Shown: positions 1-64,000 of the stretch, piece after piece | Position numbering within the stretch: the first letter of the stretch is position 1 | How the letters are laid out: every line of letters starts with the position of its first letter | From: a virus | Strand: one strand, 5' to 3' | IMG/VR virus record: IMGVR_UViG_3300020165_002937 | DNA length: 64,000 nt | Notes under the pieces: generated by a model | The model's input: only the letters and a program-made list of their open reading frames with translations | Told to the model about the DNA's origin: nothing | The model's database searches: none | Translations under genes and position numbers: made by a program

Positions 1-354
1 TTCAAGGTCAAACAAAAAGCTGAAGATAACTACTACAACAAGGTCCAAGACCAAGCCGGAGCTAGCGCCGGCGAAGCGATCTTTGATGATCTGAAAACGA
101 AAGAGGGATATAATTTAGGCTATAACTGGCCGTATGATTACGTTTCAATTGTCGAAATGATCAAAATGGATGTAGAGATAATGCTTCAATCAAAAAGCAG
201 CAGGCCCGGCGATACAATAGCTCCAAGCCCCGCCGATGCGCTGGCATCAGCAATCTCCGGCCTCGTGTCGACCACTTTGGCTACCGCCACCACTCCAACG
301 CCTATGGCGACACCCGGGATGACCGGAATACCAACAGCGACTACTGGATACTAA
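1..354 (+). CDS. 3' end of a large virion/baseplate structural protein (partial, starts before window)
   Basis: Frame 1 is open from base 1 (FKVKQKAEDNYY...YNWPYDYVSIVEMIK...) to TAA at 352-354. It has a Thr/Pro/Gly-rich tail and sits in a structural gene context. Confidence 0.6.
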   Translation, partial: FKVKQKAEDNYYNKVQDQAGASAGEAIFDDLKTKEGYNLGYNWPYDYVSIVEMIKMDVEIMLQSKSSRPGDTIAPSPADALASAISGLVSTTLATATTPTPMATPGMTGIPTATTGY

Positions 355-369
355 CAAATTGTATTTGAG

Positions 370-377
370 TCTATTTA
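370..377 (+). promoter_or_regulatory. putative late promoter motif (TCTATTTA)
   Basis: Matches the recurrent (A)CTATTTA motif; intergenic, 15 bp upstream of ATG 393. Confidence 0.55.
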
Positions 378-392
378 TAACAGAGTTAAAAA

Positions 393-1979
393 ATGGCAAA
401 ATTTTTAAATAAGAAAGAACAAGTTTATGATCTCCAGCTTACAAGCTATGGACATTATTTATTGTCTATAGGTTCTTTCAAACCAAAATATTATACTTTT
501 TTAGACGATAATATTCTTTATGACAAAAGGTATGCCGAAGTATATTACAGGAATGATTCTCCAACAACAACCACAGAATCTTCTTTAAGTAATACCTCGG
601 TAGTCGGAGAACAGCAGAATGAAATACACAAAAGAATTAAGCAAGAAACACAGTACCTTGAAACAATTACTCATTTCGATGACGTGGAAAGAGCAAAAGG
701 TTCCACGGCCCCCGGCGACCCGACCAGTGACTTTACAGATACTGATCTGGCCGGCTTGACTGAAAACGGCAATGATCGTTGGTTCGCCATAGATGTTTTG
801 CCAACCAAAATATATCCAGCAGTCGACAGATTTAGATTAAATTCTGTTATTGGTGACGCACGCTTTGAAGGCGCCTCAGAGGCTTTACCAGCTTGGAAAA
901 TAGCCATGCTTGGCGGAGAAATACTAAGTTCCTCGTATAATAATCCACAAACAGATGAAACAATACCACAAGTGAATGTTGCTTTAAACTACACTAAAAA
1001 GACACAAGACTATACTACGCTTATCGATCCAAAAAACATCCAATCATTAAAATCGACAATAGGCACATTTATCGATCAAAAGCAAATAGTTTTAGACCGT
1101 CAAGACGGGGTTATTTATATTGAAGAAGTAAATACCGAATTGTTGAATGACAATTTTGAAATTGAAGTTTTTGAAGAAATTCAAAAAGTTGGGGCTACCA
1201 ACGCATCAATGATTATTTTACCAGTTAGCTCTACTGCATCGGATTATGATGAATTTATATTAGAGTTAACTGATGGAAACGGCAGTCTCGCGAGGATAAG
1301 CTTTGATTCATCCAGGCCCGGCCTGGCGGATATTCTTGGATCCAGTAGCAGCGATCTACCGCCGTATACTATAGCCATTAGAGTTAATACCGCGTCAATG
1401 GCTTCGAAGAGTGGCTCGAAGGCTAAAGAAGAGTTAGTAGAGCTTATCGAAAAAGCTTTTCAAAATGCGATAAAAGACTTTCTCGCAATATCAGCCGAAG
1501 GTCGTTCAGGCAAGCGCTTAGTCCTAAAGCAGCTTGTAAAAGGCGCCGCGGGAAACACTATTATTAGAAATGGGGCCGATGCCCGATTAGCTTCGAGGTC
1601 GGATTCATTGTTCGAATTTAAATCATCCCCATCGGCGGCTTTCAGTCAAAGCATTTTTGTTAACGGCAGAGATATACCACAAGTATGGGAAAGAAAGTAT
1701 TTTGAAAATAAAATCGAACAGATAGTAGATGGGTATATGATACACGACACCCCCCAAGAAAGATATAATAAAAATTATACTTCTGGCGCAGTAGAATATT
1801 ATTTTGATATACTGACTGACGAGCAAATCGATCCCACGTTAGCTTGTAAAGGTAATGAATTGTTTAATAAATCCTCGTATTATATCGACATTGATTTTGA
1901 ATGCGCTGAGGAAGACGATAGTATTACATTTTATGATATCTATGGAAAAGTTACGGAGCCTGAAATATGTCTGGATTAG
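393..1979 (+). CDS. virion structural protein (baseplate wedge/fibre-attachment type)
   Basis: 528 aa. N-terminus (FLNKKEQVYDLQLTSYGHYLLSIGSFKPKYYTFLDDNILYD) is paralogous to that of 11583..12575. Confidence 0.55.
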   Translation: MAKFLNKKEQVYDLQLTSYGHYLLSIGSFKPKYYTFLDDNILYDKRYAEVYYRNDSPTTTTESSLSNTSVVGEQQNEIHKRIKQETQYLETITHFDDVERAKGSTAPGDPTSDFTDTDLAGLTENGNDRWFAIDVLPTKIYPAVDRFRLNSVIGDARFEGASEALPAWKIAMLGGEILSSSYNNPQTDETIPQVNVALNYTKKTQDYTTLIDPKNIQSLKSTIGTFIDQKQIVLDRQDGVIYIEEVNTELLNDNFEIEVFEEIQKVGATNASMIILPVSSTASDYDEFILELTDGNGSLARISFDSSRPGLADILGSSSSDLPPYTIAIRVNTASMASKSGSKAKEELVELIEKAFQNAIKDFLAISAEGRSGKRLVLKQLVKGAAGNTIIRNGADARLASRSDSLFEFKSSPSAAFSQSIFVNGRDIPQVWERKYFENKIEQIVDGYMIHDTPQERYNKNYTSGAVEYYFDILTDEQIDPTLACKGNELFNKSSYYIDIDFECAEEDDSITFYDIYGKVTEPEICLD

Positions 1980-4900
1980 TTTATAGAGGAGATACAATTG
2001 ATAATTTTGGAGAGCTACTGCCGTGCCCGTACATTGAAAAAGTATGGGTCCAGGAAAAGGGTTGGGTTGTCCAATTATCACTAATGATAAATACGTTATC
2101 AGCCGATCCGGATATCGACTTAATTGAAAATAATTTGCGCGCTTTAACGTATTATACATGTCCGGTTTGGGACGAGCCATCACACCGCATATTAAATAAT
2201 TACAAAAATGATGATATTTTTAGGCTTTTACCAATATTGGAAAAAGAGGCTATGCCCGTTCCAATAAACAATTCAGTGCTCAATGACGAATTTACATTTA
2301 CTTCGCGTACTTATCGCTTTGAAGACTTCCAAAAGCTTCCGGGCCCATTTTGGGATGATAGTGGAAACTTAATACTTAAATATACTGTGCCATATGATGA
2401 AAGTGAAATTTTTAGTGATTCCTACACTGGTGTACCAGCAACAGGGGCCGACTGGGATGATAGTAGCTCTGTGTCGGAAACAGATGATGGGAGATTAGCG
2501 GTTGTCAGTAAAAAGTTTGGTCCATTCCGACAAGCGCTTCCGAGTCTAGAGCAAAATTTAAAAAATGATGGATTCAGGTATGATAGCTTTAAACTGATTG
2601 CTTGGTCATCGCCAATTTATATAAATGCAGTTGAGTTAGCTGCACCGACGTCGTACGGCGAAGACTCAACGGTTCCTGGCAGCGTTATATATAGAAAATA
2701 TAATGCAGACACCGGAGTAATTGACGAGTTGCCCGTATCAAGAACGAAACCTGCCCATTACGTACAATTTCCAACCCGCTGTGGTTTCTCACCAGAGATG
2801 ATTTCTGGAGACATGAGAATTCCGACTGGTGTTTCCAGAGTGGATCTATATGGTACCACAGGTGGTGGCCTCAGCGAACGTATGGAATCATCGCGTGATG
2901 CTGACTTTTACGATATATCCGGAACTAGAATAGCGGAGTCGGGAGATTTGCTTGATAGGGGTGGCGCCGTATATACCGATGTATTCGGCGCAGTTACTAC
3001 CTCCCTCGCCGCCCGCCGAGCAAGCTTAAGACAACTGGTGGCGTTTCAAGAAGATACTGTGCTCGGCTACATGCCGCTTGAGTTAGATGATTATGTAACC
3101 GAAATGATGGAAGATTATACAGCAACTTATGACAGCAAAAACAATATGGGCGAAAAATGTATTGAACAATTTTCTGATTTTTATAACGAACTGACTCCGA
3201 TATACGATTACGATCCGGATAACTACAAAGATGAAAAGTTGCACTTAATAACTGATTTGTCTGCTGTGTTAGGCACGCAAAGTACAAAGGCCTCCAAAGT
3301 TCGAGTAGCTCCAGCAATTATAAAAAAAGCCTACACTTTTGATAATTTGCCCCCAGTGCTAGTTAATCAGTTTATTAGTGATATTGCTGTTGAAGATGTT
3401 TTTGTAAATGGGAATATAACAACTTCAGAACACCAAGTATATGTTCGAGAAGATGGTTCTATATGCTCAGCTCAACCAATTCAAAGCTTGGATGGCAATT
3501 TGTACGCGCCTGATGATGTTAGCCTCACAAACATTGTAGATGATATCAAAGCTTTGGTAGACTCGTACGAAGAAGCAGCAAAAAAAGATAGAGACCTGGC
3601 GGAAATAATAGCGCAAACATCAACATTATTACAAACCTATGGAGCGGATCAGTCCTTCCTGCCACATATGAATCGTCTGCGTCATACTTGGCCAGATAAA
3701 TCAACTTCCACTAGGGTCGGGCGCCTCTACGAAAGATTAAAAAGGCGTTTGTACAACGCAAACGTAACTGTACGTAATCAAGGCGCGAAATCAAAACTAT
3801 CTAGAAGATTCGTAGCAAACAACAAAGTCGTCAACTCAGTAGGCGCTGATTTTACGGATATTGGATATTTAAGCACGATCACTACACCCGGCAATACTGG
3901 CTACATAGCCGATAATCCCTATATCTTTAACAAGACCGGCCGCACTACCGCTGAAAACTTTCCTGAAGTTTTGATGACTCGGGCTTGGGTTGAAGGCTCT
4001 GGCACGGTAGATAATTTTATCCGCGCCTCTGGCTATTGGTTTTTTGATTTTGAAAAAGCCCTCCGGAATGAATCAGCAATTGCCCAAGTGCTCAACATTG
4101 ACAAGCTGTACAAATATTTTGGACGCCAGTTGGTGCATGCACAATTTAAATTTAAAAAAGTCAGAATGGATAGGCGATTTATCAACGAAGGCTTTTTTTC
4201 AGAAGATACTATGACGACCGTGGACCAGAGAGATGATTCAAAGTTATTAAAAAGATTTAATTTAAAATTTGATACAGGCACCAGTGTAGAAACCCCCACA
4301 GTAGATGAACTCGTTCAAACAACTAACAATGCATCAGGCTATAGTGACACCGGATACGAAAGTGTGAGAATTATGAAGCAAGTTGGAGTTGATGGGACCC
4401 CATATGAAGCTAGCGATTTGTCATATCTCACTTTGCGAGCCCTTGGCGGTCCTGTATCTGCAGCCGGCGCCATAGCTGATAACCTCTATAGAATCGCTGC
4501 ATTTGAATTTCAGGATTATTACAACATGGAAAGCTTAGTATTTCAGCCAGATCCTGATTTTTCAGATGTAAGAGAGTTTTATAGAATCGAAGTCACCATC
4601 AATGATGAAACTATGGAGGTATACAACTCTGTAAGATATCAGATGAAGGAAACAAAAGATGATCTATGGAATTATCTGCAAGCTGCACGAGAAGCCTGTT
4701 CCTACAATAATTGGGAATTCGTGTTTAATGATTTCTTCTCAAATGGAATGGATGCGTTATACGCTGGAAATCCCCAGTCTGCTCCGTGGATCAGGGCGCC
4801 TTTGGTCTATGAAATACAAAGAGACTTATTAGGAAATTCTCATGCCGGAGACGTAGACAGACTTATGGCAACTGCCAAAAAGCATGCGAACAACATAAAC

Positions 4901-6562
4901 CCTTACAATGGCAACTTACCAGATCTGGAAGCTTTTTGGCTTGACTTCCGCACCTTGTGGGGCGAGATGTATGATGCGCCAAATTTCAATGGCACTGAGA
5001 CTGCTCCCACTGAAGGTGGCGCTTGGATAGGCTCAATTTTTGATACCGATAACGATGCAATAGAAGCCGGAGGATTTTCAACTGATAAACCAAAAGACAT
5101 CCAAGCCAGATATGGCCGAAATCGAGATTTAGTATTTGGAACAGATATTTCAGAATTGCCAAAAATAGAAAACATGGATTTCGATCCAGACGGTACCGGT
5201 ATCGATGACATATTAGGTTGGGTTAGAATGGATCTAGCAGAATACTTTGAATTAATTCACCGGGAAGCCGGCATCTTCGACGGCGTCACCGGGTTTACGG
5301 ATTGGTCGGTATTGAAGGCCGGTGATCTAATGCCCGGAATTATTTGGCGCGCCGCAGGCGCCGCAGAACAGACCTTCGCCCCGGCCGGAAGTTCAGAAAC
5401 GGTTTGGCAATATCTCGGAAAGCTTCAAATTTCGGACGTTCCGGATTACGTATTAAGGAATCTGATTCGAGCTTCGGGCACCGGCAACGATATTCGAACT
5501 TCAGCCGGATACGATAATTATTGTTTAGGAGATCTGTGGGTAATGTCAATAATTTCTTTGGCAGAGTTGGGAATGAACGTAGATGATGCAGTTCAATTAG
5601 TTGTTTACGATTACCCTAGTTTAGCTGAACTAGAGACGTACCGCGAACGGGATGGTACTGATGACGGCTATATCTACGAAGACACCGGTGGGGAGCGCCG
5701 GGTTATTGGGCTAGCACCCGTCTGGCAGAGTTACAAGTGGTCTTTAATCGATGAGGCTTATGGGGGCATCTTGGATAGAGCTTCTGATGGCGGCGCTAAA
5801 TTGTTAAGAGCGCTAAACTCTCCGGAACAGATGGTCCGCGGCAAGGCAATTCTGAATATGGCGAAACTATATAACATGTCACAAAACTATATGGTAAATG
5901 ACGATAGCACGCTTATGGATGTCGATGCAAGAATAGCTGAAGCAGGCACCACTGGCGGCGGCGGCTACGTCGCCTCCTCCGTTTACGATCGCATTCAAGA
6001 ACAAACCGGCCAGGATATTCAAATTATAAGCGTGTCACCCGCCGATGCCGACAGCGCCGTCGCGATCGATGGCAAATACTATCAATTCAGTCAGCGTTCT
6101 TGGTGGGATTGGAGAGATAGGATTCAAGCTACGTACGACAATACGTCAGGCACTGCTGAAGCAGAAGGCCTCTTAATGTCGCGTCTGATTGGCAGAACAC
6201 CAGCCCAGGTTGCGTATTATGCCGCGGCCATACGACACATCTATGCAAACTATAGTTTTGGAGGAGGATTTTCGGATGCTGGATCCAGAAACAGACTGAT
6301 AATCACCAACACTCGCGGCGGAACTCCAGCCACGGCGGCAGAGCTGGGTCTAGAAGTTGAAGGATTCAGGGGTATGGAGTCTCTGGTATATGCAACCAAT
6401 GCCCTAGCCGGCTCCGTATTTGACGAAACATACGAATCTGAAGGAGCAGAAGTTACTAGTGCCGATGTTGTCTACCAAGGCTTAAGCCAATTTGACGGTG
6501 TATCTTACTTAGAGCTTATCGCACAAACTGGTGGGGAGTATGATCCAACAACAGGATCTTAA
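1967..6562 (+). CDS. large hypothetical virion protein
   Basis: 1531-aa acidic ORF overlapping the upstream gene inside the structural cluster; no recognised family motif. Confidence 0.6.
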   Translation: MSGLVYRGDTIDNFGELLPCPYIEKVWVQEKGWVVQLSLMINTLSADPDIDLIENNLRALTYYTCPVWDEPSHRILNNYKNDDIFRLLPILEKEAMPVPINNSVLNDEFTFTSRTYRFEDFQKLPGPFWDDSGNLILKYTVPYDESEIFSDSYTGVPATGADWDDSSSVSETDDGRLAVVSKKFGPFRQALPSLEQNLKNDGFRYDSFKLIAWSSPIYINAVELAAPTSYGEDSTVPGSVIYRKYNADTGVIDELPVSRTKPAHYVQFPTRCGFSPEMISGDMRIPTGVSRVDLYGTTGGGLSERMESSRDADFYDISGTRIAESGDLLDRGGAVYTDVFGAVTTSLAARRASLRQLVAFQEDTVLGYMPLELDDYVTEMMEDYTATYDSKNNMGEKCIEQFSDFYNELTPIYDYDPDNYKDEKLHLITDLSAVLGTQSTKASKVRVAPAIIKKAYTFDNLPPVLVNQFISDIAVEDVFVNGNITTSEHQVYVREDGSICSAQPIQSLDGNLYAPDDVSLTNIVDDIKALVDSYEEAAKKDRDLAEIIAQTSTLLQTYGADQSFLPHMNRLRHTWPDKSTSTRVGRLYERLKRRLYNANVTVRNQGAKSKLSRRFVANNKVVNSVGADFTDIGYLSTITTPGNTGYIADNPYIFNKTGRTTAENFPEVLMTRAWVEGSGTVDNFIRASGYWFFDFEKALRNESAIAQVLNIDKLYKYFGRQLVHAQFKFKKVRMDRRFINEGFFSEDTMTTVDQRDDSKLLKRFNLKFDTGTSVETPTVDELVQTTNNASGYSDTGYESVRIMKQVGVDGTPYEASDLSYLTLRALGGPVSAAGAIADNLYRIAAFEFQDYYNMESLVFQPDPDFSDVREFYRIEVTINDETMEVYNSVRYQMKETKDDLWNYLQAAREACSYNNWEFVFNDFFSNGMDALYAGNPQSAPWIRAPLVYEIQRDLLGNSHAGDVDRLMATAKKHANNINPYNGNLPDLEAFWLDFRTLWGEMYDAPNFNGTETAPTEGGAWIGSIFDTDNDAIEAGGFSTDKPKDIQARYGRNRDLVFGTDISELPKIENMDFDPDGTGIDDILGWVRMDLAEYFELIHREAGIFDGVTGFTDWSVLKAGDLMPGIIWRAAGAAEQTFAPAGSSETVWQYLGKLQISDVPDYVLRNLIRASGTGNDIRTSAGYDNYCLGDLWVMSIISLAELGMNVDDAVQLVVYDYPSLAELETYRERDGTDDGYIYEDTGGERRVIGLAPVWQSYKWSLIDEAYGGILDRASDGGAKLLRALNSPEQMVRGKAILNMAKLYNMSQNYMVNDDSTLMDVDARIAEAGTTGGGGYVASSVYDRIQEQTGQDIQIISVSPADADSAVAIDGKYYQFSQRSWWDWRDRIQATYDNTSGTAEAEGLLMSRLIGRTPAQVAYYAAAIRHIYANYSFGGGFSDAGSRNRLIITNTRGGTPATAAELGLEVEGFRGMESLVYATNALAGSVFDETYESEGAEVTSADVVYQGLSQFDGVSYLELIAQTGGEYDPTTGS

Positions 6563-6600
6563 TTCTACGCAACAAATCATTTTAAAGGAATATATAGGAT

Positions 6601-7152
6601 ATGCAAAAATATAAAAAATCTGATCTCGTCGACGGCCGGACCAGAGCAAAAATCTTAAGAAGAAACATTAAACGCTCCAATTCAACTATCATTGGCGGCA
6701 TCCAGACTGACCTTGGCAATTCTAATGGCCTAACATCCATTCTACGTTCTTACAAGAAAATAAGAACAGCTACAAGCGGAGATACTGATCCAAAATTTGC
6801 AGTGAACAACATCAATCGAATATCCGAAGTTATGTTGAATGAAATGGGGTGTTCGATAGTCAATATTCCAACAAGCTATTCGCTTTTACAAGATCAAACT
6901 GATAAAGAACCACTGACTAACCCGAATATACAGGACCCACAACTTTCTATTGCAAAGGCAGAAAAAATATCACCGACTATTCAATATGGAGAAGGTGACC
7001 CATTTTATGTTCATGATGATCAGATCTCAAGATATAAAAGCTATTCTAGCCCAGTGCCTTCTGTAGTTCGCACACCAACTTTGGCTGAACTTTCTAGTCT
7101 GGTAACCGGAATGTCTACATCGAGATCTCGCTCAAGCTCGAAATATATTTAA
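6601..7152 (+). CDS. hypothetical protein
   Basis: 183-aa ORF, co-oriented and tightly packed, with AGGA upstream. Confidence 0.6.
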   Translation: MQKYKKSDLVDGRTRAKILRRNIKRSNSTIIGGIQTDLGNSNGLTSILRSYKKIRTATSGDTDPKFAVNNINRISEVMLNEMGCSIVNIPTSYSLLQDQTDKEPLTNPNIQDPQLSIAKAEKISPTIQYGEGDPFYVHDDQISRYKSYSSPVPSVVRTPTLAELSSLVTGMSTSRSRSSSKYI

Positions 7153-7184
7153 AATGCAACTTATAATTTTAGGAAATATAAATA

Positions 7185-8714
7185 ATGTCTACTGATGGAA
7201 ATCCAATTGCAACAGCCTGTGAAGTAAACTCTGGCACGTTTGCTTCATTTTCGGATCACCCAGCATCTGCATGCAATTCGGGTAACTTTTGGCCAATAGA
7301 AAAATGCCAAACGAGCCCGAACACACTGTCAGCCGCTGGTACCAGCGGCTTAATCGCAGCTACGACAGGCCATGGCCGGCATGACCTGATGGGCAACACG
7401 TTTTTGCGATTTGAAAATTTGTTTGAATTCCTAGGCGCCTCAGATGCGAGCGATGCCTTCGGGAAGGTGATGATGCCCCCGTCCGGCGATGTTGTCTCGC
7501 CCGGAGTCAGGAGCTTTGTACGCGACATCTTTGCAGCGGCCAGGACCGCAACCGGCGGACTCACCATTCCAGACTATTTCTTTCACATGGACCTGACAAT
7601 CGGATCCGGGTACACGGAAGGCTCTGAGTTTGGTTCTTGGATGTGGAACCCGTATATAAACATGTGGGTCATGGAGAATACCGATCTAAGTCCTCGTCGC
7701 TCGTTTTACTGTGATGTTGACGGCGATGGCTACTCTGATACCGGTACTGGTGCAACGGAACGGGCGATGACCGAAGAAGAAGCTGAAGTGTTGGCAGAAA
7801 TTTTAGAAACTTACGATCCTACATATCGAGCGGTCCATGGTATTTCAGACATGTCATCTGGTGTAAGAACAACCACTCACACTATTGGTGAAAAGAACGG
7901 CCAACCCTATGTGGAACAAATGAAACATAGGTTTACCACCAATGCTTCGCTCATAGCAAAGTTGCAGCCTAATTTTATGTCTATCACAAGAGAGCCTTAC
8001 GAGACTGAAGGCGGAGATGATTTTTGGCTATACGGCTCAATTTCTGATTTTATAGCGCCCACAGTATCTACAACTAACACTGATTTTAGTTATACATATC
8101 GAGGAGACGCAGCCGCAGCCATTGGAGTAGATGCCGGCCGAACTTTCCAAGGTAAAAAATTCAGCGTCTCTTATAGTGAACAAGAAGCTGCAGGTCTCCG
8201 ATATCTTTTTGGATTTCCAGCAGAATATACAGGAAACCAGCGCCGCTTTAACTATATAAACGATAAAATAGACGCGCTTGGCGAAGACTTGTTAGTTTCT
8301 AATTTAATCTATTCATTTACATATAATAGAAAAAGAACCCCAATACTCGAAAGAAATTCTTTTGAGGCTTTCCCCGCACAAATAAGTTCTGAAAACTTAA
8401 AAATCAACACTATTGCTGCCTCTTCGATTACGCCTGACGATGCGTCAGCAGATACTATGATTTCAGCATTGGCCACAGCCCTCACTCGCTTGCGACCGGG
8501 CGATGATTATTCTGGGCTAGCAGACACTGGCCGTAGAGGTGAGGGCATAGTTGCCATCGGCGGCGGCGGTACGGTGGAAGGCTCATCTAGAGGTGAGTAC
8601 GCTGCGCCACCTGCAGGTACTACTGCCACCGCCGATGGTGGCGGCCCGGGTACCGGCGGCGGCACCGGTGGAATGAGTAGCGACGGCGATGGCGGTGGAG
8701 GGGATAGCTACTGA
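7185..8714 (+). CDS. hypothetical (probable virion) protein with Gly-rich C-terminal tail
   Basis: 509-aa ORF ending ...GDGGGGDSY; TGATG stop/start overlap with the next gene. Confidence 0.6.
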   Translation: MSTDGNPIATACEVNSGTFASFSDHPASACNSGNFWPIEKCQTSPNTLSAAGTSGLIAATTGHGRHDLMGNTFLRFENLFEFLGASDASDAFGKVMMPPSGDVVSPGVRSFVRDIFAAARTATGGLTIPDYFFHMDLTIGSGYTEGSEFGSWMWNPYINMWVMENTDLSPRRSFYCDVDGDGYSDTGTGATERAMTEEEAEVLAEILETYDPTYRAVHGISDMSSGVRTTTHTIGEKNGQPYVEQMKHRFTTNASLIAKLQPNFMSITREPYETEGGDDFWLYGSISDFIAPTVSTTNTDFSYTYRGDAAAAIGVDAGRTFQGKKFSVSYSEQEAAGLRYLFGFPAEYTGNQRRFNYINDKIDALGEDLLVSNLIYSFTYNRKRTPILERNSFEAFPAQISSENLKINTIAASSITPDDASADTMISALATALTRLRPGDDYSGLADTGRRGEGIVAIGGGGTVEGSSRGEYAAPPAGTTATADGGGPGTGGGTGGMSSDGDGGGGDSY

Positions 8715-11545
8715 TGTCTAAGAAAATAACAATATCATTTAGAGACACAAATTTATTTTCGGGATCTTCCGACACCTTGCGTACATCTCTAGGCGGCGGA
8801 TATTATGATGTGGCAACAACTGATAGCGGCCAAACCGTTAATTTTGTTGATATCAACCCCCCAACCGTGCCCGGTACTACCAGCGATGACTATATCGTCT
8901 ACAAGCGCCGTGACGTCGACGAATCAAGCGCCTTTAAGCATGTCCAAATGAGAAAAGCATATGCCGATGTACCAATCATTGTCCCAATAAGAGAGGATAT
9001 CGTATCATATAATCGAAAGTACCCAATTAGGCTGGCGGGCAATTCAAACAAGATACAAGATGATACACAGTGGCGTTCTCTGCTAATCGGTGGAGTACAC
9101 AAAGGTGTAGCTTACCCGGGTATATTTACAGAAAAAGAATTTGCAGATTATGCTTTTACTTACGAAGCACCTTATTCAAGAAGATCAGCCAAACTGATTT
9201 CAACTGAAGACATTGACCAAATTATAGATATAAACTATAAATATAAATTTTATTTGCCACTGTATGAAAATTTTATAAGTACGAAAAGCGAACTATTAAT
9301 TCCCAATGGCTATATGATGAGCACTTTTAGCGATTCTGATGACGAGACCACAACTTTTGAACACGACACTGATGAATATCCCGCTGGTGTAGAAAATTAT
9401 GTATGGGATTTTATAACGCTCGAAAGAAAAATAGATCCGAATCCGCTTTTAGATACGACTTATTCGGATGATCCAACAAAAGGCGGCTCCTTCACACCTT
9501 ATACGGATGATTCAGGGGAATTTTTTGAAAACCCGTCAGAGCTGGAACTACCTTCTAAAAATTTAAATGAATACCTGACGTCTTCGTTGTTGACAAACCG
9601 TTTGTCATCCGAGACCGAAGGTCAGATAACTTATGCACTACAAAATATATTTTTTGATGAGAAGGCAAACGAAAGGTACATAAAAAGTAACCCTTTTCCA
9701 AGAGGGAACAAATTTCCTTTTTATGTGGAGATTAGCTTTCCTACTGATAATGGCCGCAACACCATTGTTACCAAAGCCGATCGAATGAGCGATCCCGAAA
9801 TGTTAACAACGTTTGATGCCGGCACCAATCCCGAGCAGAGAAAAAAAGCGCTCCCTTTGACTGAGACAATAATCAACGGAGACTTTTCTAGGAAATTTCT
9901 AAAAGTCTTAAAAGAAACTTTTGTGGATAATGTCCCAGAAGTTCCAATCTATAATCACGAATTTATAAAAACTACTGAATATTTTAGTGGCTCCGCTAGC
10001 AATGTTGACACCTTGCTTGAACAATCAGCAAATTCTTATTTAAGGTGCTGTGAATTTTCAGATTTAATGTTGTATGCGTACAGAGATTATACTTCTTTCA
10101 ACAACAATTTATATTTTGTGGGAGACAAGACTAAACTAAACGATGTTGTAAAAGACGGACTGGGAGTGTATAGATATCTAAACACTGACAATTCATTGTT
10201 GTTATTAAAAAAATATCTTCATACGCTCAGAGAAGATTATACTGAGCGCACCGGAACAGACCTGATAGACTATGTTAACTTTTGTAATAGCGCACAAGAC
10301 CCAAAGAGCAACGAAACAATAGCCTATCGAATACAAAAAATAGCTTCCAATCCGGCAGCAGCCGATGCATCTCGCGCCGCATTACAAAACTTCTTTTTTA
10401 TTAATTCAAAGGAACTTGATACACAATTCGGCGGCCGCGGAATCCATTTTACTGACACGCAAGTAAAATACGGCGAGGACTATACTTATATAGTCTATGC
10501 GTATGTGGCAGTGACTGGGTATCGCTACAAAGTAGATAATTTAAAAATATCAAGAATAATTGGCACTACGTTAACCGATGAAGGTGAGCATGACAGATAT
10601 TGTATTGAGTTTTTCGATCCTCTAAGCAATGAGGCGAAAGGAAGCGATTTTCAAATTAATGATGATATGGGCAACGAATTTAGAACGAGCGCCCAGATTA
10701 AAGACTATAACCAGTTTCTTGCAGACTGTAGTTTTAACGTACAGCCTTCAGTGCGAATTAAAGAAATTCCTATTTTTGCTAAAAAAATAAGAGTGCAAGA
10801 TAACCCAGCTACTATATTGGACGTCTCACCTTTTCAAGTAATGGACGATTCTCAAAGAATTGGCTTCTTTATAAATTACGAAACTCAGCTTGAATCAGCA
10901 TATCCAAAAATAATTTTAGAATCAGACGCACAACAAAAAGAATCATATTTATCTTCCAACGATCTTTTAGAGAATGAGGTCGTGACACCCGAGCCAATCT
11001 CAAGAATAAGATACTTTCAGGTATTTAGAACCGAAACACGTCCAACCTCGTATAGAGATTTTGCTGATAAACTTCACCAGACGGTAGATTTAAAAATAGA
11101 AAATACAAAACAAACCTACTCATCTGAGAATTTTTATGATAAGATTAAAACGAATCAAAAATATTATTATTTGTTTAGAGCGATTACAGAGCAAAACACC
11201 TTTGGCCATGTATCAGAAGTTTATGCTGCTGAATTAGTTGATGACGGTGGGTATAAGTATGCAGTATTTAACACCTTGTATGAAGAAGATTTATCAGAAG
11301 ATATATATATTAATACTTCAAAGAATATAAAGAAGTTGATACACATCCAACCCAATTTATCCCAAATCGCCCTAGATACTGAAAATATAGATTTTAACAA
11401 AGATGCATATTCACAATTAAGAAATTTAAATATTGGAACTGCGGAAAGTTTAATTTGGGGCAAGACCTTCAAGCTTAGGTTAACTTCCAAGAAAACTAGC
11501 AAAAAAATAGATTTGAACATTACTTATAACTTGAACAGTGAATAA
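8714..11545 (+). CDS. large hypothetical virion/baseplate protein
   Basis: 943-aa ORF, translationally coupled to the upstream gene, in the structural cluster. Confidence 0.6.
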   Translation: MSKKITISFRDTNLFSGSSDTLRTSLGGGYYDVATTDSGQTVNFVDINPPTVPGTTSDDYIVYKRRDVDESSAFKHVQMRKAYADVPIIVPIREDIVSYNRKYPIRLAGNSNKIQDDTQWRSLLIGGVHKGVAYPGIFTEKEFADYAFTYEAPYSRRSAKLISTEDIDQIIDINYKYKFYLPLYENFISTKSELLIPNGYMMSTFSDSDDETTTFEHDTDEYPAGVENYVWDFITLERKIDPNPLLDTTYSDDPTKGGSFTPYTDDSGEFFENPSELELPSKNLNEYLTSSLLTNRLSSETEGQITYALQNIFFDEKANERYIKSNPFPRGNKFPFYVEISFPTDNGRNTIVTKADRMSDPEMLTTFDAGTNPEQRKKALPLTETIINGDFSRKFLKVLKETFVDNVPEVPIYNHEFIKTTEYFSGSASNVDTLLEQSANSYLRCCEFSDLMLYAYRDYTSFNNNLYFVGDKTKLNDVVKDGLGVYRYLNTDNSLLLLKKYLHTLREDYTERTGTDLIDYVNFCNSAQDPKSNETIAYRIQKIASNPAAADASRAALQNFFFINSKELDTQFGGRGIHFTDTQVKYGEDYTYIVYAYVAVTGYRYKVDNLKISRIIGTTLTDEGEHDRYCIEFFDPLSNEAKGSDFQINDDMGNEFRTSAQIKDYNQFLADCSFNVQPSVRIKEIPIFAKKIRVQDNPATILDVSPFQVMDDSQRIGFFINYETQLESAYPKIILESDAQQKESYLSSNDLLENEVVTPEPISRIRYFQVFRTETRPTSYRDFADKLHQTVDLKIENTKQTYSSENFYDKIKTNQKYYYLFRAITEQNTFGHVSEVYAAELVDDGGYKYAVFNTLYEEDLSEDIYINTSKNIKKLIHIQPNLSQIALDTENIDFNKDAYSQLRNLNIGTAESLIWGKTFKLRLTSKKTSKKIDLNITYNLNSE

Positions 11546-11557
11546 ACAAAAAATATA

Positions 11558-11565
11558 ACTATTTA
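11558..11565 (+). promoter_or_regulatory. putative late promoter motif (ACTATTTA)
   Basis: Exact motif, intergenic, just upstream of SD AGGAGAGG and ATG 11583. Confidence 0.65.
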
Positions 11566-11582
11566 ATAGGAGAGGACAATTA

Positions 11583-12575
11583 ATGGCTTTTTTAGATAAT
11601 TCCGGTGACATCATTCTCGACGCCGTATTAACCGATTTAGGGCGCAGAAGAATGGCCCAAGGAAGATTCAGAATAACAAAATTCGCACTTGGTGATGACG
11701 AGATTGACTATGGGTTATACACCCTTAACACAGGCTCAGCTTACACTGATTTAGAAATCATGCAAACGCCCGTATTTGAAGCATTCACTCAAACGAACGC
11801 AAATATCAACTACGGACTTTTATCGTATACTCGGACGGACTTACTATATCTGCCAGAGCTGGAGATCAACAACAAAGTTAAAAACGCCGTGCACGCAACC
11901 GGGAGTGTCTACTATCTTGCAGCGAACAGCGAAACGACTTCCAAGCTTAGCACGACGTTTGGAGATACAAAGTATCGCATGGAATCGGGAGCAACGTCAG
12001 ACAACGCAATTATCGTTGAGTCTGGCTTGAACACAGTCGACTTGAAAGGCGACTCAACCAACAGAGCTACTTATATAATCAACACTAACCTTCTAGACCA
12101 GAATTATCAGATATATGCTGATAATCGTTTTGTCGGTGGCATCTCAAGCAACAATCCAAGTGGTTTTTTCAGAAACAACACCGCCGGCGCTTTAGAATCT
12201 AACTTGTTTCCGTTGAGAACCGGAACCAGCGTTAGTACCACAGCCGTGCTTGACAACTATAGCACCTTTAATGCCCGGGCCTTGGCGAACTTAATCTACT
12301 TTTACGATACAGCTACCTCTGACACCGCGCTTTCGGCCATTTCAGGCCCCCGCGGTACCGTAATCGCTTTGGGCCTAACAGTCACAGGGGAGTTGGCCGC
12401 TACATCTACTGGTACAAGAAGTACTAAATACAGCTTATTTGGCTCGACTGATCAGACTATTTTTGGTGGCTCGGACAAGTATGATTACATTGACACACAA
12501 GTGTATGTCATCGGCTCAGCAACTACAGCTCAGCTGCAAATACCAGTAAGAATCATAAGATACGCAGGATCATAA
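11583..12575 (+). CDS. virion structural protein, tail-collar/fibre-attachment-like N-terminus
   Basis: LTDLGRRRMAQGRFRITKFALGD resembles the N-terminal half of the tail-collar fibre (DUF3751-like) fold; strong SD. Confidence 0.55.
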   Translation: MAFLDNSGDIILDAVLTDLGRRRMAQGRFRITKFALGDDEIDYGLYTLNTGSAYTDLEIMQTPVFEAFTQTNANINYGLLSYTRTDLLYLPELEINNKVKNAVHATGSVYYLAANSETTSKLSTTFGDTKYRMESGATSDNAIIVESGLNTVDLKGDSTNRATYIINTNLLDQNYQIYADNRFVGGISSNNPSGFFRNNTAGALESNLFPLRTGTSVSTTAVLDNYSTFNARALANLIYFYDTATSDTALSAISGPRGTVIALGLTVTGELAATSTGTRSTKYSLFGSTDQTIFGGSDKYDYIDTQVYVIGSATTAQLQIPVRIIRYAGS

Positions 12576-12588
12576 TCGGAGTAAATAA

Positions 12589-13719
12589 ATGCCAGTAATT
12601 AACTATGAACCCTTAAACACAACTACAGATATCACAACTACCCGTACTGTTTTACATGAAGCTCTCCCTCTAACCGGAACAATTGTAAGCGGCACGTATG
12701 GGACATATAGAAGCGAACACAATATTAAAAACTATTCGCACGGTATGTTTCAGTCGGTATACGATTATCCTTACTTGAGTTCATCCGCTAACCACATTTT
12801 TGATATTACGGTTGGCTACGACGAATCGTCAGCTTTTTCTGCTTCAGCAGTTGCAGGCGGCTTAAACCCTGGAGTCCAAAACTCTAAAAAGATAAATATG
12901 TACAATCAATTTGCACAAGTTTTATTAGGTTATACAGGGAGTGCTAACACAGTAGAAATTTTTGAATCTGATTTAAATTTTGCTGATAACAACAACCAAA
13001 TGAAAGAAGTAGTGTTTGTTAACTTCTCAAGATTACTTGTAAAAGACCAAATCAAGAAAGGTTCATTTAGCATGATTCTTGGTACCGGTTCCTGGACGGA
13101 TCCTTTCGGGGTTGTCGGCGGAGGTGCTTTTACATCTTCGATGACACTATCCGATGTCTCGGCTTCGTCAGCCGAAACCGGAACTGGTAATTCCAACGGT
13201 GGAGACTATGGTGTACTTTTCCAGACTGCCGGCGGAGGTACCGCCCAAACCGGCTTAGGCACGGGATCTATCGCCAAGGGTGTTGTATTCTATCAAGCTG
13301 GTATTGTTGTATTAACCGCGTCTGTTTTCTCGAACAAAGATTCTGATTTCTTTATTGAATCGAATGGAACAAAAAGAGGAATCGGTAACGCATATGTCTC
13401 AGCCTCGATTAGTGGCAGTTGCAATGCGATAAGGCGCAGAATTAGAAATATTTCCTTCAACAACAACACAGAAATTAATTCAACAATTTACTTCTGTCGT
13501 GCGCCACACAACAAGTTTAATTATACGTCTAATCCGACATACGTGAGTGGCAGCAAGATTGTAGTTAAGAATGTCGCGGCCGATGAGCCCAAAACTTATA
13601 TAACGACTGTTGGCCTTTATAGTTCTGCTAACGAACTATTAGCGATTGCTAAGCTTTCTGAACCTCTGAAGAAAGATCCTTCGAATGAGATTACGCTGAG
13701 AGTCAGACTGGACTATTAA
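12589..13719 (+). CDS. virion structural protein, tail-collar/fibre-attachment-like C-terminus
   Basis: Ends YITTVGLYSSANELLAIAKLSEPLKK...RLDY, resembling the C-terminal half of the DUF3751-like fold; many S/T-G-S motifs. Confidence 0.55.
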   Translation: MPVINYEPLNTTTDITTTRTVLHEALPLTGTIVSGTYGTYRSEHNIKNYSHGMFQSVYDYPYLSSSANHIFDITVGYDESSAFSASAVAGGLNPGVQNSKKINMYNQFAQVLLGYTGSANTVEIFESDLNFADNNNQMKEVVFVNFSRLLVKDQIKKGSFSMILGTGSWTDPFGVVGGGAFTSSMTLSDVSASSAETGTGNSNGGDYGVLFQTAGGGTAQTGLGTGSIAKGVVFYQAGIVVLTASVFSNKDSDFFIESNGTKRGIGNAYVSASISGSCNAIRRRIRNISFNNNTEINSTIYFCRAPHNKFNYTSNPTYVSGSKIVVKNVAADEPKTYITTVGLYSSANELLAIAKLSEPLKKDPSNEITLRVRLDY

Positions 13720-13721
13720 AA

Positions 13722-15128
13722 ATGTCCTACAAGAAGTTCAAGAATAAAGACATAATAATAAACACGATGAGGACTCACCCCAAAAGTGAGTTCTTTATTT
13801 ATGACGCAAAAGTTTATTACAATAATACGCCAACGAGAGCAGGCCAGTTCAACCCAGAAACGATATTGTCCGTTGGTCGACATAACGAAAAGTACACTGG
13901 TTATATTAGCCTTTACGAATACAACATAGATCGTAATGGATCAAGCAACCCTTTTATGTTCCCATACATAAACAAGAACACATCAAGGACTAGCTTCAAG
14001 ACAGCTGGCGATGCCTCAGCGCCAAATGAATGGTCAGGCGCTGATGTCGGGGCGATACTTACGAGTAACTACCCCTTGTCGGCATCGATTACGAGAGAAT
14101 GGATGCCCGATCCGATTGCAAAAGTTGTCGGCCCCGGGTGTAAAAAAGTTGATGAAGCTTTAGACAGCTCTGAGTTAGAAGCCTGCGCCCCTAAACACCG
14201 TCACTTTTACTCTTTAAAAAACAAACTTGAATACAATTCGATAAGAAGCTACCATTACAAAGTTAGTTCGTCAGTTACACCAAGCGACCCTACTTCAAAT
14301 GGTTGTCGCGGCCGCGGCGCAGTAGGTAGCCTAGGCGCCCACGATTGTAATGGGTTTAATAAAGAGGGCCAAAAATTAAATTTAATATCCATTCCTTCAA
14401 TTTTTTATGGCAAGACCATAAAGCCCGGTTCAGTCTCACTCAAGTGGTATTATACTGGAAGTCTTCTGGGAGAACTTAGGGACACGAAAAGAAATGGTGA
14501 GCTAATACAGGTCTCGGGCGCATTTTCGTCCTCTCAAGGCGGCATGTTAGGTGGCAACCACATTGGCGCGGTTGCTGGAACCATACTCTATGATCAAGGG
14601 TTTGTGATGTTAACCGGTTCATGGAACCTGGCTGAATCTGATACGGTCGGTGTTTTACCAGCTGCCGCCAGAGATTATCCAAAATGGATTTACTGGGCCG
14701 CCGGCGCCAACGAAACGGGTGCTGCCGCAGATATAGTTAACAAGAGCACTGCTCATTCATCACTGTTTAACGCTGCCTTTTCTATGAATTTTGAAGGTTC
14801 TACTGATACCCAAGTCATGACTATGTTTGCCCGAACTGGCAAGGGAGAATCGAATTATTCGAACAACCCCACATATGCACAGTTTGGCCAAGAACTCACA
14901 AGAGTTACGTCTTCTTTCTTGTACGAAGAGAACCCAGAAAGAATGACCTTTAACACAGTTAGTTCAAGTTACGCGGCCCACTCAGCTTCTTTTGAACGCC
15001 AAGTTTATATATCTAAAGTTGCAATTTACGATGATTCTAAAAACTTAATTGGAATTGCCTCTTTGGCGACACCGGTTTTGAAAAAAGAAACACAAGACAT
15101 GACGTTTAAGATTAAATTAGATATTTAG
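13722..15128 (+). CDS. virion structural protein, paralogue of 12589..13719
   Basis: Shares NYSNNPTY...YISKVAIYD...LIGIASLATPVLKK...KLDI with the upstream gene. Confidence 0.55.
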   Translation: MSYKKFKNKDIIINTMRTHPKSEFFIYDAKVYYNNTPTRAGQFNPETILSVGRHNEKYTGYISLYEYNIDRNGSSNPFMFPYINKNTSRTSFKTAGDASAPNEWSGADVGAILTSNYPLSASITREWMPDPIAKVVGPGCKKVDEALDSSELEACAPKHRHFYSLKNKLEYNSIRSYHYKVSSSVTPSDPTSNGCRGRGAVGSLGAHDCNGFNKEGQKLNLISIPSIFYGKTIKPGSVSLKWYYTGSLLGELRDTKRNGELIQVSGAFSSSQGGMLGGNHIGAVAGTILYDQGFVMLTGSWNLAESDTVGVLPAAARDYPKWIYWAAGANETGAAADIVNKSTAHSSLFNAAFSMNFEGSTDTQVMTMFARTGKGESNYSNNPTYAQFGQELTRVTSSFLYEENPERMTFNTVSSSYAAHSASFERQVYISKVAIYDDSKNLIGIASLATPVLKKETQDMTFKIKLDI

Positions 15129-15132
15129 TATC

Positions 15133-15474
15133 ATGAATCCGATACTTATAAAGTCAAAATTTATCACTAAGATGGCTTCGTGGGTGATAAGTGTTTACGC
15201 AATTACCTTATTCCCGTTTATAGTTTCTTCTGAGGACTTAGATGAATTAACGATGAATCACGAATTAATTCACTTTGAGCAACAAAAAGAATTATATTTA
15301 GTTGGATTTTATTTTTTATACGTATACGATTACCTAAAAGGTGTGGTAAAATATAAAGACAAAGAAGAAGCTTATCGAAAAATCAGGTTCGAGCAGGAGG
15401 CTTACTCAAATGAAGATGATTTGGGATATATCCAAACAAGAGACAGAAACAACTGGAAAAAATATAGTGTGTAA
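15133..15474 (+). CDS. small HExxH (zincin-like) putative metalloprotein
   Basis: AITLFPFI...NHELIHFEQQ...FEQEAY: HExxH plus a downstream ExEA motif. Confidence 0.55.
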   Translation: MNPILIKSKFITKMASWVISVYAITLFPFIVSSEDLDELTMNHELIHFEQQKELYLVGFYFLYVYDYLKGVVKYKDKEEAYRKIRFEQEAYSNEDDLGYIQTRDRNNWKKYSV

Positions 15475-16049
15475 TGATCCTAGGAGTTGATGTATCTACA
15501 AGTATTACAGGATTTGCAGTGGTAGCGGATGGCCAGTTACTGCACTACAGTTCGATTGATCTTCGCAAACACAAGAATATCTTTAAGAAAGCTGAAGTAC
15601 TGAGCGAATATCTTTTAGACCTTTATGAGAATTACCAATTAGATCAGTCAGATAGTGACTTTCGTTTCGGGCACTCTGATTTTCCAATTAGTAAAATATA
15701 CATTGAACAACCGTTTACGTTTTTTAACTCAGGGGGTTCTTCAGCAAAAACTATGGCTACCCTTCAGAGGTTTAACGGGATAGTTTCTTGGATTATTTAT
15801 GAAATGTTCTCAATTGAGCCACAATACGTTCTAGCAACCCAGGCACGGAAACACTGCGGAATAAAGATTCCACGCGGCCAGAAGGCGAAAGAAGTGGTTT
15901 TAAAGCACCTTTTAGATACTGAGAGTGCATTCAAAGTAGAATACACCAAGTTTGGCAACCCGAAGCCAGAATCTTACGATCGAGCCGACGCAATAATTGT
16001 TGCAAAAGCTGGTGATATAATAGAAAAACAATTTGACATGCAAGAATGA
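15474..16049 (+). CDS. RuvC-like Holliday junction resolvase
   Basis: ILGVDVSTSITG (catalytic Asp), IYIEQP and YDRADA motifs of the RuvC/RNase H fold. Confidence 0.85.
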   Translation: MILGVDVSTSITGFAVVADGQLLHYSSIDLRKHKNIFKKAEVLSEYLLDLYENYQLDQSDSDFRFGHSDFPISKIYIEQPFTFFNSGGSSAKTMATLQRFNGIVSWIIYEMFSIEPQYVLATQARKHCGIKIPRGQKAKEVVLKHLLDTESAFKVEYTKFGNPKPESYDRADAIIVAKAGDIIEKQFDMQE

Positions 16050-16061
16050 GCATGTTATAGT
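16033..16061 (+). promoter_or_regulatory. sigma70-type promoter
   Basis: TTGACA (16033-38), 17 bp, TATAGT (16056-61), with an extended -10 TG; upstream of the FKBP gene. Confidence 0.8.
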
Positions 16062-16106
16062 ACTGTTGTTAATCAACAACATCTTTCATAATTAACAGGA
16101 GAAATA

Positions 16107-16676
16107 ATGAGAGTAGAAACTGGCACCAATGTAAAGGTGCATTATAAAGGTACTTTAGAGGATGGTACCGAATTTGACAATTCTCGCACGCGTGGACACA
16201 CTTTAGATTTTGAGGTTGGTTCACCGCGCATCATTAGAGGTTTTACCGACGCGCTTTTTGGTATGACTGAGGGTGATAGCAAAACTATCACTCTACAGCC
16301 AGAGGAAGCATATGGGCCGGTCGACCCGGAGGGCGTACGCCCAGTTCCAAAGGATGCATTCGGCGAAGACTTTGTTTTTGAAGCCGGCTTAATGGTACAA
16401 GGAAATGGCCCGCGCGGCCCGTTTGTTGCCAAGATTGATTCAGTTGAAGAGGATATTGTAAACTTAGATTTCAATCACCCCTTAGCTGGCCAGGTCTTGA
16501 ATTTCGAAATTGAGCTAGTTTCAATCGAAGGGGCCACAACCGATGCAGCACCGGTGAATGCCAATTGGAGTGCTTCAATGAAGAAGGCAGAGTTACTTAA
16601 GCTAGCAAAAGAGCAGGGCCTCCCAGTAAACACAAAGTCTACTAAAGCCCAAATTATAGACGCACTTAGTGTTTAA
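16107..16676 (+). CDS. FKBP-type peptidyl-prolyl cis-trans isomerase (SlyD/SlpA-like) with C-terminal helical (Rho_N/HeH-like) domain
   Basis: VKVHYKGTLEDGTEFDNS, PEEAYG and DFNHPLAGQVLNFEIEL motifs; C-terminal MKKAELLKLAKEQGL...TKAQIIDAL. Confidence 0.9.
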   Translation: MRVETGTNVKVHYKGTLEDGTEFDNSRTRGHTLDFEVGSPRIIRGFTDALFGMTEGDSKTITLQPEEAYGPVDPEGVRPVPKDAFGEDFVFEAGLMVQGNGPRGPFVAKIDSVEEDIVNLDFNHPLAGQVLNFEIELVSIEGATTDAAPVNANWSASMKKAELLKLAKEQGLPVNTKSTKAQIIDALSV

Positions 16677-16687
16677 TTAAAACTAAC

Positions 16688-16731
16688 AGTCAACAATTAA
16701 CGATCGCTTAAATGATCGTTTTTTGTTGACT
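16688..16731 (+). terminator. long inverted repeat / probable intrinsic terminator after the PPIase gene
   Basis: AGTCAACAA-TT-AACGATC-(GCTTAAAT)-GATCGTT-TT-TTGTTGACT; the inner stem is followed by a T run. Confidence 0.55.
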
Positions 16732-16754
16732 TTGTGGTTTTGATCTATTATACT
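16726..16754 (+). promoter_or_regulatory. sigma70-type promoter
   Basis: TTGACT (16726-31), 17 bp, TATACT (16749-54); upstream of the primase GTG start. Confidence 0.75.
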
Positions 16755-16768
16755 ATCACTGAGGTCTT

Positions 16769-17710
16769 GTGAACAAGAAAGAAGCGATAAAGATTTTAAA
16801 TGAAGTTATTGGGGACTACCGGCAAACAGGCAAAAGTGAACTTTATTTCAGGTGCCCTGCGTGCAATCACAGAAAGTATAAGCTCGCTGTTAACTTGGAT
16901 AAAAATGCTTTTCATTGTTGGATTTGTGATTATCGCAGTCGCAATATTAGGCGCCTTGTTAGACGTTTTGGTTCGTATTCACAATTACAAAAATGGGACG
17001 GAACTTCAGACCGGGCTGATCTTGAGAGATTTGCTGATCTCTTTATGGAGCCAGTCCGTAGAGAAGACAAGACGAAACTTGAACTCCCGGAAGAATTCAT
17101 AAGCCTGACTAACAAAGATATTCCGGCCACCGGAATATATGCCCATAGATATCTTTCAGGCAGGAGAATTTCCAAAGAAGATATACTTAAATGGAAAATT
17201 GGGTACTGTTTCAGTGGCGAATATAGGAACAGGATCATTATACCGTCTTTTGATGATGACGGAGATTGTAACTACTTTGTAGCCCGCACGTATAACGGTG
17301 ACACATATAAATACAAGAACCCAAAAGCCTCAAAAGATATTATATTTAATGAACTATTTATTGATTGGAACACTGATTTGGTTCTAGTAGAGGGGATATT
17401 TGATGCACTGGTCGCCGGAAATTCCGTTCCTATACTGGGCTCAACCTTGCGCCCGGGCTCCAAATTACTGCGGAAAATCGTACGAAACGATACACCCGTC
17501 TACATCGCACTTGACCCTGACGCCGCAACGAAAGAACGCAGGATTATTCAGATGCTTCTTAAATACGATATTGAGCTTTATAAAATAGATGTTGAAGGCT
17601 ATGAAGATGTCGGAACAATGCCAAGAAATATCTTTCAACAAAGAAAAGAACAAGCTATTTATATCGACAGAGACGACTATATTTTAAGGGATATGATAGA
17701 ATCAATATGA
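16769..17710 (+). CDS. DNA primase (DnaG-like, Zn finger + TOPRIM)
   Basis: CPAC...HCWIC zinc-binding domain; RIIIP, VEGIFDAL and LDPDA TOPRIM motifs; SD GAGG before GTG. Confidence 0.88.
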   Translation: MNKKEAIKILNEVIGDYRQTGKSELYFRCPACNHRKYKLAVNLDKNAFHCWICDYRSRNIRRLVRRFGSYSQLQKWDGTSDRADLERFADLFMEPVRREDKTKLELPEEFISLTNKDIPATGIYAHRYLSGRRISKEDILKWKIGYCFSGEYRNRIIIPSFDDDGDCNYFVARTYNGDTYKYKNPKASKDIIFNELFIDWNTDLVLVEGIFDALVAGNSVPILGSTLRPGSKLLRKIVRNDTPVYIALDPDAATKERRIIQMLLKYDIELYKIDVEGYEDVGTMPRNIFQQRKEQAIYIDRDDYILRDMIESI

Positions 17711-17991
17711 GCCAGAAATACACCATCCAGGGAATAGATTTTGAAGAGTACAACTTACGCCTGTTATACCGGATTATGATGGTCGATCAGCAATTTATTT
17801 CAGATGTATCTGACGTCGATAACCAACCACCAGATTTTAGAAGCACTCTGAGTTATTTAACTGATATTCAATTTTTAAAAAAAACAACGCAAGATGAACA
17901 GCCAAGTACGATAACTTGGTCTGCGACTGACACAATGAAAGATTTTTGGTCTGAGTCACAAAGCGAAATCGAAGTTATATTGGGACTTTAA
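17707..17991 (+). CDS. hypothetical protein
   Basis: 94-aa ORF with ATGA overlap on the primase stop. Confidence 0.55.
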   Translation: MSQKYTIQGIDFEEYNLRLLYRIMMVDQQFISDVSDVDNQPPDFRSTLSYLTDIQFLKKTTQDEQPSTITWSATDTMKDFWSESQSEIEVILGL

Positions 17992-18000
17992 AGTTTCCTC

Positions 18001-18029
18001 TTGACAGCACCGCTCATACTTGATATAAT
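18001..18029 (+). promoter_or_regulatory. consensus sigma70 promoter
   Basis: Perfect TTGACA (18001-06), 17 bp, TATAAT (18024-29); SD GGAGG before GTG 18056. Confidence 0.9.
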
Positions 18030-18055
18030 ATAATATAACACACACCGGAGGACAC

Positions 18056-21000
18056 GTGAGGTTTGCACACATAAGTGATACTCATATTAAAAATTTAAAG
18101 TATCATTACGAATATAAGGTCATTTTTGAACAATTATATGATACGTTACGAGAGAAAGAGGTGGATTATATAATCCACTGCGGAGATATAGCACATACCA
18201 AAACACAGATCTCTCCAGAGTTCGTGGAGATGTGCTCTGATTTCTTTCGCAACTTAGCTGAAATCGCACCCACATATATTATTTTGGGCAACCACGACGG
18301 CAATTTAAAAAACAGCAGCCGTCAAGACGCTCTCACTCCTATCGCTGAAGCACTAAACCTACCAGATTTGCACATGCTCAAGGACTCTGGTGAAACACAT
18401 ATCGATGATAAGTTTTGCCTTAACGTACTTTCTGTGTTCGATCGCGACAATTGGATCAAGCCAGTAGACACAAGTAAAATTAATATTGCCTTGTATCACG
18501 GTTCTATTTCCAATTGCAAGACTGATATGAACTGGACCATGACGAATGGAGAAGACAGTCTATCTATTTTTGATGATTTCGACTTTGCGATGCTTGGTGA
18601 CATCCACCGACGCCAGTTCCTGGACGAGCACGGCCGTGTATGGTACGCAGGCTCAACAGTTCAGCAGAATCACGGAGAAACAAACGATAAAGGAATTTTA
18701 ATATGGGACATCGAAGACAAAGATGAATGGGAAATTGATCCGATTGTATTTGAAAATCCAAAGCCTTTTATTACGATTGAGCTTACACAGAAAGGAAGAA
18801 TGCCAAAGAATATTTCTATTCCGACTGGTGCTCGTCTTCGTCTCGTTAGCAATAACAATTTGCCGTTAGACACCATGAAGCGCGCTGTCGATATAGCAAA
18901 GCACCGGTTTGTACCTGAGAGTATTTCGTTTTTAAATCGTGCTGCAGGCCAAAGGGGCTCTGTCGAGGCACTGACCGAAGGGTTGAAAGTAGATAATTTA
19001 AGAGACATAGGCATTCAAGAAGAGTTGATTGATGAGTATCTTGTAGGATATGAAATACAACATGAAACCTTAGAAAAGGTCTATGATTTAAATAAGAAAT
19101 ATAACAAACTTGTCGAGAATGACGAAGACATTTCAAGAAATGTCAATTGGAAATTGAAGAATTTTGAGTTTGATAACTTATTTAACTATGGAGAAAAGAA
19201 CAATGTTAACTTTGGTGAACTTGGGGGGATTGTCGGGATCTTTGGTAAAAACTTTTCTGGGAAGAGTAGCATTGTTGACGGCGTGTTGTGGACTCTTTTT
19301 AATTCAACCTCAAAAAATGAACGCAAGAATCTCAATGTTATTAACCAGAACCAAGGGTACGCCCGCGGCAAAGTAGAAATTCAGATTGGTGAAAGAGTTT
19401 TTACAGTTGAAAGAAGGGCAGACAAGTATATCAAGAGGCTGAAGGGTGAAGAGACCCTGGAAGCAAAGACCGATTTAAATTTTGAAGTATATGATATGGT
19501 TTCGGATGAAATAATTTCTCTGAATGGCCTGACCCGGATGCAAACTGACGCCAATATTCGTAAGCAGTTTGGCTCGATTGAAGACTTTTCGGTATCCTCT
19601 CTGTCCTCACAACATGGGGCTCTGTCGTTTATCGATGAAGGCTCAACCCGTAGAAAAGAAATAATTGCCAAATTCTTAGACCTTGAATTGTTCGAAAAGA
19701 AATTTAAATTAGCCAAAGAAGATTCGGTGGATCTCAAGGGCGCCCTCAAGAGGCTAGAAGAAAAAAACTATGACGATGACCTAGTAACAGCTACAGAGAA
19801 TCTATCTGACGTCCGCTCAAACATGCGCGCCAAAAAGCGCACATGCGATAAACTAAAAAGTAATTTAGCGTCTCTTGAGATGGACTGTATCGAAACAGAA
19901 GCAAAGATCGATTCAATCCCGGCTGAAATTATTGACATCTCTAAGATTAATAAAAACATTAGGACTCAAGAGAACCAGATCACATCCTTAAATCTGAAGA
20001 TATTTGAAGATGAAGAGACGTTAAAGACAAAGCAAGGTTTGTATAAAAAAATAGTTGATTTTCTGGATGGCTTTGAGCTTGATGAATTTGAGTTGGCAAG
20101 TCAGAGAATCGCTGATAAAAGAAGGTTCTTGAAGACAAACGAAGCTGAACTAAACAAATTGTTAGACAAGCACAATGAAATAATTAAAAAAGAAAAGCTG
20201 TTGGAAGATCATGAATATGATCCAAATTGTAACTATTGTTGTGAAAATGAGTTCGTCAAAGAAGCGCATTCTGCAGTCGCCCTAAAGAGCGCAGTTGAAT
20301 CAGACCAGAGGATTGCCCTGGAAATGATAAGCTTAATTTCACAGGAAATAAATGAACTTAACCCTGAAGAAGTGGAAACACAATTAAGCAAATATTATAA
20401 AGTAGAAAAGAATAAACATGCTGTCTCCTCTGCGATTGCCGACTTGAACTTGGAGGTTGAAAGAAACAAGAACATGATTCACGTTACAACTACAGAGTTA
20501 GCCGAGTTGGTAGCAAAACGAAACGAATATGAAGAAAACAAAGAAGCAATAGAAAACTTAGAATCTCTGATAGCTCAGCTGAACAAGTTTAATGTTGAAA
20601 TTAAACAAACCAAGAATAAAATTAATTCATGTGAGCAATCGGTACTAGAGTTTGTTAAGTTGGTAGGTTCATACGAACAAAAAATTGAGGGGGTTAATGA
20701 ACAAAAGCAAGAATATAGAGATCTCCAGAGAGAATATGCTGCCTACGATCTATATATGCGAGCTATGCATCCGAACGGAATTGCTTATGATATTATCAAA
20801 AAGAAAATACCGGTTATTAATCAAGAAATAGCGAAGGTATTGGCTAATGTTGTAGATTTTGAAGTTTTCTTTGAAGCTACTGGAAATAAATTTGATATTT
20901 TTATTAAGCATCCTCGGTACGATGAGAGGCCAATAGAAATGGCTTCGGGTGCAGAAAAATCATTAGCAGCTATTGCTATCCGTCTAGCACTTTTAGGTGT

Positions 21001-21214
21001 CTCATCTCTGCCAACCAGCGATATTTTCATACTTGACGAACCTGGCACTGCGCTAGACGAAGATAATATGTCGGGTTTTATTCAGATTTTGGAACTAATT
21101 AAGGTATATTTCAAGAACGTTTTGTTGATCTCTCACCTTGATTCACTCAAAGATTGTGTTGATATGCAAATCGTAATCGAAAAGAAAGACGGATACGCAA
21201 GAGTAAATCAATAG
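18056..21214 (+). CDS. fused SbcD/Mre11 nuclease - SbcC/Rad50 ATPase (T4 gp47-gp46-like)
   Basis: Phosphoesterase motifs SDTH, GDIAH, GNHD and GDIH; Walker A GKNFSGKS; coiled coil with CNYC hook; signature ASGAE; Walker B ILDEP; ISH. Confidence 0.92.
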   Translation: MRFAHISDTHIKNLKYHYEYKVIFEQLYDTLREKEVDYIIHCGDIAHTKTQISPEFVEMCSDFFRNLAEIAPTYIILGNHDGNLKNSSRQDALTPIAEALNLPDLHMLKDSGETHIDDKFCLNVLSVFDRDNWIKPVDTSKINIALYHGSISNCKTDMNWTMTNGEDSLSIFDDFDFAMLGDIHRRQFLDEHGRVWYAGSTVQQNHGETNDKGILIWDIEDKDEWEIDPIVFENPKPFITIELTQKGRMPKNISIPTGARLRLVSNNNLPLDTMKRAVDIAKHRFVPESISFLNRAAGQRGSVEALTEGLKVDNLRDIGIQEELIDEYLVGYEIQHETLEKVYDLNKKYNKLVENDEDISRNVNWKLKNFEFDNLFNYGEKNNVNFGELGGIVGIFGKNFSGKSSIVDGVLWTLFNSTSKNERKNLNVINQNQGYARGKVEIQIGERVFTVERRADKYIKRLKGEETLEAKTDLNFEVYDMVSDEIISLNGLTRMQTDANIRKQFGSIEDFSVSSLSSQHGALSFIDEGSTRRKEIIAKFLDLELFEKKFKLAKEDSVDLKGALKRLEEKNYDDDLVTATENLSDVRSNMRAKKRTCDKLKSNLASLEMDCIETEAKIDSIPAEIIDISKINKNIRTQENQITSLNLKIFEDEETLKTKQGLYKKIVDFLDGFELDEFELASQRIADKRRFLKTNEAELNKLLDKHNEIIKKEKLLEDHEYDPNCNYCCENEFVKEAHSAVALKSAVESDQRIALEMISLISQEINELNPEEVETQLSKYYKVEKNKHAVSSAIADLNLEVERNKNMIHVTTTELAELVAKRNEYEENKEAIENLESLIAQLNKFNVEIKQTKNKINSCEQSVLEFVKLVGSYEQKIEGVNEQKQEYRDLQREYAAYDLYMRAMHPNGIAYDIIKKKIPVINQEIAKVLANVVDFEVFFEATGNKFDIFIKHPRYDERPIEMASGAEKSLAAIAIRLALLGVSSLPTSDIFILDEPGTALDEDNMSGFIQILELIKVYFKNVLLISHLDSLKDCVDMQIVIEKKDGYARVNQ

Positions 21215-21225
21215 GAGAAGCTGCT

Positions 21226-22620
21226 GTGAAAATCAAAAAGTTAGAACTTACGGAGATTATTAAAGAAGAAATCAATAAATTTATCACTGAAGATGATTTT
21301 GATGATTACATGCAGTCGATCACGACAACGTCTAAGGCCGCCCAACGCACCCAAGGCGCCGCAAACAAAGCAACTGCACCTATGAGGGCAACTCGCCAAT
21401 TCCTAATTAACGAATGTGGAAATCAAAAGATACTCCGCGCTATGTTCGGACACGAGAATGAGCGAGATATTGATTTTAATCTTGCTGAAAAAGATTGGCC
21501 AGAATATGGACCTGTATCGGAACAGGCTGAAGATTTTTATTTCGCTGTCAGTAATCTCGTTACCGACTGGGTTGGTGATGACGAGTATGATGGTCGCTAC
21601 AATCCCAATACCACATTTCAATATTTAGCTCCAACGCGCGCAAGGTCGTCTTATGGTTCAATGATTGTGAACTCGGACGGTAACGGCCCACTGCTTGTCA
21701 AATGTAAGCTTACAATAGACAAATACATCGGACTAAACCCGGATTCTGGACTCAAGCCGCTTGAAGAAAGACAGCCAAATTTATATACAGAAGGAATTGC
21801 TAAAATGAAGATTAGAAGGTCACAACTTGAAGATATTATCAAAGAAGAAGTATCAGCCATGGTAGAGGAGTTTGGAGACGACTCACCCTTCCGAATGCGC
21901 GACATGGTGCCACCAAAGGTTCGTGGAAAATTTAAAGATACATTTACCAAGATACCCCACCCCGGACGCGCGCACTTGATGGGTAAAGAAAGAAGACCTA
22001 ACGCTCAAGAAAAAGCTGCATGGAAAGCAGCCGGTGGCTATCTTAGTGTATTCGATAAGCCGGCGATAGCTCAATTTCTTGAAGACGCAGGACTGTATGA
22101 CCCCGAATTCGGGACCAGCTCTCTCGAAAAATATATGGATAATGTAAAATACGCTATCAAGGGTGATCGCTTGGGCCGCCAAATTAACTCTCTCGTCGAT
22201 GCACTGGCGTTGGCTAATAAGACAGGCTCTCGACGCGGCCACTTAAAAACCGCCAAGAAAAAATCCAATAAGCCGCCACAATTTACAAGAGAGTCGATTG
22301 AACGAATCACCAAAGAAGAGCTTTCGAGTGTGCTCCATGAGCGCTCTAAAAGTTTCACATATAAAGTTATCGAAGATGAATTTGATGGCGGACCAAAGGT
22401 AGAAGTCGAGGGAATTGATAAAACTTTTGAGCAAATGATAGAGGAATTAGAAGGCAAAACCTTAGACTTTGGTGACGAACCACCCTTTAAATTTAGTATC
22501 GATTTGTTTGATGGTGAGCCATGGAAGATGATCGTCAACGGCCAGGCACCGGCATATATTGAAATGTGGGCAGAAATGAACGGATTCGAAGCAGAGGAAA
22601 CCGGAAAGGCATATTACTAA
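21226..22620 (+). CDS. hypothetical modular protein with three copies of the IIKEE leader (putative internal head protein)
   Basis: MKIKKLELTEIIKEE at the start, MKIRRSQLEDIIKEE at 21805, FTRESIERITKEE at 22282; SD AGGAG before GTG. Confidence 0.65.
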   Translation: MKIKKLELTEIIKEEINKFITEDDFDDYMQSITTTSKAAQRTQGAANKATAPMRATRQFLINECGNQKILRAMFGHENERDIDFNLAEKDWPEYGPVSEQAEDFYFAVSNLVTDWVGDDEYDGRYNPNTTFQYLAPTRARSSYGSMIVNSDGNGPLLVKCKLTIDKYIGLNPDSGLKPLEERQPNLYTEGIAKMKIRRSQLEDIIKEEVSAMVEEFGDDSPFRMRDMVPPKVRGKFKDTFTKIPHPGRAHLMGKERRPNAQEKAAWKAAGGYLSVFDKPAIAQFLEDAGLYDPEFGTSSLEKYMDNVKYAIKGDRLGRQINSLVDALALANKTGSRRGHLKTAKKKSNKPPQFTRESIERITKEELSSVLHERSKSFTYKVIEDEFDGGPKVEVEGIDKTFEQMIEELEGKTLDFGDEPPFKFSIDLFDGEPWKMIVNGQAPAYIEMWAEMNGFEAEETGKAYY

Positions 22621-22621
22621 A

Positions 22622-23260
22622 ATGAAACTGTTAATAGAAAATTGGAACAAGTTTTTGAACGAGAAACAAAATGCCGCATCGATGGTAGCTTCCGCTTTTC
22701 AGAATACAGATCCGAAATATCTAGAAGACACTCTGTCGACCCGCACAGCCGGCCCCGGCGCCGCTGGTAGCACTTTTTCCGGTCCAACTTCTATCCAAGA
22801 TTTAATACAAGCCGGTTGGCAACCACACCCTCATCCGGCAATAAACACATCTATTGGAGCCATTGGGTTTAAGGCCGCAATTCCCGGTGTGTTAGGAATC
22901 GCTGATATTGACGAAGCACCAGACGAAGTTGTGTTTCAACCAGCACACGGTGGCAAAGCAATGACTAAAGAGCCAAATCCGCAAACTGGTGAACCAGAAG
23001 TTTTGGCAGAGGTTGTTGCAGATATTCCTGCTGCGGCCCGTGAAGTCAGGCACACAACTTTAATCATTGGGCCATCTAGAGAAGATAAAGAAAAACTGCA
23101 AGTTTGGACTTTTCACCCCGGTGATCCAACGCCGCAACTTCCCGAAATAACAATGCGAGAAGTTAAAGAAAGATACAACACTACCGAAGATCGCATTCGT
23201 GGCAGTAAACAAGATGCTGTTGATATGGGATACGGCTTTGTAAAGCACGGTAAAATTTAA
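22622..23260 (+). CDS. hypothetical protein with MKLLIENWNKFLNE leader (putative internal head protein)
   Basis: 212 aa; leader shared with 24411..24848; C-terminal HTTLIIGP...VWTFHPGDP. Confidence 0.65.
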   Translation: MKLLIENWNKFLNEKQNAASMVASAFQNTDPKYLEDTLSTRTAGPGAAGSTFSGPTSIQDLIQAGWQPHPHPAINTSIGAIGFKAAIPGVLGIADIDEAPDEVVFQPAHGGKAMTKEPNPQTGEPEVLAEVVADIPAAAREVRHTTLIIGPSREDKEKLQVWTFHPGDPTPQLPEITMREVKERYNTTEDRIRGSKQDAVDMGYGFVKHGKI

Positions 23261-23271
23261 GGAAACTAACA

Positions 23272-24414
23272 ATGTCAGACGAAAAAGAAGATAAAAACGA
23301 ATTTGATTTTCTGCCTCCCGCAGAACCACCTCCCGCGTTTGCGCAGGAAAAAGACAGTTACCACGAAGAAGTAGATGCAGAAGATTTCGGTATGGTTGAA
23401 GACTTCGGATTACAGATGGAATACTCTGATGAAGATTTACTCCCCGAGAATACAGCACCCTCATCTATCAATGTTGGTTTTGTCGGTGTCGGCGGTGGAG
23501 GCAATAAAATGGCTAATGCTTTTATTGAGCTTGGCTTCAACAAAACATTGCTTGTCAATACAACAGGCAAAGACATTCCAAAGAATGTCGAAGAGGACCA
23601 CGTTGTCCTTATCCCCGATTCTGATGGAATCGGCAAGAACACTGAATATGGAAAAGAGGTTTTAAGTCAAAATGGCGCGATTGTTGAAGATGCCCTGCGT
23701 ATCAAACTCGGTAAAGTTGATTGGTTATTCGTCCTTGCTGGCGGCGGCGGCGGTACCGGTAGTAGTGTTACCGCTCTGCATCCTGTCTTTGAGCGTTACA
23801 TGCGCTCTGTGCAATCGAGTGGCAAGGTCGTTTACATAGTCTCTTGGCCAACAGCACAAGAAAATCTTAACCCCACAATCGCTCGTAATGCGTTGACGCT
23901 GGCAAATGACGTCACCAAGTATCCGCATATCATTTTAGACAATGAACGAGCCACACGATTACTGCGCGGCCGCATTGGCATGCTTGGCATGTACCCAGTC
24001 GCCAACACAACTTTTGCTAAGTCACTTGCCCAAGTGTTAAAGCTCTCCACCGAGGATTCACCGATTCAATCTTTTGACAGCAAGGATTTGGAAACATGTT
24101 TGGGCAATGACGGTCGTGCCTTCTTAGGCTCAACTATGATAAAGGATCCAAATACTGCTAAGCTTGGATCGGTGATTCTCCATAACTGTATGAATAGGTC
24201 AGCGTGCCCCCCACCGAAAGGTAAGGCCGCGGCAGGTTCATTGGTTTTGGTAGTCTCGGAAGAGATGGTGGCTGACCCTAAAGTCAGTAAGAATATTGAG
24301 TCGGCAATCGCTTATGTCGGCGGTCGATGCGAGACACTTTTCTCTGGCGTTTACGTCCGAAAGAATGTGCCTGGATTGATTGCGATACTAAGTATGAATG
24401 GATTAGCGACATGA
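23272..24414 (+). CDS. tubulin/FtsZ-family GTPase (phage PhuZ/TubZ-like)
   Basis: GVGGGGNK, DGIGKN, signature AGGGGGTGS, LDNE and T7-loop-like SFDSKD; ~65-aa acidic N-terminal extension. Confidence 0.9.
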   Translation: MSDEKEDKNEFDFLPPAEPPPAFAQEKDSYHEEVDAEDFGMVEDFGLQMEYSDEDLLPENTAPSSINVGFVGVGGGGNKMANAFIELGFNKTLLVNTTGKDIPKNVEEDHVVLIPDSDGIGKNTEYGKEVLSQNGAIVEDALRIKLGKVDWLFVLAGGGGGTGSSVTALHPVFERYMRSVQSSGKVVYIVSWPTAQENLNPTIARNALTLANDVTKYPHIILDNERATRLLRGRIGMLGMYPVANTTFAKSLAQVLKLSTEDSPIQSFDSKDLETCLGNDGRAFLGSTMIKDPNTAKLGSVILHNCMNRSACPPPKGKAAAGSLVLVVSEEMVADPKVSKNIESAIAYVGGRCETLFSGVYVRKNVPGLIAILSMNGLAT

Positions 24415-24848
24415 AACAACTATTTGAAAATTGGAACAGGTATTTGAAAGAAGATGAGCAGCAATCGCTAGCGATTGACATGTCTCCTGCGCGCTCGCCT
24501 GAAGAAGTAGCGGAATTAAAATTTAATACATTCCTTGAAAAACACGGCGATGAACTTAAGCAAGAATTTGAAGATTCAATCGATGGACCTGAAGCTTCAG
24601 GAACATTCGGCTATATGGAAGAAATTTTCGATGATTATTTTCTTCGATCCGCCGGCGATTATCACAAAGATGAGGCGTATAGAAAACTGATTCAAGTCAT
24701 TGATCATGAAATCAACGACTTTTACAGTTATATGGAAAAAGGACGAACCACTTTTGACAAGGGTTTGAAATTTTTATTTATGAGAGTATTAGAAGCGCAT
24801 GATGAATTGAACTGGGACAAAACAAATAAAATACCAACAGAAAACTAA
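24411..24848 (+). CDS. cassette gene 1: acidic hypothetical protein with MKQLFENWNRYLKE leader
   Basis: ATG overlaps the tubulin TGA (ATGA); the stop TAA lies inside repeat copy 2. The ORF-track start 24327 is judged too early. Confidence 0.7.
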   Translation: MKQLFENWNRYLKEDEQQSLAIDMSPARSPEEVAELKFNTFLEKHGDELKQEFEDSIDGPEASGTFGYMEEIFDDYFLRSAGDYHKDEAYRKLIQVIDHEINDFYSYMEKGRTTFDKGLKFLFMRVLEAHDELNWDKTNKIPTEN

Positions 24849-24877
24849 GTATGAATGGATTAGCAACATAGGAGATT

Positions 24878-25120
24878 ATGATGAAAATTACAAAACAACA
24901 GCTTAAACAAATTATCAAAGAAGAATTAGCCGAGGTAGGTCAATATGGATTAGGGGTGCCGGGAGGTTCCACAAGTTCCGTAGCAGATCCACACACCGCC
25001 GCAATAGAAGCTCTTGCAGATTACATACGCAACAGACTACCGTACAGAGAAGATCAAAAGCTTTTAGAACTTTTACAAACTGCTGAAGAAGCGGTTATTG
25101 ACTTTGAGAACGAACTATAA
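24878..25120 (+). CDS. cassette gene 2: hypothetical protein with MKITKQQLKQIIKEE leader
   Basis: SD AGGAG at 24870; the stop TAA lies inside repeat copy 3. Confidence 0.75.
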   Translation: MMKITKQQLKQIIKEELAEVGQYGLGVPGGSTSSVADPHTAAIEALADYIRNRLPYREDQKLLELLQTAEEAVIDFENEL

Positions 25121-25139
25121 GTATGAATGGATTAGCAAC

Positions 25140-25373
25140 ATGAAGATTACAAAACAACAACTTAAACAGATTATTAAGGAAGAGATAGAAGGACTACCGG
25201 AAGCCGGCAGCTTTACGCGCCGATCTACAATCACCAAAATCATCCGCGACGAAATCATCGGTCTTATGGAGGATCAGGGGTTTTTCGAGATGGGGGCGAT
25301 TCCGCAATCCGTTATTAAAGCTGTTGAAAATACCTCCTTACGTATCGCCGACACAGTGGAAGGAATGGATTAA
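25140..25373 (+). CDS. cassette gene 3: hypothetical protein with MKITKQQLKQIIKEE leader
   Basis: ATG at the end of repeat copy 3; stop inside copy 4. Confidence 0.7.
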   Translation: MKITKQQLKQIIKEEIEGLPEAGSFTRRSTITKIIRDEIIGLMEDQGFFEMGAIPQSVIKAVENTSLRIADTVEGMD

Positions 25374-25377
25374 CAAC

Positions 25378-25791
25378 ATGAAGATTACAAAACAACAACT
25401 TAAGCAGATTATTAAGGAAGAGTTAAAGGATTACACGCGCGGCGAAGCCCGCAGTCCTGAAATTCAGATCCCGGGCTATGGCATTATGACTGTTGAGGGG
25501 GTTAAAAGAAAATTAGCTGTTATGTTACAAGAGGCTGCCGATGATGCAACCAAAGACCCACCAAGCTACTCGCACCTCAATGGCGGCGTCATCCAGGCGC
25601 TCCACCAAGCATTAAGAGATCACTATCAAAATTCCGAAGAATCCCTTGAAGAAAAGATCAAGGAAGTTGAAGGTGGATATAAGGCGACCACTAAGAGCGG
25701 TAGACCATTATCAAAAAAGCCAAAGACAAAGAAAGGCGCTCAAGCCCAACTCGCAGCAGTGGAGATATCAAAAGCCAAGAGAGGTAAGTGA
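25378..25791 (+). CDS. cassette gene 4: MKITKQQLKQIIKEE leader plus basic C-terminal module
   Basis: ATG at the end of repeat copy 4; Lys-rich C-terminus after SLEE. Confidence 0.7.
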   Translation: MKITKQQLKQIIKEELKDYTRGEARSPEIQIPGYGIMTVEGVKRKLAVMLQEAADDATKDPPSYSHLNGGVIQALHQALRDHYQNSEESLEEKIKEVEGGYKATTKSGRPLSKKPKTKKGAQAQLAAVEISKAKRGK

Positions 25792-25991
25792 TGGCAGCTG
25801 CAACAAAAGCTTTCGTGGATACATGGTTGGCAAAACTTACTTCCCGCAAGCTGATGGTGTGGCTTACAGCGACCGGCCTAACCTTTACGGGGCATGTTAC
25901 TAGCGAAGACTGGGTGTTAATCTCCGCTATATATATTGGGGGCCAAACTGTTATTGATGGGTTGGCTCGTTTAAAAGGGTACAATGATTAA
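25791..25991 (+). CDS. putative holin
   Basis: 66 aa with two hydrophobic segments after SRKL; SD GAGG; precedes spanin-like genes. Confidence 0.55.
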   Translation: MAAATKAFVDTWLAKLTSRKLMVWLTATGLTFTGHVTSEDWVLISAIYIGGQTVIDGLARLKGYND

Positions 25992-26367
25992 ACAAAAGAT
26001 ACTAGAATTTACTCTGAAGAATTGGAAGGCAATACTAATAGTGTTGCTTTTGGCTGTTATAGCCCTCAAGAATACACGCGATTATAGGCTGATGCAAGAT
26101 GCCTATGAGACCCAACTAGAATCCCATGAAGCACAAATTGAAGGCTTGAAAGAAATACATAAGCAAGAAATTCGTGAAAAACAAAAACTAATGGAAGAAC
26201 ACATGGAGTCAATAGCAGCAATCGAAGAAGATTATGAGAATGCCCTTGAAATGATTCAACAATTGAGAGAGGATAAAAAGGGCGAATATAGAAATAAATT
26301 CAATCAAGATAGAGAGCAGCTAATTAAAGACATAGAAAGCCGATTTGGTATTCAATATGCTCCTTAA
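25984..26367 (+). CDS. putative inner-membrane spanin-like protein
   Basis: Single N-terminal TM (AILIVLLLAVIAL) followed by a long coiled coil; overlaps the holin-like gene. Confidence 0.5.
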   Translation: MIKQKILEFTLKNWKAILIVLLLAVIALKNTRDYRLMQDAYETQLESHEAQIEGLKEIHKQEIREKQKLMEEHMESIAAIEEDYENALEMIQQLREDKKGEYRNKFNQDREQLIKDIESRFGIQYAP

Positions 26368-26773
26368 ACTGCTTTTAGTGCTTAGTCTTTCAGCGAATGC
26401 AGTTGAGCCGGCCAAGTTTACCATCTTGGAATATAAGGCGCCAGCACCATTCGCAGGAGTTTTGTTCGACGAAAAGGCCATGGCTAAAATGCTGGCAGAT
26501 TATGATATATACAAGTATTCATGCGATATAAAAACTGATTATCAATTAAAGATCCAAAGAGAAGAATATGACTTTAAGTTGAAAAACTTAAAAATAGAAC
26601 ATAAATCCTTAACAGATGAGTATGATTTGTTTATAATGCAGAAGGATAAAGAAATTAATCTTTTATCTAGCGCCTTAAAAAAAACCTCCCCCCGCCACAA
26701 ATGGTTGTATTTTGCTGGTGGAATCCTCATTGGCACTGCCGCCTCGTATGGCGCTTATAAGACTCTACAATGA
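26357..26773 (+). CDS. exported coiled-coil protein with C-terminal TM (possible spanin partner)
   Basis: Signal peptide MLLKLLLVLSLSANA, coiled coil, and C-terminal hydrophobic WLYFAGGILIGTAASYGAY. Confidence 0.5.
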   Translation: MLLKLLLVLSLSANAVEPAKFTILEYKAPAPFAGVLFDEKAMAKMLADYDIYKYSCDIKTDYQLKIQREEYDFKLKNLKIEHKSLTDEYDLFIMQKDKEINLLSSALKKTSPRHKWLYFAGGILIGTAASYGAYKTLQ

Positions 26774-27162
26774 CCAACAAAAATTTAAATAAAATAGCAG
26801 CTATAGAAAAAGCCATCAGCGAAAAGTATGGAGATGAAGCAATTCAAAATCCTCACACAAATTGGTCAGAGGAAAAAGAGAAAATGTATTTAGAACAGCT
26901 AGGTGTGTTTTATAGTAAAAGTCGCAAGTCCGATGCTTGGGAAGAAAAAATAGACATTGATGGCGTTAAAGTGTCAAAAAAACTACTTAGTAGAGAATCT
27001 TTAGCAAATTGTCCTGTCTGCGGAAATCTTCCTAAGAAATCACTGGATGATGTGTGTCTTGTAAAATTTGAATGTTGCAGTTATTGTTACTACAAATATG
27101 TTGAAGACAGAGAAAAAAGATGGTCAACCGGTTGGCGCCCCGAAATTAAAAAGGATAAATAA
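26770..27162 (+). CDS. hypothetical Cys-rich (putative Zn-binding) protein
   Basis: CPVC...C...CCSYC; ATGA overlap with the upstream gene. Confidence 0.65.
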   Translation: MTNKNLNKIAAIEKAISEKYGDEAIQNPHTNWSEEKEKMYLEQLGVFYSKSRKSDAWEEKIDIDGVKVSKKLLSRESLANCPVCGNLPKKSLDDVCLVKFECCSYCYYKYVEDREKRWSTGWRPEIKKDK

Positions 27163-27166
27163 AAAA

Positions 27167-27712
27167 ATGGCTACAGTATATGAAATTATTCAAGGTCTCT
27201 CGCAAGCAGCAGCAAATGCTTATGACGGAGCTTTAAACGAAGAAGGTGAGTCTGTGTTAGCCGGCTTGAACCGGGAGGATGGAAATCCCCTTATTGATCG
27301 CCGGGTAATAGATGGATTTAATGTCAGGTTTTTCGGAAACAAAATGATTCTGGCATATCATTCGGAGACCAAATTAAAAGAAGTCTACAGGGGCGGCTTT
27401 GAAGATAATATTGACAGTACGTTAAACGATGTAGCCTCTTTTTTAAAGAAAGAATATAAAAAGATTACTAAAAATGGTGTCTCACTGAAGCAGGAAGGTG
27501 AGACCGATATTCGTGTGGAAGCCACCAGCCGAGTAAGAACTTGGGTGACAGCCGTTCGCACTTATATCATTGAGGATGTGAGTACCGAAACAACAGTTCC
27601 TCAATATTCCTCTGATTCTTTGCAAGATGGATACAAAAAGTTTCTTGAACTTGGCGACTGGAAGGGTAAGCGCCCCGACAACGATACGCGAACTAAGAAC
27701 GGCGATCAATAA
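27167..27712 (+). CDS. hypothetical protein
   Basis: Likely start MATVYEIIQG at 27167 (AAGGA upstream); in frame with the ORF-track call. Confidence 0.65.
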   Translation: MATVYEIIQGLSQAAANAYDGALNEEGESVLAGLNREDGNPLIDRRVIDGFNVRFFGNKMILAYHSETKLKEVYRGGFEDNIDSTLNDVASFLKKEYKKITKNGVSLKQEGETDIRVEATSRVRTWVTAVRTYIIEDVSTETTVPQYSSDSLQDGYKKFLELGDWKGKRPDNDTRTKNGDQ

Positions 27713-27714
27713 TA

Positions 27715-28263
27715 ATGAAAATTTCTAAGCAAGAATTGAGACGCATTGTCTTAGAAGAGTTTATGTTAGAAGAGGGTATCGAGACAGAGGCCCTTTCTCC
27801 CGAAAAATTTGATCAGATGATGAAGAATATCAAAAGTAATCGTAAAGGTAGTAGGCCAATTCCGCCTCCACCAGAAGTACCCCGACCAAAAGGAAAAGGT
27901 CTCCCCCACGAAGATACAATGCCTATGGATATCCCAGCAGACGATGCCCCAGAAAGTGAATATTCCGGCTTCCAAGATCGCCCGGGCGCACATCTAGAAG
28001 ATCAGATATTCTCCCTAATAAAAGGTATGTCACCGGAGGACGTCCAGGGGTTATTCCAGGATGTGTTTGAAATGTTGCCTGGGATTGAAATGCAGCAACA
28101 AGAGCCCGACGCAAAACCTTCTACGGAATATGGCGGCGAAGAATTTGAACTCCGTCAACGACAAGGTAGAATTGCCGGTATCAGAGAGGTACTTGAACTT
28201 GGTGACCTGATGGCCCTTATTCGCGAAGTGATCAAAGAGGAAGATAACCTTAAAAATGTATGA
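27715..28263 (+). CDS. hypothetical protein with MKISKQELRRIVLEE leader
   Basis: Leader family motif, plus a second copy-like LIREVIKEE near the C-terminus; overlaps the terminase start. Confidence 0.65.
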   Translation: MKISKQELRRIVLEEFMLEEGIETEALSPEKFDQMMKNIKSNRKGSRPIPPPPEVPRPKGKGLPHEDTMPMDIPADDAPESEYSGFQDRPGAHLEDQIFSLIKGMSPEDVQGLFQDVFEMLPGIEMQQQEPDAKPSTEYGGEEFELRQRQGRIAGIREVLELGDLMALIREVIKEEDNLKNV

Positions 28264-29843
28264 GCTTTCAACTAGACAAAAAACAAAAGGTCAAAGAAAT
28301 ATTAAAATGCGGTAAAGACCCATCTTATTTTTTGAAGACATACGCCCGTATATCCCACCCGATGCACGGGTTAATTCTTTTCGACACATATGAGTTTCAA
28401 GATGACCTATTGAAAGACTTCAATGATTACCGGTTCAATGTTATCCTTAAGGCAAGGCAGCTAGGGATTTCAACGATTACGGCCGGGTATGTTGTTTGGA
28501 TGATGTTATTCCATCGGGATAAAGCCATCTTAGTTATGGCCACAAAGTTTGCAACAGCAGGAAACTTAGTTAAAAAAGTCAAGAACATCATGAGAAACCT
28601 TCCTGACTGGCTTAAGATTGCGACCATTAGTGTCGACAACCGGACTTCTTTTGAGCTGTCGAATGGATCTTCGATAAAAGCCACTTCCACCTCTGGCGAT
28701 GCCGGCCGTTCTGAGGCTCTGTCGTTGTTGGTGCTTGATGAGGCCGCCCACATTGATGGTCTAGAAGAACTGTGGACCGGCCTGTATCCTACGCTATCTA
28801 CCGGTGGCCGCTGCATTGCCCTTTCAACTCCAAATGGGGTAGGTAACTGGTTTCACAAGACGTGCACCGACGCCGATGCATCCGCGAATAATTTTAATTT
28901 AACTACGTTACCTTGGGATGTGCACCCAGATAGAGATGAAGAGTGGTACAAGAAAGAAACCAGAAATATGTCGAAACGGCAAATTGCTCAAGAGTTACAG
29001 TGCAATTTCAATACTTCTGGTGAGACTGTTGTAGATCCCGAGTGTCTGGAGTGGTTATTTTCTGGTGTAAAAGAGCCCAAGTATCGAACCGGATTCGATA
29101 GAAATTTCTGGATCTGGGAAGAGTATGACCCGACATGCAATTATTTGTTAGTTGCCGATGTTGCCCGCGGCGATGGTGCTGATTACTCCACATTTCATGT
29201 TATAAAATTAGAAACCTTAGAAGCGGTGGCCGAATATCAGGGCAAGCCAGCCCTGGATATGTATGCGACAATACTTAATCAAGCCGGCCACGAGTTTGGC
29301 AACGCGTTGTTAGTCGTAGAAAACAACAATATTGGGTATTCGGTCTTAAATAAACTAATAGAGTTGGCATATCCTAATTTGTATTACTCCATAAAAACTT
29401 CTCATGAATTTGTAGAGCAACATCAAGCAGAATATCTTTCAAATTCGGTTCCAGGATTCACTACATCTATGAAGACGCGCCCATTAATAGTTGCCAAGTT
29501 GGAAGAGTTTATCAGAAATAAACTAATTACCATATATTCTTCTCGTTTAACTAACGAGATGAAGACCTTTATTTGGAAAAACGGAAAACCACAGGCTATG
29601 AAAGGCTACCATGATGATCTCATCATGGCGCTAGCAATCGCTTGTTGGGTGAGAGATACCGCAATACAAAACAGCGCCCGTGAGTTAAATTATAAAATGG
29701 CATATGCAAATTCAATTGTTACCTCTAAAACTTCCTTTAATACACAAATTAAAGGTCAAGAGGGCTACAAAAAAGATAATATATTTGATAAAATATCGGA
29801 AGCTAAGAATATGTATGACCAATACAAGTGGATTATTAAATAA
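28260..29843 (+). CDS. terminase large subunit (T4 gp17-like)
   Basis: Walker A KARQLGIST, Walker B LLVLDEAAH, STPNG, nuclease ADVARG and HDDLIMA. Confidence 0.95.
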   Translation: MSFQLDKKQKVKEILKCGKDPSYFLKTYARISHPMHGLILFDTYEFQDDLLKDFNDYRFNVILKARQLGISTITAGYVVWMMLFHRDKAILVMATKFATAGNLVKKVKNIMRNLPDWLKIATISVDNRTSFELSNGSSIKATSTSGDAGRSEALSLLVLDEAAHIDGLEELWTGLYPTLSTGGRCIALSTPNGVGNWFHKTCTDADASANNFNLTTLPWDVHPDRDEEWYKKETRNMSKRQIAQELQCNFNTSGETVVDPECLEWLFSGVKEPKYRTGFDRNFWIWEEYDPTCNYLLVADVARGDGADYSTFHVIKLETLEAVAEYQGKPALDMYATILNQAGHEFGNALLVVENNNIGYSVLNKLIELAYPNLYYSIKTSHEFVEQHQAEYLSNSVPGFTTSMKTRPLIVAKLEEFIRNKLITIYSSRLTNEMKTFIWKNGKPQAMKGYHDDLIMALAIACWVRDTAIQNSARELNYKMAYANSIVTSKTSFNTQIKGQEGYKKDNIFDKISEAKNMYDQYKWIIK

Positions 29844-29857
29844 TAAGAGAGAAGAAG

Positions 29858-31882
29858 ATGCCACCTACCAGTAACAAAAACAACCCAGCCAACAGACAAT
29901 CAGAGTTATTCAAAAGATTAACTAGGTTGTTCTCTGGCCCCATCATTAATTACCGCTCGCAGACCGGTCGGAAAATTAGAAGACAACACCTCGATAAATT
30001 TTCTGCTAGATTCAAGTCCGCCTCGGGCCAGCAATTTAAAAAGACCCTTTATAATCCATTAGACACAATTGCAACAAATGCAATCCAAAGTCAACGTAGA
30101 AACGAAAGATATGTCGATTTCGATCAAATGGAGTACATGCCGGAAATAGCTTCGGCCATGGACATCTATGCAGACGAGATGACAACCTTCTCAAGCCTTA
30201 GTCCGATGTTGAAGATTAAATGCGCAAACGAAGAGATACGAGCCGTGCTAGATATACTGTTTGACAACATTTTAAACTTACAGTATAACTTATTTGGCTG
30301 GGCGCGAACTATGTGCAAGTATGGGGACTTTTTCCTTTACCTCGACATTGACGAAAAGTTTGGTGTCAAATCTGTAATAGCACTTCCTCCACCAGAAATT
30401 GAGCGTTTAGAAGGCCAAGATTCCACCAACCCAAATTATGTACAATATCAGTGGAATTCTGCTGCCATGACTTTTGAAAATTGGCAGATAGCACACTTTA
30501 GAATATTAGGGCATGACAAATATGCGCCATATGGAACTTCGATTTTAGAGCCTGCCCGCCGCATTTGGCGCCAACTTACGTTGGCTGAAGATGCAATGAT
30601 GGCTTATCGAGTTGTGCGGTCTTCTGAGAGGCGCGTTTTCAAAATCGATGTTGGCGCCATACCACCCCAAGATGTTGAACAATATATGGAAAAAATTGTA
30701 ACCCAACTTAAGCGACATTCAGTTATTAACAAAGATACCGGTCGAGTTGACTTACGCTATAATCCAATGAGCATCGAGGAAGATTACTTTATTCCCGTAC
30801 GCCCGGGCTCTGTGACCGATATCCAAAACCTTGCCGGCGGCACTAACACTACCCAAATTGATGATGTCAAATATCTTCGAGATAAATTGTTTTCCGCTCT
30901 CAAGATTCCCCAGTCGTATTTAACAATGGGTGAAGGTGGGGAAGAAGATAAGACAACACTTGCACAAAAAGATATTAGGTTCGCACGCACCATCCAAAGA
31001 CTGCAGCGAGTGTTGGTTTCTGAGTTAACTAAGATCGGAATCATTCATTTGTATACTCTTGGATTCCGCGGCGATGATTTACTGAGTTTTAATTTGGCGC
31101 TCAATAACCCTTCCAAGATTGCTGAGCTTCAAGAACTTGAGCATTGGAAACAGAAATTTGATATTGCTGGCTCAGCGACGGAAGGATACTTTTCACGACG
31201 TTGGGTCGCAGATCATGTTTTTGGTATGTCAACCGAAGAGTTTGCAAGAAACCAGCGAGAAATGTATTACGACAGAAAACATGACGCATCACTCCAGGCA
31301 GTTGCAGAAGCTACCGCGATGGGCCCAGGCGGCGCCGACATGGGCTTAGGCTCCGACATGCCTCCCGCCGGCGGTGGAGGTCCAATGGAAATTACGCCCG
31401 GTGAGGCAGACACAGCGCTTCCCGATAATAGCGCCTCCGCGCCTGACGCAGCCGGCGCGCCTGCTGATTCGGGCAGTGACTCCGCACTGGTCGCTGTCCC
31501 TCCTGGAAACAGAGACTTTCGCCGTAAGAATAAGGCCCAAAGAACTCCCAATGATAAAGGGAAAGAATATTTTCCAAAGCGTGATGGTTCTAATTACAAT
31601 AACAAAGGCCGCCGGAAGGTATCCCTCAGTAGAGCTGCAGGAACCCATGATCCGAGAAAAACAGTGCCGGGTCTTAGTGACATAATGTCGCTAGTAAAAA
31701 CCACCGGCTATGCTAACGGTATAACTACGGAAAGTGATTATAACGAAGTTCCTTCTATTTATAATTTGAGGGAACGCACAGAAGAAGATAAACTTTTTGA
31801 AGTCAACCACTCAGTCAGAGATTTAATTTTGGAACTGGAAACCAAGACAAGCACAATAACGGAGCAAAAAAATGAAGACTAA
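29858..31882 (+). CDS. portal protein (T4 gp20-like)
   Basis: EDAMMAYRVVRSSERRVFKIDVG, EDYFIP, LFSALKIP and DIRFARTIQRLQ motifs; follows the terminase. Confidence 0.93.
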   Translation: MPPTSNKNNPANRQSELFKRLTRLFSGPIINYRSQTGRKIRRQHLDKFSARFKSASGQQFKKTLYNPLDTIATNAIQSQRRNERYVDFDQMEYMPEIASAMDIYADEMTTFSSLSPMLKIKCANEEIRAVLDILFDNILNLQYNLFGWARTMCKYGDFFLYLDIDEKFGVKSVIALPPPEIERLEGQDSTNPNYVQYQWNSAAMTFENWQIAHFRILGHDKYAPYGTSILEPARRIWRQLTLAEDAMMAYRVVRSSERRVFKIDVGAIPPQDVEQYMEKIVTQLKRHSVINKDTGRVDLRYNPMSIEEDYFIPVRPGSVTDIQNLAGGTNTTQIDDVKYLRDKLFSALKIPQSYLTMGEGGEEDKTTLAQKDIRFARTIQRLQRVLVSELTKIGIIHLYTLGFRGDDLLSFNLALNNPSKIAELQELEHWKQKFDIAGSATEGYFSRRWVADHVFGMSTEEFARNQREMYYDRKHDASLQAVAEATAMGPGGADMGLGSDMPPAGGGGPMEITPGEADTALPDNSASAPDAAGAPADSGSDSALVAVPPGNRDFRRKNKAQRTPNDKGKEYFPKRDGSNYNNKGRRKVSLSRAAGTHDPRKTVPGLSDIMSLVKTTGYANGITTESDYNEVPSIYNLRERTEEDKLFEVNHSVRDLILELETKTSTITEQKNED

Positions 31883-32711
31883 ACACAATAAAAAACGCAA
31901 CACCGCGTTTGTTTATGAAGCATTAATTAAAGAAGCTACTGTTGCTATATTAAAAAATGAAACCGATAAGCATACAAAAGTAGTAGATTTAATTAAAAAG
32001 TATTTTAACGGAGATTCTATTCTAAGAAAAGATTTAGATTGCTATCGGTCGTTATACGAAAACCAAAACCTTAGCCCAGAAACTTGCGCAAGGATTATTA
32101 CAGAATCAAAGTTCAGAAGAAAGATGATCACACCCGATCATCTTTTTAAGAAACAAAGTGAAATGATATCTGATATCAACAAGGAAGTGGACACAGAGGT
32201 CTTCAACAATTTTGTTCCAAATTATAAAAATTTAGCTACGATAGATCAAATTTTTTCTGGTCACTTAAGTCCGAAAAGACAAGTAATGCTTGAAGCTCAA
32301 TTGATTGATTCAATGAGCGCAAAACAAGTTGATGCAGGCAACCCAGATCAAAAGACTATAGACGAATCTACCTTTAAGATCTTTTTGAATAAATTTAATG
32401 ATAAATATGATAGCACCCTGCTCAATGAGCAGAAAGAATTGTTAGGGTTTTATATTTCATCCTTTTCTGATAATGCATTAGAACTAAAAGTGTTTCTAAA
32501 TGAAGAAATTACCAGGCTTAAAACTGAAATATCCAAAGCAATTACCGACAAAGCGCCAACCATCGATGCCAACATGACTGACAAAGCCGAAAGAATACTA
32601 AACAAGTTAGAAGAATTCAAGCTTTGTCAATTAGAGGACAGTACCCTTATTACTATAATGAAAACTCAAAAACTTGTGAAGGAGCTTAACGAAGATGTCA
32701 ATAAAGATTAG
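31872..32711 (+). CDS. hypothetical helical protein (possible prohead core component)
   Basis: 279 aa, between portal and protease, overlapping the portal stop. Confidence 0.6.
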   Translation: MKTKHNKKRNTAFVYEALIKEATVAILKNETDKHTKVVDLIKKYFNGDSILRKDLDCYRSLYENQNLSPETCARIITESKFRRKMITPDHLFKKQSEMISDINKEVDTEVFNNFVPNYKNLATIDQIFSGHLSPKRQVMLEAQLIDSMSAKQVDAGNPDQKTIDESTFKIFLNKFNDKYDSTLLNEQKELLGFYISSFSDNALELKVFLNEEITRLKTEISKAITDKAPTIDANMTDKAERILNKLEEFKLCQLEDSTLITIMKTQKLVKELNEDVNKD

Positions 32712-33234
32712 TATTGGTTCAAAATCCAAGCCACAAGAAGTTGTGTTGGAACTCGACATCAGAAAGAGCTTAAGTGGGGATTTCATGATCTTTGATCATG
32801 GGGACATCGACATTATTGTCTCACCAGAAAAAAATAAAGTTATAGCTTTTCCAAAAATTACCTTAAATGACTTGGTATATGGAGCGCAAAATAGACTCTT
32901 TGAGAGACTCAAAAACAAAGGCATCGTTGTGCCGGAAAGTATTCAAGGGGGTTCTTTTTTCGGAGCCTTCGAGGCAACCCTAGAAACGTCTACGGACGAA
33001 GCTGCTCTACCTTCAAAGATGGCTCTCCTAAATATCTCTAAATTTATTGACGAAGAGCGACCATACTTTGAATCTCTTGAGGCTATTGTGGCAATGGATG
33101 ATAGTGCGTTAGCTAACCCCGACAACACACATTCTACAGAGCTTGGCGAAGTACCACAGAGCACCAAGAAAGGTTCGATACAGCCCGGGTACATCCGAGA
33201 CACTTACTCATCTAACTACATGTATACGATATAG
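32695..33234 (+). CDS. hypothetical protein
   Basis: 179 aa; SD AAGGAG; overlaps the upstream gene. Confidence 0.65.
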   Translation: MSIKISIGSKSKPQEVVLELDIRKSLSGDFMIFDHGDIDIIVSPEKNKVIAFPKITLNDLVYGAQNRLFERLKNKGIVVPESIQGGSFFGAFEATLETSTDEAALPSKMALLNISKFIDEERPYFESLEAIVAMDDSALANPDNTHSTELGEVPQSTKKGSIQPGYIRDTYSSNYMYTI

Positions 33235-33241
33235 GCAAAAA

Positions 33242-33568
33242 ATGGACTTAATAACTTTTATATTATGCGCTTACGGGCTCACTCAAATACTAGTATATAG
33301 CGACATGCCGATGCTAAACAGGCTACGACCCTCAAAAGAAGCAGCAGGCGGATATGGCAAGGTTTTTCACTGCCCCATGTGCATGGGTTTTCATGTTGGC
33401 TGGCTTTTGATGTTACTTTCTCCATTTACAGAACTATTTAATTTTGACGTTTCCGTGTTAAATTTCTTCCTTCTTGGGTGGCTGTCGTCGGGAACATCGT
33501 ACGTATTAAACATAATCTTCGGCGACGAAGGAATAAATTTTCAAAAAACAGAGGTAAACAAATTATGA
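33242..33568 (+). CDS. DUF1360-like small membrane protein
   Basis: Start MDLITFILCAYGLT; FHCPMCMGFHVG CxxC motif flanked by TM segments. Confidence 0.6.
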   Translation: MDLITFILCAYGLTQILVYSDMPMLNRLRPSKEAAGGYGKVFHCPMCMGFHVGWLLMLLSPFTELFNFDVSVLNFFLLGWLSSGTSYVLNIIFGDEGINFQKTEVNKL

Positions 33569-33912
33569 TTATAACAAAATCCGAACTTAGAAAAATATTG
33601 AACGAAGAGATCGCTACGGCTTTAAAAGAAGCGCCAGAACCACCGCCCGAAAACAAGGTACCACAAACTGTAACCGTAACGCTCGAAAGAATGCAGGCTA
33701 TGCTTATGACCCAAATACAACAACTTGATGACTATAGCGAATTAGTTCCTTTTCTTGAGGGAGTACTCACCATGATCGAGAACGCAAACGAGAAAGATTT
33801 TACACAGTCTGAAAAAATCAGAACTTATCTTGATTTTGCTAATAGGTTCCGCAATCGTTCTAAGGATGTCCAACGGCAGGGCTCTCAAACCTCTGAGGTG
33901 CCTACAAAATGA
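33565..33912 (+). CDS. hypothetical protein with MIITKSELRKILNEE leader
   Basis: ATGA overlap, SD GAGGT at 33551; leader family motif. Confidence 0.7.
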   Translation: MIITKSELRKILNEEIATALKEAPEPPPENKVPQTVTVTLERMQAMLMTQIQQLDDYSELVPFLEGVLTMIENANEKDFTQSEKIRTYLDFANRFRNRSKDVQRQGSQTSEVPTK

Positions 33913-33977
33913 ATATCGATATATGGATCACCAAATGGATGTTGCAACCAGTACGCCACTGTTGTAAGGGAAGTTAG
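33909..33977 (+). CDS. 22-aa micro-ORF MNIDIWITKWMLQPVRHCCKGS
   Basis: SD GAGGTG 8 nt upstream; ATGA overlap with the upstream stop; TAG ends 2 nt before the protease ATG. Confidence 0.5.
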   Translation: MNIDIWITKWMLQPVRHCCKGS

Positions 33978-33979
33978 CT

Positions 33980-34606
33980 ATGGGTCAGAAACTTTTAAGA
34001 GAATATTACGAGCTATGTGAAGGCGGAGTATGCCAAGATCTGCTAACGGAAGCCGAGAAGAAGTTTGTTGCTGAAGGTGGCATGATCTTGACTGGCAAAC
34101 TTCAAGAAGGTGGCGTCGTAAACGGCAACCGTAGAATGTACCCGCCTGAAGTTATCATACGAGAAGTAAACAGCTATAAGAAATTAGTTTCAGAACACCG
34201 AGCACTGGGCGAACTGGACCACCCCGAAAACAATGTTGTTTCTTTGGAGAGAGTGTCCCACCGAGTCACTGAGATTTGGATGGATGGCAATGTGGCTATG
34301 GGCAAGGTTCAAGTAATGAATACCCCAGCTGGCAAAATTTTGCAAGAATTAGTTATTGGTGGCTGTAAAATGGGAATTTCATCCCGCGGCATGGGTTCAG
34401 TAAGAGAAGAAAAAGATGTCACCATTGTTGAAGATGACTTTCAACTCATATGTTTTGATTTTGTGTCTGAACCATCGACACCTAATGCATTTATGATGCA
34501 AGAATCCAAAAACTTTCAAAACAAAATAATGACGAAAGAAGATAAGATTAACCGTCTGATGAATGATATCTTAATTGATGAACTGGTGAACGATGAAAAA
34601 AAATGA
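33980..34606 (+). CDS. prohead protease (T4 gp21-like)
   Basis: NGNRRMY, ALGELDHP (His), GISSRGMGS (Ser) and DFVSEPS motifs. Confidence 0.93.
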   Translation: MGQKLLREYYELCEGGVCQDLLTEAEKKFVAEGGMILTGKLQEGGVVNGNRRMYPPEVIIREVNSYKKLVSEHRALGELDHPENNVVSLERVSHRVTEIWMDGNVAMGKVQVMNTPAGKILQELVIGGCKMGISSRGMGSVREEKDVTIVEDDFQLICFDFVSEPSTPNAFMMQESKNFQNKIMTKEDKINRLMNDILIDELVNDEKK

Positions 34607-35015
34607 TTTAAAGAAGATTATAAAGCCACTAGTGAAAGAGTGCATCAATGAAATATTGATAGAAGAAGGGCTGCTTTCTAGTGTGGTAAGTGAAGTTGCC
34701 GCTGGCTTAAGTGCCGCCTCAGTGTTATCCGAGAGCACACCGGCCCCAACACCAGTTGTGAGAAAAGAGTCCCGCGTGGCTACAGCCAAAAACACTAAAA
34801 AACAAATAAATGAGTACCGACGCCAACTTATGGATTCGATTGGTTCGGATGCGTATAACGGCGTTGACTTGTTTGAAGGCACAGCTCCGATGAACAGCTA
34901 CGAAGCGGCATCTCCCAAAGCAGGTTCAGTTGACTTAGGCGACCCGGCTGATTCGGGTGTAAACATAAGTTCTTTGGTCGGTGACGCATCTAAGATCTGG
35001 CGAGCGATGAAATAG
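34593..35015 (+). CDS. hypothetical protein with leader-like N-terminus (MKKNDLKKIIKPLVKE)
   Basis: 140 aa, overlapping the protease gene end. Confidence 0.65.
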   Translation: MKKNDLKKIIKPLVKECINEILIEEGLLSSVVSEVAAGLSAASVLSESTPAPTPVVRKESRVATAKNTKKQINEYRRQLMDSIGSDAYNGVDLFEGTAPMNSYEAASPKAGSVDLGDPADSGVNISSLVGDASKIWRAMK

Positions 35016-35019
35016 AAAA

Positions 35020-35271
35020 ATGGCTAAAAGTAGAAAAAAAGCTAACGTAATCGTCAAGTCAAAGGAATGCCGAGGCAATCACGACAAGATGATAAGAAAG
35101 TTTATCAAGAAAACAAAAAAAGAAAAGATTGTCGAAGAGATTAAAGACCGCAAAAGATACAAAAAGCCTTCAGAAGCGAAGAAACAAAAGCGCCTTAAGG
35201 CAGAAAGACTTCGTAAGAGAGAAGAGCGAAAAAGAATAAGAGCACAAGAAAGACGCAATAGAAAAAAATAG
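35020..35271 (+). CDS. rpsU: ribosomal protein bS21 homologue
   Basis: 83 aa and highly basic; DKMIRKFIKKTKKEKIVEEIKDRKRYKKPSEAKK matches the bS21 pattern (F..K..K..I..E...R..Y.KPS). Confidence 0.8.
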   Translation: MAKSRKKANVIVKSKECRGNHDKMIRKFIKKTKKEKIVEEIKDRKRYKKPSEAKKQKRLKAERLRKREERKRIRAQERRNRKK

Positions 35272-35273
35272 AG

Positions 35274-35281
35274 ACTATTTA
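35274..35281 (+). promoter_or_regulatory. putative late promoter motif (ACTATTTA)
   Basis: Exact intergenic motif upstream of 35314. Confidence 0.65.
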
Positions 35282-35313
35282 TATTGTATTAACGTAAAAT
35301 TAGGAGATTTTTA

Positions 35314-35757
35314 ATGGCTAATAGTTGGAACATGATACCGGGCATCAACCATGTCGGTGCGTATCAAGTCAGTGGCGCACCATTCGCCGAGGCAAATATC
35401 GATGCAAGCTCAGCTACGCAGGTGGTGGAGTTTCCTTATGTCACTCAGTGGCTCGAAGTATATAACTACGATAACGAAAATGATTGCAAAGTTGGATTTT
35501 CACACCTTGGGGTTGGTAATTTGCCGTACAAAAACACAGCAACAGATAATATAGCTCACACTGGAAAGAATTATTTTTCGGTCCCAGCGTCAGGCTCCAG
35601 CGGTCCCGGAGTTGCACGCATACAAGTTAAAGTGTCTCATCTTTATCTTGCTGGTTCAGATGACATGCATGTTGTAGCCGGCCTCACGAACATTCTTCCT
35701 CGCAGCGCTAGCGGTAGTTTGGGTCACAGTTGGTCAGGTTCGCTAGGGGTAGGATAA
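35314..35757 (+). CDS. hypothetical (probable virion) beta-rich protein
   Basis: 147 aa; SD AGGAG; follows a late motif. Confidence 0.6.
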   Translation: MANSWNMIPGINHVGAYQVSGAPFAEANIDASSATQVVEFPYVTQWLEVYNYDNENDCKVGFSHLGVGNLPYKNTATDNIAHTGKNYFSVPASGSSGPGVARIQVKVSHLYLAGSDDMHVVAGLTNILPRSASGSLGHSWSGSLGVG

Positions 35758-35758
35758 T

Positions 35759-36466
35759 ATGGCACAGTTCGGCTGGGCATATGTAAACTGTTCAGATCAG
35801 GGAGGCTCGGGTTCTGGCTCCGCCGGCCCGGCACACTCGATCCAGTTCGTTACAGAATCAGGTGGCGCCACCACTGGCTCCGCTTATTTGACATATTATA
35901 CCGGTTCTACATCCGGAGGCACGCCCGGCCGCTCTGGTCACACCTTATACTTAACCGGCACGCTCATCGTTACTGGCGCCATCTCAGCGAGCAGCTATCA
36001 TATAGCAAACATCACCCAGATTGGCACTACAGGTTCGACCTTCTTCGGTAACACAAACGACGATGTCCATATTCGGACCGGTAGCTTGGCAGTCTCAAAG
36101 GTTGGTTTTGGTACCGGCAGCTACATCTTAAGCGCATCGGCTCATGACGAGTCCGTTCGCGTACGCGGATTTGGCGGCAATTACACCCAAGTTAACGCAA
36201 CTCCGTACGTTATTCAATCGGCGGATTATATTATAGGGATAGTAAAAGCAAACAATCCAACGATGTCACTACCTCCGCCCTCCGGTTCAAACACCGGCCG
36301 CCTATTAGTGATCAAAGATGAAATGCCCAGCCGCGGCACCGGTAGTATTCACATTAAACTGTCATCAGGCGCCGCAAAAATTGACAATAGTACTTCATAT
36401 GTGATGACTGGCTCGCTACCAGCAATTAACCTTTATTCTAATGGAAGCAATTGGTTTGTCTTCTAA
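35759..36466 (+). CDS. fibre/decoration-like protein (paralogue family 1/5)
   Basis: G/S/T-rich; C-terminal domain LP...G....IKD...ID....W-F-V-F shared with the next four genes. Confidence 0.6.
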   Translation: MAQFGWAYVNCSDQGGSGSGSAGPAHSIQFVTESGGATTGSAYLTYYTGSTSGGTPGRSGHTLYLTGTLIVTGAISASSYHIANITQIGTTGSTFFGNTNDDVHIRTGSLAVSKVGFGTGSYILSASAHDESVRVRGFGGNYTQVNATPYVIQSADYIIGIVKANNPTMSLPPPSGSNTGRLLVIKDEMPSRGTGSIHIKLSSGAAKIDNSTSYVMTGSLPAINLYSNGSNWFVF

Positions 36467-36490
36467 TTAAAGTAAAGGAGCAAGCACTGC

Positions 36491-37135
36491 ATGGCTTATA
36501 ACATTCTATCCGGCTCAGTTTTGGCCGCTCAAGTTTACCAGCCCGGCGGCCACGTAATTGGCAATATTGTATCTGGCAACTTAAGTACCTCCGATGGTGC
36601 TTCTATTATAAATGTTCCACGTTTGTCAAACGCAACCAACAATTCACTCATAACCAATGTTGGAGGAAACGCAAACACGATAACGTGTGAATCAAATTTA
36701 CTATTTGATGGAGATACTCTTAGTATAACGGGGGATCTAACTGCGAGTATCGGCATCAAAGCTAGCTTTTTCGAAGGAGATGGTAGCCGACTAACCGGTA
36801 TTACCGGATCCGGCGGCGGGGGAGGAGGCCCACTTGATGTTGAACAATATGGCTCAGCCCCTCTTGGCACGACTATATCTTCGTCGGCTGATTTTGCACT
36901 CATCAAATCAGGCTCGACAACAGGAATAGGTGGTGCGATATACACGCTGCCAGCTTCTTCAGCCGGCAAGGTATTACATGTTAAATTATCTGCATCAGTA
37001 TCTAATGTTTCTGTAGTAGCTGCAGCGGGAGATCGGATCGAAGGCGGGGCCCTTACCAACTCTATTTATCTAGAATCAACTGGCTCTGCAGTCACCCTGA
37101 TCGCTTATAACACTAGCGATTGGTGGATCTTGTGA
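36491..37135 (+). CDS. fibre/decoration-like protein (2/5)
   Basis: Starts MAYN; the C-terminal ~100 aa are closely similar to those of 37346..38920. Confidence 0.6.
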   Translation: MAYNILSGSVLAAQVYQPGGHVIGNIVSGNLSTSDGASIINVPRLSNATNNSLITNVGGNANTITCESNLLFDGDTLSITGDLTASIGIKASFFEGDGSRLTGITGSGGGGGGPLDVEQYGSAPLGTTISSSADFALIKSGSTTGIGGAIYTLPASSAGKVLHVKLSASVSNVSVVAAAGDRIEGGALTNSIYLESTGSAVTLIAYNTSDWWIL

Positions 37136-37239
37136 CGTTGGACTTGTATCAAAAATAATAAGATTTAGTGCTGATATGACAAGTAACGCCAGTATTAGCT
37201 TACACCAATAATATAAACGACAAAAGCAGCGACTAAGTG

Positions 37240-37247
37240 ACTATTTA
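37240..37247 (+). promoter_or_regulatory. putative late promoter motif (ACTATTTA)
   Basis: Exact intergenic motif upstream of the hairpin and gene 37346. Confidence 0.6.
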
Positions 37248-37252
37248 AGAGT

Positions 37253-37310
37253 GGGCAAACGTTAAATTTACAACATTGACTTGTGAGTCAGTGTTGTTTA
37301 ATATTTGTCT
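37253..37310 (+). other. long 5'-UTR stem-loop
   Basis: GGGCAAAC-GTTAAATTT-ACAACATTGACT-TGTG-AGTCAGTGTTGT-TTAATATTTGTCT; imperfect inverted repeat with G-U pairs. Confidence 0.6.
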
Positions 37311-37345
37311 AAGTTAAAAAACTTAAATATGGAGGGTTTTTATAA

Positions 37346-38920
37346 ATGGCTTATAAATTTCAAATCGGTCAAGCAGCACTATCAGGTGCCCTTGAACAAG
37401 CCGGCGAGATCACATTCCTTAACGGAAAAGGTCCGGATGGCACAACAATCACTAGGTTGAAAAACTTGGTTGTCTTGGAAGACGGTAACGTCGACGTCCC
37501 ACGACACAACGGCACTATCGGGCTTATGCTCGGAGGCGACGTAGTTACATCGACTGCAGCCGAGCTTAACCTGCTCGACACCGCGGCCGCTGGTACAGTT
37601 GTCAACAGCAAAGCTGTAATCTACAGCAATGCTGGTATTATTCAAGCTACCGACTTCAAGGGTCCAGATGGATTCGATATCGGTAACGCCACCAATGCAG
37701 ATGCATTGAACTTCGCAGCTGCGGAAATCACTGTCAAAGATGGTGTTGATTTCTCGGTTGCTACAGTCGGTGGCTTCAACTACGGCGGTGCTGCGGTTAC
37801 TTCAACTGCTGCAGAGCTTAACTTGCTCGATACTGCAGTAGCTGGCACAGTTGTCAATAGCAAGGCTGTTATTTACAGCGCTGGCGGTATTGTTCAAGGT
37901 ACTGGCTTCAAGGGTGCTGACGACGCTGAAGTTGGTAACGCAACTAACGCTGACTTGCTGGTGCTTGGTGCGGCTAACGTTACTGTGAAAGCGAACAGTG
38001 ATTTAACTGTCGCTAAAGCTGGTGGCCTTAACCTTGCTGACGGCGCAGTTACTTCAACTGCTGCTGAACTCAACTTGCTCGACGGCTCATCTGCCGCTAC
38101 AGTTGTTAACAGCAAAGGTGTAATCTACGGCGCTGCAGGTCAGGTTAACGGAACATCATTGTCTGCTTCTACTGGTATTACTGGTAGTTCAATTGTAATC
38201 GGTCTCGCTGGTACTACAGGTGCTACAATCACCAACACTGGAGTCCTTTTAGGTACCCAACACTTGGCAGTTGGGCCCACCGCAAAAGTATCCAGCTCGG
38301 CAGGTATCACAGGTAGTTCTCTTCAGATCGCTGCCTTTGGTGTAACAAACACTGGCTACGTCAGTATCCCTAAACTCGCAATTGAGTTAGATGCTGATGG
38401 TGAAAACATTATCGGTATTGGTGATCTTGGTGTTGATGGTGCAGCTAACTTTAACGGTGCTGTTACTCTTGGTAACGCTACTGGTGATGATATCACTGCA
38501 ACCGGCCGCTTTGCTTCGAGTCTTATTCCAAAACAAGATTCGACCAGTGACTTGGGTAGTGATACTCTTCGTTGGAGAAAAATCTACGCTGATGAAATCG
38601 TTGGTGCAGATACGACTTTGGATGTTGGACACTATGGTGCGTCCCCGTACGTAACTACCATTTCTAGTTCAACAGACTTTGCTCTTATCAAGTCTGGCTC
38701 TACAACCGGTCTTGGTGGTGCGGTCTACACACTTCCATCGGCTACTCAAGGTAAAGTTCTTCATGTCAAGCTTTCGGGCTCACAAGCGAACGTTAACCTT
38801 AAAGCTGCTGCAAACGACTGCATTGAGGACGGCGTTGCCGCAGGTTCAATTTTCCTTGAATCAACCGGTTCTGCTGTTACCTTGGTTGCTATGAATAACG
38901 AGCACTGGTACATCATCTAA
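37346..38920 (+). CDS. fibre-like protein with internal repeats (3/5)
   Basis: Three VTSTAAELNLLD...TVVNSK repeats; SD GGAGG; codon usage like the major capsid gene; own terminator. Confidence 0.7.
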   Translation: MAYKFQIGQAALSGALEQAGEITFLNGKGPDGTTITRLKNLVVLEDGNVDVPRHNGTIGLMLGGDVVTSTAAELNLLDTAAAGTVVNSKAVIYSNAGIIQATDFKGPDGFDIGNATNADALNFAAAEITVKDGVDFSVATVGGFNYGGAAVTSTAAELNLLDTAVAGTVVNSKAVIYSAGGIVQGTGFKGADDAEVGNATNADLLVLGAANVTVKANSDLTVAKAGGLNLADGAVTSTAAELNLLDGSSAATVVNSKGVIYGAAGQVNGTSLSASTGITGSSIVIGLAGTTGATITNTGVLLGTQHLAVGPTAKVSSSAGITGSSLQIAAFGVTNTGYVSIPKLAIELDADGENIIGIGDLGVDGAANFNGAVTLGNATGDDITATGRFASSLIPKQDSTSDLGSDTLRWRKIYADEIVGADTTLDVGHYGASPYVTTISSSTDFALIKSGSTTGLGGAVYTLPSATQGKVLHVKLSGSQANVNLKAAANDCIEDGVAAGSIFLESTGSAVTLVAMNNEHWYII

Positions 38921-38961
38921 TCAATCTTGTTTTGTTTCGACAAAACAACTTGTTTATTCTT

Positions 38962-38996
38962 GGATGCCTCTCTTTACGGGGGGCATCCTCTTTTTT
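38962..38996 (+). terminator. intrinsic terminator
   Basis: GGATGCCTCTC-TTTA-CGGGGGGCATCC followed by TCTTTTTT; an additional UUCG hairpin lies at 38927-38948. Confidence 0.8.
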
Positions 38997-39018
38997 GTGG
39001 ATGTTAAATAAAAGCCAA

Positions 39019-39026
39019 GCTATTTA
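39019..39026 (+). promoter_or_regulatory. putative late promoter motif (GCTATTTA)
   Basis: Lies between the terminator and ATG 39045. Confidence 0.6.
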
Positions 39027-39044
39027 TTGTTGGCGAGGTAAAAA

Positions 39045-40175
39045 ATGGCTTATAATGTTTTAAAAGGTGCAGTCGAAGGGTCTGTTGACCAATACGGCGA
39101 TCAAGAAATCGATGGAATTAAGATATTCAAGAACACCATCAGCGCTAGCGTGTTCTATGATACAGATGCCCAGAGCCCTTGTGCAACTTTGAAAGACGTT
39201 GCGATCAGAGATATAAAGGGTCGGAGTAAAGATGCTTTATTGATTTACGATGCTCCTACCGGCGCCCGAAGCAGCCACAATTTAACTTTTTCTGATAATT
39301 GTTTAGCTGCCAAAAATGTTCGTGCTGAATATTTTATGGGTTCGGGAGAAAAATTGACGAACCTACAGGCGTATCAACTAGCCGGCTTGATAAAAGCGGA
39401 GCAAATTGCCCTAGGCCCACCTTTCCGAGATATAAGAGGAAGTCTACAACTAATGACGACAAATGGTTTGAGAGTAGGTAACGAGGGTCTCGGAGTATCT
39501 TTAAGTTCCACCAGCGGATTGTCAGTTAATTCCAACAATGATCTAGTGATTGATCCAACCAGAACAAGTGACATCATAAGTGATGGCCAAAACTTAAGTG
39601 ATTCTGATTTGCTTTTGGTGTCTGACACTTCCCGTGGCCAAACATACAACACTACATTGTCGAACCTATACGAAAGCTATATAAAAAATAAAATACCACA
39701 TTCAGCTGGTTCCCCTAATGAAATTCAAGTTAAAGGCAGAAAAGGTTTTGAAGCTTCTTCAAATTTAACTTATGATGCCAATAAAAATCTTTTAAAAATA
39801 CAAGGCAAAACACAGTCGACCGAAGTAGAAGTTGAAAATTCACTAACATGCCGCGGCGCCATTATAAAAAATATAAAAACTATTGTATCAAGAGAATATC
39901 AAGTTGAAGCCAACGATTACACAATTTTGTGCGACTCAGTTAAGAGTCCGATTACAGTCAATCTCCCCCCTGCTTGCAACAATAAAGGCAGGGTTTTGGT
40001 GATTAAAAAAACACATACAGATAAATTTAAGTTAAACTCAAATGCGGTCACGATAAAAGTGGAAGAAGGCGATATAGATTTGCGTGATACAGTCGCCATG
40101 AAAATGAACTATTCGTCAAGAACACTGCAGTCAGATGGAGAAAACTGGTGGATTATCGGAACATTAGGTAGCTAG
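39045..40175 (+). CDS. fibre/decoration-like protein (4/5)
   Basis: Starts MAYN; shared C-terminal domain ITVNLPPA...GRVLVIKK...SDGENWWII. Confidence 0.6.
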   Translation: MAYNVLKGAVEGSVDQYGDQEIDGIKIFKNTISASVFYDTDAQSPCATLKDVAIRDIKGRSKDALLIYDAPTGARSSHNLTFSDNCLAAKNVRAEYFMGSGEKLTNLQAYQLAGLIKAEQIALGPPFRDIRGSLQLMTTNGLRVGNEGLGVSLSSTSGLSVNSNNDLVIDPTRTSDIISDGQNLSDSDLLLVSDTSRGQTYNTTLSNLYESYIKNKIPHSAGSPNEIQVKGRKGFEASSNLTYDANKNLLKIQGKTQSTEVEVENSLTCRGAIIKNIKTIVSREYQVEANDYTILCDSVKSPITVNLPPACNNKGRVLVIKKTHTDKFKLNSNAVTIKVEEGDIDLRDTVAMKMNYSSRTLQSDGENWWIIGTLGS

Positions 40176-40187
40176 CGGAAAGCTACA

Positions 40188-40195
40188 ACTATTTA
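40188..40195 (+). promoter_or_regulatory. putative late promoter motif (ACTATTTA)
   Basis: Exact intergenic motif upstream of 40227. Confidence 0.65.
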
Positions 40196-40226
40196 CATTA
40201 ACAAATATATCAAGGAGAAAGTATAA

Positions 40227-41900
40227 ATGGCGTATAATTCCCAGAAAGGAAATCAGCACAGCGGTGACATACAATATGAAGGTGATCCAAACGACACCCA
40301 GATTGATTTTGAGAATGATTTAGTCGCACTTAAGACGAATGGAGTGCAAAGGCTCATTGTCTCCGCTTCTGCGGTTACATCATCTGTTGTTTTCTCCGGT
40401 TCTTACGACGTTTACGGTCACACTTTTCGCGGCACGAGTGTTTCCGCATCGACAGGCATAACAGGCAGTTCGTTGCGAGTGGGTGCCTATGGATTAACTA
40501 ACGATGGCAAATTTGCTATTTCATCTTTGACACTCGGAGGTACCGCTATAACTTCAAACGCCGGCGAGCTAAACTTGGTTGATGGCACTTCAGCCGGCAC
40601 AGTTGTAAACAACAAAGCAGTTATCTACAGCGGAACCGGCCAGGTAAACGCTATTCATCTTTCTGCAGCGTCCGGTATAACGGGAAGCTCACTACGCATG
40701 GGTGCCTACGGTCTAACAAATGCCGGCCAGCTTGCAATCTCATCTTTCAATACCAATTGGACTAACGCTGGTAGGACCGTCGCCAACCTGGGTAGTGTAA
40801 CTACCGCAGATATTAATGGCGGTACATTGGACAACGTTGTAATTGGTGGCTCGACACAAAATCTAGCAAAGGTTACCACCTTAGACGCATCAAACAATGT
40901 ACAAATCGCCACAACATTGGGTGTTACTGGCTCTATATCTGGTAGCCATGGCTCTCTTACATCACTCTCTCTGGGTCCTGAGAACACAACGACGACAACA
41001 CTATATGTCAGAGCACCAACAAATGGCCTTGTTGCAATTTTTAAATCTCCGCTTCACGATTCAATCTTGGCGGTAACCGGTTCTGGTCGTGTGGCAGTTG
41101 GTGGAGCGTTAGTTGATGCCAAGCTCAACGTTACCGGCTCAGATACAGACAAGCTTCTGTCACTTAAAAGCAGCAGAGGTAACGTTTTTGCTGTAAGCGG
41201 AAGTGGAAAAGCATATCTTTCTGGCTCACTCACTCTCAACAGTATCGAACCTACAATACACTTTAGTTCAAGTGCTGGTGCCAATTTAGGACAAATTGGG
41301 ATCAACTCTTCGGACAACATACTTATTCAAAATAGTACGATAAACAAACATATCGTCTTTAAAGCGAGTGATGCCGGCACATTGCGCGAGGGCCTTCGGA
41401 TTGATGGGGCTGTACCCGAAGTGGTAGTTAACCAAGGGTCAGACTCTTTAGTCGATTTTAGAGTTGAAAGCAATAACAACACACACATGTTGTTTGTTGA
41501 TGGCGGTACTGAGAAAGTTGGAATAAATACAGCAACCCCAGCTAATACTTTCTCGGTTAACGGAACAACTCATCTGAGCGGATCCGTAAGATACCCAGTA
41601 GCTGTTAAAACGGCTAATTATTCGCTTACTGTTGATGATAGCATAATAATATTCAATCATGGCTCGGTTGTCACCGGGACCCTCCCAACAATTGTTGCTG
41701 GGATGGAAGGTTCTAAATTTACGGTGAAGAATATAGGTTCTGCAGTCGCGCGCATTATTGGTGATGATGATCCAGCCCAAAATATTGACGGGGTTTCTAC
41801 CGGCGTAGCTTTGGCACAAGGTGACTGTATACAAGTAGTGGCGTTTCCAATTGGTAGCGGTTACGACTGGGCTACGCTTCACTTATACGATGCTTCATAG
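40227..41900 (+). CDS. fibre-like protein (5/5)
   Basis: Starts MAYN; SAS.GITGSSLR.GAYGLTN repeats; VGINTATP fibre motif; shared C-terminal domain. Confidence 0.65.
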   Translation: MAYNSQKGNQHSGDIQYEGDPNDTQIDFENDLVALKTNGVQRLIVSASAVTSSVVFSGSYDVYGHTFRGTSVSASTGITGSSLRVGAYGLTNDGKFAISSLTLGGTAITSNAGELNLVDGTSAGTVVNNKAVIYSGTGQVNAIHLSAASGITGSSLRMGAYGLTNAGQLAISSFNTNWTNAGRTVANLGSVTTADINGGTLDNVVIGGSTQNLAKVTTLDASNNVQIATTLGVTGSISGSHGSLTSLSLGPENTTTTTLYVRAPTNGLVAIFKSPLHDSILAVTGSGRVAVGGALVDAKLNVTGSDTDKLLSLKSSRGNVFAVSGSGKAYLSGSLTLNSIEPTIHFSSSAGANLGQIGINSSDNILIQNSTINKHIVFKASDAGTLREGLRIDGAVPEVVVNQGSDSLVDFRVESNNNTHMLFVDGGTEKVGINTATPANTFSVNGTTHLSGSVRYPVAVKTANYSLTVDDSIIIFNHGSVVTGTLPTIVAGMEGSKFTVKNIGSAVARIIGDDDPAQNIDGVSTGVALAQGDCIQVVAFPIGSGYDWATLHLYDAS

Positions 41901-41950
41901 CTAACAAATGGTATAGTTACCAAAAAAGCGGGTTTTTCAAGCAAAATAGT

Positions 41951-41958
41951 ACTATTTA
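41951..41958 (+). promoter_or_regulatory. putative late promoter motif (ACTATTTA)
   Basis: Exact intergenic motif upstream of the scaffold/major capsid operon. Confidence 0.65.
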
Positions 41959-41990
41959 CTTTGAATTACTATTTTTGTAGGAGTAAATTA

Positions 41991-43157
41991 ATGTCAAATC
42001 TGTTAAAAGAAGCGATTATCGATGCAAAAGCATTGCGCGAAACAGCCCTTAGAACTGCCGAATCTTCCATTATTGAGAAATATTCAGATGATGTAAGGAA
42101 AACCCTAGACAAGATCTTAGAGCAGGAAGATTTTGGGGATCCACAGGGTCTTGATGCAATGTCCCAAGATATGGGAGCATCCCCGGTGGCCTCTGCTGCT
42201 TCCGATGACGTAACTGACGACGTTCCTTTCGCTGCCCTCGATGATTTGGCCGAGGAAGAAGGTGAGATCGTAGACTCAATTGCAGATGGAGAATCCGTTG
42301 AAATTAATTTAGACTTACCTGCTTTAGAAGAAGCAGTAAAAGCATTTGCTGCTGAGCTTGAGGAACAAGAGGTTGATTTAGACGAGCTTGACCTTGGCTC
42401 CCTAACAGAAGAAGATGAAGAAACTCTCGAAGAAGACGAAGATGAGCTTGAGGAAGGCTCTCTTACCGATACGACCGATAAAGTCTCGTACGCCGGCCAA
42501 ATTGGAGACGAGAAGGCTGGAGAAGCAGCTGATCGGATGGGTGACTTAGCCCAAATCTCTGCAATTGCCGCAGAGTCAGTCGACCCAGACCTCGATGAAA
42601 ACGCGCTCATCGATGCAATCTTAGAAAAGTTAACAGTTGATGTACGTGGTGAGCTTGGTGGTTGGGCCGGCCGCTCCGCTGAACAAACCATTTATGAAAC
42701 AGAAAGAGAATTAGCACATCGTCGAAGTACGCATGTGGAAGAAGAATTAGAAGATCTTAAAAAAGCTTATGAAGACTTAGTTTTCGAAAATAAACAAGTT
42801 ATCTCAGACGCTGATAAGTACAAGCAGGCGCTTTATGAAATGAAAGACAACCTTGAGGACGTCAACCTTTCAAATGCGCGCTTGTTATACACGAACCGTG
42901 TTTTACGAAATACCTCCCTAAATGAGCGACAAAAAAATAAAATTGTCGAAGCGATTTCTAGCGCTGGTTCAGTAGCAGAAGCGAGGACAATATTTAAAAC
43001 CCTTGAAAGCGCAGTGGAGTCTGTACCAAACAAGACACCTAAATCACTGAGCGAGGCAATTTCCCGTCCTACCTCTGTTATTCGCGCATCTCGTCAAGAG
43101 ACTGTGCAAACCGACTCATTCTCCCAGAGAATGAAAAAACTAGCAGGTATAAACTAA
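41991..43157 (+). CDS. prohead scaffolding/core protein (T4 gp22-like)
   Basis: Very acidic coiled-coil protein immediately before the major capsid gene; SD AGGAG before ATG 41991; ends RMKKLAGI. Confidence 0.75.
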   Translation: MSNLLKEAIIDAKALRETALRTAESSIIEKYSDDVRKTLDKILEQEDFGDPQGLDAMSQDMGASPVASAASDDVTDDVPFAALDDLAEEEGEIVDSIADGESVEINLDLPALEEAVKAFAAELEEQEVDLDELDLGSLTEEDEETLEEDEDELEEGSLTDTTDKVSYAGQIGDEKAGEAADRMGDLAQISAIAAESVDPDLDENALIDAILEKLTVDVRGELGGWAGRSAEQTIYETERELAHRRSTHVEEELEDLKKAYEDLVFENKQVISDADKYKQALYEMKDNLEDVNLSNARLLYTNRVLRNTSLNERQKNKIVEAISSAGSVAEARTIFKTLESAVESVPNKTPKSLSEAISRPTSVIRASRQETVQTDSFSQRMKKLAGIN

Positions 43158-43189
43158 AAATACATATAATTTAAAGGAGGTATTTTAAA

Positions 43190-45004
43190 ATGTCTAGTAT
43201 CATAGAACGATTAACCGAAGGTATGGTTAATCGAGACATGCGCGCCGAAGGTCACGCACTACTTAATAAGTGGGAAAAGACCGGACTTCTTGAAGGCTTA
43301 GATGATAGCCGTAAACGTTCGTCCATGGCTCGCTTGCTTGAAAACCAAGCAAAAGAACTACTCCGCGAAAGCTCCAGCATGGCTGGTGGCGACGTTGAGG
43401 GTTTTGCAGCAGTTGCATTCCCAATCGTCCGCCGTGTTTTTGCAGGTTTGATCGCAAACGATCTCGTTTCCGTTCAACCAATGAGTCTCCCAAGTGGGCT
43501 CATCTTCTTCCTTGACTTCACGGTCAGCCAAGAAGCTGGTGGTCACGCTATTACCACTGACCGTTTGGGCTACAAGATTAGTAGCTCGCTCTACGGTGGT
43601 AACCGCGTTGGTTCCAGGATTACTGGTGGTGTCGATCTCGATGCTCACGGTGTTGGCCTTGCTGGCGGCGCGTATAACCTTAATAACGGTTACTCGTCTC
43701 CAACTGGCTCAGCCCTTGGTAACGCGATCACACTTACTCCAGAAGCAGGTGCTTACGGTCGCTGGGGTTCGGCAGAAGCTTCGGCATCGGTGCTTCACAA
43801 GGCAATCGAATACGATCCAGACTTAGTGTCAGGCTCTACTCTTGTTGCTGAGGTTACAGTCCTTGTTACTGGACTCGATCAAGTTGATGGCAAGGGAGTT
43901 GGTCCCCAATCGTTCAACGTTTCGAGTTCCGGAGGTAATGGAGTACTGCTCGGCTCAGACGCTGCAGGCAACGCGGTCACCGCGCGCCTTCTTCGCCGTC
44001 ACACCACCCTTGTCAGTGCTTCGACCACACCACGTCTTAAGTTGGTGTTCGTAAGTACTGGTTCTGATGGTAGTGGAGCCCACCTTCCAAAGAACTTGTC
44101 GGACAAGATTGTCAAGACACTTACGTCGTCCCATACGACTGTGTCTTGGGCGCAAACTGATGATATCACTAACGCTGCTGCGCTTGGTGCTGTTGTTGGT
44201 CAAACCGAATGGGGACTTGAAGGCGAAGCTGACATCCCAGAGATCGACATCAAGGTCGATTCTATCGCGATCACCGCGCAAACCAAGAAGCTCAAGGCTA
44301 AGTGGACTCCGGAGTTAGGTCAAGACCTTAACGCCTACCACAACCTTGATGCAGAGGTTGAGCTTACATCGATCCTTTCGGAGCAAATTGCTCTTGAAAT
44401 TGATCGTGAAATCTTAGCTGACTTGGTCAATGGTGCTACCGCAGCAACTCAATACTGGTCCCGCTCCCCGGGTCTGTTCGTTAATCGCGACACCGGTGAT
44501 GAGATTGGCGCTAGCTCCAAGGCACCCGACTTCACGGGTACCGTCTCCGAGTGGTATGAAAACCTCATTGAAACTATCAATGATGTTTCTGCTGCTATTC
44601 ACCGCAAGACTCTTCGCGGTGGCGCTAACTTCGTTGTCTGCGGACCCGAAGTCGCTAATATCCTTGAGTTTACCTCTGGATTCCGCGCTAGTGTCACAGC
44701 TGATGCCGAAACTGGTGATATCGGAGCAGTCAAGGTGGGAGCATTGAACAAGAAGTTCGACGTTATCGTTGATCCATACTTCTTGCGCAACGTGTTGCTC
44801 GTTGGCCGTCGCGGCTCTTCTTTCCTCGAAAGCGGATACGTGTACGCACCATACGTGCCACTGCAGACCACACCTACAATCTTCGGACCAGAAGACTTCG
44901 TGCCTCGCAAGGGCGTGATGACTCGTTATGCGAAGAAGATGGTACGTCCCGATATGTACGGCATCGTTGTCGTACGCGGATTGACCGGCGAGTCTGGAGG
45001 ATGA
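43190..45004 (+). CDS. major capsid protein (T4 gp23-like)
   Basis: LLENQ, VQPMSLPSGLIF, KLKAKWTPELGQDL, EIDREIL, YAPYVPL and GVMTRY motifs. Confidence 0.96.
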   Translation: MSSIIERLTEGMVNRDMRAEGHALLNKWEKTGLLEGLDDSRKRSSMARLLENQAKELLRESSSMAGGDVEGFAAVAFPIVRRVFAGLIANDLVSVQPMSLPSGLIFFLDFTVSQEAGGHAITTDRLGYKISSSLYGGNRVGSRITGGVDLDAHGVGLAGGAYNLNNGYSSPTGSALGNAITLTPEAGAYGRWGSAEASASVLHKAIEYDPDLVSGSTLVAEVTVLVTGLDQVDGKGVGPQSFNVSSSGGNGVLLGSDAAGNAVTARLLRRHTTLVSASTTPRLKLVFVSTGSDGSGAHLPKNLSDKIVKTLTSSHTTVSWAQTDDITNAAALGAVVGQTEWGLEGEADIPEIDIKVDSIAITAQTKKLKAKWTPELGQDLNAYHNLDAEVELTSILSEQIALEIDREILADLVNGATAATQYWSRSPGLFVNRDTGDEIGASSKAPDFTGTVSEWYENLIETINDVSAAIHRKTLRGGANFVVCGPEVANILEFTSGFRASVTADAETGDIGAVKVGALNKKFDVIVDPYFLRNVLLVGRRGSSFLESGYVYAPYVPLQTTPTIFGPEDFVPRKGVMTRYAKKMVRPDMYGIVVVRGLTGESGG

Positions 45005-45042
45005 TCTAATAGATCAGACTTATAGTCGCTAATAAACAAACT

Positions 45043-45071
45043 CCCCTGTCACTTCGGTGGCGGGGGTTTTT
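45043..45071 (+). terminator. intrinsic terminator after major capsid gene
   Basis: CCCCTGTCAC-TTCG-GTGGCGGGGG followed by TTTTT. Confidence 0.88.
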
Positions 45072-45112
45072 GGTTTTTATATAGTGATAAAGTGTTTTTA
45101 GCAGGCATTGCC

Positions 45113-45120
45113 ACTACTTA
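45113..45120 (+). promoter_or_regulatory. putative late promoter motif (ACTACTTA)
   Basis: Variant motif between the terminator and gene 45174. Confidence 0.55.
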
Positions 45121-45173
45121 TAAACAGCAAACACGACGCGCTAATTAATTTTTTTATAAAGGAGAAACTTCGT

Positions 45174-45779
45174 ATGGCTACTACCCCTAATGCAGCAAGA
45201 CTTAAAAAACTTTTGGGAGGCACCGTTATCGAAGTACCGGGCGGTACTATCACCGAGCTTACCAGCACAACAGCGACGATCGCAACGGCAGCAGTCACAA
45301 CTTTAGGTGTTACAGGGGTCCAAACCCACACCAATGCGTCTGGCGCCTACATCAACGGCAAAAACGTAGTCTCCAAAGTAGTAGCTTTCTCAGTCGGCTC
45401 ACCAAACATTGATTCTGGAGCGATTTATGTTCCTGGCAATTCTTTAATTACCAAGCTGACTGTTGTTTGCAATACTGCATCAACCCAAGGCAGCGGTAAC
45501 GTTACAGTTCAAGCCGGTACCACAGCTTCAGGAAATGATTATGCAGCCGCGGTAACCTTCGAGACAGGAACCAGTGTTAATGGCGGAGTTGGAACCTCGA
45601 CAGATACAGCTTTGGCCACAGCGCTGAAGGCAGATAACCCACTGGTGCAACAGGCGACCGCCGCGGCATGGTGTTCCGGAGCCGCAGAGGTTCACATGCG
45701 TATTATCGCAGCGGGAGGAAACTTCACAGGAGGTTCCTTTACTTTCATCGTGGAGTTTGATTACGCAGGTGGCGATTAA
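45174..45779 (+). CDS. putative head decoration protein
   Basis: SD AAGGAG before ATG 45174; A/T/G-rich beta protein directly after the capsid gene, with its own promoter motif and terminator. Confidence 0.5.
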   Translation: MATTPNAARLKKLLGGTVIEVPGGTITELTSTTATIATAAVTTLGVTGVQTHTNASGAYINGKNVVSKVVAFSVGSPNIDSGAIYVPGNSLITKLTVVCNTASTQGSGNVTVQAGTTASGNDYAAAVTFETGTSVNGGVGTSTDTALATALKADNPLVQQATAAAWCSGAAEVHMRIIAAGGNFTGGSFTFIVEFDYAGGD

Positions 45780-45803
45780 ACCATAACCCTTATAAACAAA
45801 GAT

Positions 45804-45830
45804 CCCCGGCCAAAAGCCGGGGTTTTTTTT
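45804..45830 (+). terminator. intrinsic terminator
   Basis: CCCCGGC-CAAAA-GCCGGGG followed by T8. Confidence 0.9.
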
Positions 45831-45899
45831 GAAAAACCTGATCTCTACAATTTTTTCGCCGGTAAATTTTTGAGATTTTCATTTTTTGTCTTATGAAAA

Positions 45900-45907
45900 A
45901 CTATTTA
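45900..45907 (+). promoter_or_regulatory. putative late promoter motif (ACTATTTA)
   Basis: Exact motif between the terminator and the neck gene. Confidence 0.65.
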
Positions 45908-45936
45908 ACTTATAGACGCCGAAGGAACCATCTTTA

Positions 45937-47229
45937 ATGCCAACCGATTTAAATCCAAATTCACAAACAAGCGCCATAGTCCTAACTTCAACAGGTAGCG
46001 CTACTAAGGTATCTGCTGCCGTCCCGTTTGGCATGTATACTGGCTCAGCCGACTTCTTAACCGGCGCCGCACTACAGGTAAATTACGTATATAAAAAGTT
46101 AGGCGGAGATGTAATAGATATTGAGCTTACACCAGCAAATGTGTACTCAGCATATGAAGAAGCTGTGCTTGAATATTCGTATATAGTAAATCTTCACCAA
46201 AGCAAGAATGTTTTATCTGATTACCTGGGTAATGCTACAGGCACATTTGATCATCTGGGGAATATCAAATCTGGCTCCCTTTCCGCTAGTTTGGGCGGAA
46301 CCCATGTTGAGTTGAAGACACCAAAAATGCATTTTTCAATTGCAAAAAGAGTGGGAGACGGCATGGCATCCATCAGTGGAATGGGAGGTAGCCAGAGGCA
46401 GTACTCAGCTTCGTTTGCCCCAGTGGATGATGTACAAGACTATGATCTCCAAACAATTGTAAAAACAGCATCTGACAGCGGTAAGGATGACGCCGGCCGG
46501 AATATTGGTTTTTCTGGCAAGGTTGAGAACAAAAGAATTATCGTAACAAAAGTGTTTTATAAATCACCAAGAGCTATGTGGAGGTTCTACGGATATTACG
46601 GAGGAGTCGGAGTTGTAGGAAACGGTTCCACATACGGTCAATTTGCTGATGACTCGACATTTGAAGTAATACCTACGTGGCAAAATAAAATGCAAGCGAT
46701 TATGTATGAAGATTCGCTTTTCACTAGAACCTCTCACTATTCATACGAAATTATAGCAAACCGCTTAAGACTGTACCCGTCACCTAGTGACTATTCCTTT
46801 GGTCCTGACGACAGGATCTTTTTTAAATTTTACGTAGAAGAAAATGCGTGGGAAGAGGCCGATTCGTTCGAATCAGGCGTCAACGGCATCAATAACATGA
46901 ATACGCTGCCTTTCGGTAACATACCGTATAACAATATTAATTCGATTGGCAAACAATGGATTCGCAAATATGCATTGGCGCTTTGTAAAGAAATGCTAGG
47001 CCAAATCCGAGGTAAGTTTACCACAGTGCCAATCCCAGGAGAAAGTGTAACGTTAAACCACAGCGAATTGTTATCTCAAGCGAAAGAAGAACAGACTGAG
47101 CTTAAAGATAAATTAAGAGATATGCTTAAGGAAATGGAATACCCAGAACTCATGAAGAAGGACCAAGAAAAGGCAGACGCAGCAACCGCTACTCTAAAGA
47201 ACTCCCCACTGCCAATTTTTGTAGGATAA
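45937..47229 (+). CDS. neck protein (T4 gp13-like)
   Basis: KLGGDVIDIELT and WIRKYALALCKEMLGQIRGKF...PG..VTLN motifs; position after the capsid genes. Confidence 0.8.
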   Translation: MPTDLNPNSQTSAIVLTSTGSATKVSAAVPFGMYTGSADFLTGAALQVNYVYKKLGGDVIDIELTPANVYSAYEEAVLEYSYIVNLHQSKNVLSDYLGNATGTFDHLGNIKSGSLSASLGGTHVELKTPKMHFSIAKRVGDGMASISGMGGSQRQYSASFAPVDDVQDYDLQTIVKTASDSGKDDAGRNIGFSGKVENKRIIVTKVFYKSPRAMWRFYGYYGGVGVVGNGSTYGQFADDSTFEVIPTWQNKMQAIMYEDSLFTRTSHYSYEIIANRLRLYPSPSDYSFGPDDRIFFKFYVEENAWEEADSFESGVNGINNMNTLPFGNIPYNNINSIGKQWIRKYALALCKEMLGQIRGKFTTVPIPGESVTLNHSELLSQAKEEQTELKDKLRDMLKEMEYPELMKKDQEKADAATATLKNSPLPIFVG

Positions 47230-47237
47230 ATTAAACA

Positions 47238-47726
47238 ATGTCGAATGAATGGAAAAAACCTGGCGCACCACCACCACCTTTATTTCTTGGAAAAAAAGAA
47301 AGAGACTTTGTAAAACAAATTAACGATGAGTTAATAGAAAAAGTAATTGGACAACAGATATTATACTATTCTATTGACCTAGCCACTACTAACTTTCATG
47401 AGTTATACGGGGAAGCTGTTGAAAAAACGTTTTTGCCGCCTATAAGAGTATATGCCCTTGTCGAATATACCGACTTCTCTACCGATTACATGGAAGATGT
47501 AGGGATAGACAAGAGCTGGGAGGTTATGGTCCATTTTCACAAAAGAAGGTTGGAGGAAGATCAAGATCTGTATGTTAGAGAAGGTGATTTTGTTCTTTAT
47601 AATGATAGTTACTATGAAATAGTCAAGCTTACCGAGCCTAAATTACTTTTTGGGCAAGCCGGACAAGATTTTGAGATAGCTGCCAGATGCAGAAGAGCGA
47701 GAAGAGGACTTTTTAATGCTTCCTGA
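47238..47726 (+). CDS. neck/head-closure protein (T4 gp14-like)
   Basis: ELYGEA and REGDFVLY...YEI motifs; synteny after the gp13-like gene. Confidence 0.7.
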   Translation: MSNEWKKPGAPPPPLFLGKKERDFVKQINDELIEKVIGQQILYYSIDLATTNFHELYGEAVEKTFLPPIRVYALVEYTDFSTDYMEDVGIDKSWEVMVHFHKRRLEEDQDLYVREGDFVLYNDSYYEIVKLTEPKLLFGQAGQDFEIAARCRRARRGLFNAS

Positions 47727-48630
47727 TAATTTTGACTTTGCGTTACTGCCAGTTGACGCATCTAAAGCAACCTTAAAAGAAATTGGAATGCTTTCTTCAA
47801 CGATAGAGACTATCGACTATGCAATGGTGTCGTGGTTGAAAGAAGATTTAAAATTGTCGGCCGTAACTAATGAAGGCAACCGAAAAGTACCCGTTTTGTG
47901 GCAAACCCCCGAGCGCTCCTTCCAGATAAAAAACGCTAAAGAGTTGAGAGACGATGACGGCGCCTTAAAATTACCGGTCATTTCGATTCAAAGGACCGCA
48001 ATGACGAAAGACCCCAATAGAAAAGGTGGATTTCAAGCGCATTTATATTCTAAAGATCAGAATGGGCGCGCCGGCAGGATAGTGATTGCAAAAAGAATAG
48101 TTGAGGACAAAACTAGAAATTTTGCAGTAGCCGGCAATACCCGAGTTGATCCGGGCGCCGTAGCCCCGAAACCAAGTTTGGCTTCGGGCAAGAAAAAACA
48201 AATGTGGTTCCCGAGAAAGAATAACAAAATAGTAATACAGTCTTTATCAATCCCAATACCAGTTTATATAAATATAGACTACAAGATTGTGATGAAAACA
48301 GAATACCAACAGCAAATGAACGAACTGGTGGCACCCTTCATTGCGAGAACAGGACAAATAAACTCTTTTGTGTTAAAACGCGATGGCCACCTATACGAAG
48401 CGTTCATTGAACAAAATTTTGCACAAAGCAATAATGTGGCTAATCTAGGTGAGGATACACGCCTTTTCCAAACTGAAATAAATATAAAAGTCTTAGGGTA
48501 TTTGATCGGCGAAGGAAAAAATGATGACAGGCCCATTGTAAGGATAGATGAAAATGTTGTAGAAATCTCCTTTCCGCAAGAAATGGTGGCCCCTCCAGGC
48601 GACTGGAACTTCTTCGGCAATGTAAAATGA
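47716..48630 (+). CDS. tail terminator / sheath stabiliser (T4 gp15-like)
   Basis: LKLPVISIQRT and PVYINIDY...QQMNEL motifs; lies between neck and sheath. Confidence 0.65.
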   Translation: MLPDNFDFALLPVDASKATLKEIGMLSSTIETIDYAMVSWLKEDLKLSAVTNEGNRKVPVLWQTPERSFQIKNAKELRDDDGALKLPVISIQRTAMTKDPNRKGGFQAHLYSKDQNGRAGRIVIAKRIVEDKTRNFAVAGNTRVDPGAVAPKPSLASGKKKQMWFPRKNNKIVIQSLSIPIPVYINIDYKIVMKTEYQQQMNELVAPFIARTGQINSFVLKRDGHLYEAFIEQNFAQSNNVANLGEDTRLFQTEINIKVLGYLIGEGKNDDRPIVRIDENVVEISFPQEMVAPPGDWNFFGNVK

Positions 48631-48694
48631 TGCTTCCCGAGAGGAAAGCTATAACTTTTTATTAGTTCCTGAACAGCCTTTTGAGTTTAAAAAC

Positions 48695-48702
48695 ACTATT
48701 TA
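48695..48702 (+). promoter_or_regulatory. putative late promoter motif (ACTATTTA)
   Basis: Exact intergenic motif upstream of the sheath gene. Confidence 0.65.
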
Positions 48703-48752
48703 ATGTATGATTGCAGCATCACACATCTAATTTATTGAGGGGAAGTTAAAAC

Positions 48753-51700
48753 ATGTCAGTCAAAAAATTCAAATTCGTATCTCCTGGAGTGTTTATCAAT
48801 GAAATTGATAACTCCTTTATACCAAAGTCCGCGGACTCTATTGGTCCAGTTGTCATTGGTCGCTCTGCACGCGGCTTAGCGATGACCCCAACAAAGGTTG
48901 AGTCTTACTCACAATTCATTGAATTGTTCGGCGATACCGTTCCTGGTAACGGCGGCGGCGATATCTATCGTTACGGCAACCATCAATCACCGATGTATGG
49001 TACTTATGCTGCGAAAGCTTTCCTGCGCGCAAACGTTGCACCGCTTACTTATATTAGGCTTTTAGGTCAGCAGACTTCTGCTGGTTCCGCAGCCGGCGGC
49101 GATGCCGCAGCAGGTTATAAGACAACGCAGAACTTAGGAACTGCCGTGGCCTCCAAGTCTAGCGCAAATGGTGGTGCATATGGTCTTTTTGTGGCCAAGT
49201 CAGGATCTTCCATGGACCTTGTCGGAGAGGCCTCCGGTGCGCTCCACTTGGCAGCAGTTTTCTACGTGAACACTGGCTCGGTCCAACTTCAAGGTACTTT
49301 GCGTCAAGGTAATGATGCCGGCGCCGGCGGTACGTCTTCCGTTGGTCAAGTTGTACAAGCTGCAGGCGCCGTTGTATCGATGGGCTCTGATGGCTTATTC
49401 ACATTAATTGTTAGTGGCTCAAACAAGGGCAACCGAAAGATTAAGTTCAACTTTGATGACTCCAGTGACAAATTTATTCGTCGCCGCGTGAACACAAACC
49501 CGCAGCTACTCTCAACAGCTGGAACTTTCTATCCGCAATCAGCGGCCGACGATATTGTTTTGGGCGAATCTTTTGAGCAAGAGCTTCGTGATCGTAGCTT
49601 GGCTACATCAACTACTCTTCACGGAGTTGTTCTTGGTCTCGCTCTGAGCGGTACCGCGGCTACTGGTCCTCATAATCTCGAAGGCCAAGCGTCAACAGAA
49701 GCCAGATCCGGCTGGATTATTGGTCAAGAAATTGATGGAGTCACTACTGACTTTCAACCACAAGCTCAACAAAAGCTTTTCCGTTTTAAAGGCCGTGGCC
49801 ATGGCGGATGGTTGCATAAGAACATAAAGATATCCATAACGAATATCAGAAAGTCTAATACAACCACTACAGACTACGGAACGTTTACAATATTGCTTCG
49901 CGATATTAACGATACCGATAATAATGTTACTGTTATGGAAAGATTCGACAATTGCAGTCTTGATCCCAAATCTCCAAATTATATTGCCCGAGTAATCGGC
50001 GACAAATATGTCGAATGGGACGCTAACGAGCGCAGACTTAAAGAATACGGTAACTATGCCAACCAGTCGAAATATATCTGGGTTGACATGAATGATAAAA
50101 CTGATCAAGGTGGAACTGAACCTTCACTCCTCCCATTCGGCTACTTCGGACCTCCCAAGTTTAGAAACTTGCTGAACGCCAAAGATGCCAGTGATTTTGA
50201 AAACTCATTTATTATCAACGCACAAGGCTTGAGCGGTAGCGGTAACGTCGCCGGCTGTACAGCTATGAGTGGCGCTGGCGCTGTTGGCCAGGCGCCCACG
50301 GCCCAAGGCCATAGATATGCGATTAACGTCGGCGGGGGGTCGGTCAAATTGGGCCGTACCGCCACTGACGGCCTTTCCTTCATTCCTATGCAAGCAGCCA
50401 CAGCCTCGCTGTTCTTCCCTAAAGATCGCTTGCGGGTGTCAGCCAGTGCTGGCGGACAATCAGATCCAACCGACTCTTACTTTGGTTTCTCAACTACGAG
50501 GACAAGTGGGTCCACTCGCGCTGATGCAAGTGTCCTTGATACTCACAACTTGTTATACGGCGGCTTTCCAGATGATATTACATCGGCCAACGGTACACCA
50601 GAGCTAAACCCAACTGCATACCCGGGCATTGATGCTTATTCATATGTATTCAGTCTTAATGATGTTGTTCTCGACGTTAACGGCAACTACTACTACGAGT
50701 CTGGTTCCCGTGACAATACTGATGGCACTAACGCCAATAGAGCCAAAGGCTCCGTGACCTCAGCTTCAATTGATGGATTACTGAACGCAGGATACGGTAA
50801 TTTCACAACACCACTGTACGGCGGTTTTGATGGATTTGATATCTTCAAACCAGATCCACTTTATAACAAAGCTATGGGGGCCTCAGCTACCGAAGATACG
50901 AGCTACGTGTTTCACACATACCGTAGAGCGATTGACACGGTTTCTGATCCAGAAGTTACTGATATGAATATCTTGACAATCCCGGGCCTCACAAATAACT
51001 CATTGACTGAGCACGCAATCAATGTTTGCGAAGCTCGTGGAGATGCAATGGCACTCATCGATCTTCCAAGCGTATACGTACCAAATCATGAGGAATACAA
51101 CGCGGATAAATCGTCAGCAATTCAAACTACGCCAGTAAGAGCAGCTGAGGCTCTCAGAACCCGCAGGATTGACTCAAGCTACGGTGCCACATTCTACCCA
51201 TGGGTGCAGACCCGCGATGATAACACAGGCGCCAACGTTTGGATTCCGCCTACCGTAGCGATGCTCGGTGTGCTAGCTAGCTCGCAAGCCAAAACAGATG
51301 TATGGTTTGCTCCAGCAGGCTTCAACCGCGGCGGCTTAACTGACGGTGCGGCTGGAATTTCAGTTATCGGAGTAACCGAGAAGCTTACAAGCAAACAACG
51401 TGACACGTTATATGATAGCAACATCAATCCAATCGCTTCATTCCCATCAACTGGAATTGTAGTGTTCGGCCAAAAGACACTCCAAGAGCGCCAAAGCGCA
51501 CTTGATAGAATCAACGTCCGTAGATTGGTAATTTACTTGAAGAAACAAATCTCGATTATATCCTCACAGGTACTTTTTGAGCAAAATGTACAGTCAACTT
51601 GGAATCGATTCAAGTCGCTGGTTGAGCCATTCCTCGCGAATGTCAAGGTCCAGTTCGGTATCACTGATTACCGTCTGATCCTCGATGAGTCAACTACGAC

Positions 51701-51821
51701 GCCGGACCTCATTGACCAAAATATCCTCTATGCGAAGATTATGGTCAAGCCAGCCCGCGCAATCGAATTCATAGCTATCGACTTCGTGATCGCATCCTCT
51801 GGTGCATCATTCGATGATTAA
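48753..51821 (+). CDS. tail sheath protein (T4 gp18-like)
   Basis: FVSPGVFINEID, WFAPAGFNRG, INPI, GQKT, RINVRRL and PARAIEFI motifs; 1022 aa. Confidence 0.95.
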   Translation: MSVKKFKFVSPGVFINEIDNSFIPKSADSIGPVVIGRSARGLAMTPTKVESYSQFIELFGDTVPGNGGGDIYRYGNHQSPMYGTYAAKAFLRANVAPLTYIRLLGQQTSAGSAAGGDAAAGYKTTQNLGTAVASKSSANGGAYGLFVAKSGSSMDLVGEASGALHLAAVFYVNTGSVQLQGTLRQGNDAGAGGTSSVGQVVQAAGAVVSMGSDGLFTLIVSGSNKGNRKIKFNFDDSSDKFIRRRVNTNPQLLSTAGTFYPQSAADDIVLGESFEQELRDRSLATSTTLHGVVLGLALSGTAATGPHNLEGQASTEARSGWIIGQEIDGVTTDFQPQAQQKLFRFKGRGHGGWLHKNIKISITNIRKSNTTTTDYGTFTILLRDINDTDNNVTVMERFDNCSLDPKSPNYIARVIGDKYVEWDANERRLKEYGNYANQSKYIWVDMNDKTDQGGTEPSLLPFGYFGPPKFRNLLNAKDASDFENSFIINAQGLSGSGNVAGCTAMSGAGAVGQAPTAQGHRYAINVGGGSVKLGRTATDGLSFIPMQAATASLFFPKDRLRVSASAGGQSDPTDSYFGFSTTRTSGSTRADASVLDTHNLLYGGFPDDITSANGTPELNPTAYPGIDAYSYVFSLNDVVLDVNGNYYYESGSRDNTDGTNANRAKGSVTSASIDGLLNAGYGNFTTPLYGGFDGFDIFKPDPLYNKAMGASATEDTSYVFHTYRRAIDTVSDPEVTDMNILTIPGLTNNSLTEHAINVCEARGDAMALIDLPSVYVPNHEEYNADKSSAIQTTPVRAAEALRTRRIDSSYGATFYPWVQTRDDNTGANVWIPPTVAMLGVLASSQAKTDVWFAPAGFNRGGLTDGAAGISVIGVTEKLTSKQRDTLYDSNINPIASFPSTGIVVFGQKTLQERQSALDRINVRRLVIYLKKQISIISSQVLFEQNVQSTWNRFKSLVEPFLANVKVQFGITDYRLILDESTTTPDLIDQNILYAKIMVKPARAIEFIAIDFVIASSGASFDD

Positions 51822-51851
51822 AAAAGTCGCGGTGGATTTTTCCTCCGCGCA

Positions 51852-51859
51852 ACTACTTA
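51852..51859 (+). promoter_or_regulatory. putative late promoter motif (ACTACTTA)
   Basis: Variant motif just after a GC hairpin (51828-51849) and upstream of the tube gene. Confidence 0.55.
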
Positions 51860-51892
51860 AAAATAGGAAATACTAACAGGAGTACCTAAGCC

Positions 51893-52480
51893 ATGCCATT
51901 CTGGTCAACAGATTTTAGTCAAGACACAACTTTAAAAGATCCGAAAAGAAAATTCAGATTTACAGTCGAATTTCAAGGGATTGACTCACCTATCGGCGGA
52001 GCTACCGTTTGGTATGCCAAGACCGTTACGAAGCCCTCATTTCAGATCGCCTCTTCGGAGCATAAATTCTTAAATCATACATTTTACTATCCAGGTTCCG
52101 TTACTTGGCAAGACGTATCATTAACCCTTGTTGACCCAGTTGATCCAGATGCGACTGCAACTTTCTCTGATATTATAGTACAATCAGGGTATTCCCCGCC
52201 AACCGACACAAACTCTTTAGGCACAATGTCTAAAGCAAAAGCTGCCGGCGCGCTTGGAACTATTATTATTACTCAAATTGATGCTGAAGGAGCACCGCTT
52301 GAAACTTGGACACTCTGGAACTCGTTTATTACTGAAATCAAATATGGAGATTTGGCATACGGTGATGACGAATTGGTCGAAATGGGCGTTACAATCAAAT
52401 ATGATTGGGCTCGCGTTGAGACTGCTAGACCATCCTCGTCAGTTAATGGAACTCAGGGCAACGAATTCTTTAGAGTATAA
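51893..52480 (+). CDS. tail tube protein (T4 gp19-like)
   Basis: DPKRKFRF, YYPGSVTWQDVSLT and ETWTL...YGDLAY...YDWA motifs; follows the sheath. Confidence 0.88.
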   Translation: MPFWSTDFSQDTTLKDPKRKFRFTVEFQGIDSPIGGATVWYAKTVTKPSFQIASSEHKFLNHTFYYPGSVTWQDVSLTLVDPVDPDATATFSDIIVQSGYSPPTDTNSLGTMSKAKAAGALGTIIITQIDAEGAPLETWTLWNSFITEIKYGDLAYGDDELVEMGVTIKYDWARVETARPSSSVNGTQGNEFFRV

Positions 52481-52513
52481 TAAAACTAGACAAAACAAAA
52501 CGAGAGGTGTAAA

Positions 52514-53371
52514 TTGTCGAGAAACAATAATGATCGCTTAGGCGCTCATCAACAAGATACTAGCCCGGCACCTTCACAAGTTATGCAAAATGATTCCCCA
52601 GGGTTTTCATTTGTCGTGCCGAGCGAGTTTGTGGATTTGCCTACCGGTGGCCGCTACTACCCAGAAGGTCATCCGCTCCACAAGCAAAGTAGTATAGAAA
52701 TCAAACAGATGACAGCGAAAGAGGAGGATATGTTAACTTCCCAGACACTGTTAAGAAAAGGCATCGCGCTTGAGCGAGTGCTCTCTAGCTTGATCATGGA
52801 TAAGAACATTAGCACCGATACCTTGTATGTTGCAGATAAAAATGCAATTATTATAGCAACTAGGATATCAGGTTATGGCAGTGACTATAACACAACGGTG
52901 GGTTGCCCTGCATGTGGTGAAAGTCAAAAGTACTCGTTTGACCTAAGAAATGCTAAAGTATACACTGGCGATGACTGTGATGTTTTGGGCGTTAATAATA
53001 ACGAAAACGGGACTTTTAATGTTACACTACCAAAAACTAAAGTTGACGTGACATTTAGGCTTCTAACTGGTCACGATGAAAAACTTCTGGTAAACGGAAT
53101 GGAAAAAGACAAAAAGTCCAAATCACACGAAAGAAATGTCACGAGACAGATTGCTTTCATGGTATTGGCAGTTAACGGAGATTCATCGACGGAAGCAATT
53201 CAATATTTTGTTGAAAACATCCCCGCCATTGATGCCAGGCACCTAAGAGCAGCCTATAAAGCCGCATCACCAAATATCGATATGACTCAGAGCTTTGTTT
53301 GTGGAGAGTGCGATCACGAACAGGAAATGGAGGTGCCGCTTAACGCGGACTTTTTTTGGCCTGACCAATGA
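52514..53371 (+). CDS. baseplate hub / tail assembly chaperone (T4 gp26-like)
   Basis: MTAKEEDML, two CxxC motifs, ends DFFWPDQ; TTG start with SD GAGGTG; lies between tube and tape measure. Confidence 0.7.
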   Translation: MSRNNNDRLGAHQQDTSPAPSQVMQNDSPGFSFVVPSEFVDLPTGGRYYPEGHPLHKQSSIEIKQMTAKEEDMLTSQTLLRKGIALERVLSSLIMDKNISTDTLYVADKNAIIIATRISGYGSDYNTTVGCPACGESQKYSFDLRNAKVYTGDDCDVLGVNNNENGTFNVTLPKTKVDVTFRLLTGHDEKLLVNGMEKDKKSKSHERNVTRQIAFMVLAVNGDSSTEAIQYFVENIPAIDARHLRAAYKAASPNIDMTQSFVCGECDHEQEMEVPLNADFFWPDQ

Positions 53372-53609
53372 ATACATGGAAAACGTGTATGAGCAGTTCT
53401 TCTTTTTAAAATATTCTGGCGGTTGGTCCTTCTCAGAGGCATATAATTTGCCAGTTGGGCTAAGAAAATGGTTTGTTGAAAGACTGATCAAACAATTGGA
53501 AGATGAAAAAGAAGCAATCGAAAAAGCACAGAAAGGGGGCGGCCGCGGCTCGCAAGTCTTATCTGAGGCTAACCAGCCACAGTTGCCCTCCCAATTCGAG
53601 AATATCTAA
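53352..53609 (+). CDS. gp51-like / chaperone extension, probably reached by a frameshift at the T7 run
   Basis: The +1 frame reads FFGLTNEYMENVYEQFFFLKYSGGWSFSEAYNLPVGLRKWF; the in-frame ATG at 53376 has no SD. Confidence 0.65.
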   Translation, partial: FFGLTNEYMENVYEQFFFLKYSGGWSFSEAYNLPVGLRKWFVERLIKQLEDEKEAIEKAQKGGGRGSQVLSEANQPQLPSQFENI

Positions 53610-53635
53610 AGACGGCCCAAGCCGTCTTTTTTCTT
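53608..53635 (+). terminator. intrinsic terminator
   Basis: AAAGACGGC-CCAA-GCCGTCTTTTTT. Confidence 0.85.
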
Positions 53636-53640
53636 GTGTA

Positions 53641-53648
53641 ACTAATTA
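53641..53648 (+). promoter_or_regulatory. putative late promoter motif (ACTAATTA)
   Basis: Variant motif between the terminator and the tape measure gene. Confidence 0.55.
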
Positions 53649-53685
53649 ATCTTAGAGCACGAATATCGTGCAGGAGAAATACACC

Positions 53686-56289
53686 TTGGCTGATGGCGTA
53701 AAATACACCAAAGAAGATTTACAGATCCAAGAAGAGATCATTGAAGGCTTAAGGGAGATACAAAGGCTTCAAAGAGCTAACAAGGATCTCAACGACGAAC
53801 AAAAAGCTTTACTAGCCGCTGCAGCTCGCGAACATGGTAACATCAAAGATGCAATATCAGACCAGCGCTCTATAACCCAAGACATGATCCGCCAACGTAG
53901 GAATTCAAAAGCTGCGTTGTTTGAAGAATTGGAAGTATTAAAACAGCAACTATCAGCTTATCAAAGCATAAATACAAGCGGCAGGTATAGGCAAGAAGTT
54001 TTAGATGCACAATTGGCCGTTGAACAGAAAAAACTACAAATTCTACTTGAAACTAGAGATCTCACAGATGACGAAGTTTTAAAACAAAAAGAAAAAGTTG
54101 ATCTGCTCAGAAAGCAAAATGAGGCTTATAAAGAACAATTAGCCGTTGCAAAAGAAATTGGAAAAACTCTTGGAACAGTATTTGCCGTATATGAAAAGAA
54201 CAAATTCTTTAATGTCGACAATGCAAAAAAATTAGCCAAAGCATTCGCCGGCGGTAGAGTTGCATTACAAGGTATGGCCAAAGCATTAGCCGCTAGCGCA
54301 ATAACATCGTATCTTGATTCAGTGGTCGGGCTCGTTTTTGAACTTGAAAAAGCAGAAGCAGGGTTTATTAAAACTACTGGTGCATCTAGGGAATTTGCCA
54401 AGTCTGTTCGCGGCCAGTACGAAGACCTGCGAGGACTAGGCGTGCAAATAGCCGAAGTTACCGGTGCGAATGCTGCGCTTTATTCTACATTTACAGATTT
54501 TACAACCTTAAGTCCAACCACCAGAGATGAGATTGGCAAAATTGGAGCACTGTTAGGGCGCCGTGGTGTCGATTTCCAAGACTTTGCAGCCGGCATACAG
54601 CAAACCAACAAGGCCTTCGGTCAAACGGGCCCAGAAGCCGCTCAGACGGCCATGCAGCTTGAAGCTTTGGCGTCCAAGTTACAGATACCACCCCAAATGA
54701 TGGCAAAAGAGTTTCAAGCCTCTAGCGGGGCTTTAGCTAAACTAGGTAAAGACGGCCCAATAGCATTTGCTCGACTTGCCTTTGCCTTTAAGAAAACCGG
54801 CCTTGAGATCAACAAGATAATCAAAATATCTGAGGCTTTTGACACGTTTGACGGCGCCGCAACCCAGGCAGGCAAGCTGAATGCTGCTTTGGGCGGAAAT
54901 TTTGTTAATGCTATGGATCTTATGATGGCAACTGATCCGGTCGAGCGCTTTGAGATGATCAGGGACTCTCTATCGAGCGCTGGTCTTGAGTTCGACACAA
55001 TGGGCTACTACCAAAGAAAATTTATTGCTGAATCAGTTGGTCTTGACGGACCTAACGAGCTTGCGATGCTGATGTCAGGCAATTTAGAAGGCCTTGCAGA
55101 CTCAGCAAAACTAAGTCAAGCTGAAATTGTAGACTTAGAAAAAAGAGCAGCTGAAGCTACAGCAGTTCAAGAAAAGTTTAACGGCGCTATGCGCAGCATG
55201 ATTGTGGTGTTAGAGCCGGCCATCGATTTGCTTCAAAGATTCGGCGACTTTTTGACCGAAAATAAATGGTTTGCATCCGGCTTAGGTTATGTAATTGGTG
55301 CCCTCGTCGTAGGCTTCTTGGCTTATAAAGCAGTAATGCTGTCTTTAATCGTCGTAGAAGCTTTGAAGGCCGTTGGTTCGATTTTCCTTGCCGGCGCCGA
55401 AAAAACAAAAAACGAAGTAACCAAAGAATCACTGCTTTTGTCGAATGCACAAGCGGTAGCTTTGGCTAAGCTAACGCCGCTCATGCTTGCTTTTGGATTC
55501 GCAGTCCTCATGGTTGGCGCCGGCATCGGACTTGCTGCCGTTGGCTTGGCTGTCTTAGTTGTATCCTTCAAAGATCTGGGTGACGCTGCTTGGCCTGCTG
55601 CAGCGGGCATAGTTGGATTTACTTTGGCATTTGCGGGCTTGATGGCGTTGTTAGTCGGCTTGACCGCTGGACCGCAGGCAGGCGTCACAGCCCTCGCGGT
55701 CGGTGTCTTGCTATCTATTGGCGCCGCGGCCCTGATGATCGGTAAGGGAATCGAAATGGCAGCAAACGGTTTCGATACATTTAACACAGCGCTCAATAAC
55801 ATAGATACTACGAACATGATAAATCTTTTAACAGAGTTCGACAAGTTTAGCAATACAATAGGCAACATGGTCAAGATAGCGAACGCTATCGACAATATAT
55901 CAGACTCTATGGATGACTTGAATACAAGTAAAACTATAGCTCTAACAAGACTAATTAAGACAGTGCAGGTTGGCTCACCTGAAATGATGGAGACAGCAGC
56001 CGGCGTCGAGACCATAGCGACTTCGCGTGTTGCGGCACAAACTGCCATAGACACTGAGGCAATTGCCGAGATAGCTTCAGCCGCGGCAGTTGTTGCGGTG
56101 AATCAAGCGAAGAAAGGCTCAGATGCGAGCACCGGAGGCTACAGATCAACACCTAATCGTCCCGCCGCAAATATAGTAGTTGAGAATGTTTTCCAAGTTG
56201 ACGGGAAAGAAATCAAGAGAATCCGCGATAAATCTTTAGGCGAACAAATTGCGGCCGCAGTCATGGGTCAGGCACCCCCTGCAGGTTAA
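53686..56289 (+). CDS. tape measure protein
   Basis: Ala-rich helical protein with a central hydrophobic (TM-like) block, after the chaperone genes; likely TTG start at 53686 behind SD AGGAG. Confidence 0.8.
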   Translation: MADGVKYTKEDLQIQEEIIEGLREIQRLQRANKDLNDEQKALLAAAAREHGNIKDAISDQRSITQDMIRQRRNSKAALFEELEVLKQQLSAYQSINTSGRYRQEVLDAQLAVEQKKLQILLETRDLTDDEVLKQKEKVDLLRKQNEAYKEQLAVAKEIGKTLGTVFAVYEKNKFFNVDNAKKLAKAFAGGRVALQGMAKALAASAITSYLDSVVGLVFELEKAEAGFIKTTGASREFAKSVRGQYEDLRGLGVQIAEVTGANAALYSTFTDFTTLSPTTRDEIGKIGALLGRRGVDFQDFAAGIQQTNKAFGQTGPEAAQTAMQLEALASKLQIPPQMMAKEFQASSGALAKLGKDGPIAFARLAFAFKKTGLEINKIIKISEAFDTFDGAATQAGKLNAALGGNFVNAMDLMMATDPVERFEMIRDSLSSAGLEFDTMGYYQRKFIAESVGLDGPNELAMLMSGNLEGLADSAKLSQAEIVDLEKRAAEATAVQEKFNGAMRSMIVVLEPAIDLLQRFGDFLTENKWFASGLGYVIGALVVGFLAYKAVMLSLIVVEALKAVGSIFLAGAEKTKNEVTKESLLLSNAQAVALAKLTPLMLAFGFAVLMVGAGIGLAAVGLAVLVVSFKDLGDAAWPAAAGIVGFTLAFAGLMALLVGLTAGPQAGVTALAVGVLLSIGAAALMIGKGIEMAANGFDTFNTALNNIDTTNMINLLTEFDKFSNTIGNMVKIANAIDNISDSMDDLNTSKTIALTRLIKTVQVGSPEMMETAAGVETIATSRVAAQTAIDTEAIAEIASAAAVVAVNQAKKGSDASTGGYRSTPNRPAANIVVENVFQVDGKEIKRIRDKSLGEQIAAAVMGQAPPAG

Positions 56290-56344
56290 TATTAGACCAA
56301 AAAGTTTTGGAAATGCATACTTACAAGAAAGGAACATAGAATAA

Positions 56345-57487
56345 ATGGCTAGTGATGATTTCAGCGGAGACATAAGCGTAGCGCATGATTTTTTTAATGC
56401 GAATTTCGATAGTAGTCGATATAAAACTAGTCGAGTAGGCGATCGCCTTCAGAAACCGGTAAGAAACTATGTTGATGGCAGCGATTATCTTGCGAATAGA
56501 CGTAAGATGATGATCTCTTTCCAACATGCTCCATCGGGCCGATCTATATTTTTCAAGTCTTTTATAACAGCTTTTAACGAAACGTATAACTCAGATTGGG
56601 TCGACGAAAAGGTTTTTGGTCGAGTAGATCCAATTATGTTGTTCAAGAATACTTCTCGAAGGATTACTTTAGCCTTTAAGGTACCAGCCGGCACAGAAAG
56701 CGAAGCATATGAGAATCTTGTAAAATTACAGCACCTAGCTCAATTCTTGTATCCAAACTATAAAGATGTGGGAGATGCATCTACTATCTCTCAATCGCCA
56801 TTGATAAGGCTAAAGGTTATGAACTTGGCTCAAAAATCAGGCCCTTCCTCAACTGATACTAGAAACGATATCGGTGGTGCTAACCAGTCACCAGAATTAT
56901 TATACGAACAGTATCGAAGCAACTATCAGTCCTCTGGTGGCCTGCTTGGTGCGGTAACAAATGTCACGATTAACCACAACTTAGAAGCCGAAGATGGCGC
57001 ATTTATGAAAGCGGAGAACACTATACTGCCTAAATTGTTTGAAGTCAACTTAGAATTCGCCGTGATTCATGAGCAGCCGCTGGGATGGAAGAAGACCAGA
57101 AACGGTGCAGAATTCCAAGACAAAAATTTCCCATACAATGCCAAAGGTAGTGATCCGTTTAAGACTTTTGCTGCGGGCAAGAATGACGTGCAATCTATAA
57201 TAGATGCAGCAACTCCGCCCCAAGCACGTATTGACAATGCCAAAGCTAAAAAGAATAAGGCTATTTGGGGGCTGAGTGACAGCGAGAAAGGAGATGTCAT
57301 GATGCGCCGTGCGCCCCGCAAACTCGCACGCGCGAAAAACGCCCACGATGAATCCCGCGCCGTTGACCCGTACGCTGACGCGCTAGATATGTTCACCATT
57401 GACTCTGCACCCACGGTATACTACGGGGGCTCTGAAGAAGGTGGTATGGTAGACCCTCGGTACAACCCACTTTTGCAAGGGGATTAA
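56345..57487 (+). CDS. baseplate tail-tube initiator/cap-like protein
   Basis: FITAFNETYNSDW...FGRVDPI..FKNTSRRITLAF...SPLIRL tube-fold pattern; follows the tape measure. Confidence 0.6.
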   Translation: MASDDFSGDISVAHDFFNANFDSSRYKTSRVGDRLQKPVRNYVDGSDYLANRRKMMISFQHAPSGRSIFFKSFITAFNETYNSDWVDEKVFGRVDPIMLFKNTSRRITLAFKVPAGTESEAYENLVKLQHLAQFLYPNYKDVGDASTISQSPLIRLKVMNLAQKSGPSSTDTRNDIGGANQSPELLYEQYRSNYQSSGGLLGAVTNVTINHNLEAEDGAFMKAENTILPKLFEVNLEFAVIHEQPLGWKKTRNGAEFQDKNFPYNAKGSDPFKTFAAGKNDVQSIIDAATPPQARIDNAKAKKNKAIWGLSDSEKGDVMMRRAPRKLARAKNAHDESRAVDPYADALDMFTIDSAPTVYYGGSEEGGMVDPRYNPLLQGD

Positions 57488-57502
57488 AGGTTCAAATAAA
57501 CT

Positions 57503-57832
57503 ATGGCAAGATACACTAAAGATAGGGTACTAAATAACAGTAGCGAATACTACGAGTCAATTCGTCGCAACAAAAAAACTCTCAGACATTTTGAAACTCC
57601 ACGACTGGCTAACCCGGGCGTTGGTGCTCGCACAGTTATAAACAGCGTAACGCATATATGGACTGTCGGCGATAGATTTTATAAATTAGCAAACACTTAC
57701 TATGCTGATGTTAGATTCTGGTGGGTTATTGCATGGTATAATGGAGTACCTACCGAAGCGCATCTCACTCGCGGGACACCAATTGAAATACCGCTCGACA
57801 TTGATATGGCCTTGAGGGCCATGGGACAATAA
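57503..57832 (+). CDS. LysM-like baseplate wedge protein (gp53-like)
   Basis: GDRFYKLANTYY.D...WWVIAWYN...G..IEIP. Confidence 0.75.
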   Translation: MARYTKDRVLNNSSEYYESIRRNKKTLRHFETPRLANPGVGARTVINSVTHIWTVGDRFYKLANTYYADVRFWWVIAWYNGVPTEAHLTRGTPIEIPLDIDMALRAMGQ

Positions 57833-57833
57833 A

Positions 57834-60800
57834 ATGGCAGTATCAAAAGATAGCGAATCGGCGCAAGCAGGCCTAGGGGTCTTTAAAGCAATCGATGAAT
57901 GTGGTCCGACGATTAAAGAGAACATGGCTCTTTACGATCAGGTTATGGCCCCACTTGAAGCGGCTTTACTAAGTAACACGATGGACGGCACCCCGCTTAC
58001 CGGCGAGCCAATATACGATGACATGTCTTCCGAGCAGAAAGCTAACTACGAACTCATGATGGATCTTTTTTACCCCGGATTCAGCACCGCCGGCCCCCTC
58101 AGTTCAGTTGGAGATCTCTCGTCTAGAAATTATTCTTCCAGTACTCCCGGATACTTGACTGGCGACGAATTGGAAACAATTAGTAAACTCCTCAACAGGG
58201 AGAATACCACCGAAGAGGAAACAGAAGCTGCCCTCGCAGCAGCAATCATGGGAACCTCTCGAAACGCCAAAGCCGCCGGCTCCGGTAACAACGGCTCAGT
58301 TAAAAAGCTGCTTGAACAAATTGAATCGAACCTAGTTTTGAATTGGGAAGAGAGATCCCATGTCCGCGACAAGATGTACCACGCGAAGACTAATAATCTT
58401 TTAGATTATGATGGCTCTAAAGAGTTCACTATCGGCAACAACACTAAAGGACTCACCAAGGGTGATGGGCCCAGCCTAACCCCGGCCCAGCAAGCCTACG
58501 TAGACTTCGTTAGAGCCGATTATCTCAAGAATAATACTAGCGGCTTCGGCTCGACCGGCGCCAAAGACGCCAAGAAAGCTTTTGACGAAATGAAAAAATG
58601 CGAAAAGAGTATAACGGATGCAGACCAAAGACTAAAAGACTCGAAGCTGGATAACCGTGCGCTAGCACTGCTTGGGCTGCAAGAAGGAGCCAGCCTCTAC
58701 GCCCAGGCCGTTGCACTCGCCGGCCAGATGGGCCTTGGTGGCCTCAGTGACGAAAACGACGAACAGATTCGAGATGCCTATAACGATGTAAGCGAAACAG
58801 CTACCCAATTGGCGCTCACTGCTATGGGTGTGGACATGAACTATAAGGAGCAATGCTACTTGCTCGCCAAGATATTGCAGCTTTCGCAATACAAAATGAG
58901 TATAATTGATCAAGGTTTGGACAGGGGTTCCCCAGCGAAAAAAACGTTACCGTATGTTAAAGGCGCTGGCAACAGTAGCATACAGGCAATGGGCGACCCT
59001 TATGGTTTTGTCAATAAGCTGACACAATCCGGTCGTTTTGAAGAATTTTTTAATATAGAAGGCAGGGATCTATCATCGATGCAACCATACATAAGGCTGT
59101 ACAAGATGACTCGAAAAAAGTTTAACGGCACAATGGGGGACATAGAGACTCCAATACAATTTGACTCAGTACAGAAACCTGGCGACCTTAAGGAATTTTT
59201 TAAGAAAAAAGAGGCTAGAGGGTTTGGGGTTGGTATAAAAGATTTTACATTTAAATATGAGGGCTCTAACCCTTTTTCGGTCAAGAAAAGTATTAGTGCT
59301 AAGCTGACTATCCACGCAAACTCCTTTGACGAGTTAATCCAGCCAAGAACCTCAACAAATCCAGGATCAAGCAATTCTTCAAAATATCGATATTTGGATT
59401 TATGCCTGAAAACTGGCAATATTACAAAAAAGAAAGAGCAGGCTTATGATGACTATGTTGGAAAAGCGATACAAAGAATTCAAGATTCAAAAAACTATTC
59501 ATTAGATTTTAGATTAAAAGCGGTTGTAGGCTGGTCTACCCCGAGTTCGCATGGGGATAACTCAACAGCCACTGCCACAAAAAGAAGAAAGATGCTGGAT
59601 GCGGTAGACGACAGCTATATCACATTAAATTTGACCCCCACAACACACGAATTTAACATAGGCGACGACGGCCGCGTAGAATTTGTTATAAATTATTTAG
59701 CATATGTCGATGAGCTGTTTGATCAGCCCAACTATAACATATTTTCCACCGGTGCTTTGAACGCCGCGGCTTTTTTGGCAGAGGTAGAAAAGAAAGACGC
59801 CCTTGTTAAGTGTGATGAAAAAAAAGGTGCTACTGCCAAGCAATCTAAAGACGGGGCCCTATCAACGTGGATTGAGGGCCAAAAAGCTTCTAGCCTGCAG
59901 AACATAATCCACTCTCTTTCAGATAAAGGAAGAATTTTTTATGCGCGTATTCCGCGGACTGACTTGGCTCTGTTTACTTCGCAAGGCCCGTTTTACGAGC
60001 GCGCCGGCGCCACTTTAGATGTGGCGGCTTCTGAAAGCCTACGAAAGAGCATGAAAAAGGAGGTTAATGAGATGATTAGGCCGCTTGATGCTGCGTGGGT
60101 TGAAACAAAAGATAAAGATGGAAACCCGGCCGGTGTTGACTCCGAAGGCCTTAGTTTCAAAGAGTGGGACCTTCAAAACAAACGAAATCTGCAGTTTTCG
60201 AGTTCAGCTTATAGCTGGGACGAAGAACATATAGCTTTCTTTTTTCTAAGCGATCTCATAGACACTATTTTGAAATCGATCGAGGGGGCACTCAGTGACT
60301 TCTCGACAGAGCTAACCAAAATGCAACATCCCAATAGCAACTTTCCAAATCCAAAAGTTGCTGTCACAAAAGCGGAAGAAAAGTTAGAAATTGAAAGATT
60401 TGAAAGGTTATCGGAGCAATTTGAGAAATTTCGTGTAGTGCTCGGCCCAATTGAAATAGTCGACCCAAAAAGCGAACTACATACCCAATTTCTTTCTATG
60501 GGCGATCTCCCAATATCGGTAAAATATTTTGTTGAATGGCTTTCTTCTGAAGTGGTTGGTAAAGCAACTTCGAATTATCCGTTAACTACTTTTTTATCGA
60601 GATTGATGAACAACCTATTGCGTGATTTTATAAATACTGATTCATGTTGGGCCAAAAGAGGATTTCAGAAATTAAGGCTGTTCAATACCACGATAACCGA
60701 TTATGAATTAGAGGGAACGGGCCTTGATTCCCTTACAAACCGAGCCCTCCGCGGAGGCCATCGGTTAGTTGTAGGAGACTTAACTAACAGCGAACAAGGC

Positions 60801-61568
60801 CATAAGCGACTGTTGAACATCTCAGGACCAAAAAAAGGAACGATCGGTCCTCCCAATTCCGAAAGAAACTATTTAATTTTTCATGCAGGCCGAACCCAAC
60901 CAGTTCAAAAAATGAATGGCGATCGAGCTGAAGACCACGGCCGCGGCATATTTCATTATATTCTTGGCCGCGACAAAGGAATAATTAAAAACATAGCACT
61001 GACCAGAACTTCTACTGCGGGCCACAAAGAAGTAAGATTTGAAGGGGAGGGGTATAATGGGCTAGCCCAGTTAAGAGAAGTCTATGACGTTGAAATCGAA
61101 TCTTTTGCAAACATTTCAGCTTGGCCCGGTACTTATATTTTCGTCGACCCGCGCGGATTTGCTCCCACTTTAAGCTATGACATGAAGCAAGAAGGGTTTA
61201 ACTTCGAAGATTTGACTGACTATGGCCTAGGCGGTTATTACATGATAATTTCCTCAGAACACTCGTTTGGTCCGGGCTATGCCAATACGTCGATAACTGC
61301 AAAATGGACTCACCAGATCGATCACAAAGGAGACCAGCCAGCCTCCGGTCAGGAACTGCACGAAGCTGGTTACCAAGCCGGCGACCAGTCGACTATACCA
61401 AATTTACAATCTGGTAAATGTGCCTCTGTCAAGTCTGGCCGGCGCGATAGACTGGAAGCTGCCGAACTTGGCGTTGTGGACAACGACGGCAACGACTTTA
61501 TAACGTCTTTGCTTAAAAGTGTGCCTTTCTTCGGAGATGATGTGTCGAAAAAGCCAGGCCCCAAGTAG
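57834..61568 (+). CDS. large baseplate hub-like protein
   Basis: 1244 aa; C-terminal WPGTYIFVD...GLGGYYMIISSEHSF pattern typical of contractile-tail hub proteins; follows the LysM gene. Confidence 0.55.
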   Translation: MAVSKDSESAQAGLGVFKAIDECGPTIKENMALYDQVMAPLEAALLSNTMDGTPLTGEPIYDDMSSEQKANYELMMDLFYPGFSTAGPLSSVGDLSSRNYSSSTPGYLTGDELETISKLLNRENTTEEETEAALAAAIMGTSRNAKAAGSGNNGSVKKLLEQIESNLVLNWEERSHVRDKMYHAKTNNLLDYDGSKEFTIGNNTKGLTKGDGPSLTPAQQAYVDFVRADYLKNNTSGFGSTGAKDAKKAFDEMKKCEKSITDADQRLKDSKLDNRALALLGLQEGASLYAQAVALAGQMGLGGLSDENDEQIRDAYNDVSETATQLALTAMGVDMNYKEQCYLLAKILQLSQYKMSIIDQGLDRGSPAKKTLPYVKGAGNSSIQAMGDPYGFVNKLTQSGRFEEFFNIEGRDLSSMQPYIRLYKMTRKKFNGTMGDIETPIQFDSVQKPGDLKEFFKKKEARGFGVGIKDFTFKYEGSNPFSVKKSISAKLTIHANSFDELIQPRTSTNPGSSNSSKYRYLDLCLKTGNITKKKEQAYDDYVGKAIQRIQDSKNYSLDFRLKAVVGWSTPSSHGDNSTATATKRRKMLDAVDDSYITLNLTPTTHEFNIGDDGRVEFVINYLAYVDELFDQPNYNIFSTGALNAAAFLAEVEKKDALVKCDEKKGATAKQSKDGALSTWIEGQKASSLQNIIHSLSDKGRIFYARIPRTDLALFTSQGPFYERAGATLDVAASESLRKSMKKEVNEMIRPLDAAWVETKDKDGNPAGVDSEGLSFKEWDLQNKRNLQFSSSAYSWDEEHIAFFFLSDLIDTILKSIEGALSDFSTELTKMQHPNSNFPNPKVAVTKAEEKLEIERFERLSEQFEKFRVVLGPIEIVDPKSELHTQFLSMGDLPISVKYFVEWLSSEVVGKATSNYPLTTFLSRLMNNLLRDFINTDSCWAKRGFQKLRLFNTTITDYELEGTGLDSLTNRALRGGHRLVVGDLTNSEQGHKRLLNISGPKKGTIGPPNSERNYLIFHAGRTQPVQKMNGDRAEDHGRGIFHYILGRDKGIIKNIALTRTSTAGHKEVRFEGEGYNGLAQLREVYDVEIESFANISAWPGTYIFVDPRGFAPTLSYDMKQEGFNFEDLTDYGLGGYYMIISSEHSFGPGYANTSITAKWTHQIDHKGDQPASGQELHEAGYQAGDQSTIPNLQSGKCASVKSGRRDRLEAAELGVVDNDGNDFITSLLKSVPFFGDDVSKKPGPK

Positions 61569-61611
61569 TTACTTTAGATAGAGCTACAACGTTATAAAGG
61601 AGAACAACAGG

Positions 61612-62814
61612 ATGTCAAAACTATTTGTTAGAAGTGAAAATGATGGCGCCCGAAATTTATTTAAGAAGAGGACCATCTATAGATCAAACATGTACACAAT
61701 GTCTCAGGCCTACCCAAACATAGTAGATTTCAATCTCGGCGAAAAGTTCTTTTATGGTCGAACTAGTCAGTATTTTGAGCCAATTATATACCGTCAACGG
61801 TTTTCAAAATTAAGCATAATTAATTCTTTGGCTGATACTCCGACAAGGAGCCCCAAAGTCATTGATTTTGTTGCGGATGTGTTTAACCAGATGTTTGTAC
61901 AGTTCAGAAAAGGTCAACTTACGGGTAAACTATCTGATGACAAAAGCCCGATAAGCGAGTTTAAGATATATAAAGCTTTTGAAAGCCCCGACATTTTATA
62001 CCGTGAATATGTCAATGCGCAAATGCAGACACTGATCACAGTTGCAGCTAAAGAAAAGATCGTTTTTGAAAATTTTGATCAATTTTTTGAATATTTTATG
62101 AAATCGACGAATGCCTATACTCAAAAAATTCCTTTCACTCGACCAGCTTTCATTAAAAGCAAGTACTGTCCGATAACGTGTTCTGGACTGGCCATAGAAC
62201 TTGATGACGGAGAATATACAAACGACGAAGAAAAATGGAACATGATCGTCAAAAGCCCCAATTGGTTATATTATGTAAATCTTTGTAATACTTACGGATT
62301 TATGATCGATATGAGTTACCCTATGCGAATAGTAGCCGACATCGACTCTGAAATTATGCAAGAGTCAGCAGCGAAATATGGCCTGGATTCAACCGCGGTT
62401 ATCTTAGAACAAGCTTATGTCCCGGCTCACCAAGGATACCTTGCGCAATTTAAAAATATACTGTATAATACATACGTGCGTGCAACAAGCACAAAACAAG
62501 CAATCGAGAAGGATTGCGGAAATTCGTCAATACCCGCCATCTCAAAGAGTGTTGAATACAAAAAAGAAAGGTTTGACGAAATTTACGGGGATGAATTTTT
62601 TCTAAATGCATATTTTAAAATGAGGTTCCGAGAAGAGGAGTCTCACTTTACTGACGGGCAGAAATTCCGCATAATTGATGATTGTATGGAAAACTATTTG
62701 ATCAACGGTTTAGATAAGTCAATGGCAGATTTTGAAAGAATCTTAAACAAAACATTTGACTATCGTGGCTCAGTCAGCTATATTATGATGCAGCGGCGCA
62801 TTCAAGACAAGTAG
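61612..62814 (+). CDS. hypothetical protein
   Basis: 400 aa; SD AAGGAG. Confidence 0.65.
   Translation: MSKLFVRSENDGARNLFKKRTIYRSNMYTMSQAYPNIVDFNLGEKFFYGRTSQYFEPIIYRQRFSKLSIINSLADTPTRSPKVIDFVADVFNQMFVQFRKGQLTGKLSDDKSPISEFKIYKAFESPDILYREYVNAQMQTLITVAAKEKIVFENFDQFFEYFMKSTNAYTQKIPFTRPAFIKSKYCPITCSGLAIELDDGEYTNDEEKWNMIVKSPNWLYYVNLCNTYGFMIDMSYPMRIVADIDSEIMQESAAKYGLDSTAVILEQAYVPAHQGYLAQFKNILYNTYVRATSTKQAIEKDCGNSSIPAISKSVEYKKERFDEIYGDEFFLNAYFKMRFREEESHFTDGQKFRIIDDCMENYLINGLDKSMADFERILNKTFDYRGSVSYIMMQRRIQDK
62756..62784 (+). promoter_or_regulatory. sigma70-type promoter inside the upstream gene end
   Basis: TTGACT (62756-61), 17 bp, TATATT (62779-84); upstream of the polymerase gene. Confidence 0.7.
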
Positions 62815-62830
62815 CGCCCCAAGGTGCATT

Positions 62831-64000
62831 TTGTATTTTCAAACATTAGACGACAAAAAAGAGTGTGTTGGGGTTTATAGCAACGGCCACCTGAACTTTG
62901 ATGAAGTCCCGTCAGGGTTGACTAAGACATGGAAATATACTGGTTCTATCGACAAAGACGATATAGAGTACGCATGGCTCTTGTGTGGGGGTAAAGAATT
63001 AAGTGAAGTGTGTCCGCGGGATTTATCAGATCAACTGCTTTCGTCTCAAAAGAAATTTAATGCATTCATGAAAGCTTTTAGGACTGCCAACGTCGATCTG
63101 CGCCAAAATTGTATTTTTGATTTAGTGCCTTATGACTTCTTAAAAGAATTTTGCGAAATTAAGAATAGAATAACCGAACATGTATTTGAAAATTATAGTC
63201 AGCCAACAAATTATGAATTTTTAAAGGATGCATACAAACTCATACACAAAATAAGATATCAAGACTTAAATGTTGATGTTTCTGGCTGTCGCGATCTTTT
63301 CTTAAACAGCCAAGACTCCAGGAAGGTTAGCTCTATATTGAATGGAAGCAGGTTTATCGATTATAATTTGTTTGGTACCGCAACTGGCCGTTTATCTACC
63401 AAGCGCGGCTCATTCCCAATATTGACCATGAAAAAGAAATTTAGAAAATTGGTAAAACCTAAGAACGATTGGTTTATCTCCCTAGATTATAATAGTGCTG
63501 AAGTTAGAACTCTCCTAGCGCTCTCCGAAAGACCACAGCCGGAAATCGACATACATGACTGGCACTGTGAAACAGTGTTCAAACACGTGCCCGAACTCAC
63601 ACGCCAAAAAGCCAAAACTATGTTTTTTGCGTGGCTCTACAACCCTGCTTCTAAAAAAGCTAATATAGATTTCTATGATCGCGAAAAATTATTGAAAGAT
63701 TACTATAAAGATGGTATAATATCAACTCCACTTGGGAGGGACATTCGCGTGGTAAAAAATAAGGCTTTTAACTACCTAATTCAAAGCACAACAGCTGATT
63801 TAGTTATCGACAGAGCAATTCAGATTGACAAGGCATTAGAGGGCAAGCAGTCATTTATATCACACATAATTCATGATGAGATCGTTATTGATTTTAGTGA
63901 TAAAGAGCGTTATTTGTTGAAAGATATTAAAAATTTATTTGCCAACAATACACTTGATGAATATGTAGTCAACATTAAGGCTGGTCAAAATTATTATGAG
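62831..64000 (+). CDS. family A DNA polymerase, compact (partial; runs off window; absent from the ORF track)
   Basis: TTG start after AAGGTG. Manual translation gives TATGRLST, motif A LDYNSAEVR, motif B RQKAKTMFFAWLY, NYLIQSTTAD, motif C IHDEIV, and ends KAGQNYYE at the window edge. Confidence 0.9.
   Translation, partial: MYFQTLDDKKECVGVYSNGHLNFDEVPSGLTKTWKYTGSIDKDDIEYAWLLCGGKELSEVCPRDLSDQLLSSQKKFNAFMKAFRTANVDLRQNCIFDLVPYDFLKEFCEIKNRITEHVFENYSQPTNYEFLKDAYKLIHKIRYQDLNVDVSGCRDLFLNSQDSRKVSSILNGSRFIDYNLFGTATGRLSTKRGSFPILTMKKKFRKLVKPKNDWFISLDYNSAEVRTLLALSERPQPEIDIHDWHCETVFKHVPELTRQKAKTMFFAWLYNPASKKANIDFYDREKLLKDYYKDGIISTPLGRDIRVVKNKAFNYLIQSTTADLVIDRAIQIDKALEGKQSFISHIIHDEIVIDFSDKERYLLKDIKNLFANNTLDEYVVNIKAGQNYYE

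Follow-up and report, generated by a model that had tools for sequence, protein, structure and literature searches.

The internal proteins of T-even phages are diverse and have only a capsid-targeting sequence (CTS) in common (PMC3012670), and the T4 prohead protease gp21 cuts after L/I-x-E, with an Asp at the P1 position preventing processing (PMC9026906). In the T4 sequences that we read, IPII and IPIII both begin MKTYQEFIAE/A. T4 also encodes gp67 and gp68, small scaffold components that are cut by gp21 and whose genes lie between the portal gene 20 and the protease gene 21. In phiKZ-like giant phages, many head-internal proteins have N-terminal propeptides that are removed after Glu, often at redundant sites (PMC9026906). 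The protease of these phages is of the gp175 type and cuts after S/A-x-Glu, and their propeptides have no one common consensus, unlike the leaders described below. PhiKZ-like propeptides are long, at tens to hundreds of residues. A further comparison is with the cargo-loading peptides of encapsulins and the polymorphic toxins of MuF-type phage heads, where a short portable peptide or a domain brings diverse cargo into a shell of the HK97 fold; the tags of encapsulins usually sit at the C-terminus and are not cleaved, and MuF proteins combine swappable toxin tips with a large conserved domain.

The virus studied here, an uncultured marine phage, likewise places a short N-terminal tag with an (I/L)-x-Glu end on unrelated proteins, as T4 does on IPI, IPII, IPIII, and Alt (PMC3012670, PMC9026906), and in T4 as here an S77 protease is encoded and the tagged loci are polymorphic. 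Within the window, by which we mean the whole 64,000-nt stretch analyzed (IMG/VR record IMGVR_UViG_3300020165_002937), type A leaders (MKITKQQLKQIIKEE and variants) open genes at 21226 (GTG start), 24881, 25140, 25378, 27715, and 33565, and type B leaders (MKxLxENWNxxLxE) open genes at 22622 and 24411. An earlier note on this DNA had named these same genes; the leader HMM matches all six type A starts with scores of 16 to 48 bits, and both type B genes are present. Residue shuffles of the six-frame translation of the window gave a mean of 0.003 type A leaders versus six observed, and 0 type B leaders versus two observed. The bodies behind the leaders had been described as unrelated, and pairwise comparison of the nine window proteins past residue 18 bears this out, with no significant similarity and a best E-value of 0.06. 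The shared leader is therefore confirmed as genuine, its occurrence lying far above chance expectation.

All of the genes concerned are encoded on the + strand. The first (21226..22620), in which the leader HMM scores 16.3 and 19.0 bits, encodes a protein of 464 aa whose type A leader lies at 21226-21270, and AGGAG sits 8 nt 5' of its GTG. The same ORF holds a second full type A copy at 21805-21849 (MKIRRSQLEDIIKEE) and a degenerate third copy near 22312, and it appears to be a fused, multi-module ORF. It is followed by a conserved lineage gene (22622..23260) for a 212-aa protein with the type B leader MKLLIENWNKFLNE and an alpha/beta body. The phage encodes ribosomal S21 and a tubulin, the latter directly before an array of four cassette genes. 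The first cassette gene (24411..24848; 145 aa, type B leader MKQLFENWNRYLKE) begins within the 3' end of the tubulin gene, and the other three encode type A proteins of 79 aa (24881..25120; HMM 48.1 bits), 77 aa (25140..25373; 45.4 bits), and 137 aa, this last with a basic C-terminal tail (25378..25791; 42.6 bits). Further downstream, a 182-aa protein with the type A variant leader MKISKQELRRIVLEEF (27715..28263; 23.3 bits) is encoded by a gene whose stop overlaps the terminase start. The C-terminus of this protein (...LIREVIKEED) is itself leader-like, and its subfamily is seen again in relatives, in one of which (G007) it lies directly upstream of the large terminase (TerL) gene. The last type A gene (33565..33912; 115 aa, variant leader MIITKSELRKILNEE; 31.2 bits) occupies a variable slot directly upstream of the protease gene. 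The leaders, which the earlier note took to be N-terminal, are thus mostly at gene starts, with the internal copies in 21226 and the leader-like end of the 27715 protein as departures.

A looser type A leader had also been claimed for the gene at 34593 (34593..35015), which encodes a conserved 140-aa post-protease protein. When an HMM scan was run on the window and its relatives, as the earlier note had proposed, the six type A genes were recovered and 34593 was not. The 34593 family follows the protease gene in 12 of 12 relatives and has a leader-like N-terminal helix, and we regard its product as a candidate prohead core protein outside the leader family. Past the N-terminal helix, neither the 33565 nor the 34593 protein shows homology to its positional counterparts in Flavobacterium phage immuto and Mel-JY01.

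The type A leader has fixed residues at M1, K2, I3, T4, K5, L8, I11, I12, E14, and E15 and a hydrophobic residue at 16, and the type B leader at W8 and E14, with a hydrophobic residue at 12. Because of these positions, (I/L/V)-x-E occupies residues 12-14 in both types, in agreement with the cleavage motif of T4 gp21, and many leaders have a second hydrophobic-x-E at residues 20-22. We note that (I/L)-x-E is short and that any acidic amphipathic helix could hold one. Each protein is built as a charged amphipathic helix, which in type A covers residues 1-16 and in many cases extends to about residue 22, followed by a flexible, variable linker and an unrelated body. When leaders were anchored on residues 1-9 only, E14 was found in 135 of 137 leaders and Asp in none, with residues 11-12 being I/L/V. 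Matches to the motif are preceded by a Met start in 149 of 157 cases and by a GTG Val in seven. Internal copies are common, as are proteins with two to four leader copies; an alternative reading of such forms is a binding helix that is repeated.

Directly before the cassette start codons lies a 20-nt junction (AGTATGAATGGATTARCRAC), with copies at 24391, 24848, and 25120 and a fourth, degraded one at 25358 (24391..25377, + strand), four copies in place of the 0.02 expected. We considered the leader as a by-product of this junction and rejected the idea, as no more than 25 of the 138 leader genes of type A, and 4 of the 10 of type B, have the junction in front of them. At conserved residues, third codon positions have an entropy of mostly about 0.5-1.4 bits versus 0-0.6 bits at positions 1 and 2. 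The leaders of 24881, 25140, and 25378 are identical as peptides and differ only synonymously as DNA. Given the free third positions, these synonymous-only differences, and a junction that precedes a minority of leader genes, selection acts on the leader peptide rather than on its DNA. A Shine-Dalgarno sequence is recognizable in 63 of 138 type A genes. The T4 late promoter motif TATAAATA was found 10 times versus 4.5 expected, with no occurrence preceding a leader gene, and sigma-70 and terminator scans gave no enrichment.

The gp21-type protease that had been reported in the window is intact and a genuine member of the S77 family. The gene at 33980..34606 (+ strand) encodes an S77 prohead protease that matches PF03420 at 92.4 bits (cut-off 27) and aligns to T4 gp21 (5JBL; E 6.7e-13), and it keeps the DHP and SSRG motifs, the His and Ser of which we take, from general knowledge of gp21, to be the catalytic pair. 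It is presumed to be the enzyme that would process the leaders. Of 19 viral records with leaders, 15 contain PF03420, including all five that are at least 90% complete. The window also encodes a gp23-type major capsid protein (MCP; 43190..45004, +; PF07068, 247 bits) and, directly upstream of it, a gp22-like scaffold (41991..43157, +) whose middle part is acidic and whose C-terminus bears an invariant R(M/W)xxLAG(I/L) motif. The LLRE/S site at MCP residue 60 is present as claimed (codon 43367-43369), and the predicted maturation cut after LLRE is at a position comparable, as judged by eye, to that of the T4 gp23 cut FLTE/AEIGGD. Co-folding of the scaffold alignment with the leader alignment, run without controls, gave a score of 0.00, which argues neither for nor against binding. 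Deriving type A as a copy of the scaffold N-terminus, or type B as a copy of the MCP N-terminal LLNKWxK..LLEG, required a one-residue shift in either case, and neither likeness was counted as evidence.

Gene neighborhoods in relatives repeatedly place leader genes beside the protease. At 6 of 13 loci, type A or type B genes with unrelated bodies fill variable slots immediately next to the protease gene (HMM, E <1e-4), and weaker type B-like genes flank the protease in four further loci of the 13. In four of five complete genomes, the strong leader genes share the strand of the protease gene and are found 6-22 kb upstream of it; in G009, a leader array is about 39 kb away from the protease. The 484-kb phage LR756508.1, whose TerL is 46% identical to that of the window, has an intein-split S77 protease with four leader genes upstream of it and five downstream, and it has further leader arrays far from the head genes at 189-195 kb and 219-221 kb. 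Its variant leader consensus retains L8, I11, I/V12, E14, E15, L20, and E22. Cassette genes with either tag come and go in two regions, a hyperplastic stretch upstream of the terminase and the slots beside the protease. In the modular cassette idea of the earlier note, some details were wrong: the gene at 34593 belongs to the conserved core and is not swappable, and most leader genes have no DNA junction repeat in front of them.

The 133 unique leader proteins of 53 IMG/VR stretches and the window form 76 clusters by their bodies, with 55 singletons among these clusters. Pfam searches with 132 leader proteins gave no credible match and two at chance level, and PHROG searches gave a handful of matches. 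In public sequence data, the profile of the main leader retrieves 12,267 protein clusters at 50% identity. Among 185,579 species genomes of cellular organisms, we found only four leader loci, in two marine MAGs, each of which has an S77 gene, and the leader tag is thus virus-restricted and almost absent from cellular genomes. A tblastn search of cultured phages with a 28-aa leader and the 25378 protein returned no match, its sensitivity being limited by the short query and the low-complexity filter. The Flavobacterium phage vB_FspM_immuto, cultured on Flavobacterium sp. LMO8, has a shorter version of the tag, in which the leader Glu is Glu12, on the products of genes at record positions about 102,250 (191 aa, MKKSELVKLIKEEL), about 102,837 (MKKSQLREIIRKEL), 113,144-113,902 (MKKSQLRQIIKEAL), and 123,311-123,532 (MKKSQIVKAVQEVLEE). 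Literature searches on the leader motif strings and Mel-JY01 found nothing, and the titles and abstracts on immuto include no virion proteomics study.

The 22622 family is conserved both in its leader, where W8 and E14 are at least 90% conserved, and in its body, the two being separated by a linker of variable length after E14. An alignment-based AF2 model gives a pLDDT of 91 for the body and about 58 for the leader helix (a single-sequence AF2 run reached only 33). The protein has no Pfam match, and Foldseek found no match for the body in the PDB at E <=0.001. Weak structural matches to BrnT (Z 5.1), colicin D (4.8), and CdiA-CT (4.8-3.9) all fall under the noise guide of the tool, and H109, K112, R140, and H209 are invariant. 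On this model, the body bears a weak resemblance to RNase toxins (BECR / RNase A-like), a faint echo of the MuF toxin tips; no homology was found to encapsulin tags or MuF proteins. For the anti-defense or host-takeover role that the earlier note suggested for the cargo, this weak resemblance is the only lead.

We estimate a probability of roughly 60% that the leaders are portable N-terminal propeptides that send diverse small proteins into the prohead core and are removed by the S77 protease, a reading that explains the data best, though on circumstantial evidence. The leader helix would steer a small protein into the assembling prohead core, and the gp21-type (S77) protease would then cut the leader off, as with the CTS of T4 internal proteins; that enzyme would also split fused multi-copy proteins into their modules. 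Core binding, cleavage after E14, packaging, and ejection are the parts of this scheme that we infer. The T4-style address tag proposed in the earlier note is favored by the selection on the peptide, Glu14, the S77 protease, the protease-side slots, the detached helix, and the restriction to viruses; its extension to 34593 and strict N-terminality did not hold. Counted against propeptide function are the acidic bodies, the missing match to the T4 CTS, the internal copies, and the arrays far from head genes.

Judged from its sequence, the leader is an analogue of the T4 CTS and no homologue. Its profile matches neither T4 nor S-PM2, and the T4 CTS MKTYQEFIAE has nothing in common with the leader but the MK at the start and the I-x-E at the end. 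With 14-22 aa and a strictly conserved MKITK start, the leader is longer than the T4 CTS of 10 aa, and unlike the T4 CTS it comes in two interchangeable types on 6-9 or more genes per genome. Also unlike T4, internal repeats or polyprotein-like forms are common, and tagged genes often sit in slots beside the protease; we know of no parallel among T4 internal proteins for the internal and two- to four-copy forms. Bodies here are mostly acidic (pI <6 in 95 of 132 leader proteins), in contrast to T4 IPII and IPIII, which are basic. The protease-side slots recall the location of T4 genes 67 and 68, which precede gene 21, and ...IDLIKEEK... of gp67 resembles ...QIIKEEL... of the leader; unlike those scaffold components, however, the slot genes are variable, and their bodies have no detectable homology to gp67 or gp68.

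Several of the points just listed would suit a leader that docks its protein onto a partner outside the prohead, such as tubulin, the ribosome, or a host hub, the bodies then being recruited effectors that are never packaged or cleaved. The position of the cassette array behind the tubulin gene, the phage-encoded S21, the leader arrays away from head genes, and the mostly acidic bodies are all compatible with such docking, and the internal and multi-copy forms suit multivalent binding. We nevertheless consider it unlikely, as it leaves unexplained why neither Asp nor Gln ever replaces Glu14, why (I/L/V)-x-E stands at residues 12-14 in both of two unrelated leader types, and why phages that diverged deeply repeatedly carry leader genes right next to the protease gene. 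That last arrangement, the head-module neighborhood, fits equally a leader that permanently anchors structural or decoration proteins, uncleaved and not ejected, to the capsid interior, scaffold remnants, or the portal. Residues 1-8 are strictly conserved although distant from the putative cut site, which suggests a binding surface of their own, and a similar helix opens the proteins of the conserved 34593 family. Yet the invariant Glu14-Glu15, the I/L/V at P3 in both types, and the hydrophobic-x-E at 20-22 resemble processing sites, and it would be unusual for structural parts to turn over their bodies as rapidly as seen here, where 133 proteins make up 76 clusters, so that a permanent anchor seems to us quite improbable.

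A leader with no function as protein, serving as a homology handle for recombination or as an A-rich 5' coding region for translation initiation, would account for the conserved junction adjoining some start codons, for leader DNA that is indeed A-rich, and for the lack of an obvious Shine-Dalgarno sequence in about half of the type A genes. We give this very little credence: third codon positions are free while the amino acids are fixed, the junction is confined to few type A genes, internal copies deep in ORFs retain the full consensus, and the diverged phage LR756508.1 retains the hydrophobic and Glu positions while altering others.

If the tag works as a propeptide in the way that we propose, it would provide a sequence-only route to proteins carried in the heads of large marine and freshwater phages; such head-carried, probably injected proteins otherwise need virion proteomics of cultured phages. 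The 12,267 clusters would be candidate host-takeover and anti-defense factors, the two unrelated tags with a cut site at the same residue and the polyprotein forms would extend what is known of head loading from T4, and a compact tag would be at hand for packaging foreign proteins in phages of hosts other than E. coli. The cultured carrier immuto makes the packaging idea directly testable. More tentatively, and with somewhat less than even odds, we suggest that a clade of large aquatic phages has open cargo loading, in which two (possibly three) interchangeable tags with a protease site at residue 14 load single or fused genes whose products S77 releases. The 12,000 or more tagged clusters would then be a catalogue of effectors injected by ocean phages, almost all of them without a known family, and the C-terminal LAGI of the scaffold would represent a further tag that copies the presumed coat-binding end of the scaffold. 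This LAGI motif also opens one immuto protein and ends one G007 protein.

The window, with all of its genes on the + strand, derives from a large aquatic myophage that is uncultured and has head genes of the T4 type. The head genes comprise a large terminase (28260-29843), a portal (29858-31882), an S77 prohead protease (33980-34606; PF03420, 92 bits), a gp22-like scaffold (41991-43157), and a gp23-type capsid protein (43190-45004; PF07068, 247 bits). Terminase comparison gives Flavobacterium phage immuto (49% identity) and, next, Microcystis phage Mel-JY01 (46%) as the nearest cultured relatives; the terminase of LR756508.1, an uncultured 484-kb phage, is likewise 46% identical. In an alignment with the T4 gp21 structure 5JBL (E 6.7e-13), the gp21-type protease named in the earlier note retains the DHP histidine and SSRG serine motifs, and the gp21-type site placed at residue 60 of the capsid protein is indeed there, reading ...ELLRE/SSSMAGGDVEG.

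The earlier observation of shared N-terminal leaders is confirmed and extended. The type A leader opens genes 21226 (a GTG start with AGGAG ahead), 24881, 25140, 25378, 27715, and 33565, and the type B leader opens genes 22622 and 24411, genes being named by their start positions. In the six-frame translation of the window, the strict type A pattern gives six matches versus 0.003 in shuffles and the type B pattern two versus 0. The leaders of 24881, 25140, and 25378 are identical as protein, their DNA differing only synonymously. The bodies behind the leaders are unrelated, as had been claimed (no significant pairwise similarity, best E-value 0.06); a Pfam search assigned none of them to a family, and a PHROG search matched only that of 25378, marginally (E 1.8e-4). 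Gene 34593, proposed as a looser type A member, is missed by the leader HMM and belongs to a family conserved behind the protease in 12/12 relatives. The motif stands as an N-terminal leader at all eight starts but also occurs inside proteins: within ORF 21226 the leader is repeated in full at 21805 and in degenerate form near 22312, and a leader-like segment closes the 27715 protein.

Many metagenome proteins, unrelated to one another and 75-240 aa long, carry the exact 15-residue leader. Its back-translation is present in 53 IMG/VR stretches, in which a loose pattern matches 157 times (149 behind Met, 7 behind GTG Val, and 1 behind Leu). The bodies of 133 unique leader proteins fall into 76 BLAST clusters, 55 of which are singletons, and for these leader proteins a Pfam scan revealed no credible family and a PHROG scan only a handful of matches. 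A 30-column leader profile retrieved, at an E of 0.001 or better, 12,267 cluster representatives among 1.84 billion proteins; among the best 150 matches, 81 match best at residue 1 and nearly all carry 2-4 leader copies. Internal copies often retain Met-Lys. A scan of prokaryotes (one genome per species, 185,579 species) identified only four leader loci, in two marine MAGs; given that both MAGs encode an S77 protease, these loci most likely represent phage contigs, probably sorted into bacterial bins. The contigs are NHDW01000006.1 (305 kb; L107 and L110) and PBIO01000025.1 (101 kb; L108 and L109), and the bins are Methylococcaceae TMED69 and Halobacteriovorax sp.

To guard against circularity, type A conservation was assessed in leaders anchored by residues 1-9 alone. 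Residues 11-15 conform to [ILV][ILVM]xEE in 125 of 137 leaders, and residue 14 is Glu in 135 of the 137 and never Asp. A hydrophobic residue occupies position 16; positions 19-20 are mainly hydrophobic and 21-22 mainly acidic, and a stretch rich in Gly/Pro/Asp/Glu follows. Twelve additional N-termini with differing bodies carry the type B leader, in which residues 12-14 are likewise L/I/V-x-Glu. A rival explanation is that the leader is an artefact at the level of DNA or translation. Third codon positions in the leaders vary (mostly about 0.5-1.4 bits), whereas positions 1 and 2 of the conserved residues are almost invariant, so selection acts on the peptide. Nor is the leader a side effect of the 20-nt junction repeat, given that the repeat precedes only 25/138 type A genes and 4/10 type B genes. 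This junction, AGTATGAATGGATTARCRAC, abuts the cassette start codons in the window (24391-24410, 24848-24867, 25120-25139, and 25358-25377), reads in frame as KYEWISN, and is found ahead of leader genes in many IMG/VR loci; a recombination site and an initiation element are candidate roles.

PF03420 is encoded in 15 of the 19 leader-bearing viral records and in all five records that are at least 90% complete. The five complete genomes contain 6-9 leader matches apiece, and four of them have their strong matches on the strand of the protease gene, 6-22 kb upstream of it. The order of the head module is constant in 12 relatives: portal, KHNKKRNTAF protein, 32695 homologue, small FHCPMC membrane protein, protease, 34593 family, and ribosomal protein S21. 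Variable slots around the FHCPMC membrane protein and the protease are occupied by genes that bear a type A or type B leader and have unrelated bodies; protease-side slots hold leader genes at 6/13 loci (HMM, E <1e-4), including 33565 in the window, and four further loci have weaker type B-like starts. The upstream slot corresponds to the T4 interval between the portal and protease genes, where gp67 and gp68, core proteins that undergo cleavage, are encoded. In LR756508.1, four leader genes lie upstream and five downstream of the S77 protease, with a consensus that is altered at residues 4-7 and 9-10 and retains L8, I11, I/V12, E14, E15, hydrophobic 16, L20, and E22. The overlaps of 27715 with the terminase start and of 34593 with the protease end point to co-expression with head genes.

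In T4, gp21 cleaves behind L/I-x-Glu, the N-terminal 10 residues of IPIII are enough for packaging, and Asp as the last residue of the capsid-targeting sequence (CTS) blocks cutting and not targeting; the CTS may serve T4-like phages as a means of loading varied proteins (PMC9026906). The internal proteins of T-even phages differ widely and have only the CTS in common (PMC3012670). The T4 sequences that we inspected read MKTYQEFIAE/A (IPII and IPIII), ...ITE/A (IPI), MELITELFDE (Alt), MAKINELLRE/S (gp24), and ...FLTE/AEIGGD (gp23). The leader profile gave zero matches to T4 and cyanophage S-PM2, and the marine leader, lacking homology to the T4 CTS, is therefore an analogue. Capsid targeting is the best-supported reading of the leaders, with a probability of about 0.6, and we infer that leader proteins are packaged and their leaders cleaved. 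Alternatively, the leader could be a helix docking to a non-capsid partner, or an anchor that stays uncleaved. We count as weak points of the capsid-targeting reading the predominance of acidic bodies (pI <6 in 95/132), the distance of some leader arrays from head genes, and the internal repeats, which could instead signify a multivalent binding helix. Immuto, as a cultured phage, permits testing of the capsid-targeting idea.

The body of 22622 (22622-23260), a conserved type B protein, is the sole lead to the identity of the cargo. Across its family, conservation is at least 90% at W8 and E14, and E14 is followed by a variable-length linker and a conserved domain with invariant His, Lys, and Arg residues. 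The AF2 model of the family places a detached leader helix (pLDDT about 58) beside a body with pLDDT >90, and the body of 22622 itself is modeled confidently (pLDDT 91). Its top structural neighbours are BrnT, colicin D, several CdiA-CT toxins, and RelE/ParE-type toxins, all weak at Z <=5.1, under the noise guide of the search tool; a Foldseek search with the body found nothing. On the predicted fold, an RNase-toxin-like function is possible.

Several other features of these genomes were recorded. The FHCPMC membrane protein (33242-33568, +), flanked by the portal-side genes and the protease, is kept in most relatives. Phage-encoded S21 (35020-35271, +) scores 26.8 bits to PF01165, slightly below the cut-off, and matches phrog_21469; a comparable basic N-terminus is encoded at this position, behind the 34593 family, in the relatives examined, and the Mel-JY01 gene there is annotated as RpsU. 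In LR756508.1, an intein bearing a LAGLIDADG domain splits the S77 protease (L102 1981-3702, about 156.5-158.2 kb). Between protease and scaffold, four successive + strand genes, 36491, 37346, 39045, and 40227, share a MAY(N/K) N-terminus (MAYNILSGSV, MAYKFQIGQA, MAYNVLKGAV, and MAYNSQKGNQ) and form a shared-N-terminus family separate from the leaders. Three small genes at 25788-26773 (+) have transmembrane or signal-like N-termini, one with a coiled-coil tail, and together resemble a lysis cassette; comparable genes lie immediately upstream of the terminase in Mel-JY01. The scaffold C-terminus R(M/W)xxLAG(I/L) (window 43128-43157) is invariant throughout the relatives, immuto and Mel-JY01 among them. 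The motif recurs N-terminally in an unrelated 154-aa protein of immuto (L001 2653-3117; FRRMQKLAGII) and C-terminally in a protein of at least 583 aa from another relative, G007 (L033, - strand, near 14466; RWQTLAGINKRIL), and could be an additional address tag imitating the presumed coat-binding end of the scaffold.

Follow-up and report, generated by a model that had tools for sequence, protein, structure and literature searches.

PeSL motifs, which are conserved over about 100 bp, flank ORFans of T4-type phages, where insertions and deletions of one unit go with a single chimeric motif and mini-circles have been found (PMC2839356; PMC4122927). T4 also has the internal proteins IPI, IPII and IPIII, which have only a 10-aa capsid-targeting sequence in common (PMC3012670; PMC9026906). 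An integron is an array of single genes, most of them without a promoter, beside a fixed site; after each gene comes a repeat, attC, which is an imperfect palindrome or hairpin, and the recombinase is IntI. In CDI/Rhs arrays orphan toxin-tip cassettes lie 3' of the main gene, each after a short copy of main-gene sequence that permits homologous recombination, and the recombination swaps the tip of the main protein. The locus that we describe here, behind the tubulin-like gene of a marine phage, can be set beside each of these.

We refer to the stretch of 64,000 nucleotides that we analysed, from IMG/VR record IMGVR_UViG_3300020165_002937, as the window, and all the features given below are on its + strand. 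The phage is marked as T4-type by its portal (Portal_T4, PF07230, E=3.6e-76), TerL, gp21-type protease and gp23-type capsid protein, and it belongs to an abundant, uncultured group of far-T4-like marine phages of ~195 kb. With regard to cultured relatives, a tblastn search of 50,697 phage records gave no match to the tubulin, and the best matches of the portal, from Flavobacterium phage immuto and Microcystis phage Mel-JY01, are at most 39% identical. Our relatives are 79 IMG/VR loci with a tubulin 86-98% identical, giving 80 loci with the window.

The tubulin/FtsZ-family GTPase gene (23272..24414) encodes 380 aa. The product matches Pfam Tubulin (PF00091) with E=1.8e-8 and 35.3 bits, the cut-off being 33, its closest solved structures are FtsZ chains (E=2e-11), and it has a GGGTGS-type signature whose glycines are invariant in alignment A2. 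The last 8 codons and the stop are the source of a repeat, R, and the first copy of R (24387..24412) is the 3' end of the gene proper. A preliminary description of the window had reported that the tubulin end recurs. Its last 23 nt (24390-24412) are indeed found again, without a mismatch at 24847-24869 and 25119-25141 and in degraded form at 25363; there was no match to them in any of 100 dinucleotide-preserving shuffles. The spacing from R to R is 457, 272 and ~238 nt, and in the tubulin frame the copies read ..SMNGLAT followed by TGA, TAG and TGA. One small gene lies between successive copies and has its stop inside the next one, and this too had been seen correctly.

Cassette c1 (24411..24848, 145 aa) starts at 24411 in an ATGA overlap with the TGA stop of tubulin and has a W-type leader at 24411-24452. 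The second copy of R (24844..24869) gives it its TAA stop (24846-48); an 11-nt Shine-Dalgarno insert (24870-24880) comes next. The body of c1 is restricted to its own strain group, the exact protein being on 11 contigs; other loci match the first 40-65 nt only. Cassette c2 (24881..25120, 79 aa), with a K-type leader at 24881-24925, takes its TAA (25118-20) from the third copy of R (25116..25141). Elsewhere c2 is found only in loci L024 and L049, in both of them immediately 3' of tubulin, and the homology is exactly R-to-R (24844-25144). The ATG of c3 (25140..25373, 77 aa; K-type leader at 25140-25184) comes directly after the third R. This cassette represents a real conserved family, as 53 marine-metagenome protein clusters align with it over the full length (alignment A1), and it is at rank 1 in L046 and L064 and at rank 3 in the window and L014. 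The fourth copy of R (25361..25379) is degenerate, with 3/19 mismatches; it holds the c3 stop (TAA, 25371-73), and its frame-2 reading is the c3 C-terminus ..GMD-stop, ..GMD and ..EMD being common C-termini among c3 family members. Cassette c4 (25378..25791, 137 aa; K-type leader at 25378-25422) has partial homologues in L011, L016, L022, L043 and L070. The bodies of c2, c3 and c4 have no mutual similarity by BLASTP, in agreement with the preliminary description, which had called the gene bodies unrelated. Its statement that all the genes begin with one shared leader needs correction, as c1 has the W type and c2-c4 the K type, and there are at least three types overall. As to function, Pfam, PHROGs and ESM Atlas gave nothing usable for c1-c4, nor for ten long cassettes of relatives apart from a weak P-loop match (AAA_33) in L080.

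The first conserved gene 3' of the cassettes (25788..25991, 67 aa) is the right border of the variable region. It had been called a holin, has no match in Pfam or PHROG, and is kept in every locus extending that far, at 56-98% identity. On the 5' side of tubulin there is a second variable region (21226..23260) with a 464-aa ORF, which has K leaders at 21226 and, internally, at 21805, and a 212-aa ORF with a W leader at 22622. It is preceded by a gene for a fused SbcD/SbcC-like (T4 gp47/gp46-like) nuclease (18056..21214; Pfam Metallophos, AAA_23 and SMC_N) that may have a part in the recombination, and the SbcCD-to-tubulin interval is 3-2061 bp in the relatives.

The repeat is genuinely copied from the coding 3' end of the tubulin gene. 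The C-terminal tail ..VPGLIAILSMNGL.. is conserved at the protein level in 80/80 loci, and ..ILSMNGL.. is kept as protein everywhere while distant tubulins differ synonymously, as fits an origin of R in the coding sequence of tubulin. The copies do not all have the same left border, their length being 23 to 53 nt; the longest is an internal copy (L004:3891-3943) that reaches 53 nt into tubulin, has its own left border and joins a truncated gene at a stretch of microhomology.

The repeat is confined to this locus. Over 846 kb of related loci there are 70 copies at tubulin ends, 56 (plus 4 in L004) in the interval behind tubulin, and ~3 elsewhere. Further copies were sought in five complete genomes of 187-196 kb, and every one found sits in the cluster behind tubulin; four of the five have copies and the fifth, with a divergent tubulin end, has 0. 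R is absent from lineages with a different tubulin end, and there are no such repeats behind tubulins at 44-53% identity, so the junction-repeat mechanism is not general. Of 100 IMG/VR stretches that have the exact 19-mer of R, only one has it in an unrelated gene; this match outside the lineage, inside a 667-aa ORF of L092, is at about the chance expectation and was discounted. Sub-motifs of R, counted together with the T4 late-promoter octamer in the window and one complete relative, were not found outside the locus, and no sigma70-like promoter or terminator was found at any cassette junction. We thus rejected R as a generic regulatory motif.

Across the relatives a copy of R either has 0-2 mismatches or is missing altogether, and there is almost nothing in between, an observation that fits fast turnover and selection on functional R equally well. 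The preliminary description had noted that the most distal copy is the most decayed, and had proposed serial insertion next to tubulin with growth in one direction. The decay is there in the window, but as a trend it fails, mismatches showing no gradient with distance from tubulin across relatives (Spearman 0.05, p=0.58), and without a decay gradient among recognisable copies we do not retain strictly serial, polarised growth.

An invariant gene set is ruled out by the relatives, which differ greatly in cassette number, order and content. The interval from tubulin to the next conserved gene is 10-5177 bp and holds 282 cassettes of 187 types, and there are 75 distinct versions of this single locus. 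There are 1-5 extra copies of R in 33 of the 67 loci with the canonical tubulin end. Rank 1 is occupied by 58 different cassette types in 74 loci, and 39 of 48 recurrent types are seen at two or more ranks and between different pairs of neighbours. Some pairs of loci differ by a single unit: the window is L049 plus c1, L016 is L011 plus one cassette, and L056 is of the L034 type plus one. Others are permuted, as in L049 (c2-W-K-R-type) versus L024 (c2-R-type-K-W), with the caveat that metagenome assemblers may cross strains at common patches and so inflate apparent permutation. R-bounded cassettes are concentrated beside tubulin, R preceding 37% of cassettes at rank 2, ~23% at ranks 3 and 4, and 6% at rank 7 or beyond. 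At these frequencies a large part of the shuffling goes through joints other than R.

The positions of the breakpoints are informative. Homology with the relatives is mostly limited to patches of 60-90 nt made up of R and leader codons, and most loci match the window only at 24844-24924, 25118-25184 and 25363-25422, each being R plus leader; the units of c2 and c3 that are common to relatives run exactly R-to-R. The right ends of HSPs fall within -45..+70 nt of a cassette start in 87% of cases, versus 25.5% of random positions, and 20% of left ends are in the 30 nt 5' of the start, versus 5.7%. Crossovers also fall in leaders and within cassette bodies, and identical bodies are found behind different junction forms and different leaders.

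With regard to enzymes, neither tyrosine (PF00589) nor serine (PF00239) recombinases were found in the five relatives rated 100% complete by CheckV, while positive controls matched in 14/14 genomes, and there is none in the 64-kb window. A Rad51/RecA-like (UvsX-like) gene is present in 5/5 complete relatives. The preliminary description had seen no integrase and had suggested that homologous recombination may be responsible; our result extends this to complete genomes, and with no integrase the phage's own homologous recombination is left as the likely driver.

We suggest that this is a hyperplastic region in which accessory genes would be gained, lost and reordered by phage homologous recombination at portable junctions, a reading to which we would give a probability of about 0.6. 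Now and then events of microhomology would also contribute to the turnover. What serves as portable homology would be a composite of ~60-90 nt, comprising R (the last 23-28 nt of the tubulin ORF), with or without the Shine-Dalgarno spacer, and ~45 nt of leader codons. R alone, at 23-28 nt, is short for efficient T4 homologous recombination. It is thus on R together with the leader that we base our argument, and this composite is not the same for every leader type. If two junctions of a genome recombined, a unit would be deleted or released as a circle; a unit that recombined with R, either the tubulin-end copy or one of the internal copies, would be inserted with R on both sides, and as each insertion is flanked by R the copies of the 3' end would pile up downstream of tubulin. 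R would in addition be a plug-and-play translation adaptor, its stops in two frames closing the upstream ORF and the next start being placed at its end, either in an ATGA overlap or after the Shine-Dalgarno spacer. The recombination pathway and the circles are what we infer from the anatomy, the confinement of R, the variation in the population and the positions of the breakpoints, all of which are seen directly in the sequences.

Integrase-free shuffling at coding junctions is a variant of PeSL-type modular shuffling, not an integron. As with PeSL (Arbiol et al. 2010, PMC2839356; Comeau et al. 2014, PMC4122927), we are dealing with a T4-like phage in which a short motif (about 60-100 nt) flanks ORFans in a hyperplastic region, with one-unit indels between close relatives that leave one chimeric motif, with replacements and reordering, with a motif that brings expression signals, and with homologous recombination proposed and no integrase. 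However the PeSL motif is a sigma70-like early promoter plus a stem-loop terminator, neither of which is at the junctions here, whereas our motif is the coding 3' end of a core gene, a cassette start and leader codons. The PeSL motif is also spread over many regions and ours is at one locus, and mini-circles have been seen for PeSL while our locus is known from assembled sequence. The difference from the CDI/Rhs arrays is that the copy here is the very end of the ORF with its stop, so that tubulin is unchanged and the cassettes are separate genes.

A bolder version, which we consider unlikely, is that the tubulin 3' end would be a dedicated, recombinase-independent capture site, in which selection, or conversion with the static copy in tubulin as donor, would keep R intact, and that leader-tagged cargo would be exchanged among co-infecting marine phages and routed to the prohead or possibly to the tubulin filament. 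The filament is raised as a destination because leader genes are on both flanks of tubulin, even where the tubulin is only ~50% identical. If it were so, effectors that are packaged or bound to the filament would have in this locus a natural 'integron' that needs no integrase.

R could alternatively be kept for expression, as a translational coupling relay or some other RNA signal, with recombination as a by-product. Inside R is a mini-ORF of six codons, MNGLAT, which opens 2 nt past the stop of the preceding gene and finishes on the start of the following one; R closes two frames and its direct form has no Shine-Dalgarno sequence. Internal copies are near-intact or absent as noted, although they do not code for tubulin, and most upstream stops fall within R, 25 of 59 at the first TAA, 8 at a stop further on in that frame and 4 in the frame of tubulin. 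The lack of a promoter or terminator between the genes fits one transcript, and the phage has a ribosomal protein S21-like gene. However R is nowhere else in 190-kb genomes with hundreds of gene junctions, most junctions in the region itself are without it, it is absent where the tubulin end differs, and there is no RNA structure. The stop of the mini-ORF is probably also nearly automatic, as a T followed by a purine-rich Shine-Dalgarno sequence or a Lys codon makes a stop. We regard expression as the sole explanation as improbable.

Next in order, and to us a degree less probable again, is tandem duplication with divergence, in which the cassettes would be paralogues of a unit starting in the tubulin end, and R and leader would have been kept by conversion or selection. 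A unit with that start would yield R directly, the L004 event has a border of its own, and leader peptides are under purifying selection. At one polymorphic site in R, internal copies match the local tubulin copy more often than expected (Fisher p=0.011, for loci that are not independent), but in the window the internal copies have A where its own tubulin copy has G. Also against it, the bodies are dissimilar and of ~45 to 400 aa, with four or five unrelated leader types after R, and one and the same cassette can change its rank and its neighbours between close relatives, with identical bodies behind different leaders.

The preliminary description favoured an integron-like array with an att-like site. 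In the strict form of this reading R would be an att-type site at which a dedicated recombinase inserts single-gene cassettes, with polarised growth. We consider this very improbable. There is indeed a fixed gene followed by ORF-plus-repeat units, with a sharply conserved R restricted to one locus, with R-bounded units enriched proximally, and with content that differs between close relatives, all of which is reminiscent of integrons. However there is no IntI or other tyrosine or serine recombinase, and R, a copy of a gene's coding end, is not a palindrome: fold z-scores at the four junctions are 0.57, -1.35, 0.77 and 0.77, and no inverted repeat was seen. Variable borders, breakpoints at leader ends and in bodies, and the same body behind different junction forms and leaders are also against site-specific insertion. 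Finally, that the repeats and variable orders are artefacts of misassembled mixed strains is barely credible, for although all the data are metagenome assemblies and contig L188 ends inside the array, two independent ENA assemblies reproduce it (L189, 99.95% identical over 23759-25732; L188, 98.3% over 21411-25036), c1 is on 11 contigs, seven other architectures recur in different metagenomes, and exact repeats within a genome are no longer than 30 nt.

The leaders of the cassettes are 14-18 aa long. The W type (..ENW..) of c1 is also found at 22622, and the K type of c2-c4 begins MKITK.. Substitutions per site in leaders are 0.33 at codon position 3 and 0.10 at positions 1+2, an excess that indicates selection on the leader peptide. 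The pattern [ILVM]-x-E is at residues 12-14 in 96 of 103 K and 33 of 40 W leaders and at residues 16-18 in 28 of 28 of the R-type, with a background of 11/190. Some proteins have an internal second leader (21805; P0063). Outside the region a small gene with a K-like leader (33565..33912) is directly 5' of a T4 gp21-type head maturation protease (33980..34606; PHROG 207, E=4.8e-53), and the gene preceding terminase (27715) has a K-like leader as well.

It is possible, with somewhat less than an even chance, that the leaders are T4-like signals for capsid targeting and protease cleavage, in which case a leader would send whatever body follows it to one common destination, the gp21-type protease being the candidate enzyme for cutting. 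The leader ends, the protease and the K-like leader on its neighbour argue for it. The clustering of leader-bearing genes around tubulin and not in the head module, the terminase-side K-like leader and the internal second leaders weaken it. There is a likeness to the T4 internal proteins, which are also unrelated small proteins with a short N-terminal leader ending hydrophobic-x-Glu, in phages that encode a gp21-type prohead protease, and whose set also varies strongly between related phages (PMC3012670, PMC9026906). The likeness is one of sequence features, and our leaders differ in length, in being of several types, in having no homology to the T4 sequence and in being near tubulin.

The locus offers a natural population-scale example of large lytic phages trading accessory genes without an integrase, in which the end of a slow-evolving core gene and a conserved gene start together would provide both portable homology and a ready-made stop/start adaptor, and with it the PeSL idea, formulated for promoter-terminator motifs, comes to include coding junctions. 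Should the leaders prove to be signals for capsid targeting, the cassettes would be a large, fast-evolving reservoir of proteins injected with the DNA, which is the usual place to seek anti-defence functions, and junction plus leader would offer a natural template for getting foreign proteins into phages of this kind.

We also considered duplication of the end of the upstream gene as a general rule for such regions. We rejected it: in a third variable region, between 26770 and 27176, there is no duplicated end of the upstream gene, and a duplicated SbcCD end is found in only two loci, L004 and L047. In these two the SbcCD 3' end and a Shine-Dalgarno sequence are duplicated before tubulin, a recurrence in the 5' variable region of the signature behind tubulin that speaks for our reading, and L047 has in addition a hybrid junction of R and the SbcCD end.

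The tubulin/FtsZ-family gene of the window (23272-24414) has a Pfam Tubulin match, with FtsZ as its nearest solved relatives, and its final 23 nt are repeated without mismatch at 24847 and 25119, whereas none of 100 shuffles gave any such 23-nt match. We refer to this repeat, copied from the last 23-28 nt of the gene, as R; there is also a degraded copy at 25361-25379. One gene lies between consecutive copies of R, and the cassettes are c1 (24411-24848), c2 (24881-25120), c3 (25140-25373) and c4 (25378-25791). The stop codon of every upstream gene falls within R, and the next cassette starts where R ends or, after a Shine-Dalgarno insert, 11 nt further on. c2 to c4 have in common an N-terminal leader of 15 residues (the K leader), which differs from that of c1 (the W leader), the latter also being present on the gene at 22622. 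No similarity of the cassette bodies to one another could be detected. The array was recovered in independent ENA assemblies at 99.95% and 98.3% identity and is thus not an assembly artefact. c3 represents a real conserved family, some members of which have insertions of 20-25 residues between leader and body and variable C-termini (alignment A1), and many of its proteins end in ..GMD or ..EMD, since their reading frame runs on into a mutated R.

The genes of the window are on one strand throughout and include those for a T4-type portal and large terminase, a gp21-type prohead protease and a gp23-type capsid protein, with a fused SbcD/SbcC-like nuclease gene directly upstream of the tubulin region. 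The closest cultured phages are distant, with portals at most 39% identical. Among 149 IMG/VR relatives we retained 80 loci with tubulin genes 86-98% identical, and several of the relatives' contigs, of 187-196 kb, are rated complete. The window also encodes a strongly basic protein of 83 aa (35020-35271) that matches phage ribosomal protein S21 (PHROG 21469, E=5e-4) and may be relevant to translation starts that have no Shine-Dalgarno sequence and to host identity.

The interval that separates tubulin from the following conserved gene is hyperplastic, ranging from 10 bp to 5.2 kb among relatives. The 75 distinct versions contain 282 ORFs of 187 types (a type being ORFs at 50% identity or more), with 58 different types directly behind tubulin, and of the 48 recurrent types 39 are found at two or more ranks and in two or more gene contexts. 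By leader there are 113 K, 46 W and 32 Arg/Lys-rich R-type ORFs (a leader class distinct from repeat R) and 70 with none, besides two conserved small families of 27 and 15 ORFs. An identical body type can be found with a K or a W leader, and R-type leaders join K-type bodies at a ..KEE motif. There are clean differences of one unit, the window being locus L049 plus c1, L016 being L011 plus one cassette and L056 being the L034 type plus one cassette, and common cassettes are ordered differently in L049 and L024.

Most relatives have homology to the window interval only in patches of 60-90 nt, comprising R and a leader. Homology of the c2 unit with L024 and L049 is bounded exactly R to R, as is that of the c3 unit with L046 and L064. 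Over all locus pairs 87% of right ends of homology are within -45 to +70 nt of a cassette start (25.5% for random positions), mostly at the leader end, and 20% of left ends are in the 30 nt 5' of a start (5.7% for random).

The preliminary description had taken the array to be integron-like, with the tubulin end as an att-like site. That reading fails on the defining features, as no tyrosine or serine recombinase was found in five complete relatives, in searches that included positive controls, no fold was found for R, and the borders of R and the crossover points are variable. Nor was R found to be a promoter or terminator. What stands is that the tubulin end has seeded an array of cassettes, with no integrase and probably through homologous recombination, as had also been suggested; all five complete genomes encode a Rad51/RecA-like (UvsX-like) protein. 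The shuffling fits PeSL exchange as modelled in T4-type phages: ORFans have a conserved motif of about 100 bp on their flanks, and recombination between motifs deletes a unit or frees a circle, the reverse giving insertion (PMC2839356; PMC4122927). The motif in this phage consists of the neighbouring core gene's end and a cassette start. Recombination between two R-plus-start motifs would delete a unit or release it as a circle, and the reverse would insert it; R closes two reading frames and passes to the next start, so that a unit would be expressed wherever inserted. R is present at 37% of second cassettes, declining to 6% past the sixth, consistent with units entering at the tubulin end or close to it. 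No decay gradient was seen among recognisable R copies, which implies fast turnover or maintenance of R by selection or conversion, with a weak indication of the latter.

The tubulin tail ..VPGLIAILSMNGL.. is kept as protein in every locus, and in the most distant loci it has synonymous changes and other last residues, so the tubulin copy of R is the constrained original. Internal copies, one to five each, are present in 33 of the 67 loci with a canonical tubulin end and in 1 of the 13 with a divergent end, where the copy is a variant linked to that locus's downstream gene. In L004 an internal copy reaches 53 nt into tubulin, with a microhomology fusion to a truncated gene; it arose as a separate duplication, which has a border of its own. 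In 846 kb of loci nearly all copies of R were either at the end of tubulin or in the interval that follows it. All copies in the five complete genomes are behind tubulin, and the genome whose tubulin end is divergent has none. R sub-motifs did not occur outside this locus, and an exact 19-mer scan of IMG/VR gave one unrelated match, about the chance expectation. Upstream of cassettes lacking R other junction sequences recur (L014:8457-8486 and 9114-9143; L043/L050 near 8356 and 8782), and could represent either a second kind of junction or copies of R so altered that an ungapped search would miss them. L074 has a different tubulin tail and no R at the gene end; the 222-aa Cys-rich ORF directly behind tubulin (L074:7136-7801), with two CxxC pairs near its N-terminus and no Pfam match, might be a homing-endonuclease-like insertion.

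In the variable region upstream of tubulin there are two cases of the same kind of junction duplication, comprising the SbcCD 3' end and Shine-Dalgarno sequence (L004:21-62 and 871-912; L047:5462-5503 and 5953-5994). The second L047 copy combines parts of R and of the SbcCD end, and this hybrid shows exchange between the regions upstream and downstream of tubulin. Such duplication is absent in a third variable region (between 26770 and 27176) and behind distant tubulins. The stretch from 26770 to the terminase gene (window 26770-28260), which contains this third region, has two regions of presence/absence variation, with K-leader genes in some relatives and no duplication of the upstream gene's end. 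The 464-aa ORF at 21226-22620 has a K leader at its start and another internally at 21805, as if one cassette had been joined in frame to another; the 234-aa metagenome protein P0063 has the same pattern. The complete relative G003 (L081-L090) has at about 98.6-111.6 kb seven small proteins that all start MKVGD..., and no conserved junction was seen in the 30 nt before their genes.

Codon differences in the leaders are mostly at third positions, indicating selection on the peptide. The K and W leaders have unrelated sequences, yet each ends with a hydrophobic-x-Glu motif at residues 12-14, found at 16-18 in R-type leaders, against a background of 6%. T4 gp21 cuts after motifs of this type. A small gene adjoining the protease also starts with a K-like leader. 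T4 internal proteins are diverse except for a common 10-residue capsid-targeting sequence (PMC3012670; PMC9026906). These sequence features support, but do not show, a role of the leaders as capsid-targeting signals. Against this, leader genes are grouped around tubulin, one leader heads the gene in front of the terminase, and some proteins have a second, internal leader. A tubulin-related role is also possible, as leader-like starts are found on neighbours of tubulins only about 50% identical. In the most distant relatives, and behind a 53%-identical tubulin, the gene after tubulin (L080:7122-8027; L190:6214-7203) encodes a P-loop protein of about 300-330 aa with weak AAA_33/Zeta_toxin matches and a W- or K-like start, which may be the older arrangement.

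Follow-up and report, generated by a model that had tools for sequence, protein, structure and literature searches.

Tail repeats and cargo genes in the window

How does a phage come to carry, directly behind a conserved gene, a run of unrelated small genes separated by copies of that gene's own 3′ end? The question is raised by a 64,000-nucleotide stretch of DNA (the window) from the virus record IMGVR_UViG_3300020165_002937. The window belongs to a T4-like myovirus and encodes a large terminase, a gp20-type portal, a gp21-type protease (phrog_207, E 5e-53), a gp23-type capsid protein and a tail sheath. Its relatives are marine contigs of up to ~195 kb, and the group is a common and widespread, uncultured, marine, T4-like one without a close phage relative in GenBank. 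The locus lies between a tubulin/FtsZ-family gene, whose top matches in the PDB are FtsZ, and a gene for a holin-like protein, after which come two spanin-like genes. The tubulin-family anchor is 91–99% identical across 80 relatives and has no match among GenBank phages. The features discussed below are:

21226..23260, + strand: second variable array, from sbcC to the tubulin gene, with two leader-bearing genes
23272..24414, + strand: tubulin/FtsZ-family GTPase gene (Pfam PF00091, E 1.8e-8), the conserved upstream anchor
24385..24412, + strand: template tail, read from the sequence as the last 28 nt ahead of the tubulin stop codon
24411..24848, + strand: cargo gene 1, 145 aa, class B leader at 24411–24452, ORFan body, stop codon within tail copy 1
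24844..24869, + strand: tail copy 1, 26 nt, followed by an AGGAG linker
24881..25120, + strand: cargo gene 2, 79–80 aa, class A leader
25116..25141, + strand: tail copy 2, whose match begins at 25118; provides or coincides with both the gene 2 stop and the gene 3 start
25140..25373, + strand: cargo gene 3, 77 aa, class A leader
25363..25379, + strand: tail copy 3, 17 nt, 16/17 identical; only the 3′ 17 nt of the site at 25354 match
25378..25791, + strand: cargo gene 4, 137 aa, class A leader, no tail
25791..25991, + strand: conserved downstream anchor, gene for a 66-aa holin-like membrane protein (putative holin, no family match)
27715..28263, + strand: leader-A gene beyond the array
33565–33912: another leader-A gene beyond the array (PSSM scores of these two genes 28 and 26, null maximum near 0)

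An earlier note on this DNA had described repeats of the tubulin 3′ end that still read in the tubulin frame up to a TAG or TGA stop, with exactly one small gene between successive copies, and both observations were borne out. The in-register copies start at 24387, 24844, 25116 (match from 25118) and 25354, with spacings of 457, 272 and 238 bp, and a 22-mer search allowing up to 3 mismatches returned 3 matches in the 64 kb compared to none in 100 shuffles. Tail copy 1 is identical at 25 of 26 positions, its G>A change being synonymous in the tubulin frame; the AGGAG linker behind it also sits before the same gene where that gene is at rank 1 (L010). The template tail contains a TAA in frame +1, an internal ATG that opens a six-codon frame (MNGLAT), a weak Shine-Dalgarno-like GGA and an octamer with one mismatch to a putative late-promoter motif.

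The bodies of the cargo genes are unrelated, as the note had said: none aligned to another (best pairwise E 0.7). Three other details needed revision. The stop codons of genes 1–3 do fall inside the next copy (24846–48, 25118–20 and 25371–73), but gene 4 has no tail. The translational coupling proposed for every gene is not uniform, with a start/stop overlap at two junctions only and stop-to-start gaps of 29–32, 19 and 4 nt at the others. Finally, the genes do not begin with one shared leader: gene 1 has a class B leader (MKxLFENW..LxE), and genes 2–4 have class A leaders (MKITK..LKQIIKEE).

Two trivial origins named in the note, an assembly artefact and a simple tandem duplication, are both highly improbable. 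Assembly graphs are indeed tangled at the repeats and leaders, and no single Logan contig covers the whole array stretch. However, the interval from the tubulin end to copy 1 (24383/6–24873) is spanned by single Logan contigs from two studies with zero differences, and gene 3 into copy 3 is spanned by contigs from three runs. An artefact is unlikely because repeat-to-repeat spans occur in single contigs of independent studies; identical arrays also recur in independent assemblies. Duplication is contradicted by the unrelated gene bodies and by the distinct sequence variants that the copies carry.

Variability, heredity and polarity of the arrays

As the note had proposed, we compared related contigs for cassette number, order and content. 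The interval from the tubulin stop to the holin-like gene was examined in 80 relatives and gave 69 distinct arrays after dereplication. It ranges from 34 bp, an empty allele (L065), to 5177 bp, and the 69 arrays hold 270 called genes (the calls are automated and a few are wrong) in ~152 families, 107 of them singletons. The gene set is thus not invariant, and the locus is a hypervariable one occupied by single-gene cassettes, as had been suggested from the window.

Downstream tail copies are present in 34 of the 69 arrays and absent from 35. Where they occur, the repeat moves as the 3′ end of a gene: six families are tailed in every member, compared to 0.84 expected by permutation (0/5000), and these families keep the same junction sequence in different genomes. 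Tailed genes also change their downstream neighbors far more often, the next neighbor being shared in only 3 of 25 tailed homolog pairs versus 63 of 133 untailed ones (largest family excluded), and these changes cross leader classes and extend to leaderless genes. The genes of the window illustrate this. Gene 2 is the first gene in three relatives (L010, L034 and L243), where it is tailed and followed by different genes, and an untailed homolog is found in L244; gene 3 is first in L042 and lacks the tail in L024. Gene 4 is a mosaic, each half of which is found in a different gene of other arrays.

The arrays are polarized, in agreement with the growth proposed in the earlier note. Tailed genes stand ahead of untailed ones in a ratio of 125:16, and the last gene of an array is never tailed. 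In L079 the right half of a copy carries the tubulin-end variant of those genomes that have the downstream gene in first place, with a similar case in L073; this half of a copy thus goes with the downstream gene. In both cases the old tubulin end has been displaced downstream together with the former first gene, which the note had assumed by analogy. Since the tails are heritable, proximal in position (125:16) and followed by changed neighbors, the reading of tailed genes as cassettes added in a polarized manner holds.

One part of that picture did not hold. The most distal copy in the window is indeed the shortest, but progressive decay is not the reason, as it is equally short when its gene is first (L042 and L047); this short junction type is common to L003, L042, L047 and L238. 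Decay with rank is weak overall (Spearman −0.28, p 0.03; 28:11 pairs).

The copies might instead be passive scars of one-off illegitimate joins, with leader-coding DNA doing all of the shuffling. In a sister clade with IEKGK at the end of its tubulin, arrays of leader genes are just as variable and no copies are detectable at ~20 loci, indicating that leader-coding DNA alone can support shuffling, and the 35 copy-free arrays of the window's own clade point the same way. This would not account for the far more frequent exchange of neighbors behind tailed genes across leader classes, for right halves that vary with the downstream gene or for the 125:16 polarity, and we regard it as unlikely. What the tail adds is a handle not tied to any leader class.

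Junctions, copy edges and other core-gene ends

Over 63 junction types, the match to tubulin is 28/29 at position −26, 20/28 at −27 and 17/20 at −28, and falls to 2/17 at −29. The left edges of the copies range from −19 to −28 and are most frequent at −28, a sharper limit than microhomology alone would produce. Of the 15 junctions that stop at −28, 10 have GA in common upstream, which fits descent from a founder copy that capped later grafts; such a founder cascade may explain the sharp edge.

The chimeras join at microhomologies of 3–7 nt. In L015 a 55-nt tubulin copy is joined to a class C leader through a 7-nt microhomology, L080 holds a three-way chimera of leader A, tubulin tail and sbcC end, and two pairs show joins at donor stop codons (L029 versus L004, and L003 versus L051). 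Divergent clades with 61–70% tubulin identity (L082, L177 and L179) copy a tail that matches their own clade's tubulin end, and L004 and L007, of the window's clade, have the same junction as L179.

Other gene ends are copied as well. The sbcC–tubulin interval varies from −6 to 2061 bp in the relatives, with 35-nt copies of the sbcC end in L054 and L065. The end of the gene at 27167 is copied in L058, and L053 has a tubulin-tailed gene within its primase–sbcC array. Tail copying is more frequent for tubulin (36/151 loci) than for sbcC (at most 4/88). A search for further copies, also suggested in the note, found the repeat essentially confined to this locus: in the genomes of five relatives there was none elsewhere, barring one 3-mismatch match.

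We considered a target-site duplication. The −7 allele does track between a genome's own tubulin end and its copy (odds ratio 45, with many of the carriers clustered in one clade), but private alleles and the −22 allele do not, and the candidate was rejected. In ~8 cases, private variants of a genome's own tubulin end are missing from its copies. No backward joints of the kind expected from circles were found in contigs of four runs, contigs being a form of data that drops rare forms. Forward contig joints at 24415>25140 and 25183>25396, whose sides are 25–27 nt and which may come from other strains, were set aside, and summed contig depths were not taken as frequencies.

Recombination machinery and the proposed mechanism

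No integrase is visible in the window, and we searched four to five complete relatives of its phage with recombinase profiles. No tyrosine recombinase (PF00589) was seen in the window or found in any of five relatives, four of them complete, in a search whose positive control found 14/14. Profiles for serine recombinases, Y1 transposases and reverse transcriptases (PF00239, PF07508, PF01797 and PF00078) gave no hit in the four to five complete relatives, which led us to reject a reverse-transcriptase route, and Cas1 (PF01867) was absent from 5/5. A RecA/UvsX-family protein was present in 5/5 relatives. Phage homologous recombination is thus the likely driver, given the absence of a dedicated integrase; the note had named it as a possible one, with SbcCD/RuvC as its agents, for which our searches substitute RecA/UvsX.

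Variable arrays with an empty allele, heritable tails, polarity, displacement of the old end and microhomology joins, in phages with RecA and no recognizable recombinase, are in our view best accounted for by an integrase-free, two-step shuffling of genes at an accessory-gene locus, a model to which we give a probability of about 0.64. In the first step, rare microhomology or template-switch joins, of which examples are seen, would attach the last 20–28 nt of the upstream core gene to the end of an accessory gene, as a rule at the stop codon of the latter. These 20–28 nt also bear the start region of whichever gene is first. New tails would probably often be grafted from existing copies, which would cap their length. 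In the second step, the 3′ end of a tailed gene would match the sequence at the array head in every relative, and a RecA/UvsX crossover in the tail, often extended by 45 nt of leader-coding DNA, could prepend the gene to any array. The route may be an unequal crossover between co-infecting genomes or an excised circle, with the same product. Each addition would shift the previous first gene downstream, together with the old tubulin end, and a crossover between copies would delete genes. Recombination in T4 drops steeply below ~50 bp, and 26–28 nt are short for a RecA-type exchange.

Codon constraint and possible roles of the tail

The tail codons show the strongest synonymous constraint among the last 300 codons of the tubulin gene. 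This constraint begins two codons further left than the copies do and persists in clades that have hardly any copies, which argues for some DNA-level role that the two-step model does not supply. Two rare codons, ATA for Ile and CTA for Leu (background 10% and 18%), are fixed among close alleles (96/96 and 95/96) and likewise in a distant clade with arrays (10/12 and 12/12 alleles), but not in array-less clades. The model accounts neither for the abrupt edge at −28 nor for the fixation of rare codons at this site.

These observations bring back the att-like site proposed in the note, here in the form of a true attachment site at the tubulin end. An unrecognized nickase or recombinase, of phage or host, would cut at −28 and capture single genes at loose secondary sites near their stop codons, giving an integron-like polarized array. 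Such a site would fit the sharp edge and its similar position in three distant clades, the constraint that, in the manner of an att arm, reaches beyond the left end of the copies, the rare codons fixed only in array-bearing clades and the more frequent copying of the tubulin tail than of the sbcC tail (36/151 versus at most 4/88). A short inverted repeat at 24385–24395 also speaks for it. That inverted repeat, however, is broken in 24 of 96 close alleles (AGC or TCT), and the edges are spread from −19 to −28. The complete relatives encode no known recombinase family, and the repeat has no hairpin (z 0 to +1). The junctions show microhomology, other gene ends unrelated in sequence are copied too, private tubulin-end variants are missing from the genome's own copies in the ~8 cases above, and in five genomes the repeat is confined to this locus, one 3-mismatch match aside. 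A dedicated att-like or integron-like system is therefore not supported, and we hold the attachment site to be quite unlikely.

Alternatively, the tail may be a regulatory cassette, namely a gp55-type late promoter (ACTA-nn-TA), a translational relay or both, for which recombination would be secondary. The motif ACTA[ACT]TTA is strand-biased genome-wide (34–46 versus 1–4 per genome) and precedes many structural genes. A single mismatch separates it from the tail octamer, whichever of the T-ending codons for Ser, Cys and Gly is present, and relatives have a weak gp55-like sigma match (E 0.0015). Late promoters of T4-like phages are such octamers, and that of Aeh1 uses CTAAATA (PMC1524935). However, T is always kept at motif position 6 among the variants listed for three orthologous embedded sites and is never found there in the tail, the final TA of the octamer is lost in 18/96 alleles, its AC is lost in about half of the junction types, and an array-bearing clade without the octamer still has a copy (L082).

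In the relay version, ribosomes finishing at the upstream stop would reinitiate on the six-codon frame, whose own end overlaps the next start. For 33 of 43 junction types, the distance between the upstream stop and the internal ATG is −4, +1 or +2 nt, much as for ordinary coupled neighbors (75%); this pattern is confounded, since a TAA is fixed two bases ahead of that ATG. Neither a sigma-70 promoter nor an Rfam match was found in the repeat, its DNA folding gave no hairpin (z −0.06 to +1.0), and no terminator was found at the repeats. The regulatory reading is a tentative one, with the odds against it; it is compatible with two-step shuffling and would add a reason for the edge.

Leaders and the nature of the cargo

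One of three leader classes is present on 161 of 266 array genes, and leader A, found at several loci, occurs on 5–8 genes in each complete genome. The leaders have an I/L-x-E at their end, as our search patterns demanded; additional L/I-x-E sites are 2.5 times denser just behind the leader. These N-terminal leaders resemble the capsid-targeting sequences of T4, and the phage encodes a gp21-type protease. The cargo is acidic (Glu 1.6-fold). Among 118 cargo families compared with Pfam and PHROG, we found one PGDYG and one protease, and all cargo matches in the Atlas were below 0.9. The leader peptides had no useful match among GenBank phages, and literature searches for the leader string and for arrays of this type returned nothing relevant. 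Leader B looked by eye like a relative of the major capsid propeptide and was rejected as such, with no PSSM match. On balance, we infer that most of the cargo is somewhat more probably than otherwise made up of internal proteins like those of T4, packaged in the capsid, addressed there by their leaders and processed by the protease.

A more far-reaching version combines this cargo with dedicated capture. An unrecognized enzyme would nick the codon-constrained tubulin site, which may also be a late promoter, and add capsid-addressed cargo in order, so that the array would be a dated record of injected counter-defense proteins. We consider this version improbable.

Comparison with known systems

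The closest known systems are the PeSL cassettes and the internal-protein (IP) loci of T-even phages, and the arrays share traits with several others. Integrons (IntI/attI/attC) and elements that insert into tRNA genes or gene ends add single-gene units proximally, restore the target end and displace the old one. The arrays likewise consist of single-gene units, added proximally, with the target end restored and the old one displaced downstream. In contrast to integrons, they have no tyrosine recombinase, no attC hairpin, variable edges and direct repeats homologous to the target; unlike site-specific gene-end elements, they have no serine or tyrosine integrase, and their edges run from −19 to −28 without a single fixed core. 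They differ from CRISPR arrays in that Cas1 is absent (0/5), private alleles are not duplicated and there is no Rfam match.

PeSL cassettes of RB49/phi1, PST and nt-1 have short repeats between ORFans in T4-like phages (PMC2839356, PMC4122927). Their genes are gained and lost by homologous crossover with no integrase, and the authors compare them with integrons and show mini-circles (PMC2839356). The PeSLs themselves are intergenic sigma-70 early promoters with a terminator stem-loop, found across early hyperplastic regions (PMC2839356, PMC4122927). The arrays are alike in that their repeats flank ORFans that vary between relatives, with a RecA-type system and no integrase. In contrast to PeSLs, the repeat here is coding sequence from the 3′ end of a core gene with no stem-loop or sigma-70 promoter, and the arrays lie in a late region, at one locus, and grow in a polarized way.

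T4 internal proteins share only a capsid-targeting propeptide of 10–19 residues, which gp21 cuts after L/I-x-E, vary between relatives and include restriction inhibitors (PMC9026906, PMC3012670, PMC12373910, PMC13716836). The likeness lies in small genes that vary between conserved flanks and have nothing in common but an N-terminal signal, here with a putative L/I-x-E site at its end, and in an encoded gp21-type protease. The leaders here are longer (14–16 aa), belong to three or more classes and could not be aligned to the known capsid-targeting sequences with the tools used; there are ~150 families versus ~10 described, and the cargo is acidic, in contrast to the basic IPs of T4. No gene-tail repeats are reported for IP loci in the passages drawn on.

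A single precedent for the tail is found in mycobacteriophage Island3, in which the inserted gene 68 ends in ~50 bp copied from the 3′ end of the upstream gene, and general recombination, intra- or intermolecular, was proposed (PMC3029335). That was a single event, whereas here the process is iterated across a population, with several core-gene ends and dozens of junction types.

By the features examined, the array is neither an integron nor a PeSL nor a CRISPR array. What is new is that the handle is borrowed coding sequence, that its use is iterated over a population and over several core genes and that it yields polarity. If the two-step model is correct, a lytic phage obtains integron-like, polarized stacking of genes without an integrase, and the 3′ end of any core gene, once grafted onto an accessory gene, becomes a recombination handle. 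The ~150 uncharacterized families would be candidates for capsid-packaged, injected proteins and their leaders candidates for new capsid-addressing tags. Whether mosaic boundaries arise from short shared sequences or from illegitimate joins would have here a testable case at population scale, one in which, judging from the arrays compared, both appear to occur.

Leader-gene arrays upstream of the tubulin/FtsZ-like gene

The interval between sbcC and the tubulin/FtsZ-like gene (21215-23271) is a second hypervariable array of leader genes. In some relatives, the 3′ end of sbcC recurs there as 35-nt copies (loci L054:522-1010 and L065:3072-3515), while other relatives carry empty alleles. At L080:5774, in a further relative, we found a three-way chimera that consists, in order, of a leader A start, a tubulin tail, and an sbcC end, and that immediately precedes the tubulin start. 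The primase-sbcC interval of another relative (L053:440-1710) is a third leader-gene array and includes a tubulin-tailed gene. In these two intervals, the window's genes include:

17707-17991: small uncharacterized gene; sole gene between primase and sbcC
21226-22620: gene whose 464-aa product begins with leader A, which recurs at residue 194 and, in a weak form, near residue 351

The 464-aa protein resembles two or three cargo genes joined into one. In the sister clade (L088, L105, and L092), leader-bearing genes were also observed between the holin-like and spanin-like genes.

Candidate late promoter and structural region

The octamer ACTA[ACT]TTA is strand-biased, with 34-46 copies per genome on one strand. 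It lies 5′ of structural genes and is also embedded in gene ends, and it may serve as a late promoter in this group of phages.

Octamer sites in the window: 11558, 21094, 26982, 35274, 37240, 40188, 41951, 45113, 45900, 48695, 51852

A gp55-like late sigma factor was weakly matched in complete relatives (L234:1144-1902, minus strand; phrog_234, E 0.0015). Four neighboring genes of the structural region (36491, 37346, 39045, and 40227) have a MAYN-like N-terminus in common, and internal repeats of 252 bp occupy 37520-38140; these genes and the repeat region possibly encode fiber or decoration proteins.

The tubulin/FtsZ-like family and a clade lacking the array

The tubulin/FtsZ-like gene belongs to a phage of ~195 kb, and its product has a long, acidic N-terminal extension of ~60 residues (23272-23450). 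The family comprises at least 896 homologs at E ≤ 1e-10, with no match among GenBank phages. In another clade (L201-L210), the tubulin-like gene lies directly 5′ of a gene with a prohead-protease-like start, no array follows it, and the fixed rare codons are also absent. This clade is a natural control.
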